Assembly (NCBI RefSeq): GCF_009914755.1
Contig: NC_060943.1
Origin: the human T2T-CHM13v2.0 reference genome, Homo sapiens
Strand: one strand, 5' to 3'
Length of the DNA: 64,000 nt
Positions 1-64,000 of the stretch are shown here, one piece after another; within the stretch, counting starts at the first letter, position 1, and the number at the start of each line of letters is the position of its first letter. The notes under the pieces were generated by a model that searched no databases, was not told the origin of the DNA, and worked only from the letters and a program-made list of their open reading frames with translations. Made by a program: the position numbers and the translations under genes.

Positions 1-381
1 CAATCTTGGAATATATAAATACTTCTTGCTCCATTTTTGAAGCCCCCTCAAAGCCCCATCTTCCTTCCCACCCATTCCTGACACTGCCTCTGGGTTTCTA
101 GAATTCATCAAAATTTTCCCTAGAATTGTTGATAGCCCTCAGCATGTATATGTTAAGCTCTTCCTCAATACATGCATGAAATGTTGCCAGAGGAAATAAG
201 AAAATTGAATAAATAACATTTGCCACCTAACTGGAACAATGAAGAAAAGGCAGACAGCGACCATCCTTGATCTTCTCACTGGGATAACCTTTGAATGGGA
301 CAGTGGAATAGAACCATTAATGGAGGGAAGATAGCTGTGAAATGGTGTGAAAGAGAGTGAATTTTGGGGAAAGATGGTTAC

Positions 382-476
382 CTGATGCAGTTCCTCACAT
401 GCTACTATCAGGACATTCTTTTTTCCTCTCATTTGTAGCCAGCCATGAGTGTGGTCATACCATGAGTCATGAGTCA
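382..476 (-). pseudogene. SULT2A-like sulfotransferase pseudogene copy A, exon homologous to SULT2A1 exon 4
   Basis: Minus strand reads cctcttttcctcatctttctcacag|TG ACT CAT...CTG CAT CAG|gtaacc. It is 95 nt (phase 1 to phase 0) and translates (V)THDSWYDHTHGWLQMRGKKNVLIVACEELHQ, versus recalled SULT2A1 VLYGSWFDHIHGWMPMREEKNFLLLSYEELKQ. Lies inside ORF-track 139..567. Confidence 0.9.
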
Positions 477-1517
477 CTGTGAGAAAGATGAGGAAAAGAG
501 GTGATGGGTTTGATTGTCTGCACAGTTGCAGCCCACTGTATGCATGCCATAAGTAGTTAAGGAGCACATGGGTGAAGTGAATGGAAATCCTTTTCCCTTT
601 TTTCTCATTTGCAAGAGAAATAGAATTCTGCCCTTACTGCCTAGATACAAGGCAGCAGGTGCTGTGTGAGATCGAGTATTGAAGATAAGTTTCACCTCTA
701 CCTGTGAAGTGGATTTTCAATTATGAAGAAAATTCAGTTAGCAAATATAGGAGCTAAACTTCATTGTTCTTTTTTTTTTGAAGTCAATGACTTTGTTGTT
801 TCTATCATGAATTTAGTTGCTTTCTCTTATGCCAGAAAATGATGTAATTAATGGCTGCTAACACATGTTTTTTGCTTATCTTCTACCCACCAAGAAGGTT
901 TTTCCTCACATTTGCACTGTATTCAGATGACTGTGGCTGGAGGGGTCATGTCTCAAGGGATCCTGTTACTTGGATATTGTTGACATATAGTGTGGGGCAT
1001 CTGACACATGCACACCAGCATCTCCCCTTGATATTTTTAGTCTTCATATCAAGAGTAAACTTGCTGTTTCTCTCTGTAAATCTGGACAGTAAAATAGAAG
1101 AACTAATATTCAGGAATGGTCAGCTTGCTTTCGGGTCATACGTAATAGAAACCTATGCTGAAACATAAAAAGTGAAACATTCAAGCAGAAAAGTGCAGAG
1201 ATTGAGGGAATTCTGTTTGATTCCACTGCTCCAGCTCATTCTAAGGAGGTCGAGTTGAATTCTTATGTAGGATTCATTGAAAAAGCATAGTGTTTTCATA
1301 ATTGCCCTTTTGCTCAAATTATTTACATTTAATATTTCTTGCAACTAAAGGTTTGGCATAATTCAGTAAAAGCTATGGCTGTGGACATGATGGTGCTGAA
1401 GTGCAAATAATGAAGTGATCTGCTCAATTCCATGTAGATCATATACCCCAAGAACTTCAAATACCAAAGTGGATGCTTTTAAAAATCTTACAATAAAGAT
1501 GCCAAGTATTTTTACAT

Positions 1518-1825
1518 TTTTTTTTAATTTTTATTTTTTGAGACAGAACCGTGCTCTGTCATCCAGGCTGGAGTGCAGTGGCATGATCTTGGCTCATTGC
1601 AACCTCACTGCCTCTCAGGTTCAAGCTCTTCTCCTGCCTCAGCCTCCCAAGTAGCTGGGATTACATGTGCCCACCACCATGCACGGCTAATTTTTTTGTA
1701 TTTTTAGTAAAGACGGGGTTTCACCATGTTAGCCAGGCTGGTCTTTAACTCCTGACCTCAAGTGATCCGCCTGCCTTAGCCTCCCAAATTGCTAGGATTA
1801 CAGGTGTGAGCCACTGCACCCAGCC
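1518..1825 (-). mobile_element. Alu (AluS-type)
   Basis: Poly-T followed by the antisense Alu body. Flanked by TSD-like agatgc(c/t)aagtatttt. Absent from duplicate copy B. Confidence 0.92.
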
Positions 1826-2815
1826 AGAGATGCTAAGTATTTTTGTAACATGGAGCAGCTCTGAACACTTTGGTCAATAAGAAAATTGAGGCTCGTAGAA
1901 GTTAAACCATTCTTCTGCTGAAAATAGCTAGTAAAAGGTTGAATAATCGCTGTTTGAATGCCGACATTGGGACCTCTGAGAGGAGAGCATTTATGCAGGA
2001 ACATGCTAGATCATGGACTTTGGGAGCATGTTATGCTGCTATAGCAAAAATTGTACTAGTTAAAAATATGGTTACTCCATGAATTACAAGGTAATCTCAC
2101 AAGATGCCAGATAATTGCACAAGCTGGCAGAAAGAAAAATGATGTTTTAAATTTTTTATTTTTGGCATGATAGCCTTTAAAAATAACTTTTATGGAAGTC
2201 CACCCTTTAAAAACAATATTTTAAAAAATTGAAATACAGGTTAAATTTGAAGCTCTTTAATATAGTGATTAAAGCTGCACATGATGTTGACCATGCAGAT
2301 ATTAGTACCTTAATGCCTTCACCACACCTAACTCCCATCCTGGTTCTAAGCTGTACCAGCTTTTCTCACCTCATGCAGTTTCCTGAGTTTGTCCTTCAGC
2401 TTGGTTCCTTGGTAGCCTAGTCTACAGGTTTTTCTTTATATCTTATTTTTTTTAAGTTAACAATGGATCCTGGAGGCCACTGTGCGGTGATGTGGCAGTA
2501 TTCCCTATTCCTGTTTTAAGTTGGGTACTATTCCAGAATATTGTCAGTGGCAATTTTGGTTCTTTCTTGTTTGCTATTTCAAGTAAAGAACATTTGAATA
2601 GTTTTGTAAATCCATCTTTTTTTGTGTTTTTGCTTTTGTACTTCTTCTGTTTGATAAGGGGGAATTCTGCATGAACATGTAACTGCAGGAACGTGAGAAT
2701 TTGCAAACTTTTCCTACATAGATTTATGTCATTTTCCATCTAACCACCAATATATGAGCATGCCTGTCTATGAGAGTCTCACCACTAGGGTGATTGGAAT
2801 GATCTGAATGCTAGC

Positions 2816-3280
2816 TGTGGTAGGCAGCAGGTCCCCCAGTACACACACACCAAAGATGTCCATATCCTAATCCTCAAATCTGTGAATGTGTTACTTTTCA
2901 TAGCGCAAGTGACTTTGAAGGTGTGATTAAAGAATCTTCAGATGGGGAGATTATCTTGGCCTATCCAGCTGGAGACAGTGTAATCACAAGGGTCATTTTA
3001 AGAGGCAGGCATAAGTGGCAAAAGCAGAGAAAGAGATGTGATGACAAGAAGGATGTGGCCATGTGACGAAGTGAGGGCAGCCTCTAGAAGCTAGAAAAGG
3101 CAAGAGGTAGATCCTCTCCTGGAGCCTCAGGAATGGCAGGTAGCTAGGCCCACAGATTAATTTTAGCTCATAAGACATATTTTGGAATTCTGAACTGCAG
3201 AACATGGCAGTTTAAACAAAACTGCTTAGTTTTAACTGCTGTATTTGTGGTAATTCATCACAGCAGAGAGAAACTAATGA
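2816..3280 (+). mobile_element. MaLR LTR (MLT1D-like)
   Basis: tgtggtaggcag...aaagatgtccatatcctaatcc...gtaatcacaagggtc...cagcctctagaagctagaaaaggcaag...aaactaat, typical of MLT1. Also present in copy B. Confidence 0.8.
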
Positions 3281-3562
3281 ACCTCCTAGTGTGATAGGTG
3301 AGAAATGGTATCTCGGTGTGGTTTGAATTACACTTCTCTTATTTTGAGTATGGTAAGTTGTATTTTTAAATGGTCACAGCACTTAGAATAATTTGGAGGG
3401 ACAAAGCATGTTCACTGAGATTCTGTTGCTAACTGGAGGTACCAGAGATTTAACCAACACCTAGGTTTGGAGGGCAAAATTTGTTTAAACCATGAGACAG
3501 TAAGACCTGGACGTAGAAACTCCACCATTCTTCTAGGAACCCCTATTTTGAGTCATAGTCAC

Positions 3563-3689
3563 CATGTCCTTGAAGAAACCATTCAAAATATTCTTCAGAT
3601 GACTCTGGATTTTTGACCATCCTTATTGCTCTCCAGAAATAGTAACTAGAAATAACAGCATCTCTGGGATTTCTCACTATGTAAATAAT
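3563..3689 (-). pseudogene. SULT2A-like pseudogene copy A, exon homologous to SULT2A1 exon 3 (3'-phosphate-binding motif)
   Basis: 127 nt with an open frame IIYIVRNPRDAVISSYYFWRAIRMVKNPESSEEYFEWFLQGH+G, versus recalled SULT2A1 VIYLMRNPRDVLVSGYFFWKNMKFIKKPKSWEEYFEWFCQGT. Donor gtgact. The acceptor is mutated to CG (tttacg|ATT). Confidence 0.95.
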
Positions 3690-5326
3690 CGTAAATGAAA
3701 AAGGGGATATTGAGAATAAATATATCCATTTCCTTTGCTCCAGGATTTTTGCAAGTGGATAAAAAAATTTAACTCACATTAGAGTCTTTGGCTGTAGCTC
3801 AGCCTTCTTTAAATCATTCATTTAACAAAATGTATTGAGAACCTACTATGTGCTAGACATACAGCTATAATGGATCAATGAAAGAAGTCTGCGTCCGAGT
3901 CCTCTGTACATTTATGGCTAAGGGCTGGGCTGTACAGGCATGGGGCAAGATCACCAGAATTTTACCAAATAGTAGTGACTTCTAACAGCTTCTTAACACT
4001 CCTGTTATCTAGCTGAGTCATTGAAAGCAGCCAGCTACAAACAGACACATTCCAGGCAGTGGAGAAAGAGGAGAAAAATGCCCCCTAACTTCTCATCAGA
4101 AAAACAAAGGCCTAATGAAAATGGAAAGTTGTCTTTAAAGTGCTGAAGGGGGAAAAAAAACCTTCATGCTAAATATGCTTCACGTATGAGGATGAACTCA
4201 AGGTAATCTTAGAAACATGAAAGCTGTGAGAATTTATTGCTGTCAGCTCTACACGACAACGAATTCTAAAGTCCTTCAGTCTGTGAGGAATCATAGTGTA
4301 TGTCAAGGGGGAAGGAAGGAAGAAGCCAAGAAACAGTAAAGGAGTAAATTTAAAAGACATTTTCTTTCCTCTTCCAATTAACTTAAAAGACAGCTGAGTG
4401 TTTAAAGCAAAATAACCCCGTAGACAGTTTTTGCAATGTAGATAAGAGTGAAAATTGTGAGGGAAATAGTACAAAGAAAGATGGTGGGTAAATGGAATCA
4501 GTTAATAACTCCAGATTTTCTCCTCGTTCAGCTTGACAAAGTCACCAAATCCTCCATCTGCATAACTCCATCAGTAAACACTGCATTTAATCTCCTGGGA
4601 CAACCAATACTTTTTCTGTATTTTTCTCCCTGCCTCACCCTCTTTACCTATCTATGATATTTCTTAAAATAGATGTTTTCACCAACTGCACCCTGGGATC
4701 TGATACTAAGCTAGGCTGTCAGTAAATGATATTGTCACCACAGAAACCAAGTATATGTCTACTCTTTGTCGTGCCCAAATACAAATCTGTAAATTCCCTT
4801 AATATGTGGGTTGGGGTCATCTTAATCATCACCTTTTTCTCAATCCTGTTTCAGAGCCTGACACATGATAGGTGCATAATACTTAAATGTATGAAGGAAT
4901 AAAAGGCATGAATGCATACATAAGTTAATTAATAATCAGAAGTGAGTACATGGAAGAATCAGTACTGCCAGTTTAAACACACAGAAACTGTGCTTCAAAG
5001 ACGCTGCACTATTTGCCAGTAGACAAAATGTGGAACCAAGGTTCAAACTGGAATTTTCTGAGATAAAGTCACAATCATATTACAGAGCTTGGTCTTGGGC
5101 TGTTTGCTTGGGCTATTTGTTTTCTTTTTCATTTATTCATCCTATATTTTCTTAAATCTCTACAACGTTTTAAGCACTTTGCCAAATTAGTATAAAACAG
5201 TAAAAATAGTAAGATAATAAACATGGTCTTCATAATCATGGATGTCACGGTAAAATGAATCAGCCTGACAGTAAGTAAGCCAGCAAATGAAACATAGCAC
5301 AGTAGTAATACAATGTGATAGCATAA

Positions 5327-5653
<327 letters not shown>

Positions 5654-6109
5654 TGATAATACTGCTACTACCACATCACCTAAGATGCTTCAAGGGAGTT
5701 TCATACAGTTTTGATGGTTTTAATGCCATATGATTTAAACTATAATCTATGATGAGTACACATTCACATTTTATAGCACAGGGTCACTCAATGCTAGAGG
5801 TTTTATGTAGAGCTCCTGAAATGATGCATCTGAGTCCTTTCAGCTGGGAAAGACATGGTCTGAATAGGTAATATCATGGTTAGAAAAACCCAATTGGGTT
5901 TCACATGTGAGTACCAAACCTATATTTCCTCTCAAATAGAGGTACTGGCTTATAATTGAGGTGCTTCCCACATGGGCTTGTCAACATTGGGTGCCTCTGT
6001 GTTGAGGGTGCAGCCAGGATTTATAAAACTGAAGACTGAATATTCTCTGGGGCAATACCAGGCAGATTCTCTTGTATATGACATTGTAGCTTAGAACAAG
6101 ATTTTCTAA

Positions 6110-6480
<371 letters not shown>

Positions 6481-6501
6481 GACATTCCATTATTAACTCA
6501 C

Positions 6502-6706
6502 CTTGGCCTTGGAATTAATGACTTGGAGAAGACCTGAATGGGGAGGGGAGAGCAGTAGAAGCATGAGCCTTTCTGACTGTCTACATGTTCTTGCCCAGTT
6601 TTAACTTCTAGTCATGGCGAATGATCGCAGGAGAGCACAGACTGGACCCTGCTACGATCTCTCTTGGAGTGGATCAGACTGATGATCACCAACAACCAAC
6701 TCATTC
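6502..6706 (-). pseudogene. SULT2A-like pseudogene copy A, exon homologous to SULT2A1 exon 2
   Basis: Translates (G)MSWLLVIISLIHSKRDRSRVQSVLSCDHSP*LEVKTGQEHVDSQKGSCFYCSPLPIQVFSKS[fs]NSKAK|gtgagt, versus recalled [34 protein letters not shown]...SSHLPIQLFPKSFFSSKAK. Length 205 nt vs expected 209. TGA at 6612-6614, catalytic His replaced by Pro, acceptor CGG. Confidence 0.93.
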
Positions 6707-6974
6707 CCGGATAAGGAAGAAGAGAGTGTCACCTACTTCAGTGTGGTTTCAACCCTACTTCTGCATCTTAAAGACACTGTATGGTTTCAGCAGTAGTGCC
6801 CCTGTTCATTAGTCCCCCTGATGTTTTCATTCCTCATCTCATCTTTTTCTTAGCAGCATTCAATGAATCCTTCATTCTAGAAACACTCTATATCTTTGGT
6901 TTTCATGAGACCATTCTCACCTTGTTTTGTCCTGTGACTTTTTTGAAAAAAACAAAAACAAAAAACCCTTTTTT

Positions 6975-7421
6975 TCTTTTTAAATTCTGGTAAAAAACAC
7001 AATGAAAATTTGCTATCTTAACCATGTTGAAATGTGCAGTTAGTAAAGTACATTCACATTGTGGTGCAAGCCATCACTACCATCCATCACTAGAACCCTT
7101 TTCATCTTGCAGATCTGAAACTCTACCCATTAAACGACTTCCCATCTTCCCATCCCCACAGCTCCTAGCAACCAACATTCTACTTTCTCTATCAGTTTGA
7201 CTACTCTAGGTACCTCATATGAGTAGAATCATACAGCATTTATCCTTCTCTGCCTGGCTTATTTCACTTGTATAATGTCCTCAAGGTTCATTCATGTTGT
7301 AGCATGCATCAGAACTTCCTCCCCTTTTAAAGGCTGGATAATATTTCATGGTATGTTTAGATCACATTCTGTTTATCCATTCATCCATCAGTGAACACTT
7401 GTGCTCCTTCCAACTTTGGGC
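6975..7421 (-). mobile_element. L1MB-type 3' UTR fragment (preceded by an L2-like relic ~6720-6935)
   Basis: aaaatttgctatcttaacc...acattcacattgtggtgcaagccatcactacc...ggtacctcatatgagtagaatcatacagc...tcaaggttcattcatgttgtagcatg is the antisense L1M 3' end. Confidence 0.8.
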
Positions 7422-7849
7422 TGTTGGGTGTCCTGCCACTGTTGCTCCTAGTGCTCAATCTCGTTTATTCCCTCCTAATCAAGTGTACAACGTTGGACAC
7501 TGTGCAGGATGATGCCACTTCATCTTGGATGCTAATCTGCCATGTTGACTTCTGATTAACCCCAGGCCCAGGAATGCCTCAAGATTTCTACTTTACTTAC
7601 TGTTGCTTGTGTAAGCCAAGACAACCTTGATGTTATCATAAACATGTACTTACCTAAGTCCTGTCCTTTGGCAAATTATGGGCTATGAGACACAGCATTC
7701 TTGCCTTTCCCTGAGGGGTCAATTTCAGCGATCCTACACATTCCTTCTGAAGCACTTATGCTCTTTCTATATGGTATGTAAGCTCTCGGTCTGGGGAGTA
7801 ACAGTGCAGAGATCTACCTGTCTTGTTGCCACATGTTTCTAAACTTTCC

Positions 7850-7855
7850 AATAAA
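7850..7855 (+). terminator. Poly(A) signal in the LTR, likely the MORT 3' end
   Basis: AATAAA followed by a T/GT-rich downstream element. Confidence 0.7.
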
Positions 7856-9988
7856 TCACCTTCTACTGACAAACTGGATTTGTCTTCCTTATTCTTTGGT
7901 TTCTTGGTTCCTTTTTGGTATGGATTTGCTTTCCCTATGTGGTTCTTTCATGAAACTGTTGGTGAGCTAGCCAGGAGGAATTCAGGAGCCAAAGTATGGG
8001 CAAGGGAAGGAAGCCTCAGTTGGGGAAGTCTTGGGGCAGCCCTCTGTGTGTGTGGGGTGATATTGCCCGTTTGCTGGATGCCTGCAGACCACCGCCTGAG
8101 TACGGGGATGGCCCAGAACACTACAGGGTCTAGAGTGCTTGTGAGAAGAAAACCACACCATGCACTGAAGGTCCCTGAAGGTGGCAACAGAGGGGTGGCC
8201 GCTATTATGGGTTGCACATGTGACCCCAGAAGTACAGTTAGCAACCGAGACAAAGGTACAGAAGCTAGAGAAGTAATTACAGTTAGAGAAGGATATGAGG
8301 ATCTCCACATCTGTGTTAGCATCTAATTTGGTGCATAAGCTTGAAACTCAGGAGGTGCAGGTGGAAACTGTTGTCTGCCGCTTTTATGCAGCTGCGAGGA
8401 CAAAAACTGCACTGGTTGCAAGTGTGAGCTGTCCTTGCTAGACCAGACCAAGATGCTGAGACCTGGAATCCTTGGGAATCGACTTGTGAGTCAGATGAAG
8501 ACAGAGGTTATCTCAGAGTAGGAGGATTGTCCTCCCCTTTTGAGGGCAGGAGGAAAACAAAACCCAACAGATACAGCTGTACAATAGCAAGCAGTCTTTT
8601 CACAGCAAAGCTTAACTCTGAGAGTACACCTCAGCAGAACTATTGGACACAGCAAGAACTCTTAAAGCAGCTGCCAAGAGACAGCATAGCCACATGGATG
8701 GTGGTGTGGCTATGCGAGAGGCCCAGTGAAGGGGACTTCCCAGGTCAGACACTGGCATGGTGGTCTCTGGAGGAGGCACAGAGCAATTCAGGGGAGCTGG
8801 GTATGCAGCAGGCCATCTATGACCAGCAGTTGCAGTTGTCCCCTTGTAGGACAAGATGTATATTATGTGCGGGATGCCGTAGCTGGTCTTGGAGAAACTG
8901 AAAGGGGAAGGGATAAGGTCCAACTGGTTACCAAGGGAAAAGAAAAGGAGATAGCAAGTCTGTTGGACTTGAAAAAGGAGGTCTAAAAGACCCAGTTAGG
9001 ATTACCAGAAAACAAATGTGGTACAATCTGATCTCAGCTGGGATAAACCAAGAAACGGAATCAGCAACCTCATGCCATGTTGGTGGGCATTTGAAAGGAC
9101 TTAACTCCCGCCCAACTGTTTAGACCTTTTCCCAGCATCCGGCCAGAAAAGGAGGATGGAGGAGATGAAACTATGTATTAAAAAAGAACTCCGGTCTCTG
9201 CTCCAGCCTTGGACTCCTATCCAGCCTACAGACTGCGGGGCGGGGGGCGGGGGTGGGAGGGGGCGGAAGGGGGGCAAGGTTGCCTCTAGGGATGAGCAGT
9301 AGAGGGTGACTAGAGGCTCCATGTGGAGCTCACAATATCAGAGTTGAAAAACACATGCAGAGGACACTAGTTGTAGTGGACACAGGTGCAGAGTGCACCT
9401 TAGTTCTTGGAAGCCCAGAGAGACACGCTGGTAAGTGGACAGCTCTAGATGGTTACTGGGGACAAACAATCCAAGTGGAACAAACTCCTCCCCTTCTTGG
9501 TATTGGATGGTGGAGTTTCCCTGCTTACTATACTGTCTTTATCTCACCTATTCCAGAAAACATGTTGGATATGGACATCCTTTAAGGATGCACTTTGCAA
9601 ACGTCCATGGGGGAATTCCACCAATGAGTTTGGGTGGTAAACACTATTTAAAGAGTGGCAGTGAAATAGGCACCTGTACTTTTTCCTCCCCCATGATGTA
9701 TCATCAGTGTGAAGTAACAAATTATTTTCTTGGCAGAATAAAAGAAATGACAGCCACCATAGAGGAACTAGCCAAAGTTAATATTAGTCGGCCAGCCCAG
9801 AGTCCCTTCAGGAGTTCTGTGTGACTGGGAAAGGAAATCTGACAGCACCGGGCACGTGACAGTAGACTACAGGGAATTCAATAAGGTATTTGCTGACATA
9901 TACCCTGTTGTGCCTAATATCATCTAAGTGATAGAACAACTATACAAACTATAGGTACTTATCATCTGTATTAGATTTAGCCAATGCC

Positions 9989-10283
9989 TTTTTTTTTTTT
10001 CTTGAGAAAAGGTCTTGCTCTGTCACTCAGGCTGGAGTGCAGTAGCACCATCATAGCTCACTGCAGCCTTGACCTCCTGGGCTCAAGCGATCCTTCAGCT
10101 GCAGCCTCCTGAGTAGCTGGGACTACTCAGGAGGTGTGCCATCAAGGTGCGCCACCAAGCCCAGCTAACTTTTCTTATTTTCTGCAGAGATGAGAAAATA
10201 AAGAGACCAGGCTGATCTTAAACTCTTGACCTCAAGTGATCCTCCCACCTCAGCCTCCTAAAGTGCTGAGATTACAGGCACAT
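9989..10283 (-). mobile_element. AluJ-like at the ERV deletion junction
   Basis: Poly-T plus gctcactgcagccttgacctcctgggctcaagcgatcc (AluJ diagnostic). Confidence 0.85.
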
Positions 10284-10549
10284 ACTAGATTTGTCTACCT
10301 CATTCTTTGGTTTCTTGACTCCTGTGTTGGGGAATGCTTTGCATATACAGCCCTTTCACAAAAGAGACCCCACAAAACAATTGATCTCATTCTGTACATC
10401 CAGCTAAAATCACATGTGTACTAGCTGATAAGGCAGAACAAAAGTAATTAAGAGGTTTTATTTACTTAAATATATAGTGAGTCAAAGAAATGTGGATGAG
10501 CATTGATTTGAAGGCTATTTATAGATCATGAAGGTAAGCCTGGTGTTCA

Positions 10550-10703
10550 CCCATGTTGAGGGTGTATCTTCCCCACTCAGTCCACTGATTTATAAGCCAA
10601 TCTCCTCTGGTAATACCCTGAAGACACAGCCAGAAGTAATGTTTACCAGTTACATACATATTCCTTAATCCATTCAAGTTAATACCTGAAATTAACCATC
10701 ACA
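10550..10703. mobile_element. MLT2-like LTR fragment
   Basis: cccactcagtccactgatt...aatctcctctgg...ccttaatccattcaagttaatacctgaaattaaccatcaca. Confidence 0.65.
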
Positions 10704-10834
10704 TCAACCCATGTTCTATGGTACAAAGCACTGTGGATGCATTATCTGTTTACACAAGGAAACTATAGGCTCAAACAGGCTTAATCAGTTTCTAAACTGA
10801 CCCTTTAATTTAGTGGGATATGTTGAATCAAGGA

Positions 10835-11786
<952 letters not shown>

Positions 11787-11792
11787 CTATGC

Positions 11793-12700
11793 TATGAGGA
11801 CTAAGCTCTGATATTTTTATGTTGCCCAAATTCCTACCTAAGGGGTCTAAGGAGTCATGCCCTACAAACTATAAATTCTCATCAGATGGGTTTTGTCTGG
11901 CCCTACGCATCACGAGTTACTTTTCAGTATAACTCTGGCATAACATTATGAGACCAGGAAAAAAATATTTAACCCCAAAATATATTTCCTTGCCATACCT
12001 TGAAACTGCCCTGCTAAGTCTCTTTTGGGAAAAATCCACATCCTATAGAGAATCTCCTTTCCCCCTTGTTTTCCTTCATTTCTTTCCAGATCCAGGAGAT
12101 AATCAACTAAGAGCCAGGTACCCTTTTGGGCTTGATAAGAAACATTTTACAACCTGCTCTCTCTCTCAAGTCTGCTGAGAACTTCCTCTGCACAATAAAA
12201 TTTGGCCTCCACAATCCTTTATGTTATCCTGAACATTCCTTTCTATTGATCCCAGGTGTTCAGATAAACTCAACCAATTGTCAACCAGAAAATGTTTAAA
12301 TTTACCTATAGCCTGGAAGCCACCACTCTGAATTGTCCTGCCTTTCTGAACCTAAACAATGTATTTCCTAAATGTATTTGATTGATGTCTCATGCATCCC
12401 TAAAAATCTATGAAACCAAGCTGTACCTCAACCACCTTGGGCACATGTTCTCAAGACTTCCTGAGGGCGGTGTCACGGGCCATGGTCACTCATATTTGGC
12501 TCAGAATAAATCTCTTAAAATATTTTACAGAGTTTGACTCTTCGTCAACAATAATCTGGCGCCCAAACGTGGGGCCTCAGAGAAGACTCAGGACCCCTAA
12601 GGAGTTGCCTGAAACCGGAGCTAAGGTACCAGCAGGGGCCCATTGAAGTCCCACTGAGTTCAAGCTTCTCCTCCGGTGGAACTGGTAAGTCCTCCTGAGC
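11793..12700 (+). mobile_element. MER4-family LTR plus PBS and start of the internal region
   Basis: tgaggactaagctctgat...cctacctaaggggtctaaggagtcatgccctac to ...tttacagagtttgactcttcgtcaaca (12550), then tggcgcccaaacgtggggc (resembles a tRNA-Lys PBS). Confidence 0.82.
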
Positions 12701-12704
12701 CCCA

Positions 12705-13075
12705 GACCTCTCCTTGACCAGACTTTTCTTAGGCTTCCCTGAGCCCTCTTCTTGAGTAGGCCTGGACCTTGGATTTCTGTGTCCATCCTTGCTGCACCCA
12801 GTTTTAGCAAGAATCCTGTTAAGTAGGTTTAGTGAGAATTCCCTTATCCTTGATCAGGTTCCTCATCTTCCACCCTTAATGTCTAAGTCCTTGGCCTGCC
12901 TTTAGCAGGATTCTACCCTTAATACCTAATCAAGTTCCTGTTTGTGATTTCCCACCCATTGACCCCCTTACTCTTATAGTTGGCTACAAAACCAACTGTT
13001 GTTGCTATATTGGGGAGTTGAGTTCACTGTCTCTCCCCCATTGCAATTGTCTTGAACAGTATTACTTACCGTTTA
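12705..13075 (+). mobile_element. MER31-like LTR fragment
   Basis: ctctccttgaccagac...ctgagccctcttcttgagtaggcctggaccttgg...tttagcaagaatcctgttaagt. Confidence 0.65.
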
Positions 13076-15067
13076 CACACGTGTATTCTTTTCCTGTTTC
13101 CCTCATTTGCATGAGAAATGGAATTCTGCCTTTACAGCCTTGATACAGAGCAGTGGGTGTTGTGTGAGATACAGTATTGAAGATGAGTCTCACCTCTGTC
13201 TGTGATGAAATAGATTGTGAATTGTGAAGAGAATGCAGGTAGCAATGTAGGAGCTAAACTTAAGTGTCCTCTAATTTAGAGTCAATGACTTTGTCGTTTC
13301 TGCTGTGAATCTGGCTACTCTCTGCTATGCCAGAAAATGATGTACTTAACTGCAGCAAACACGTATCTTTAGTTTATCCTCCACTCACACAAACCTTTGG
13401 GACAGCACATGTTATCAGGAGTTTTCCCCCTCACATCTGTACTCTCTTCAGATGAATGTGGCTGGAGGGTCATGTCCCGAGGAATCTTATTACTTAGATA
13501 TTATTGATTTTTGCAGAGTGGGGCATCTGACGTATGCACACCAGTGCCTCTTCTCTTGACATTTTTGCTCTTTGTATCAACAGTGAACTTGTTTCTCTCT
13601 GTATATCTGGACAATAAAATTGAATTCCTCATACTCAGAAATGGTCAGGTCACATTCAGGTCATGTGGGCACAAAATAATAGAAACTTACACTGAGACCT
13701 AGAAAATGAAACATTCAAGCAGAAAACTGCAGAGATTTAGGGACTTCTGTTTGATTCCACAATTGCAGCTATTCCTGAAAAAGGTGGAGCTCAATTCCTA
13801 CATTGGATTCATTGAAAAAGCACAGTGTTTTCTGTTTCCCTTTTGCTTGAATTCCTTGTCATGTCTAATGTTGTCTGCAACTCAGGGTTTGGAATAATCC
13901 AATAGGAGCTCTGATTGTGGACATGATCTAACGTTCTAATAACCAAGTGATGTGTTCAACCTGATATAGATAATAAACTCCAAGACCTTCAAAAACCAAA
14001 AGGAAGACTTTTTTTTCATCTTACACTGAAGATACCACATTATTTTTATGCATGGAAGGGGTCTCAGCACTATTTCAATGAATACAGTCCCAATCCCCAT
14101 TTGAAAAATAAGAAAACTGAGGCTCATAGAAGTTATGTCATCTTTCTGCCGAAAAACAGCTATTAAAAAGTTGGATAGTCACTGTTTGAATGCAGACACT
14201 TGGAGCTCTGAAAGGAGAGCATTTATGCAGGAACATGCAAGATCATGGACCTTGGGGCCATGCCATGCTGCTATACCAAAATTGAAGTAGTTAAAAATAT
14301 GGATACTCCATGGGTTCATAGGGGAACCTCGCAAGATGCTGGAGACTTGGATAAGCTGACAAAACTAGAACACGTTTTAAATTTGGGGGCGGGAGCATTA
14401 CAGCCTTTAAAATATCTTTTATAAAAATTCCACTCCCAAAATCTGAGAGTACTTGTCAGAAACAGTATTTTTTTAAACTCGGAATACAGGTTAAAATCCA
14501 AGCTCCTTAATTCTGTATTTAAGGCTGTCCATGATATCGACCATGCAGACGTTAGTAGCTTCATGTCTTGACCACACCTGACTCCCAACCCTGACTCCAA
14601 GCTGTGCCAGCTCTGCTCTCCCTGTGCAGTCTTCTGGGTTGTCCTCTGTCTTGGTTCATTGGTAGAATAGTCACAAACTTTGTTCCATACCTTAATCTTT
14701 TTAAGTTAACAGGGGATCCTAGAGGCCACTCTGCAGTGGTGTGGCAGTATTCCTTATTCTTGTTGTAAGTTGGGTGCTGTTCCAGGATATTGTCGGTGGG
14801 AATTTTGGTTCTTTTTTGCTATTACAAATAAGAAACATTTGAATAGTTTTGTAAATCTACCTTTTTCGTGGTTTTGCTTGTATACTTTTTTCACTGGAGA
14901 AGGGGGAATTCTGCATGAAAATGTAAATTTTAAGTGTTAGAATGTGAGGATTTGCAAACTTATCTTACACAGACTTGTGTCATTTTCCTTCTAACCGCCA
15001 ACATATGAGCATACCTGTCTACCCAGGGTCTCTCCACTAGAGTGATCTGAATAATTTGAATGCTAGC

Positions 15068-15860
15068 TGTGTGGTAGGAAGGAGCCTCCCCACCGCTCTC
15101 AACACCAAAGATGTCCATGTCTTAATCTCAAAATCTGTTCATTTGTTACTTTTCATGGCAAAAATGACTTTGCCAATGTGATTAAAGGATCTTCAAACAG
15201 GGAGAGCACCATGGACTATTCAGGTGAAGGCACTGTAATCACATGGGTCATTATAGGAGGGAGGCTGAAGTGTAAGAAGCAAAGGAGACCTGATGACAAG
15301 AGAGATGCAGCCTTGTGACAAGAAATGAGGGCAGCCTGTAGAACAGGAGTCCCCAACCCCTGGGCCGCAGACCGGTACCAGTCTGTGACCTGTTAGAAAC
15401 TAGGCCACACAGAAGGAGTTGAGCAGCGAGCAAACGTCACCGCCTGAGCTCTGCTTCCTGTGAGATGAGTGGCAGCATATTCTCACCGGAGCGTGAACCC
15501 TATTGTGAACTGCGCATGTGAGGGATCTAGGTTGAACGCTTCTTATGAGAATCTAACTAATGCTTGATGACCTGAAGTGGAACAGTTTCACCTTGAAACC
15601 ATTGCCCCATCCATCTTCCAGAAATCCCATCCCTGGTGCCAAAATGGTTGAGGACCACTGCTCTTGAAGCCAGCAAAGGCAAGAAGTAGATTCTCTCCTG
15701 GAGCCTCAGGAATGGCAGGCAGCTAGGCCCAGACATTAATTTTAGCTCATAAAGTATATTTTGGAATTCTGAACTACACAACATAATTTTTTTGTTTTGT
15801 TTTGCTTTAACTGCTATGTTTATGGTAATTTGTTACAGCGGAGATAAAAAAATGAATACA
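15068..15860 (+). mobile_element. MLT1D-like LTR (copy B), interrupted by MER1B
   Basis: Same element and flanks as 2816-3280. Confidence 0.8.
15344..15660 (+). mobile_element. MER1B-like hAT-Charlie DNA transposon
   Basis: TIRs caggagtccccaacc / ggttgaggaccactg. 8-bp TSD ctgtagaa/ctcttgaa; the empty site ctctagaa is seen in copy A. Confidence 0.88.
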
Positions 15861-16127
15861 CTTCTCAGTATGATAGGTAAGAAATGGTATCTCAGTGTAG
15901 TGTGAATTACACTCCTCTTATTTTGAATGTCATAAGTTATCTTTTTTAATGTTCATAGTACTTAGAATAATTTGTATGGACAAAGCACGTTGACTGAGCT
16001 TCTGTTGCTAACTGGAGGTATCGGATATTTAACAACACTTAGAAGTTTGGATGGCAACATTCATTTAAACTGTGAGACAGTAATACCTGTTGAGGTGCAG
16101 AAACTCCACTACCCCTTCAAGAATCCT

Positions 16128-16719
16128 TTTTTTTTTTTTGAGACAGAGTTTTGCTCTTGCTGCCCAGGCTGGAGTTCAGTGGCGTGATCTCGGCTCACCA
16201 CAACCTCCGCCTCCCAGATTCAAGCGATTCTCCCGCCTCAGCCTCCCATAGCTGGGATTACAGGCATGAGCCACCACGCCCGGCTAATTTTGTATTTTTA
16301 GTAGAGACAGGGTTTCTCCATGTTGGTCAGGCTGGTCTCGAACTCCCGACCTCAGGTGATCCTCCTGCCTCAGCCTCCCAAAGTGCTGGGATTACAGGCG
16401 TGAGCCACTGCACCTGGAAGAATCCATTTTTTTTTTGAGACAGGGTCTTGCTCTGTTGCCTGGGCTGGAGTGCAGTGGTGTGACTATGGCTCACTGCAGC
16501 CTTGAATTCCTGGGCTCTAGCAATCCTCCCACTTCAGCCACCTGAGCAGCTGGGACTACAGGCATGGGCCAGCATGTCCAGCTAATTTTTTTGATTTTTA
16601 GAAGAGACGAGGTCTTACCATTTTGCCCAGGCCAGTCTCAAACTCCTGAGCTGAAGCAGTCCTCCCAGCTCGACCTCCCGAAGTGCTAGGATTACAGGTG
16701 TGAGCCACTGCACCTGGCC
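16128..16719 (-). mobile_element. Two adjacent antisense Alus (AluS ~16128-16417, AluJ ~16427-16719)
   Basis: Poly-T plus Alu bodies, with aagaatcc/aagaaccc repeats at the junctions. Absent from copy A. Confidence 0.9.
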
Positions 16720-16747
16720 AAGAACCCATATTTAGAGTCAGACTCAC

Positions 16748-16871
16748 CATATCCTTGAAGAAACCATTCCAAATATTATTTAAATGACTCCGTATTTTTG
16801 ACCATCCTCATTCTCCAGAAATAATAACCAAAAGTAACTATATCTCTGGGATTTCTCACTAGGTAAACAAT
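16748..16871 (-). pseudogene. SULT2A-like pseudogene copy B, exon 3 homolog
   Basis: tctctctttttcatttaag|IVYLVRNPRDIVTFGYYFWRMRMVKNTESFK*YLEWFLQGY+G|gtgagt. 124 nt (one codon lost), TAA at 16776-16778, both splice sites canonical. Confidence 0.93.
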
Positions 16872-17544
16872 CTTAAATGAAAAAGAGAGATAATAAGAAT
16901 AAATGTATCCATTCTTCTTGCTTCAAGATTCTTGCAAAAGGCAAAAAACATCAAACTCCCATTAAAGTTTTGGCTATAGCTTGTCCTTCTTTAATTCATT
17001 CATTTAACAAAATGTATTGATAACCCACTATGTGCTTGACATCTACTTAGACACTGTAGAAGGAACAGAGGACAAGATACGGGTCATTTCTGCCCTGAAG
17101 AACATTATAATATAAGGCAGGGAAGAGGCTAACTAATGTTTGGACAATCAAATGATGTTACTACACTTGGGCACCACTGTTTAAGAATCCCTGGGCTGTA
17201 AATCAGGAACTGTGAGTTTGTTGGGATTCTGCCAGAGACTCTGACTCAGTGCTACTCCAGGAATTTTATCTTTCAGACCTCTCTTTCTTTTTGTAGGAAT
17301 TCCTACTCTATCCCATATAAGCAAATCTCAGGGACTAAGCAAGTAGATGTTAGCAGTCAACCATATGTAAGATTCTTTTATAAAATTCAACATGATGGCG
17401 TGAATAAACTCACTATGCTACCACTGGTTGTGAAACCTGAAGAGATTAAACAAACTTTGCATTTTCTCAAAACAAACAAAAAAGAGTTTGTTAGAATTAA
17501 TAAAGCTGACCCCAAGCTAGGATAAGTTGGATCCAGTGTCATAC

Positions 17545-17732
17545 AAGGCCATTTCCAATTCTAAACAAATAACGTTGACCACATGGAGCCTGTGGGGAAA
17601 ACTGGTCAACTCTCACCTGAAGTTCCAAAAGTTGAGAATATCATATTCTGTCCCAGAAATTAATTTGTAATCCAAATTCACCTGGTCACCAACACTGTTG
17701 TTAAATTTGATATTCTTCAGAAAGGAGTTAAG
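17545..17732 (-). pseudogene. Vomeronasal type-2 receptor (V2R/VN2R) exon fossil (extracellular domain, exon 4-like)
   Basis: tatttttaag|LNSFLKNIKFNNSVGDQVNLDYKLISGTEYDILNFWNF[deletion/frameshift]QVRVDQFSPQAPCGQ matches the V2R pattern L(H/N)xFLKNxxFxNxxGDxVN...EYDIxNFWNFPxGLGxKVKVGxFSPxxPxGQ. 3' end approximate. Confidence 0.85.
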
Positions 17733-18084
17733 CTTAAAAATAGTGCACTGTTACAGGATGGAAAGAGTTCTGAATTTGGAAAGAAGAAACTTGAATTAGA
17801 GTAATACCTTTGAAACTTATTAGATGTGTGGCTTTGGAAAAAGTCCCTTATTGTTTAAATCTTCAACTGTAAAGTTAGTTATTCAATTTTATTTTTACAA
17901 GAATTATGTGAGATAATACCTTTGATGGCCCATGAACAAAAATGTGGTATATATAAAGTAAAAATTAGATAAAGAAAACATTATATATGTAATGTAATGA
18001 TAATTTAATATATAGTATGATAATGGAAATACCCCTTACTTCCTTGGTGGGATGAATGAGGACAGAAGAATCAAAATAATCTCT

Positions 18085-18483
18085 TGTTATTGGTTGAATT
18101 TTGTCTGCCCCAAATTTTGCATGTTGAAGTCCTAACTCCCAGTACCTCAGAATGTGACTGTATTTGGATATAGGATTTTTACAGAGTTAATTAAGTTGAA
18201 ATGAGGTCGTTAGGGTGGGTCCTAATGCAATCTGACTAGTCTCACCATGTCTCCATGGGTTTTCTCTGGGTACTCCAGATTCCTCCCACATCCCAAAGAT
18301 GTGCACAGTAAGTTAACTGGTATGTCTAAGTTGTCCCAGTCTGAGTGAGTGTGGGTGTGTAGTAGGCTACACAATCTAGGTTTGTGTAAGTACACTCTAT
18401 GATGTTTGCACAACAAGGTTCTTAGGAAATTGCCTAAGAACCCATTTCTCAGAATGTATCTCCATCCTTTAGCGATGTAGACT
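18085..18483 (+). mobile_element. MLT1 fragment (~18085-18235) followed by a Tigger3/MER7-like DNA transposon fragment (~18250-18483)
   Basis: gttgaagtcctaactcccagtacctcagaatgtgactgtatttgga (MLT1); gggtactccagattcctcccacatcccaaagatgtgc...gtaggctacacaatctaggtttgtgtaagtacactctatgatgtttgcacaa (Tigger3). Confidence 0.7.
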
Positions 18484-18619
18484 GTATTTCCATACTGTAA
18501 ATAGTCCCCTTGTGGTGGATTTCAATCTACCAATATGACATCACTGAATGTGGAGTTAGAAAGAAAGGTACAGTTCATGGCTCTCAGTTCCTACAGCTCT
18601 TTTAATTTCCTAAATGACT

Positions 18620-19410
18620 GCAGCAATAAAGTATCTTTTGTTAAAATATCTGGCCTTTTGTTCCTGGTTCCTGAAAAAGCTCCAGAACAGCTCCAGAGCC
18701 ATAAAGGTGAAAGACAGTATTTCAACCACACATGAGTTTATGTTAATGAGGTGATTTTTGGAAACTCTCAAGATAATCCCAATATTTGGGGGGAGTGGTG
18801 GCTAGTTGCCAGAGGAACCAGCCATGTGCTCAGAGGACTGGAACTCACAGCTCCACCCTCTACTTCTGGGAAAAGAGAGAGCCTGAAAATTAAGTTGATC
18901 GCCAGTGGCCAATGATTTAATCAATCACATCTACATAATGAAACCTTGAAAACCGAAAAGGCCTGAGTTCAAGCGGCTTCCAAGAAGGTAGACAAAAACA
19001 CATCCTCGTGCTGGGAGGGTGGTGCACCCCAACTCCACGGGCACAGAAGTTCCTGCACTAGGGATTCTCTCGGACCTTGCCCTACATGTCTCTTCATCTG
19101 GCTATTTGTATCCTTTAAAATATCTTTTATAATAAACCAGTAAACATAAGTGTTTCCTTGAGTTCTGTGAGCTGCTCTAGCAAACTAATGGAACCCAAGG
19201 AGCCGGCTGTGGGAGCCCCAATTTATAGCACATCTCTCTGAAACACAGGTACAACAATCTGGAGTTTGGAATTGGCATGGGAAGTGGGGGACAGTCTTTT
19301 GGGACTGAGCTGTCTAACCTGTAGGATCTGATGTTTTCCAGGTAGCGTCAGAATTGAATTGGAGTAGCGGTCACCTGGCTGGTGTCTGCTGCAGACAGGT
19401 TTTTTTGACA
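18620..19410 (+). mobile_element. MER21-like LTR
   Basis: ggccaatgatttaatcaatcacatctacataatgaaacc...gggagggtggtgcaccccaactccacgggcacagaagttcctgc...ataaaccagtaaacataagtgtttccttgagttctgtgagctgctctagcaaa. Confidence 0.75.
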
Positions 19411-19819
19411 TGTTAAGACATTATAAGAGACAATAGAAAAAATGTATACGATACAACCTTCTCTGAGTTATATTTCTCCATAGCCCTTTTTACTGTTCAT
19501 CAGACTGTTTATCTAACTCATGAATTTGTGGCTTGTCTCTCTCCGCTTCAAAGTAAATTACATAATAAGAGGACAGGGATTTTTTTTTCTCTGCTGTATC
19601 CCCCTGAATTGCTTTTCCTTATTTGTCTCACCTTCCAATACTAATTCTACAGTTCTCCTAGTCAGGGCTAGTCCCCTAAAACGGGGACCATTTCCATTTT
19701 GTTAAGGGGCTGAACGCGGTTCAAGCCTAGCAGATTGGTTCCAAAAACGTCGTGTTATTCACTGCCTCTGATCAGTGACATTCCCATTTGCAGCTGAAAG
19801 AGGTATTAATTCGCCAGAG

Positions 19820-20600
19820 TCACAACACGGTCGGGGTTCCTCGTCGCTGTCTTATTCCAAAATAAGCTTAACACAGAAAGATAATGACACTCCCACGGAC
19901 TGGCACAGAAGGCCGCGCTCCGAATGACATCGCGATCACAGAGGCACAGACAGCGTCACAAAGCCCCACGCGTACTCACACCGAAGGCTCAGCCGTCGCG
20001 CGTTTCCCTCCCAGGCCCCAGGAACTAGTAACTAGGGACGCTTCTGGTCTCTAGGCGAGGAGAGGGGGAGAGCGCAATCTTTGCGCCTGCGCACACTCCT
20101 GCTCTTACCCGCCGGAACCCTGGGCCACGCCCGGCTCGCGTAATCACGCACTGCGCAGGCACCGCCCGCTCTGCTCTAAGGTCCCTCTCACTCCTTCAGC
20201 AGCCCGAGGACAATCCCCTCAACACTAGGCCACGCCTTGTCTCCGCCCCTCTCGTCCGACCCCTGGAGAGAGGCTGGCGCCTGCGCGATGGGGGGTTCCA
20301 GCGTCGACTCACGGAGTCCTTCGGATGAGAGCGTCTGGGTGCCAGACGAGGCCGGGGGTTTGTTTTGGGTGGTTTGGGAGTCCGAGCTCGAGGGCTGGGC
20401 CAGGAAGGGCAGGCGAGGCGGGCGGCTCCGACGCGGGTCGCGAAGGCCCAGCCGCGTCCTCTGTCCCCAGGACGACTACATTTCCCAGAGGCCAGCGCGG
20501 CGCGCGTACTCGAGTCTGCGGGGCGGAGGCCGCGGCTCGGGGCTGCTGGGCGTTCGGGGCGGCTTGGGGCGGCGGGACCACTGGAGTGAGCTGTGGGAGA
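19820..20600 (+). promoter_or_regulatory. ZNF471: ZNF471 CpG-island promoter / non-coding exon 1
   Basis: CpG-dense. NRF1-like TGCGCCTGCGCA (20082-20093); ZNF143/SBS motif ACTACATTTCCCAGAGGCC (20475-20493); GC boxes. Candidate exon-1 donors ggg|gtttgt (20358) and gga|gtgagc (20586). Confidence 0.85.
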
Positions 20601-20662
20601 GATGGGGGTGTGCCTGTGTGTAAAAGATCTGTCAGAGTGTGAGGCTCCGTGAGAGGGTGTGG

Positions 20663-20697
<35 letters not shown>

Positions 20698-22156
20698 CAG
20701 ACCGAGAGTCCAGTGTGAGACCAGGGTATGTTCGTGTGTGACAGAGCGAGACGGGCCAGTGTGAGAGACCAGTGAGTGTGAGAGAGATAGGGATGTGCCT
20801 GCATTTGAAAGAGAGCGTGTGAAGCTCAGTGAGAGGTTGCGAGGTGTGTGGGTGTGTAAGTGTGTAACAGACCAGGTGTCCAGAGCGTGAGACCAGGATG
20901 TATTCGTGTGAGAGAGTGAGACGGGCTGGATGGAGTGTGAGAGACCAGTGAGTGTGAGAGATGGGCGTGTGCCTGTGTGTGAAAGGCCGGTCGGTCGGTG
21001 GGTGAGGCTCAATGAGAGGCCGGTGTGTGTTCGAGAGAGAGAAGAATCACCATGTATGCGAGACTAGACTGTGCAAGAACAGAGTGTGAGACTGTGGTAT
21101 GTTAATGTGTGAAAGGGAGACCAGTGAGTGTGAGAAATGGGTGTTTTGGGTGAAAGACCCGTCAGTGTGTGAGGCCGTGTTATGTGTGTCTGACAGACTG
21201 AGAGAGACCAGAGTGTGAGACCAGGGTGTGTTCGTGTGTGAGAGACAACATAGCGTGAGACCAGTGAGTGTGAGAGAGATGAGCACGTGGCTGTGTGTGA
21301 AAGACCAGTCATTATGTGAGGCTCCTTGAGAGGCTGGTGTGTGTGTATGAGAGAGAGAAAGAGACTAAACTGTGAGAGTCCAAAGAGTGAGACTAGGTTA
21401 TGTTGTTATGAGTTTGTGAGAGAGAGGGAGGCGATCAAAGTATAGGACAAAGTTATGTTTCCTGGCTTACGACTTCTAAGATCCTTGGAATCTCCAAAGT
21501 ATTAAGTGTCTTTTTGCATGCTAATGATTGGTGGGCTGGCAGCCTGTAGGTTGATCACGGTAAGGGATGGTCACAAGAACAATCTAGGCAGGATTAGAGG
21601 GTTGGGATTACCTGCCCCATCCCTCAATCTCCAGGGAAAGGAAAGGGAGCCACAGGTTAAACTGATCATCAGTGGTCAGTGATTTAACCAGTCATGCCTA
21701 CATTATGAAGCTTCCATAAAAACCCAAAAGGACTGGGTTCATCAAACTTCCAGATAGCTGAACACTGGAGGTTCCTGTAGGATGAGCCCCTTCCTATATA
21801 ACCTTGTCCTATGCATTTCTTCACCTGCATCCTTTGTAATATCCTTTATTACTACAAACGTGTTTCCCTAAGTTCTGTGAGCTGCCCTAGCAAATTAATT
21901 GAACGCAAGGAGGGGGTCATAGGAACCCCGATTTATAGCTAGTCAGAAGCACAAGTAAAACAACCTGGGGTTTGCAACTGGCATTGGAAGTGGGGAGCAA
22001 TTTTGTAGGGCTGAGCCCTCAACCTGTGGGATCTTATGCTGTCTCCAGGTAGATAGTGTCAGAATTGGGTTGCCCTAGAGGTCACCCACCTGGTATTCAC
22101 TGGGTTGCCCTAGAGGTCACCCACCTGGTATTCACTGAAGAACTTATTGCTTGCCT

Positions 22157-22195
<39 letters not shown>

Positions 22196-23150
22196 CCCCA
22201 CACATCTGGTCTTAGAACTGTTTTGTGTTGTGTGAGTGGAGTAGGAGAAACAGTTTGTTTTTCCTCTTTGTCACCTGAGTGTGTTATCAGGGACTGGATT
22301 GTGAGAATCCAGAGTGTGAGACCAGGGTATATCAATGTGTGAGAGAAATAGATGTGCCTGTGTGAAAGATGAACAAGTATGAGGCTCCCTGGAGTCTGAG
22401 AAAGATCATGTGTGTGTCTGAGTAAAAGCAAGAGACTAGACTGAGAGTTCAGTGATTGGGAGAGACTGGGGTATGTTGGTGTGAGTGTGTGAGAGACCAA
22501 TGGGTATGTGAGAGACTAGAGTATGTCTCTGTCTGGACTGGTAGGTTGTGAGAGGGTGTATCACAGTATGAAAAAGATTGGAGTGAGAGTGACCAGTATG
22601 TATTTTGTGTGCATGAGATAAAGCAGTTGGAATATGAGAGATCAGAGTGTGTTTGTGTATCTGTGTGAGACACTGGAGCATTTGAGTAACTGAGGCCTCT
22701 TTGAAAGATACCATTGAATGTGTATGTATGAGAGACCATCATGTTTATATGTGTGAAAGAGGGAGAGAAAGACTAGTGATGTGGTTGTGTGAGAGACCAA
22801 AATGGGTGAGAAAGAAACTATGTGAACCATGGTGTGTTATCCAAAAGGCTTTACAAATATAACCTCTGTGAGGTTGTGAAGCATGCATGTGTGAGTGAGA
22901 CAGAGATAAGGGACAGTGAGCTGTGTGTGTGAGAGAAGTAAGATTGGGGGTATGTGTGAAGGTGTTGGTGAATCACCACGTGTGCTTATATTCATGTCCT
23001 CAGACAATGGAAATGTGACTGTGTATATGTGCTTGTTTTGGGGTGCTTGTGATTGTGTCCTCCGTGTGACCATGAAACCTGTGTTAGTGTTTGTATGTCA
23101 CCCTGTATACCCATAATTGTGGCCCTGTATGACTGCTGTGTATGGAGAGA
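20590..23150 (+). repeat. Degenerate GT/GA-rich tandem array (~145-185 bp unit) with (GT)n tracts, split by an LTR
   Basis: Recurring gaga(g/a)atgg..tgtgcctgtgtgtgaaag...gtgaggctc...gagaccagggtatgttcgtgtg...gagaccagtgagtgtgaga near 20597, 20783, 20957, 21132, 21274 and 22343. Confidence 0.8.
21440..22265 (+). mobile_element. MER21-like LTR with an internal 35-bp perfect duplication and (GT)n
   Basis: Similar to 18620-19410 (gtgatttaaccagtcatgcctacattatgaagc...gtgtttccctaagttctgtgagctgccctagcaaattaattgaac). Confidence 0.75.
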
Positions 23151-24007
23151 CTACTTGGAAGATTGATAGGATTGGATTCTTTATGAGTGTGGCTGTTTGG
23201 AATTGTGTGTTGCCGGGATAGGAAATGTGGAATAGAATTCCTGTCCCCAGTCCAAGGGTTTCAGTAAGAAGCAAAGCTGGGGTGACTGAAGCTCCTAACT
23301 GAAGCAGGAGACACCCTCACTTCTGTGTGACAGGAGGGTAATTAAGGGGCTGGGACAGAGGTGAGAGTGAAAGTGGCAGAATTGAGTGCTAAAGGTTCCA
23401 TCGTTTCAGGGTGAGGAAAGTGAAACAGTGCCGGGGGGTGGGTCAGGGATGCAGTGGTGGGGATTGAGTGAAGAAGGAGGATAACCCTGGCCTCTGGTGG
23501 CATTTGGGAGTCAGATTTTCCTTTTTCTTTTTTTTTTTTTTTTTCCCAAAAACCCCATCCATCTGGCCCAGAAAGGAGCCAGATTTTCAAACAGTAGACT
23601 TTCAAAGCATGAAGCAGAGACCCAAGAAGAGAATGACTCCACCTTTACCTGTAAAATGGAGGAAATGACTATTTTATAGGATTATTTGAAAAATAAAGTG
23701 AGATAATCTAATCTATGCAGAGTACCTAATGCATCTGAATGGGAAGGTAGCTCTTTGAAAAAGATTAAATTTAGGACCTCAAGCATGAAAAAAAAAAACC
23801 GTTATGAGTTATAGCCCTTCAGTGGCCATAGGTTGCTCATACCCAGTTATGGGATCAACCAAAGCTGGGAAGAAGAAGACAGTTTTAGGCTAGTGATTCT
23901 GGGAGTGCAGCATCTCTGGCCTCATCTCTCTCTAACCTTTCCCTTCCTTCAGCCTTGCCCTCCCAAGACACTGTTCTTCAAGAGAAAGACCAGAAGAGAA
24001 GGCAAAA

Positions 24008-24040
24008 ATGAATGTTGAAGTAGTAAAAGTCATGCCCCAG
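24008..24040 (+). CDS. ZNF471: ZNF471 first coding exon (exon 23953-24040), MNVEVVKVMPQ
   Basis: Acceptor ccttccttcag|, ATG at 24008, donor cag|gttagt. Confidence 0.92.
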
Positions 24041-26284
24041 GTTAGTGGATATTTTCTTTCTCTTCATGAAAGGCAGTCTTGCTGTTTAGGACTTTGTAAT
24101 GCTTCTTTTCTTTTGAAAATTCCCTGATTAACAGTCCAGGAGCCTAGTTCCCACTTCTCTCAGGGGCCACTGTCTTTAACTCTAATTACCTAATGAGTGA
24201 GTAATAGCTTAGTATAAAAAGTCATGGAGGTCCCTCTGAGATTCCTCTTCCCACCTTGTGTACATTTTAAATTTAGTGTTGACTCTTGTGAAAAGACTTG
24301 ATTTATGTTGTGTGGAATATACATGTGGATATGTTAGTACTAGTGAGTTGGGCTCCAGGTTAAATGTGCATGCAGTGCGTTTCCTATATATAGAATGCAT
24401 TAGGAATTATTCCTCTACCTGAAGTTTTCTCCAAATCTCTAATTATGTCCTTAAGATAAATTCTTTAAAAGTTTTTCTTTACATTTTAAGTATGAATTAC
24501 CAACCTCATTCGTTCACCTGAAAAATCTTATTCTACTTAATTTTTGCAAATTTTATAAATTTAAATAGGTGAGAAGTTGACATGGTACAAAATTTACAAA
24601 CAAATTTCACCCTTAACTCCCAGTTATTTTAAGAAGTTATTCTCACCATGTATCTCATTCAGAGCTATGTTATGCCTTTGCGTGTATACAAAAATACTTT
24701 CTTCCCTTCAAAGTTAATGATTTTTCGTGTCTTGTTGATGAAATTTTTGTCTACCTTTAGGTCCTATTTTTCTTCTAAGATTTGTTTTATCCTTCACAGT
24801 TAAGTTTCTGGTAAGCTTAGACTTGATTTTTGTGGTTTTCTATCATGGTAGGGCTGAAATTACATTAACTTTTTATGTTAAATTTAATTTACATTAGATT
24901 TTTACATTTAATTTACATTAAATTTTTACATTACATGTATAATTTATAATAAGTGAGGCAGAGATTTATTTTTTCAAGTTGGCACAATGGCATTAATTGA
25001 ATTATTCATCTCATTCTCACTAATTTGAAATGCCACCTATATCATGCACTAAATTCCTGTGTGTATTTGGTTCTGTTGCTGTACTACACTCAGTTTTACT
25101 TGAATTTCTGCTTTTAATCTTTTAATTTTTAAATATTATATTGCACATGTATAAGAAACAATGTATAAAAAGGAATCCTTAATTCTCCCACTGTGAAATT
25201 CCCCTCCTCACATTTTTTCTAAGTGGAAAATGTGTTTTCATGACATACATGAGTGTCAGATGTCCATAATTAATGCTTAATTAATTTATATGCTTCATAT
25301 GGAAAGTTACGTTAAATTAATTTTGAAACACTGCTTTTTTTTCTTGTGCTGTCAGAGTTCATGAGATATTAAAAAACATTTACATGGATTCTGGGCATCT
25401 GTGTCTTCCTCAGCATTAAAACCATTTTGTGAGTTACCTAACATAATTTTCCAAAGATACAGACCTTTTAGTTTGTGTGCCTCATGTTGTCATTAAAATT
25501 CTACCTGAAGTCACAAGCACCATACACAACAGAATTAGTCCCCTCCAATTTGCCCTATAGAAGTAAGTTGGGATCTCCACAATACAACTTACTGTCTTTA
25601 GTTTTGATATTTAACCTCATACTCCTGAATAATGTTCCATACACTATTTCTTGATTATTTTAGTTTTAGAAATGATCCAGTAACCTACTACTATAGATGA
25701 TAAAGATGCAGTCCATTAACCCCACCACCTGAAATGCACACACACATGCTTATTTGATAGACTGTAAACATTATTCACTATTTTTGTTTTAAGTCAGTGT
25801 TCAGCGTAGCTTGGTGTCTTTCATCAATTTGGAAATTTTTCAACCACAAATATTCTGAAACTTTCCTCTTTTTCTAAGATCACAATTATATACATAACTG
25901 ACACTGTTTTATATGTCACTTAAATGCTTTAATTCTCTCTTTAATTCTCTAATCTCCTGTTAAGCCCATAATGGAATTCTTAACTTCTGTTATTGCATAC
26001 TTAGTTCTAGAATTTCTATTTAATTGTTTTATGTAATTTTCTATTTTCTTCCTGAATTCACTACCTTTCCTTTTAGCTCCTTAAAAATATTATCATAATA
26101 TTTTGGTATCCTTGTTGGATAATTCCATTATCTGGATCTCTTATGTGTTTCTATTTTGTGATGTTTTGAAAATTATCTTGTTTTTTGTCTTAAATGCCTC
26201 ATTTTGGGTTTAGTGCTAGACTTTATATATTTTTAAAAGATAGTTTGAAGCTTTGATGTCCTCCTCTTGAGAAGGTCTGCTTAA

Positions 26285-27350
26285 AAAATAAATTTTATTT
26301 TTTAGAATAGTTTTAGATTTGTAGAAAAATTGCAGAGATAGTGTAGAGAAATCTTATACCACACCAAGCTTCCCCTATTAATATTTTACATTAGTGTGGT
26401 ACTTTTGTTAAAATTAATGAACCAATATTGATATGTTATTAGTAACTAAAGTCCGTGCTTAGTTTAGATTTTCTTTCATTGTTTTAACTTTTTAATTTTT
26501 TTTTTTTTTTTTTTGAGACAGAGTTTCACTCTGTCACCCAGGCTGGAGTGCAGTGGCAGGATCATAGCACACTATAACCTGCCTCTCCAGTTCAAGCAAT
26601 TCTTGTGCCTCGGCCACTCGAGTAGCTGGGATTATAGGCATGCACCACCATGCACAGCCAATTTTTGTATTTTTGGTAGAGGTGGGGTTTTGCCATGTTG
26701 TCCTTGCCATGCTATGTAGGCTGGTCTTGAGCTCCTGGCCTCAAGTGATCTACCGGCCTTGGCCTCCCAAAGTGCTGGGATTATAAGTGTAAGCCACTGC
26801 ACCCGGCCAGGCTTTCTTAGGTTTTATCTAATGTTTTTTTTCTGTGCCAGGATTCTATCTAGGAAATTACATTACATTTAATAGTCATATTTCCTAAGAC
26901 TCCTCTTAGCTGTGATAGTTTTTCATACTTTGCTTATCGATGACCTTGTCAGCTTTGAGGAATACTCAGTTATTTTGTAGAATGTCTCAAATCTGATGCT
27001 TTTTCATGATTAGACTAGGGTACTGTGTTTTGGGGAGGAAGACTGCAGAGGTAAAGTTCCTTTTTCATCACATCAAATCGGGTGCACACTGTAAACATGA
27101 TTTATTACTGTTGATGTTAATAGATGTTAACTTAATTAACTTTGAGGTAGTGTTTGTCAGGTTTCTCTATAATAAGGTTACTCTTTTTTCCCTCACTTTT
27201 CCATACTGTACTGTTTGTAAGGAAGTCACTATGCACAACCTACACTCCAGAAGTGGGAAATTATGTTCTACCTCCTTAAGGGCAAACATAAATCATTTGA
27301 AAGATCTTCTAAATGAGATATTTGCCTATTTTCCTCATTTATTTATTTAG
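26285..27350 (-). mobile_element. L1MC-like fragment containing an antisense Alu (~26493-26808)
   Basis: Old L1 3' UTR text (ttttagaatagttttagatttgtagaaaaattgcagagatagtgtagaga...) interrupted by an Alu. Confidence 0.7.
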
Positions 27351-28555
27351 TCTTAATTTAGTCACTTAGTATTAATCCTCCTGGAAATTTCATAAATTAT
27401 CTGATACCTTGCAATAAATGGTTGTGTCCTTAAAAAGAAAAAAGAATTACAAGCTCTTCAGATGCTATCCATTGGGATTTACTTCATTGGTTATAGCATT
27501 ATCAGTTAAAAAAAATCACTACATATACATGCATACATATATGTAAAGTTATTCTATAGATATTGGTAAAATTCTGGTAGTATATATACTAGATTATTAA
27601 CCATAAGTACCAGGATCAAAAGCAGTTTTTTCTGTGGGAACAGCCAAAGCTCCTCTGTCCTTAATAGTCAGCAAAATTATCCTAAATATTGGAAAGAATG
27701 TGAACACCTTTTGCTTGCATTGAGGAATACATCTCATTTTATAAGAATATGTGAAATGATGGTTCTTAGTTCTCAACTCACTAGAAGGTGAAAACTAGAA
27801 TTCAGTAAAACTGAGTACACAGAGAAATGTAAACAATTTTGTAATTCTTTTATATGAAAAATATATTAAACATTTTCCTAAAGGTATGTATATCTTCTAA
27901 AGTCCCGTACATTGAATATCTGTTTAAAATGTGCTTTTAAACACTAATCTTCAGAACAAAGACATGATACAGAGATTACTGTTTAAAGCGAATTAAAATG
28001 TGCTCATAACCTTGTCTTTAGTTATATTTTTGATAACTTTGCAAATCAGGCACTAAGATTAAGAAGATATTCATTTTCAACGGAAGTAAATCTGAAGGTG
28101 AAAAATGCCCACAATAACTTTTAAAATTTCTTACAAGCTGCTGGTGATTATAACTGGTCATTAATTTTTCTCTAAGAATATTTAAAAGTTATAACTTCAA
28201 TTTCATTTTGTTCTGCAACTGTGGGTTCTACCAACCGTGGGTGGAAAACACAGTATTCACTGATGCAGACCTAAGAAAATTGCATTCTTAAACATGTTTT
28301 TATTATTTAAGAAAAAAAAATCAGCTACATTAGTTCAATGCCTTTCTCCAGCCCCTGCCAATAAAACTTGGATCCCATGGAGTATCATTTGAAAAATATC
28401 AGTTTAGATATTCCTTTTATGCTTTTGAAGATTCAACACAGGTGTGTGTTCTCCCTTGAAGCCGTCTTCACTGCCTTGTAGTTATGCACCCATATTTCCC
28501 TATGTTCGGAATCGATTGGCCCCATTGTACCCAATGCAGTTAAACACTTCCATAA

Positions 28556-28849
<294 letters not shown>

Positions 28850-29568
28850 TAATCTACCTTTAAGGAACTTTTTTGTCTATATATTATTAAATTTGCTTTT
28901 ATTATATGTAGGTCAGAATGGAATTTGGGAATGGAATCTGAGAAACAGAGGATATTGAGGGACTGAAGAAAACTTGAGATTTAGAGTTAGTGAATTTGGA
29001 GAATATCAAATATTCCATGCATACACCCTTAAGGCAATTGGGAACACAAGACACAATGTGAATCTCACCAGTCTCCTCAGTTTCCTTGTTCTCTCTCTCC
29101 TACAGAATTACTATCACCACTAGACAACAACAAGTTTCACAAAGAATATATAGCTAGATTACTATAAATTCAGAATATCACTTTTAAAATCTGTATCTTT
29201 GTATTAAGTAACAAACTGAAGACACAAACTGAAAATGGCTTCAGATCACTTACTGTTAGGGAAATTCCTATGGACCTTTCTTCTAAGCACTGGGGCCACC
29301 CCATTGGCTAGATTAGCTTTCTGTTCTCCAGAAGCCCTTTTGATTATGCTTGTGGTTCATTGAGCTTCTTGAAACTAAATTTATATCTTAAACCAAATTT
29401 GGGAGATTTTTAGCCATTATTTCTTCAAATCTTTTTTTCTGTTCTTTTCTGTTTTGGACTTCAGTTACACCTATGTTAGATTGTTTGATATTGTGCCCTA
29501 GGTAACTAAGGATTGTTTCACTTTTAAAAATCTTTGTTCTGTTTTAATTTTAATTTTTCTCTCGCTCT

Positions 29569-30185
<617 letters not shown>

Positions 30186-30907
30186 TGATTCATAGTCAAA
30201 TTCCCTGACTCTATCCTTACCCTCAATGTTTGGTTAGGTGCATCTAGTGAATTTTTAAGTTTCAGATGTTATATTTGTTAAATTATATAATATTTATTTG
30301 GTTCTTCTTGTAGTTTCGTTTCTGAGATATCCTGTGTGTACATTTATTTCAAGCATATTTGCCTTTATATTCTTAAGTATTGATATAATAATAGCTGTTT
30401 TTAAATCATGTGCTATTTCTTCTTCGTTATTGCAGTGTGAGCGTCTATTGCTTGCTTTTTCTAACGGGCATGATTCACTTTTTCCTTTTCTTATGTCAAG
30501 TAATTTTGAATTTTATCATGTATACTTAAATAAAACATTGTAGAGCCTCTGGATTCTGTCATATTCCCCTAAAGAGTATTGATTTTTTTCTAAAGCAGGC
30601 AATTATCTCAAAACTTCAAACTGTTTCTAGGGACCTTTTAAAATACCTCATTTACTACTGTGTGATAATATTCAGAAAATGTTGGGCTAAATTTCTGCCC
30701 TCAAGCCCCTCATAAAATAGTTCACAGAGTTAACTGTTAGCAGTCTTACTAGGCTATTCCAGAGTTTTATGTAGTCTGTCCTTCAGATGTGCTTTATCTC
30801 TTATCTAGTATTCCTACTATATCATTCCACCAGAATTAAGGTACTGGCTTTTAGTTCTGAAATAACCCAAAACATGACCAATTTTCATGTCTTTTTTTTA
30901 TATGTAG

Positions 30908-31003
30908 GTCTTTGCATTTCTAAGCCATATGTGATCTCCTTATTGGAGCAAGGGAGAGAGCCTTGGGAGATGACGAGTGAGATGACAAGAAGCCCATTCT
31001 CAG
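30908..31003 (+). CDS. ZNF471: ZNF471 KRAB-B exon
   Basis: 96 nt, (G)LCISKPYVISLLEQGREPWEMTSEMTRSPFS(D); tag| and |gtgagt. Confidence 0.97.
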
Positions 31004-32132
31004 GTGAGTGTGGAAGAACCAGAGAGGGGAATCTTTTTGACATAATGGCTCAGCCATTTTTAGAGGTGATACCTTCTCACTTATGCATCTCAGAAACTCT
31101 TCATAAGCCTTACAGGCCTGGAGAGAAAACTGAAACTTTATGCTTCACATGGGCCCCTCAAATATCTTCTCTTCCACTTGACTGTCTTCTCTCTAAGAAC
31201 TAATATTCTGTAGAGATTAGAGAATCTTAAATCTCTAAGATTTTTGTTTTGCAAAAATCATTATCCAGCTCCTTACCATCCCGTCTTTCGCTTTGCCATA
31301 CAGACTTATATAAACTTCTATGTTTCTTAAATCTTTTCTTAACTCTTGAATTAGGTACTGCTTACAAATTATAATGTACCCTGCTGCTCTTTCATTCCTT
31401 TCCTGTAGCAGATAGGAAAAATCTAAACCCTGTTAGCCTCTTCCTGATCAGCTCCTTCCTAATTCTATAACCTCATTCTTTATTACTTTTTAGCTTTTTC
31501 ATTATACTTTAGTCCAGAGTTTGCTAAATTATGTGAGATACCCAGGGTATGTTTCAAGTGAGTTACAGGTATACCAAGCTACTGAGTCTCTCAAGAGCCT
31601 TGGGAGACTAGATGGCTCCAGAGGTAATTCCAAATCTGATTGCCTCTGAGTCACAGGCAGTATCATTCTTTTGCCTGCTCCACCTGTGTTTTACAAATGT
31701 CATATTAGGGTCAACTTTTCTGAACTCACCAAGCTTTTTACTGACTCAGGCATATGCACTTCCTGTTTCCTCTACCCAGAGTGTTCCTCTCCTGGGGTCT
31801 GTCTATCCTGAATATCAAATCAGAGCTAAAAAATCATCTCATCAGAGGCCTTCCCTAACCACCTTATGTGATGAACATTTCCCCATCCCAACCCAATAAC
31901 TGTCCACCAAGCCACTGTTTATTTTCTTTCTAACACTCAGGAAAGCCTACAATTAACTTGCTTATGTTTAATGCTTATATTCTGCCTCTCCCACTGAAAT
32001 TAAAGTTCCAAAAGAAAAGGGCATATCAATATATGCCCTTACAATTATGGCTTAAAGCATTCTCCTTTCCCTTCTGTAACAGTGTTTGATCTTTTAGAAT
32101 AATTTGGATCCTAAATTTCCCGTGTCCTCCAA

Positions 32133-32491
32133 ATACAATAGTCCCCCTATTCAAGGTTTTGCCTTCTGCAGTTTGTTACCCACAGTCCACCACTGTCCAA
32201 AAATATTAAATGGAAAATTCCAGAAGTAAACAATTTATATGTTTTAAATTGTGCACCATTCTGAGTTGTATGACGAAGTCTTGCACCTTTCTGTTCTGTC
32301 CTGCCCAGATCATGAATCATCCCTTTGTCTAGCACATCCATGCTGTATGCCCTACCTGCCTTTTAGTCTCTTAGTCTCGTCTAGCTTTTCAGATCTGTTG
32401 TGTGTAGTGAATATAGGGTTCAGTATCATTCCGGGTTTCTGGCGTCCACTGGGTCTTGAAATGTATCCACTGTGGATAAGGAGGGATGACT
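32133..32491. mobile_element. MER2-like (Tigger) DNA transposon
   Basis: gtccccctattcaagg...aaaatattaaatggaaaattccagaagtaaacaatt...ggataaggagggatgact. Confidence 0.75.
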
Positions 32492-32959
32492 ATACCCACA
32501 CATCAGAAGGGAAATAGACCCTGCTTGGATGTACTTTATACTTTGGTTTTGTATGAAGATGCCATCTGCCTCAAATAGAGAAACAGAAAAGAACTTTCCT
32601 GATAATTGGCCCTGTGAAGAACAAGTGGAAGAAGGGAAAAGGGGAAAAGGAAGAAGCTATAAGTCTGGTGGGATGCTGAGTCAATGTGTAGATATAAGTA
32701 TTATTGTATGCATAAGATATCTTAGTGTCTGTTAAAAAAGGCCAGGAAATGAGGAACAACCATGGCTCTCTGTAGGAAATTGGAGTTGAAGACAATCTTC
32801 ATGTGACAATAAAGTAAAATGTGAGAAAACAGTAGATGATGGACTCAGCATTCTGTGTCTTTTTCTAGTATTGTTCTCTTCAGTCTGTCTACGTAGGAAA
32901 AATTATAGGTGATTAGTTCATTAACCCCACATTGCCTCAATTCTTGAAGCATGGGTGCC

Positions 32960-34650
<1,691 letters not shown>

Positions 34651-35151
34651 TTTGTTATAGCAACCCAAGTTATTCAAGACACTGGATATTCCTGATACCA
34701 TGAAGACCTGGACTACAAAGCATGTTAATACCTCAAAACCTTTCTTGACTGCTCTAGTGGATTTGATCTCTCCCATCTCTGAACTTTTATAACAATTTAA
34801 TCTTTATCTCACACTTGATTATGTTTTGTATTATCTTCTCAAAACTTTTTTTGTTGGTCTTGTCTTCCTAAATTACTTTCTAAACTTTTCAAGAACAATT
34901 CCTTCATTACTTTGATATCACAAATGCTTAGTGCATAATGTATAATTGCTTAGGAAATATTGGATTAGTCGATGATTTGCTATGGATGACATAGAAAAGG
35001 AAAGCCCTTCCTTTGCCTTTTCTTGAAACCACCTTTTCCCTCAGGTTTTCTCTCAGTATCATCTCTTCAATACAAATTTCTTTATATTTTACTGATAACT
35101 TTGTATATATGCCCAGATTTCTTCTATCTATGGTAAGTGATGTAGCAATAT

Positions 35152-35462
<311 letters not shown>

Positions 35463-36234
35463 GATGTTGCAATAATTTTTAAAGCACATTTATTCCTTCT
35501 GTAAACTTATATTCTAGGTCAGGAGTTAAGAAAGTTACTCGTGGTAGTAAATAAGAATGTGATTAATAGTAGTTATATCAACCTACATATCATTATAAAA
35601 TTCATTTCTTCAAAAGGGGAAATGGTAAAACCCTGTTAAGCAGTGGCTTAAGGTGCTGGGTGCAGTGGCTCACACCTGTAATCCTAGCTACTCAAGAGAA
35701 GGTGGGAAGATTGCTTAAGCCCAGGAGTTAGTGAGCCATGATCATGCCACTGCACTCCAGCCCGGACAACTGAGTGAAACCCTCTTTTTTTTTTTTTTTT
35801 ATAAAAAGGTGGTCTAAGAGGTGATAATTTTACCAGGCTGTTGAAAGTAAGATGAAAGGGAAAATCTCTTAATATGCAGATTAAAGTTCAGGGAACTCTG
35901 AGAATTGGAGAGTTTGCTGTATTGAAACATGTAGATGATTTCATAGGAACACCATTTTCACATTATGAAAAGATAACCATAGGATTTCACCTAAATCCTA
36001 AGATAATCACAAGCCATAGGGTATATGGTTACTGGAGATCTCCAGAGACTTTTCAGCAGCAGTAGTGATACGATATTGGTATTTAAACAAAGTTAACATA
36101 ACTGTATATGAAAACCAATTACAAGTGGAAGAGAGTAGATGAAGAGAGCTTAATTTATAGTCTGTTAGGTCAATACAGGCATGAAATATTACCATTGCAG
36201 ACTACTTCTCTAGGATTTCATCCTACATTGAGGT

Positions 36235-36546
36235 TTTTGTTTTTGTTTTTTGTTTTTGTTTTTGTTTTAAGACAGGGTCTTGCTCTGTTGCCTAAGCTGG
36301 AGTGCAGTAGGGCAATCATGGCTCACTGCAGTCTCAACCTCCTGGGCTCAAGTGATCCTCTGACCTCAGCCTCCTGAGTAACTGGGAATATAGGCATGTA
36401 CCACCATGCTTGACTAATTTTTGTGTTTTTTGCAGAGATGGTGTTTTGCCATGTTGCCCAGGCTGGTCTTGAACTCCTGGGCTCAAGCAATCCACCTCAG
36501 CCTCCTAAAGTGCTGGGATTATAGGCCTAAACCACTACACCTAGCC
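36235..36546 (-). mobile_element. AluJ-like
   Basis: (TTTTTG)n tail plus antisense Alu. Confidence 0.88.
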
Positions 36547-36741
36547 CATTTCGCTTTCTTAGTCACCTCTCCCATGTTCCTTCATGAGCTGTCTTTCTTG
36601 GGGTCTCCCTGAATGTTTTCCAGTTGACATGCCTGTACATAACAGGTTTTGTGAGATTTATTAAATATTTTTAAATTACCTTTTTCACAATGTCTCCTTT
36701 GTTGTAGCCCATGATAAAGGGAACATTCACTTTTTTTTTAA

Positions 36742-38376
<1,635 letters not shown>

Positions 38377-40240
38377 GAATGTAGTGCATGTGGCCAAGCC
38401 TTTAGTTATCACCAATCCCCTACTGTTAATCAGAGATGTCCCACTGGATAAAAAACATATAAATGTAAGAAATGTAGAAAAACCTTCAGCCAGGAGGCTG
38501 GCAAGATGGCCGAATAGGAACAGCTCTGATCTGCAGTTCCCAGTGAGATCAACGCAGAAGGTGGGTGCTTTCTGTATTTCCAGCTGAGGTACCTGGCTCA
38601 TCTCATTGGGACTGGTTAGACAGTGGGTGCAGCCCACGGAGGGTGAGCTGAAGCAGGGTGGGGCATAACCTCACCTGGGAAGTGCAAGGAGTCGGGGATC
38701 TCCCTCCCCTAGCCAAGGGAAGCCATGAGGGACTGTGCCATGAGGAATGGTGCACTCCGGCACAGATACTACGCTTTTCCCATGGTCTTCGCAACCCACA
38801 GACCAGGAGATCCCCTTGGGTGCCTATGCCACCAAGGCCCTGGGTTTCAAGCACAAAACTGGGCGGCCATTCGGGCAGACACCGAGCTAGCTGTAGGAGT
38901 TTTTTTGATAGCCCAGTGGCACCTGGAATGCCAGTGAAACAGAACCGCTTACTCCCTTGTTAAGGGGGCTGAAGCCGGGGAGCCAAGTGGTTCCCATGCC
39001 CACTGAGCCCAGCAAGCTAAGATCCACTGGCTTGGAATTCTCCCTGCCAGCACAGCAGTCTGAAGTCAACCTGGGATGATCAAGCTTGGTGGGGGGAGGG
39101 GCGCCAACCATTACCAAAGCTTGAATAGGTGGTTTTCCCCTCACAGCGTAAACAAAGCCATGGGGAAGTTCCAGCTGAGCAGAGCCCTCCACAGCTCAGC
39201 AAAGCCTCTGTAGCCAGACTGCCTCTCTAGATTCCTCCTCTCTGGGCAGCGCATCTTTGAAAAAAGTGCAGATAAAACCCTCATCTCCCTGGGACAAAGC
39301 ACGTGGGGGAAAGGGGTGGCTGTGGGCACAGCTTCAGCAGACTTAAACATTCCTGCCTGCCAGCTCTGAAGAGAGCAGCAGTTCTTCCAGCACAGCGCTT
39401 GAGCTCTGCTAAGGGACAGACTGCCTCCTCAAGTGGGTCCCTGACCCCCATGCCTCCTGACGGGGAGACACCTCCCAGCAGGGGTCCACAGACACCTCAT
39501 ACAGGAGAGCTCTGGCTGGCATCTGGTGGGTGCCCCTCTGGGACAAAGCTTCCAGAGGAAGGAACAGGCAGCAATCTTTGCTGTTCTGCAGCCTCCACTG
39601 GTGATACCCAGGCAGACAGGGTCTGGAGTGGACCTCCAGCAAACTCCAGCAGACCTGCAGCCGAGGGGCCTCACTGTTAGAAGGAAAACTAACAGGAATA
39701 TAATCAACATCAACAAAGGACATCCACACAGAAACCCCATCTGAAGGTTACCAGCATCAAAGACCAAAGGTAGATAAATTCACGAAGATGAGGAGAAACC
39801 AGTGCAAAAAGCCTGAAAATTCCAAAAACCAGAATGCCTCTTCTCCTCCAAAGGATCACAACTCCTTGCCGGCAAGGGAACAAAACTGGATAGAGAATGA
39901 GTTTGACAAATTGACAGAAGTAGGCTTCAGAAGGTGGGAAATAACAAACTCCTCTGAGCTAAAGGAGCATGTTCTAACCCAATGCAAGGAAGCTAAGAAC
40001 CTTGAAAAAAGGTTAGAGGAATTGCTAACTAGAATAACTAGTTTAGAGAAGAACATAAATGACCTGATGGAGCTGAAAAACACAGCATGAGAACTTCGTG
40101 AAGCATACAGAAGAAAAACCTTCAGCCAGATTGAATGCTTTACAGGGAAGAATTCATACTGCAGAGCGGTCTTAACAATGTAAAGAATGTGCAAATGTCC
40201 TCAGACAAGATGCACACCTTGCTCATCAGTGAGTTCATTT
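38377..40240 (+). pseudogene. Decayed extra zinc fingers (16-18) in the ZNF471 3' UTR, split by L1
   Basis: In frame after the stop: ECSACGQAFSYHQSPTVNQRCPTG*KTYKCKKCRKTFSQ. After the L1: ...RIHTAERS*QCKECANVLRQDAHLAHQ*VH. Confidence 0.85.
38494..40111 (+). mobile_element. L1PA7/8-like 5' UTR plus ORF1 N-terminus, 3'-truncated, with 18-bp TSD
   Basis: Starts gaggctggcaagatggccgaataggaacagctc. ORF1 MRRNQCKKPENSKNQNASSPPKDHNS... at 39788. TSD AGAAAAACCTTCAGCCAG at 38476-38493 and 40112-40129. No poly(A). Confidence 0.93.
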
Positions 40241-40380
40241 CAGGCAGCCAGCTCTTCCTCACCCACTACATCACCAAGTCCTGTGGATATATCTGCTAAA
40301 TATTTTTGGAATTTATCCACTTCTTTTGGTTCCCCAGTCCAAAACACAGTCATTTCACCTGGACTATTTCAATCATTACA

Positions 40381-40570
40381 CAGGTGTCCAACCTTTTGTC
40401 TTCCCTGGGCCACACTGGAAGAAGAAAAATTGTCTTGTGCCACACATACAATACACTAACATTAACAATAGCTGATGAGCTAAGAAAAAAAAAAAGTCTG
40501 TGCATAGTTTTAGTGATACACCACCTCCGATAAGCAAAAAAGTCCTCACATTCAATGGGTTGCATACCCA
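40381..40570 (+). mobile_element. MER30-like DNA transposon
   Basis: caggtgtccaaccttttgtcttccctgggccacactggaagaagaaaattgtcttg...aatagctgatgagctaa. Confidence 0.75.
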
Positions 40571-42693
40571 TGAATTCTAAAACTTCATCCTCTTTTGTCC
40601 CTTTCGAGTTAACATTACAGCCACAGTGACCTTTCAAAAATGCAAATTAAGTTACTCTTAAAACTCTAGTTAAAATACTTGATGTACATAAAGTGCTTAG
40701 CAAAATGACCAACTCATACTAAGTGCTTAGTAAATGTTAGATAAGTATTCTCCAGAGTTGATGTAAATTATTTTTAAACAGTGCATTCTTGAAAGCAGTA
40801 TGGCAGTCATAAAAATTTTGGAACCAAAACAGTATCTTTTTTTAAGCTAAAAAAAAGTTTTAAATGGTGTCTTTCTATGTTGCCCAGGGTGGTCTCAAAC
40901 TCCTGTGCTCAAGTGACCCTCCCACCTCATTCTCAAGTGGCTGCAATTACAGGCAACCAGCCTGACTTAAAACAGTATCTTAAGGTAGATGGTGATTAGC
41001 ACATGTAGTATGCTTAACATTTAATATTATAATAAGACATCACAGCGGCTGTCTCATGATTAAGGCTGTGTTCCCTTGTTGGTGAGGAAATTAATTATGA
41101 CTTGATAAATAGAACATGTTTTAAGAAGTGGCTATATAGCTCTGGATAAAACGAACAAAAGAATTAGAATTCCTGCGGGGAATATATACAAGACTTTATT
41201 TAGTCAAGTAAAAAAAAATCACTAATGTTTAACTGAAGAAAGAGAAATTGAATAATATAGTTCTATTTCAACATGTGGGTTCACAGATTTATTCTAACCT
41301 TCCAAGTAAAGTTGTTCCACTAGTAAAGTTGTTCTGGAGTATATTTTTTTTAAAAAAAACACTTAAAATGTTCCACTTCTTTCATGAGGCTAAGTCAACT
41401 CTGATATCAAACCAAGGGGAAAGAAATGAAATTATAGGTGAGTTTACTTAGTTATATACAAAAGGAAATTATTAGCCTCTGCTGATGGAGAACAGAGGCT
41501 GTGAATAAATGGAGATCCATAACATGATCCTACATGAATGTTTCAATATTGTAATCCTGTAAGTTACTTTTACATTGACAGTTCTGAAATTCATGTTGAG
41601 TGTTAATTAGGCAGGAATCAGAAGGGAGGTTTTGTAGAAGGTCGTATCCATGGGTTTTTTATATTTGAAAAGTGTTTTCGATGTATCATTGGGGGAGATT
41701 AAATGTCTTTGACAGTTGTCCAACTAGAAATAAAGTCAGCATCCCATTTGACTCCTTACACAGAAGTTCATTCTATACTCATTACAGATGTAAGAGGAAA
41801 TACTGTTAAGATGGTAGAGGAGAATGTAGAGTATTTCTGTGCCTTTAGGTTCAGGAGGTCTTTGATAAGCAGGACAAGGTCCAGAAGCCATGAAGAGAGA
41901 ATGACAGGACTGTGTAGAAGATTTAAACCTTTTTCATGGCGTAAGATACTGTATGCAAAGTTAAAAGGCATATGACAGGCTGAGAGATATCTTAAACATA
42001 CATTAGAAAGGATATAGCCCTTGAAAAAGGGCTGTTGGAAAGCAGCAAGGATAAGGTGCACAGTCTTGCAGAGCATGTCAACAAAATTTATTGGATGAAG
42101 AAATTAAAATGGTTAAATAGAAGAAGTTCTCAACCTCACTAATGATCAGATAAGTGCAGATTGTAAAAGTCCTCATCCCCACCAACACAAACCAGCAGAA
42201 ATTTTATGTGAATGTGAAGTTTGGATAATATCCAGTATTGTCGCAGGTGTGAGAAACCGTATTTTCAAATATTGAGAGGGTAAATTAGAGGAAAGCCATT
42301 TTAGAGGGCAATGTGGTGTTATCTGTCAGCATTTTGAATATAATTACCCTTTGCCACAATTCTACACCTAGTCAGTTATGTTCTCAAAAAGCACAAGTGC
42401 AGAAATATAGATGCATAAGCAAATGTGTTGCAGAATTGTGAAAAATTTGGAAAAAATGTTTAGTGCTATTAAAGTTATGGGTTACTTAAGTTACAGAAAA
42501 TCAGTTTAGTAGATCACTGTGTAGTTACGGAAAATGAGATGGATCTCTACTCAAAGATGTCTTGCAGTTTATGAACTGAGATGTAACTTCATGACTAACA
42601 TGATGACATCGTTATTAACTACATAAACTTTATAAAGCTTAAAAAATGCATTCATAGTATCTTATTTGTTGTTTTTGTTTACAATACAAATAG

Positions 42694-43060
<367 letters not shown>

Positions 43061-43619
43061 GTATATGGTTCATTTAAATCAAATGAGATACTCCTTGAGA
43101 CATGGGGGAAGTTGAATGTGAGTTATCCTTTGGCCAAGACTTAAAGATGGTATATGAGTTTGTCTGCTGTGCTCCCTAGACCTGACCCGATTCATGCTTC
43201 TGCCAGGTTGTAAACCTGTTTTGTCCTGCTGAATTGGCAGAGTAGTCCCAAAAGAACTGTAACTAAGGTATGCACATACTGAAGAAAGGGATATAGTATT
43301 TCTGGGAGAGCCCTAAGGAAGGTAGACTTCTGTTGCAGTCATTCTGAAGAATTATGGGTGGTGATTCTTGCACAAGCCCAGCTCATACATCTAGGCTAGA
43401 TGATGCTTAGATATCTTTATCAGTGCCTGGGGATGTTTTAAGGCCTCTGGTTGGGTTTAAGCCTGCTGGGAAAAACCTCGGCTAAAAACAGTTGAAAAGC
43501 TTTTCCTGATCCTGTGCTTGAGAGCAGCATTTTACCTCTAGGGAGTGCTTTACTTGCCATCCATAGGATGCTAGGCACATTTCAAAGAAGGACTGTTTTA
43601 GGAAAGTGGTTTCTTATCT

Positions 43620-46985
<3,366 letters not shown>

Positions 46986-49287
46986 TCGGAAATGGTATTG
47001 TATTTTGAATTTTAGTTACTGCCTGTTCATTGCTCTGAAGCAGTGTTTTTCTCCCCCCAACTTTTTTTCCTCTGTGCTTCAGATTGGATAATTGCCATCA
47101 ATCTCTCTTCAAGTTCACTTAGTCTTACTTCTTTTGTTTCCATTCTGCTTTTAAGCCCAGTGAAGTTTTTATTTCACATGCTGTGTATCTCAGTTTGATG
47201 AAGGCCAATTTATCACTCTACTGCTTTTAAAGTAGGCTCACAAAATCTAACCTAAGTGAGGTTTCACCTCTTGGTCTGAGGCTTTTTTTTTCCATTTTCC
47301 AATTAATAATAAGTTATGAGTAAATATTATTTATAATAAAAGACAAAGTCTATGCCACTGCTTTCCATTTTCAGGACTACCTATGGAAACCTTTGCTTTC
47401 CAGTCTGATGTTGACAGACCATTTTAACCAAAGCTGAATGAAAGTATTTGGGGTTTATAATAATTTTATTCCATCTTCTTATCCAAGTAAGGAAGCTCTC
47501 CACCATTCCTAGTTTGCTAAGGCTTTTTCTTTTTAAAATCACAGGTGTGAGCTGCATTTTATCTCAATCATCTATTGAGATGATTCCAGGAACTGTTTCA
47601 TCCTTATTTATTAATAGTGGTGAATGATATTAACAGGCTCCCCACCGTGGCACTCCTGTGATAACTTCTTGGCAGTATGTACTGTTGGTTACCTGCTTGG
47701 CATCCAGTCTCCTTTTTGTCTTTTCTAACAAAACTCAACTTGTGCTCAGGTGTCTCTTCCACCCTCAGATGATTCATCGAAAGCTGACTGAATTCCCAGT
47801 GACAGGAGTAGACTGCCCTTCATCTTAGCCAGATATCACAAGGCTTTTCCTGAGTGACTAAGGAAAGACTTATGTCCCATGATGTGGTAAGGCCCTATGG
47901 ACATAAAACATAAAATACCTCTCCAGAGAAAAATATAGAATCAGAAATTATGATTTTATAGAAAATTCATATTTTTAATCAGTAGATTCCTTGGATAACT
48001 AAATTCATTGGACTAAGTATTATTTCCCAAATCAAATGTCATTATGTTGTACATTCTGTTTGTTAAACATCTGACACCTAAGCATATGACATCCTTTCTT
48101 TGTGCTATAAATTTTATTTTTGCCTATTGTGAGTATATATTACTCTTTATACTGAATTTTTAAAAAAATTAATAAAACAATTTATAAATATGGCAAATGT
48201 GAAGATTGGCAGTAGTTCATAAGTTGTATCAGCTTAATCTAAATGATTCAGCTGGGAGATTATTCATCTTTCTTGTTGGTTTCTGTTTTTCAAAAAGCTA
48301 TAGTTTTGGGTTTATAAAAAAAGCACAGTGTAACTCCTGGTGGTTAAGATGAGATATTTTGTCAACTTCCTGCTGCAGGAGAACTTAATAATGAAATTAT
48401 TCTTATAGCTCTCTAAAAATTTGGATATATTGAAATATTTTTCTTCATAATTCTTTAGTGTGCTTCTGTTGCTTCTCTGCTAAATATGAACAAGGACGCA
48501 TATAGCCCCATATAATAGGAAAATAGGATATAGCAGTCATTTGAGGATAAGTGACTGCTACAATAAGATAAAAAAGGTATTGTCAACTCTGTCAATAAAG
48601 AAGATAGATTTTATTGCCTTCTCAAGTAACAGCTTCCCATGTAGGTAGGTAGCAGGTCAAGGCAAGAAGACAGCTTTGCTCCATGATGTCATCAAAGGAC
48701 CTGGTTCCTTCTATGCCATTTCTCCATCAACTCAGGATGCTGTCTTTATCCACATAGGTGATGCCTCTACATTCCAGAACATGAAAGTATTCTGACATAT
48801 CTTCCTTGGACATGACATATTTTTCTATGTATTGCTGGACTTTGTTTATTGTCACTTTAGGTAGGATTTTAATGTGTATGTTGTCCCTGAAGATTGGAAT
48901 TCTTTCCCTACTTAAATTCTTTCCCTACTGTCCTTGTCCAGTTTTGGTATCAAGGGTGTCTAGTTTTAAATTCTCCAGTATAGTTTTATAGGATAAGGAT
49001 TATTTATTGCTTTGGTATTCATGGAAAAGCCTGAGAACTTATTTAATGATTTTCCATTTCTTCTTGAGTCAGTTTTGGTACTTATAATTTTCTCTATGGT
49101 AAGCCCCTGCATATGTTTTAAATATATTGAGATAAGGTGATCACAGTATTTGCAAAATTCTAAAAATTTCTGTGATTATGTCCACTTTTTCATTTCTAAT
49201 ACCATTTCTTTGATTGTTTATTTCTCTTTTTTTCTGCTAAGCCATCTTTAGCATAACTTTCATCCTCATGATGCCAAGGTGGCTGTT

Positions 49288-49718
49288 TGCAGCGGACCCT
49301 ATCCCTGTTGGACTGAACAAAGGATGACAAACATGGGAATAAAGACAAAGACAAAAGAGTATATTTGGAAGAAGAGGTCTGGGGGCTCCTTGCTTCCAGT
49401 GAACACAGGCCCTGAGCCTTTACAGCCCTTCGTATTTATTAGAGTGAATAGGGAGAAGGGGGGTGGTTGTCGGTCAGTAGCTTGATTTACAGCAGGCTTG
49501 CAAGACTGCATTCGTCAACCAATAGGCTCTAGATGTCCCATTAGATAACCTCAAGGAGCATGACACCAGGGAGTGATTGCCTTCAGCAAACCTTCTGGTG
49601 GCTGGAGCAGAAGCGACTTTGCCCACATTCTGCATTCATGATAAACAGTTTGCTGTTTGATCATATAGCCTCCAGTGGAATGTTGAGTTGGCCACGATCC
49701 CTTTGCCAGCTCTCTACA
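49288..49718 (-). mobile_element. Solo LTR3-like (HERV-K HML-6) LTR inserted in an older MLT1 element
   Basis: Minus strand starts TGTAGAGAGCTGGC...CAACTCAACATTCCACTGGAGGCTATATGATCAAACAGCAAACTGTTTATCATGAATGCAG; TG...CA termini; perfect 6-bp TSD GCTGTT (49282-49287, 49719-49724). Confidence 0.85.
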
Positions 49719-50689
49719 GCTGTTCTACCTGTTGACATCCTGTGTCATACCCAAGCAGGAAGAAGGTTGTGTGAGATGACAAAAGGCCAGAGTTACATGC
49801 CAGCTGTGTCTCTTTCCACACATCCACCAAACCCCCAGCAAATGTGTACTTAAAATTCATTGGTTACAGAGCCACTACTCCTTACAAGGAGACTGGGGAG
49901 GTGAGTATTATAAGCTGGGCAGATGGCCACTTGAAGAGCATCAATGTTCTGCTGTGGAAGGAGTGCAAAATAGACACCAGAGAGACCATTAGCAGTGTCT
50001 GCCACAGCTATTACATGGCTAGGTCCACCTGACTGAAACTAAGCCTTTTCTATGAGACTGAAGTGCTTTGAGAGAAATGCTGACCTTGTCCTTTCTGCAG
50101 CTTGCGGCTTTCAGTCACCCTTGGATTCAGAGATAGAAGTCATCTTAATTCCATCACTGAGGCCAGGAGACCTGAAAGAAATCAATTCAAGAGTAAGGAG
50201 ACCAGGCGTGCAGTGTGACTGGGCGTGCAGAGGTCAGTGCATCTGTGATGACTGGTGTAACAGCATCACTGCCTGTGAGCCAGCAAGGCCCTTGGCTCCC
50301 AGGATGAAGCTCTCCAGTTCTGATAAGGCCCCTGGGGGAGAGACCGGTCCTAAACATGTTCAAGAATAAATCCATCAGCTAACTTCAGACCGTGATTCAC
50401 ACAGGAAGGGAACTTTAAGAGGTCGCCAGGGCTGGTATTTTTGAGACGTTAGGCAGCCCTCTCTGAGGCGATGACAAGTGAATGGCATAAAGGAGCCAGC
50501 CCAGACGAAAATTTGGGGTTAGACTATTTCGACCCAGGACGTGCAAATACATAGGTTACAAAATGGAAAATGGTATTTTGGAGGATGGGAGGCCCATGTA
50601 GCCAGAGATAATGGGAGAAGGTGAGGGGGCACCCAAAACAATCCCACAAGCTCTCTACATCCCCCTTCCTAGCCCACACACATCACCCA

Positions 50690-51700
50690 TCAGAGTGATC
50701 CTCCGGACTCCGGAGGCCCCCAAGATTGCCTTTCCCTTCCCGGTCGGCAGTGACGCTCCCGCAAGGAGCTGACGCCCAGGCCCTTAGCACCTGTCACAGC
50801 CAAGCACCCTTTTACTCCGGCCCTGCGGTCCCACCCCTCGCCGCAAGCCCCGCCTCACCCGGTCTGCCGCTGCGCCTGCGCGACTCCCAGAAGCCTTTGG
50901 GGGGTGGGTGTGTAGTCAGAGCGGCCTCTGCTTCCGGCCACACCCAGGCCCAGCGTTGGCCACCACTTATGCGGCGGCTGCGGTCCAGGGACAAGTGAGA
51001 GCGACCCGCAGAGGGCAGGACGGACGGGCGTTGCATAGGCCCGGGGCCAAACCGTATCTTGCAACCTGAGCTCCGAGGGCCGCCGCATCCGTCCCTGCTT
51101 GGGACTACGCTTCCCAGCGGGCATTGCGCGGAGGCCACGCCCGGTTCCGGCGGCGCTGCCTGCGCACTGGAAGTGGGAAGCGCCGGGCTTCTCTTGGCTG
51201 AGGGGAGGGGCGGGGCGGGGCGGGGCGGGGCGGGGCGGGGCAGCGGGGAGGGGTGGGGAGGGGCGGGGCGCGGCCGGGGGCGGGGCGGCTCCGCGGCGCG
51301 GCCCAGTGGATGCCGGGCCATGGGGGAGCGTGCGCGGGGCTGTTCGCTGGGCGTGGCGGGCGGGTGTGGCCAGGGGTGTGGGTCTGTGAGGGACCGGTCG
51401 GAAGGGCGTCGCGCGGCCTCGGGTGACATGCGGGGGGCGGCGAGCGCGAGTGTCCGCGAGCCGACGCCGCTCCCGGGTAGAGGCGCCCCCCGCACAAAGC
51501 CCCGGGCGGGCCGAGGCCCGACTGTAGGGACTCCAGCCACCTTGGCCCTCCCTGCCCGGGGAAGGCCGCGCTCAAGGAATGGCCTCGCATCCAAAGGCCA
51601 GCGAGGAGCGGCCCCTACGGGGCCTGGGCACAGAGGTGAGAGTGACAGGTGTTTGGGGCCGAGCGGACAGGGACGAATTCATCTCGGGATGAGATCTGGG
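50690..51700. promoter_or_regulatory. ZFP28: ZFP28 CpG-island (bidirectional) promoter
   Basis: CpG-dense. ZNF143-like ACTACGCTTCCCAGCGGGCATTGCG (51104-51128); NRF1-like tgcgcctgcgcg (50871); (GGGGC)n GC-box array ~51203-51290. Confidence 0.88.
51428..51635 (+). CDS. ZFP28: ZFP28 exon 1 coding part
   Basis: MRGAASASVREPTPLPGRGAPRTKPRAGRG...PTGPGHR, 208 nt, donor gag|gtgaga. Confidence 0.9.
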
Positions 51701-52033
51701 AGGGGGTTGGGCTCTCGGGGACCAGTTGCTGGAGAACTGTGCCCCTGGTCTTTGAAGCTGTTGGAGTGGGAGAATCTGAAGATTTGGAAGCTCAACTGAT
51801 TCAGAGCAGCAAGCCGCGGTAAAAGGGTGTTGACTTTCCCAGGGTGACTCTAACTAGACACTTTTCCTGTTTTCGTGCTCCCAGGGAGGAAAAAAACCTA
51901 TCTCCACGTTGTGGCAGTCCCTAGGCAGGGTAATGATCTGATCCCACCTTTTCATGCAGGAAGGGACGTTTCTAGGCTGGTGATTTGGGACTGTGGTGTA
52001 GACCTGGTCTCTAGCTACTCCTTTCTCTTTCAG

Positions 52034-52125
52034 CTCTGCCTTCCAGGGACACTGCTCTTCCCCAGGAGAGAAACAAGAAGCTGGAGGCTGTGGGGACAGG
52101 AATTGAACCTAAAGCCATGTCCCAG
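52034..52125 (+). CDS. ZFP28: ZFP28 exon 2
   Basis: 92 nt, (A)LPSRDTALPQERNKKLEAVGTGIEPKAMSQ; tttcag| and |gtgagt. Confidence 0.93.
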
Positions 52126-53029
52126 GTGAGTTGGCATTTCATCTCTTGTCTCTGAAATGCAGTCTTGCTTTTCGGGACTTAATGTTGCTTATTTTCTTGA
52201 AAGTTTTCAGTTTAAGAGACCTGTTTGGGCGCGGGTTTCTATTTCTTCACGTTCTAGTGAAGTGATGGGCTACGGGGAAAAGTTTAAACTGCCCGGGGCC
52301 TCGATGCCTGCTTCTTCTTCATCCCAGTCAGCCTTCATTCTTGATTGATGAAATGATTCAGCCTCTCCCTTGTACCGCTTTTCTCAGAGGGACTCTGATG
52401 GAGGAATTGTGCCCCTTGAGGAACACGGCAGACTCTTCTGCTATACATGGTTTGTTTGGTGACCACTTTGTGCCAGCCACTGAGCAAACCAATAGCTAAG
52501 CCCTAGTCCCTGCTCTGGAGCTCACAGCCTGTTGACCCAATGTCAAGGAAACAAGCAAGATTCTAGAATGTGATCATCCTTGGGCCAAGTATTATGAGCG
52601 AGGACTACAAGGCGCTCCTGGCTTCCAGCCTCCTGTAGCGGAAGGGTAGGCCTATTTACCAAGGAGGTGATTTTTGAGCCTTGCCTTGAAGGGAGAGAAG
52701 ATGTTTGGGAGGCACAGTAAAGAAAGACAACATTTTAGGGAGAGGAGGCGCAATATGAAAGGCTTTTCCACTTGATTTTGTGGCTTTAAAACATGCCAGT
52801 AAATAGTTGTGTTTGTTTCGGTTGGCTTCTCCTATAAATATCATAGCTAGCTCATTAATAGATGAACCATTTCACTTCCACTGAGGCCTCAAAAAATATA
52901 TGTACAGATGAACCAGCTTCCAGTTGTCCTACCCAAACTGCTCTTGAGTGGGTTACTGTGATCTTCACATTACCAGATGCAGTGCTCAATTCTTAGTCTT
53001 TTTTGACTATCATTGGTATTTGAAATAGC

Positions 53030-57190
<4,161 letters not shown>

Positions 57191-59449
57191 TTATTTACAG
57201 TAAAAGACATTTTTAAAACAAAAGTCATTGATTCTATACATAAAGAGCTGTCCGAATAAACAGAAAATGTCTTAGGAGGATATATGTATATTGCTAACGT
57301 TGGGTCCCTCTACGTGATTACATTGAAGGCATTTAACAAACCACTGGTACAAAAGCAGATCACTAATGCATAGCATGATCAACCTGGGAAACTAGGGTTG
57401 ATTCTTCTTGGCAAGCAAATAAGTTCCTCTTCTTTTATGCCAAGATGCTTCAACTTGCAAAATTATTGCTGAGAGCTGACCAGCATTTGTTTTAGACTAG
57501 CTTCCTCAGGTAGCCATATTAGTGTGTCTTTTGCTCAAGGACATTAAGCAGTTCTTGGCTGTTTCCTGCAAGTATTACCTCATGGTTTACACTGCAGGGG
57601 GCCTTTCAGTCCCCAGCTTAGGAGACTTCTCCATGATGAGTTTACCATCAAGAGTGTAGCTCTGCAGTTGACTGATTCAACTCCCTCTGCAGTTGATATT
57701 CACTCAAATTGGGATATCACTTACAAAACCCTTTTGACCTATTTTTACACAATTCAGTTACAAATGTCCTTAAAGTTTGGTAGCAGGTTAAAGAACAAGT
57801 GATTGTATATTATTCAGCAGATATCAAACCTCAAAGGGACTTTTGTTTCTAGTAGAATAATGTGAATCTTTAAAAGGTTCAGCTCTTGGTTGGTGTTGTG
57901 GTTTGTTAAGTGAGGTATTTAAATTAGGTTTTGTGTAGTCAGATGCAGCATGGTGAGGGACACTTAGAGCAGAATGGCAAAAAGATTGTTTATTACTCAC
58001 AGATTCCAGAGAACAGTGGCCAGCACACCTTGCAGGGCTTACTGGAAGGGCTTGGAGACATTGAGGACACACATGCCCAGCCAAAGGGTGGGGACCAAGA
58101 GAGAGGGAGGGACCTGTGGGCTGGAGCCTTTATTGGGGTTCAGGGCATTATCTAGGTGAGTTTCCCAAGACAGGGTTGGCTTGGATACTTTGAAGGGAGC
58201 TCAAGGCTCAGTAAGGGAACTTGAAGGTTACATTATCAGGTTCACCAGGCTTCATGCAGAAGGACAGTAGTCATTTCATAGTATGGGGCCTTTTCTATCT
58301 AGAACACACAAATGGGGACTGGGTGAGGACTGCCTGAAAATATATAGGTCAAGGGTGACAAGCAGAGGCAGCATCCCTATGGATGAGAGTTATGACAGTC
58401 AGCATCATTACAAGTCATGTTCACTGCATGCTTCCATTGTGCCTTGCACGTTCTAAGTGCTGTGTATGTGTTGCCTCATTTAATCCAAAACATAATCTAC
58501 AAGGTTGGTATTGTTGCCTTTTCCATTTTATAGCTGGGGAACTGAGGCACAGAGGCGTTAGGTAACCAAGTGAGGTTTCAGAGCTGGTGAGTGCTGGAAT
58601 TGTAATTCAGCTTTTGGGGTAGTCCAACTGTTTCGCATGTTCATTTCAGTTTAGACTTTGAAAATCCCACAGCTGCTAGTCAGTTAAATCTGCCTTCTGT
58701 TAGCCACAGGTTCCTGGGATTAGAGTTGCAACTGAATAGATGTTTAAAATACATTGGAACATATCAGAGTTGTAGGCTGAATTTGTAAAACTATGCTCCA
58801 TAAAAATCTGCCAGCAGGAGCTGAGCAGCCCCATCTTGCCAGTTGGTCAAGAAAATCCTGCTCATGCCAAGCTGTTAGCAAATGTGCTCCTGATAGCTCC
58901 TCATAATGCCTAGCTTCTCCAAGATGGCACCTTGGTTCGTAAAGGCATTTCATTAATTAAAAACATTATAGTGCTTTTTGTTTTTCATTCTTATTACATA
59001 TTCATTTTAGAAAAAAAAATTGCTAGATTTTTTTTTAATGACCTCTACTGAACACTGAGAGTAAAAATAGAAATTCTTAGAACCCAGTTTAGTCATGAAT
59101 AATATTGATGCTTTGAGGTTCATCTCAAGTTTATTGCCCAGTTCTTGTGCTGCTTCAGGCCACTCACATGTCCCCACGTTGGACAGTGCTGTAGTACCTG
59201 TTGTGCATAGAACAAGTTAGTCTTTGTTATTTATAGTTTTGAATTGATGTCAGGGGTTTTTCTTGTGGCTGCCTCCTTTCACCTCCACAAAACTGCAAGT
59301 TCTCCAAAGTCAGGGGCTGTCTCCATATTTTTCTCTTTTACCTGGAGTTTAAGACAGAATGAGGCTAGCTGTACAATACCTAACTAGATCTCCACAGTTC
59401 TGAGTTTATAGTCTCTTACTCAAAATGAAGACAAGGAATCTTTAGATCC

Positions 59450-60322
<873 letters not shown>

Positions 60323-61357
60323 TAGGGTGAGGCCACTGCTGGTCATAGTTCAGCTGACTCAGACACGCAACATCTTCAGCAGACTCTTCCTAAGCCTCTT
60401 GCTTAGGAATATCTGTTATTTTTACTATTTGGGAATACAGAAATTTCAACTACAGTATTATTTCCAGAACAGCAAATTATTAAGACAAGGAATTAGAATT
60501 ATAGATTTCTTTCAGAGGTTTTATCCTAACAGGAAATGGTTACAGTTTCTAAAGCATTGGGAATCTTACAAGGTTTCTTTGTTCAATTCACACTTCAAAG
60601 GAAACGCTTGCATTGACAACAGGACAAGTTACTGACAGTTATAAATTAAAGTGACTCACATGGGTCATCATATAGCATAAGAGAACAAGAATGTGTGAAA
60701 GTTTCCAATTTAACATCATATGAAATCACATACTTTGAGCTAGTTTAATGAGATAGAACTGTTTTTTCTTCCTGCAGATCATTCATCTCTTCTTGAGACT
60801 AGTTAATTGTGAAGACTTACATTTTTAAGGCCAGGATCTGGACTTTTATTAGTTAGCATCGTAATAAAAAAAAAGGAGGTATGTAGAGATAGAGATGAAA
60901 TTTTTTCTAGATGAAATGGACAAGGAGTGAAAAAGAGTTGACTTAAAGCTGAAATAAGGATCATATGGCAGTTTTCTTCTATAGCCTCCACTTTCTCTTT
61001 ATATTAGACATTTTATTTTACATTTAAGTCTTTGTGAGCTCCCTTATCTCTTGATTTTTAATTGCTTTTTCCAGTCTTCTGCTAAAAACATAATGTGAAC
61101 TCTTATTCAACTTTTAGGTGGGAAAGGTCTTATTGTGGCCTTTAGGACTATGGCTACACAAATTTAGGAATGTAGGGTTGGTTGAATATTGCTAGTAATA
61201 TAAGAAAGCTTTCAAAATGATATGCTTTTCATTTTCTTCCATAAAAATAAATGACTATATGCTTTTTTGTGGCTTTTAATTTAACGGTTGCATTTTGGAA
61301 TTTTTCTTCATACTAACACATGATAAAAGATAAATTTACCTTCTTTACGTCTTTCAG

Positions 61358-61521
61358 ACTTGAAGGCTGTGTGGAAGATCAAGGAGTTACCTCTCAAGAA
61401 GGACTTCTGCGAAGGAAAGCTATCCCAGGCAGTGATAACAGAGAGACTCACAAGCTATAATCTGGAGTACTCTCTGTTAGGGGAACACTGGGATTATGAT
61501 GCTCTGTTTGAGACACAGCCG
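61358..61521 (+). CDS. ZFP28: ZFP28 exon 5 (linker)
   Basis: 164 nt, (D)LKAVWKIKELPLKKDFCEG...HWDYDALFETQP|gtaagt; restores phase 0. Confidence 0.93.
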
Positions 61522-61795
61522 GTAAGTCACAAGACAAATTTCAGGCAAGAGGAAGGATCCTTCATGAGGAAACTCTTCTTGAGGGAAGAGACCATGACTA
61601 CAATAACTATAAGAGAAGTTTTCATTTGAATACAATACTTCTTATAGACAGATTATCCCCTCAGAACAGAGAGTGCCTAATCTCCATACACATAAGAACA
61701 GTGGAGGGGGAAATTGAGTTGTAATGAATTACAAACAAATCTGTCAAGGTCAGAAATGTTTGACTTGTGATGAATGTAAGAAAGCTTTGAGCAGA

Positions 61796-62196
<401 letters not shown>

Positions 62197-62466
62197 TTAA
62201 AAGGTTCATACTGTGTGTAAGTTCATACTGTGTGTAAGTATGACAAACTCTCCATAGCAGAAAGTTTCTCCTATTTTTCTGTGTTTTTCCCCAAACATGT
62301 ATGCTATAACTAAGCCCTGTCATTATTTGACCTGGTGTACCAGAACTTAAGTTGCAGTTCTTGGTATGGAGTGCCTTTTTTGCAGTGTGGACACAGTCCA
62401 TCCCACTGAGACCAGGTGAGTTCACGAACATGGTTTGATTTAAAAAACGTGCTTTTACCATTGCAG

Positions 62467-62581
62467 GGCTTGGTGACTATCAAAAACCTGGCTGTTGACT
62501 TCCGCCAGCAGCTACACCCAGCTCAGAAGAATTTCTGTAAGAATGGGATATGGGAGAACAACAGTGACCTGGGATCAGCAG
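62467..62581 (+). CDS. ZFP28: ZFP28 exon 6, degenerate second KRAB-A
   Basis: 115 nt, GLVTIKNLAVDFRQQLHPAQKNFCKNGIWENNSDLGSA(G); canonical splice sites. Confidence 0.92.
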
Positions 62582-62909
62582 GTAAGGATGTCCCTCTCCC
62601 ATATTTGAATCTATCGTCGGGTACCTCCATTTCCAAACTTCAGTTTTGAATTATGGAGGAGGGAGGGGGTGTCTTCTGACATGCTGGCCTGAATTTTGTG
62701 GATTCCTAAGATAAGAATTTGGCATTTGTAGAGGTGAAAGTTGGTGTCTTTGTTAGGCTTGAAGCGTTATCTTCTTGTGTCTTTCAGATCCTACTCACCT
62801 GTTTTTCTGTTTCTTTCAGCAGTAACACTTTTCTATCAACAAGGAAGTGGTTCTCAATTTTAGGATGCCAAGACTATTGGCCAAACCTCATCTCTTTTCA
62901 CTTTTTCAG

Positions 62910-63005
62910 GACATTGTGTGGCTAAGCCAGATTTAGTCTCTTTACTAGAGCAAGAGAAGGAGCCCTGGATGGTGAAGCGAGAGCTGACAGGAAGCCTGTT
63001 CTCAG
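62910..63005 (+). CDS. ZFP28: ZFP28 exon 7, second KRAB-B (finger exon lies beyond the window)
   Basis: 96 nt, (G)[31 protein letters not shown](G)|gtgagt. Confidence 0.95.
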
Positions 63006-64000
63006 GTGAGTGCAGGAGAGCCTGGTGTGGAAAATCTACTGCAAGAGAGAGCGGAGCTTTTACCAAAAAGGCTGCATCCTCACTAATATACAGTAGGAAA
63101 CTTCACCCAGGGTCTCTGGGTCTGGAAAGAAAATTGAACTCTGGGAGTTCCAAATAATTCTTTCCTCCTCCTTTGCCCCCTTCTCTCCAGTAACTGCCAT
63201 TTCCCTGAAGTTCCTTCTTTTCTTGGCCACTGGGACGTGTATCATCCACTTGCTTCCTTAAATGATCTTTTCTGGACCCTGATGCACTTTTGAGCTGACT
63301 TCCAAAGGTTTTCTCTTCTGTGGTTAAATGGCCTATTGTTTTCATCATGCATCCATTCCTGTGAGAACCACAAATTGAAAGTTATGGGATTGAGCCACTC
63401 TGCTGAGTATTGGCAGGCGATTGGAAAAAGGGAGAATTACACATAAATGTAAGCCATCAGTGAATTACTCTAATGGAAAGGATAAGACATGTTTATGGAT
63501 AGCTTGCATGAAGTAGAGTTTGCAGAATTTCAAATAGGGCATTATAGAGACAAAGGAGATGTTGTTCCCAGTGGTGTCTATGTTTTAGTAGGACAGGTGG
63601 GTAGAAGTTGAATTGCAAGAAGGTGGAAGTAAAGGATCTTTTCCTCTTGATGCACAAGGGAAAGAAAGGAAATTTCCGTAGAAAATAATGGTTTGTAGAA
63701 AATGTAATTGTTTACTGTTTGGCAAAAGAATATAAAACCGTGACGTTATCACAACATACACCTTAGATCCATTTAAGTCAGGATAAACACACATTTTTTC
63801 ACATAGTAGAAATTACAGTGTATATTCAGTTACGCATACACGTTTTTCATGTGGATTCCACGTTGTATATACCATTGCTCACTTAGGTTGCTTTACATTT
63901 CTTAGTATTAAAGATACAATTATAATAGATTTTTTTCAAGTTAAGTGAAAACTACACATTTTGGGGATTGCTGTATTCCTGGATATGAGCACCTGCTAGG

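What the first reader, a model, noticed from the sequence alone, without database searches (positions are those of the whole stretch)
6502..6720. MORT (ZNF667-AS1) last exon is born from the antisense strand of the dead SULT exon 2
Seen: the plus-strand acceptor ttttaacttcTAG (6609-6611) is the reverse complement of the SULT Leu codon CTA, and the first exon bases TCA are the antisense of the premature TGA. The ~95 nt 6612-6706 are antisense SULT coding sequence; the rest of the exon is L2/L1/LTR. Recalled: MORT is a two-exon lncRNA silenced during immortalisation, with exon 2 described as largely repetitive. Inference: the main unique segment of this exon is exapted pseudogene DNA, which explains its origin and constrains its evolutionary age.
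Basis: partly seen in the sequence, partly recalled or inferred. Interest (0 to 1): 0.7.

Follow-up and report, generated by a model that had tools for sequence, protein, structure and literature searches.

The report
MORT exon starts inside antisense SULT2A relic

Summary
Partly confirmed. On the minus strand, 6706..6502 is exon 2 of an unprocessed, dead SULT2A-like gene. It matches human SULT2A1 at E 1.6e-7, and exons 3, 4 and 5 follow in order.

The MORT (ZNF667-AS1) acceptor is not TAG 6609-6611. It is CAG 6596-6598, so the exon starts at 6599. RefSeq says so, and two intron-less retrocopies of the RNA (chr11, chr3) carry a junction at exactly 6599.

The overlap with the SULT exon is 108 nt (6599-6706) of 1275. 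The branch-like CTGAC, the pyrimidine tract and the AG all lie in antisense SULT exon sequence. The rest of the exon is antisense SULT intron, dispersed repeats and an AATAAA signal.

Three retrocopies (chr3 9.6%, chr11 4.7%, chr8 1.5% diverged) act as dated snapshots:
- The same acceptor and poly(A) site were in use long ago, probably before the ape/Old World monkey split.
- The SULT exon half they cover was still open, with its own acceptor, at the oldest snapshot. The TGA arose after the chr11 copy.
- The source exon changed as fast as its retrocopies, so no sequence constraint is detectable.

This is an ordinary kind of lncRNA exon birth, with an unusually well documented history.

The parts
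6502..6706 (-). Exon 2 relic of an unprocessed SULT2A-like pseudogene (205 nt, against 209 in SULT2A1)
   Evidence: Ungapped 68-residue match to human SULT2A1, E 1.6e-7. tblastn E 5.7e-11. DNA alignment with SULT2A1, the chr19 paralog and the chr3 copy fixes both exon ends. Coordinates.
6612..6614 (-). In-frame TGA replacing the Trp of the conserved Ser-Pro-Trp
   Evidence: TGG is kept in SULT2A1, the paralog, and the chr3 and chr11 retrocopies, so the change is recent and private to this locus.
6707..6708 (-). Lost acceptor of SULT exon 2 (AG is now GG)
   Evidence: Alignments. AG is kept in SULT2A1, the paralog and the chr3 retrocopy. The A-to-G change is shared by the chr11 retrocopy and the window.
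6496..6501 (-). Donor gtgagt of SULT exon 2, still consensus-like
6573..6598 (+). 3' splice site of the MORT terminal exon: branch-like CTGAC (6573-6577), pyrimidine-rich tract, CAG 6596-6598. All of it is antisense SULT exon sequence.
   Evidence: RefSeq exon start 6599 (hub table). First AG after A6576; 14 of 20 upstream bases are pyrimidines. Junctions in the chr11 and chr3 retrocopies.
6599..7873 (+). ZNF667-AS1 / MORT terminal exon (1275 nt)
   Evidence: Hub RefSeq row. The chr11 retrocopy matches 6597-7873 at 94.8% over 1284 aligned columns. The chr3 copy covers 6599-6899 plus 6902-7873. The chr8 copy covers 6836-7873 at 99% and has an A15 tail.
6599..6706 (+). 108-nt overlap: MORT exon sequence that is antisense SULT exon 2
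   Evidence: Intersection of the two parts above.
6609..6611 (+).
6968..7443 (.). Dispersed repeat inside the exon, family not named here
   Evidence: 34 of the 42 listed genome matches fall in query 369-844 at 74-78% identity, out of 8139 first-look candidates. Vrba 2015 names L2, L1MB3 and LTR47B.
7517..7824 (.). Second repeat-like stretch inside the exon
   Evidence: One listed match on chr10 at 79%, query 919-1226. Weak evidence.
7850..7855 (+). AATAAA poly(A) signal, 18 nt before the exon end
   Evidence: All three retrocopies end at 7873.
3563..3689 (-). SULT exon 3 relic (127 nt, open frame, acceptor AG now CG)
   Evidence: Pfam Sulfotransfer_1 E 7.3e-12. Human SULT2A1 chains E 1.7e-14, against mouse SULT2A8 1.1e-6 and SULT2B1 3e-4. 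Alignment; coordinates.
382..476 (-). SULT exon 4 relic (95 nt, AG and GT intact); identical in span to an exon of the predicted lncRNA LOC105372471
   Evidence: hub table.
16748..16871 (-). Duplicate of SULT exon 3 (3-nt deletion, in-frame TAA) inside a tandem duplication
   Evidence: Pfam E 2.1e-6. Self-comparison; alignment; coordinates.

Best explanation
Shown. Between ZNF667 and ZNF471, on the minus strand, lies an unprocessed relic of a SULT2A-like sulfotransferase gene. Exons 2, 3 and 4 are in the window and exon 5 is just before it. Exons 1 and 6 were not found. The terminal exon of MORT (plus strand) starts at 6599, in the middle of the antisense of SULT exon 2. Its branch-like CTGAC, pyrimidine tract and CAG are all former SULT coding sequence read backwards. 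Its first 108 nt are antisense exon. The next stretch is antisense SULT intron 1, then dispersed repeats, then an AATAAA 18 nt before the end at 7873.

Mechanism, inferred. Transcription runs from the CpG-island promoter shared with ZNF667 through about 16 kb. A usable 3' splice site followed about 1.25 kb later by a poly(A) signal defines a terminal exon. This is ordinary exonisation of non-coding DNA. The AG corresponds to the CT of an ACT codon where SULT2A1 has ATT and the paralog has CGT.

History, inferred from three retrocopies.
- The same acceptor and the same poly(A) site were used when the chr3 copy (9.6% diverged), the chr11 copy (4.7%) and the chr8 copy (1.5%) were made. The spliced RNA therefore probably predates the great apes, and probably predates the split from Old World monkeys (my odds about 0.6).
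- The SULT exon half covered by the copies was still intact at the chr3 stage. It lost its acceptor between the chr3 and chr11 stages, and gained the TGA after the chr11 stage.
- The exon has since changed at the neutral rate.
For: SULT identity and gene structure.

Acceptor at 6598|6599:
- Hub RefSeq row.
- chr11 locus L003 1643-1776 matches chr19 window -9314..-9183 (93.3%, 134 columns), directly abutting 6597-7873 (94.8%).
- Exon 1 ends ...GTAG followed by gtgaga.
- chr3 locus joins window -1470..-1316 (88%) to 6599.
- The CAG is the first AG after the branch-like A.

Poly(A) site: all three copies end at 7873. The chr8 copy has an A15 tail. AATAAA is at 7850-7855.

Order of SULT lesions: alignment of SULT2A1, the paralog, the chr3 and chr11 retrocopies and the window. 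Nei-Gojobori dN/dS between the chr3 snapshot and the paralog is 0.26 over 35 codons (8 synonymous, 10 non-synonymous differences).

Distances are tree-like:
- window-chr8: 15 of 1038 sites
- window-chr11: 58 of 1273
- window-chr3: 112 of 1259
- chr11-chr3: 116 of 1260

Neutral rate: 24 changes unique to the window against 28 unique to chr11 (chr3 as outgroup); 8 against 7 for window and chr8 (chr11 as outgroup).

The DNA is old at this locus. A paralogous stretch 130 kb upstream aligns across the exon boundary (window 6481-7466, 73%, K2P 0.31). SULT exons 2-5 are collinear.
Against: - No mRNA, RNA-seq or other primate genome could be consulted, so present-day use of 6599 rests on the RefSeq row.
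- Vrba 2015 (PMC4844203, passages) reports that baboon and rhesus have no homology to exon 2 at this locus and concludes that MORT is limited to higher primates. My older date requires a secondary loss in Old World monkeys, which I could not test.
- The dating uses genome-wide divergences recalled from general knowledge, and short alignments. The three chr3 blocks range from K2P 0.074 to 0.112.
- No target-site duplications were found for the chr11 or chr8 copies.
- The chr3 copy is rearranged. It carries, upstream, an exon-bounded SULT exon 2 in sense orientation that is only 74-76% like either chr19 copy. No source for it exists in this genome.
- The 'still intact' claim covers only 35 codons plus one splice site. 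Other parts of the gene may already have been dead.
Confidence: 0.85

Rival explanations
1. One reading: the main acceptor is TAG 6609-6611, so the exon starts at 6612 on the antisense of the premature TGA.
For: The TAG exists, with 15 of 20 pyrimidines upstream. It lies 13 nt from the annotated site, so it could serve as a minor alternative acceptor. The hub lists a second RefSeq transcript that I could not see.
Against: RefSeq starts the exon at 6599. Both intron-less retrocopies that cover the junction start at 6599. The CAG is the first AG after the branch-like site. When the chr11 and chr3 copies were made, the codon was still TGG, so 'antisense of the stop' cannot describe the exon's birth.
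Confidence: 0.05
2. The exon-2 DNA is a recent arrival at this locus, by duplication or insertion in apes. That would explain its absence in Old World monkeys, and the SULT-like piece came along with it.
For: Vrba 2015 found no exon-2 homology at the locus in baboon and rhesus. The region is rich in duplications.
Against: SULT exon 2 straddles the MORT exon boundary. It is followed in order and orientation by SULT exons 3, 4 and 5 over about 8 kb. The old paralog (K2P 0.31) aligns continuously from 5894 to 7466, apart from an Alu inserted in the window. The only closer copies in the genome are intron-less retrocopies, which derive from this locus and not the reverse.
Confidence: 0.05
3. The antisense overlap is functional. 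MORT pairs with sense transcripts of the SULT relic (the minus-strand lncRNAs here) or with SULT2A1 mRNA and regulates them.
For: Minus-strand lncRNAs are predicted across the region, and one reuses SULT exon 4 (hub table). When the acceptor first came into use, the SULT exon still looked coding, so MORT may have begun as a natural antisense RNA of a live gene.
Against: No annotated minus-strand exon covers 6502-6706 (hub table). The longest exact run shared with SULT2A1 exon 2 is 9 nt. The 108-nt segment took 4 substitutions in the source lineage against 1 in the chr11 copy, and the whole exon evolves at the retrocopy rate.
Confidence: 0.05

Closest known systems
Human SULT2A1 (bile-salt / hydroxysteroid sulfotransferase), chr19 of the same genome
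   Same: Best protein match for the relic's exons 2 and 3 (E 1.6e-7 and 1.7e-14). Same exon pattern of 209/127/95 nt, with the same boundaries.
   Different: Only 61-67% DNA identity in exon 2, so this is an old separate SULT2A-like lineage and not a recent copy. The relic has a stop, a 4-nt deletion, two lost acceptors and a broken exon 5, and no exon 1 or 6 was found.
lncRNA exons built from dead protein-coding genes and transposable elements (for example Xist from Lnx3; TE-derived lncRNA exons). Recalled from general knowledge; not read here.
   Same: A non-coding RNA exon assembled from former coding DNA plus repeats. Vrba 2015 already says that exon 2 evolved from repeats.
   Different: Here the coding relic is used on its antisense strand, so none of the old gene's own signals are reused. 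The old exon supplies the new 3' splice site by chance, and it appears not yet to have decayed when first used.
L1-mediated processed retrocopies (processed pseudogenes) of spliced RNAs
   Same: Introns removed exactly at annotated junctions, ends at the poly(A) site, 5' truncation (chr11, chr8), an A15 tail on chr8, and an inverted internal block on chr3.
   Different: The parent is a lncRNA. No target-site duplications were found. The chr3 copy records an isoform that no longer has a GT donor in the source, plus a SULT sense exon of unknown origin.

Membership tests
Cytosolic sulfotransferase, SULT2A subfamily (as a pseudogene) | Significant sequence similarity to the Sulfotransfer_1 domain, with SULT2A1 as the best match | tested here: met
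   Exon 3: Pfam E 7.3e-12, above the cut-off. PDB search: SULT2A1 1.7e-14 against SULT2A8 1.1e-6 and SULT2B1 3e-4. Exon 2: SULT2A1 1.6e-7, but Pfam alone is below its cut-off (14.5 against 22 bits).
Cytosolic sulfotransferase, SULT2A subfamily (as a pseudogene) | Unprocessed: exons collinear with the parent gene, separated by introns, with parent-like exon lengths and splice sites | tested here: met
   Exons 2 (205 nt = 209 minus 4), 3 (127) and 4 (95), and exon 5 from window -1475, in order on the minus strand.
Cytosolic sulfotransferase, SULT2A subfamily (as a pseudogene) | Disabling lesions | tested here: met
   TGA at 6614..6612. A 4-nt deletion near the 3' end of exon 2. Acceptors of exons 2 and 3 changed to GG and CG. 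Frameshift and stops in exon 5. Exons 1 and 6 not found in window -10000..22000.
Cytosolic sulfotransferase, SULT2A subfamily (as a pseudogene) | PAPS-binding motifs (5'-PSB loop and 3'-PB motif); motif names recalled | tested here: inconclusive
   The Arg-Asn-Pro-Arg-Asp stretch of exon 3 is kept. The 5' loop lies mostly in exon 1, which is missing here.
Terminal lncRNA exon made by exonisation of non-coding DNA | 3' splice site (branch point, pyrimidine tract, AG) followed by a poly(A) signal, with evidence of use | tested here: met
   for the signals. The RefSeq row and the retrocopy junctions and ends for use. Present-day junction reads were not available.
Processed retrocopies of MORT | Precise intron loss | tested here: met
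   chr11 joins exon 1 to exon 2. chr3 joins the alternative exon to exon 2. chr8 is truncated inside exon 2, so it is not informative.
Processed retrocopies of MORT | Poly(A) tail at the transcript end, and target-site duplications | tested here: inconclusive
   chr8 has an A15 tail. chr11 has A7 followed by a TA/CA microsatellite. chr3 has A7. No exact duplications were found: 9 nt or longer around the chr11 copy, 7 nt or longer around the chr8 copy; chr3 not tested.
Hominid-specific lncRNA (the published label for MORT) | Origin of the spliced two-exon RNA within the great apes | tested here: inconclusive
   Retrocopy divergences of 4.7% and 9.6% point to an older origin. No other primate genome could be examined. 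Vrba 2015 reports no exon-2 homology in Old World monkeys.

The most novel reading that the evidence does not exclude
MORT is not a great-ape invention. A spliced, polyadenylated RNA with today's acceptor and poly(A) site already existed in the catarrhine ancestor. It began as a natural antisense transcript of a SULT2A-like gene whose exon 2 was still intact. The sulfotransferase then decayed underneath it (acceptor lost first, stop codon last), and Old World monkeys lost the exon secondarily. Three retrocopies, including one of an isoform whose donor is now dead, are dated fossils of this history. They also show that the exon's sequence has drifted neutrally, so any function of MORT lies in the act or level of transcription, or in very short motifs.
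Probability: 0.45. Interest if true: 0.5.

Novelty: new member of a known kind. Interest (0 to 1): 0.4.

Why it matters
MORT / ZNF667-AS1 is widely studied as an RNA silenced at immortalisation and in many cancers, and its function is still unclear. Four points bear on that work.

1. The start of its main exon and its splice site come from a sulfotransferase relic. This fills a gap left by the published 'evolved from repeats' account. BlastX was reported to find nothing (PMC4844203, passages).

2. The retrocopies give a cheap, testable timeline that conflicts with the 'hominid-specific' label used to argue for a link with long lifespan.

3. The exon changes at the same rate as its retrocopies. 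That argues against a long sequence-specific functional element, and should temper designs that look for one, including deleting the 108-nt segment.

4. The chr8 copy (about 99% identical), and to a lesser degree the chr11 copy (95%), can attract probes, primers, siRNAs and multi-mapping reads aimed at MORT exon 2.

Tried and rejected
I repeated them with stops read as X.
- SULT exon 1 and exon 6. Pfam on X-read frames of 6700-16000 and 15900-24000 gave no further SULT hit except the exon 3 duplicate. tblastn with the SULT2A1 exon 1 and exon 6 frames over window -10000..22000 gave only noise (best E 1.8 and 0.93).
- An apparent Tyr-Pro-Gly match upstream of exon 2, which would have suggested a processed gene, is just the old pyrimidine tract. 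The DNA alignment puts the exon start at 6706.
- Target-site duplications around the chr11 and chr8 copies: none found.
- Source of the sense-oriented SULT exon 2 in the chr3 locus. It is 74% like the window copy and 76% like the paralog. It is not an inverted copy of the retrocopy's own antisense part (83% over 71 nt). No better match exists in the genome. Left unexplained.
- MORT as an antisense regulator of SULT2A1: the longest shared exact run is 9 nt. Rejected.
- Paralog locus as a live gene. Exons 1 and 2 are open, but no exons 3-6 lie in chr19:59447000-59459298.
- Literature. 0 papers hold ZNF667-AS1 with sulfotransferase. 0 hold ZNF667-AS1 with retrocop*. 1 profiling paper holds ZNF667-AS1 with 'processed pseudogene' (listing only). 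The listings for SULT2A1 with pseudogene and ZNF667 and for SULT2A, pseudogene and chromosome 19 showed no title or abstract about a 19q13.43 relic. These were listings only, and supplements were not opened.
- Repeat family names and exact repeat borders inside exon 2 could not be assigned, because no repeat library is on hand.

Full report
**1. What is at 6502-6720**

The plus strand reads ...cttgcccag|ttttaacttctag|tcatgg.... On the minus strand, one frame through 6728..6502 aligns without gaps over 68 residues to residues 42-109 of human SULT2A1 chains (E 1.6e-7). Stops were read as X for this search. Mouse SULT2A8 and human SULT2B1 score worse. Pfam Sulfotransfer_1 is matched only weakly by this exon alone (E 0.024, 14.5 bits against a cut-off of 22).

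A DNA alignment with SULT2A1 exon 2 from the same genome fixes the exon at 6706..6502. That is 205 nt, against 209 in SULT2A1.
- The donor gtgagt is still present.
- The old acceptor AG now reads GG.
- TGA (6614..6612) stands where SULT2A1 has the Trp of Ser-Pro-Trp.
- There is a 4-nt deletion near the 3' end.

**2. It is one exon of an unprocessed relic gene**

Pfam on X-read frames of the flanks, and tblastn with SULT2A1's own exon frames, find further exons on the same strand, in order:
- Exon 3 at 3689..3563: 127 nt, open frame, Pfam E 7.3e-12, human SULT2A1 E 1.7e-14, acceptor now CG.
- Exon 4 at 476..382: 95 nt, AG and GT intact.
- Exon 5 from window -1475 downward, with a frameshift and stops.

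Exons 1 and 6 were not found in window -10000..22000.

DNA identity to SULT2A1 exon 2 is only 61-67%. This is an old SULT2A-like lineage, not a recent copy of SULT2A1. The RefSeq table supplied with the finding has no row for it.

**3. Where the MORT exon starts**

RefSeq puts the last exon at 6599-7873, that is, after CAG 6596-6598. I could not align the mRNA, but the genome holds fossil cDNAs.
- A locus on chr11 matches window 6597-7873 at 94.8% over 1284 columns. It is directly continued by 134 nt matching chr19 window -9314..-9183 (93.3%). That stretch ends ...GTAG and is followed in the source by gtgaga, so it is the 3' end of MORT exon 1. The 15.8-kb intron is removed exactly at 6598|6599.
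- A locus on chr3 holds 6599-6899 and 6902-7873 (about 89-90%), with an inverted internal block (7539..7137). It is joined at 6599 to a 155-nt piece that matches window -1470..-1316 on the plus strand (88%).
- A third copy on chr8 covers 6836-7873 at 99% and has an A15 tail.

The CAG is also the first AG after a branch-like CTGAC (A at 6576), and 14 of the 20 bases upstream are pyrimidines.

The central claim survives, and in fact the whole 3' splice site is antisense SULT exon sequence.

**4. The rest of the exon**

Vrba et al. 2015 (PMC4844203; passages seen) describe two exons of 260 and 1270 bp and a 16-kb intron. They place L2, L1MB3 and LTR47B in exon 2 and report no BlastX domain hits. 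A 2021 review repeats this (PMC8346052, one passage).

My genome search with the exon shows a dispersed repeat at about 6968-7443. 34 of the 42 listed matches fall there, at 74-78% identity, out of 8139 first-look candidates. A second repeat-like stretch lies at about 7517-7824. AATAAA sits at 7850-7855, 18 nt before the end.

Only 108 of 1275 nt are former SULT exon. The stretch 6707 to about 6967 is former SULT intron 1, possibly including the L2.

**5. What the retrocopies add**

Pairwise Kimura distances are tree-like:

| Pair | Differences | K2P |
|---|---|---|
| window-chr8 | 15 of 1038 | 0.015 |
| window-chr11 | 58 of 1273 | 0.047 |
| window-chr3 | 112 of 1259 | 0.096 |
| chr11-chr3 | 116 of 1260 | 0.100 |

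Genome-wide divergences recalled from general knowledge are roughly 1.2% for human-chimpanzee, 6-6.5% for human-macaque and 10-11% for human-marmoset. On that scale:
- the chr8 copy dates to about the African-ape splits;
- the chr11 copy to the ape stem;
- the chr3 copy to before the ape/Old World monkey split.

This is in tension with the published view that MORT is limited to higher primates, because baboon and rhesus lack exon-2 homology at the locus ('hominid-specific' appears in the abstract of PMC5883388, listing).

The DNA itself is certainly old here. SULT exon 2 straddles the exon boundary, SULT exons 2-5 are collinear, and a paralogous stretch 130 kb upstream (K2P 0.31) aligns continuously across 6481-7466. 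The simplest reconciliation is a secondary deletion in Old World monkeys. I could not test this.

**6. Order of events**

Read in the SULT sense, the retrocopies are snapshots of the 5' half of SULT exon 2.
- The chr3 copy keeps the exon's own AG acceptor and an open 35-codon frame, with all three Trp codons that SULT2A1 and the paralog share.
- The chr11 copy shares the acceptor's A-to-G change with the window but keeps two of the Trp codons, including the one that is now TGA.
- The window today has GG, Trp-to-Arg, Trp-to-Cys and Trp-to-stop.

So the acceptor was lost between the two snapshots, and the TGA arose after the second.

Between the chr3 snapshot and the paralog, dN/dS is 0.26 (8 synonymous and 10 non-synonymous differences over 35 codons). 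The numbers are small, but the value fits a gene that stayed under selection for long after the duplication.

The paralog's exon 2, and an exon 1 with an ATG, are still open. Its antisense strand has AC where the window has the MORT AG.

The exon was therefore probably not 'dead' when MORT began to use its reverse strand. Other parts of the gene may have been.

**7. No constraint is detectable**

With chr3 as outgroup, the window lineage has 24 unique changes and the chr11 retrocopy 28. With chr11 as outgroup, the window has 8 and chr8 has 7. Within 6599-6706 the window has 4 changes (6612, 6622, 6627, 6632) against 1 in chr11.

The source exon has drifted like its retrocopies. This gives no support to the idea that the SULT-derived segment is a functional core. 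Very short motifs, or function through transcription itself, are not excluded.

**8. How it most likely works**

Transcription from the CpG-island promoter shared with ZNF667 runs into the old sulfotransferase gene from behind. A chance 3' splice site in the antisense of its exon 2, followed about 1.25 kb later by an AATAAA, defines a terminal exon. The signals and their use are shown. The absence of any role for the SULT-derived sequence beyond providing the splice site is inferred from the substitution pattern.

**9. Compared with what is known**

Exons of non-coding RNAs built from dead genes and from transposable elements are a known kind (recalled, for example Xist). This is a new, well-dated member. 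Its particular features are that the relic is used antisense and was apparently still intact at first use.

No paper in the searched library holds ZNF667-AS1 together with sulfotransferase (0) or with retrocop* (0). One unrelated profiling paper holds ZNF667-AS1 and 'processed pseudogene' (listing only). Supplements of the MORT papers were not opened and might list orthology details.

**10. Verdict**

Interest is moderate. The origin story is ordinary in kind. The fossil retrocopies and the conflict with the 'hominid-specific' label are the useful new points, and both are directly testable with primate genomes.

Noticed in passing
window 587-3860 and 13085-17042: An old tandem duplication at 74-83% identity, with an Alu pair inserted in the second copy. 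It carries SULT exon 3 and the intron downstream of it. The second exon 3 (16871..16748) has a 3-nt deletion and a TAA.
   Followed up: partly
window 382-476 (minus) and window -1475 downward: The exon 382-476 of the predicted lncRNA LOC105372471 is exactly SULT exon 4, with its original AG and GT. The gene's span ends inside SULT exon 5. This 'lncRNA' therefore looks like residual splicing of the sulfotransferase relic (hub table).
   Followed up: partly
G000 chr19:59449718-59452636 (+), about 130 kb before the window (locus L009 2719-2859 and 5431-5637): A second SULT2A-like relic, with exon 1 (ATG, open; E 4e-15 to the SULT2A1 exon 1 frame) and exon 2 (open, AG and GT intact). No exons 3-6 lie in chr19:59447000-59459298.
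   Followed up: partly
G000 chr3:135601190-135603518 (locus L008 5191-7519): A rearranged retrocopy of an extinct MORT isoform. From 5' to 3' it holds: an exon-bounded SULT exon 2 in sense orientation (74-76% to either chr19 copy, no source left in the genome); a 155-nt exon from window -1470..-1316; and MORT exon 2 with an inverted internal duplicate. How a sense SULT exon came to be spliced upstream is unexplained.
   Followed up: partly
window -1475..-1470 and -1316/-1315 (locus L022): The alternative MORT exon and SULT exon 5 start back to back on opposite strands from one palindromic CCTAGG, so each strand's acceptor AG is the other's complement. The alternative exon's donor reads AT in this genome but GT in the paralog, so the isoform is probably extinct.
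   Followed up: partly
G000 chr8:60393865-60394902: A young MORT retrocopy: 15 differences in 1038 nt, an A15 tail, truncated at window 6836. It could capture reads, primers or siRNAs meant for MORT exon 2.
   Followed up: partly
window 6188-6480: An Alu inserted 21 nt downstream (SULT sense) of the exon 2 donor. It is absent from the paralog alignment, which resumes at 6197.
   Followed up: no
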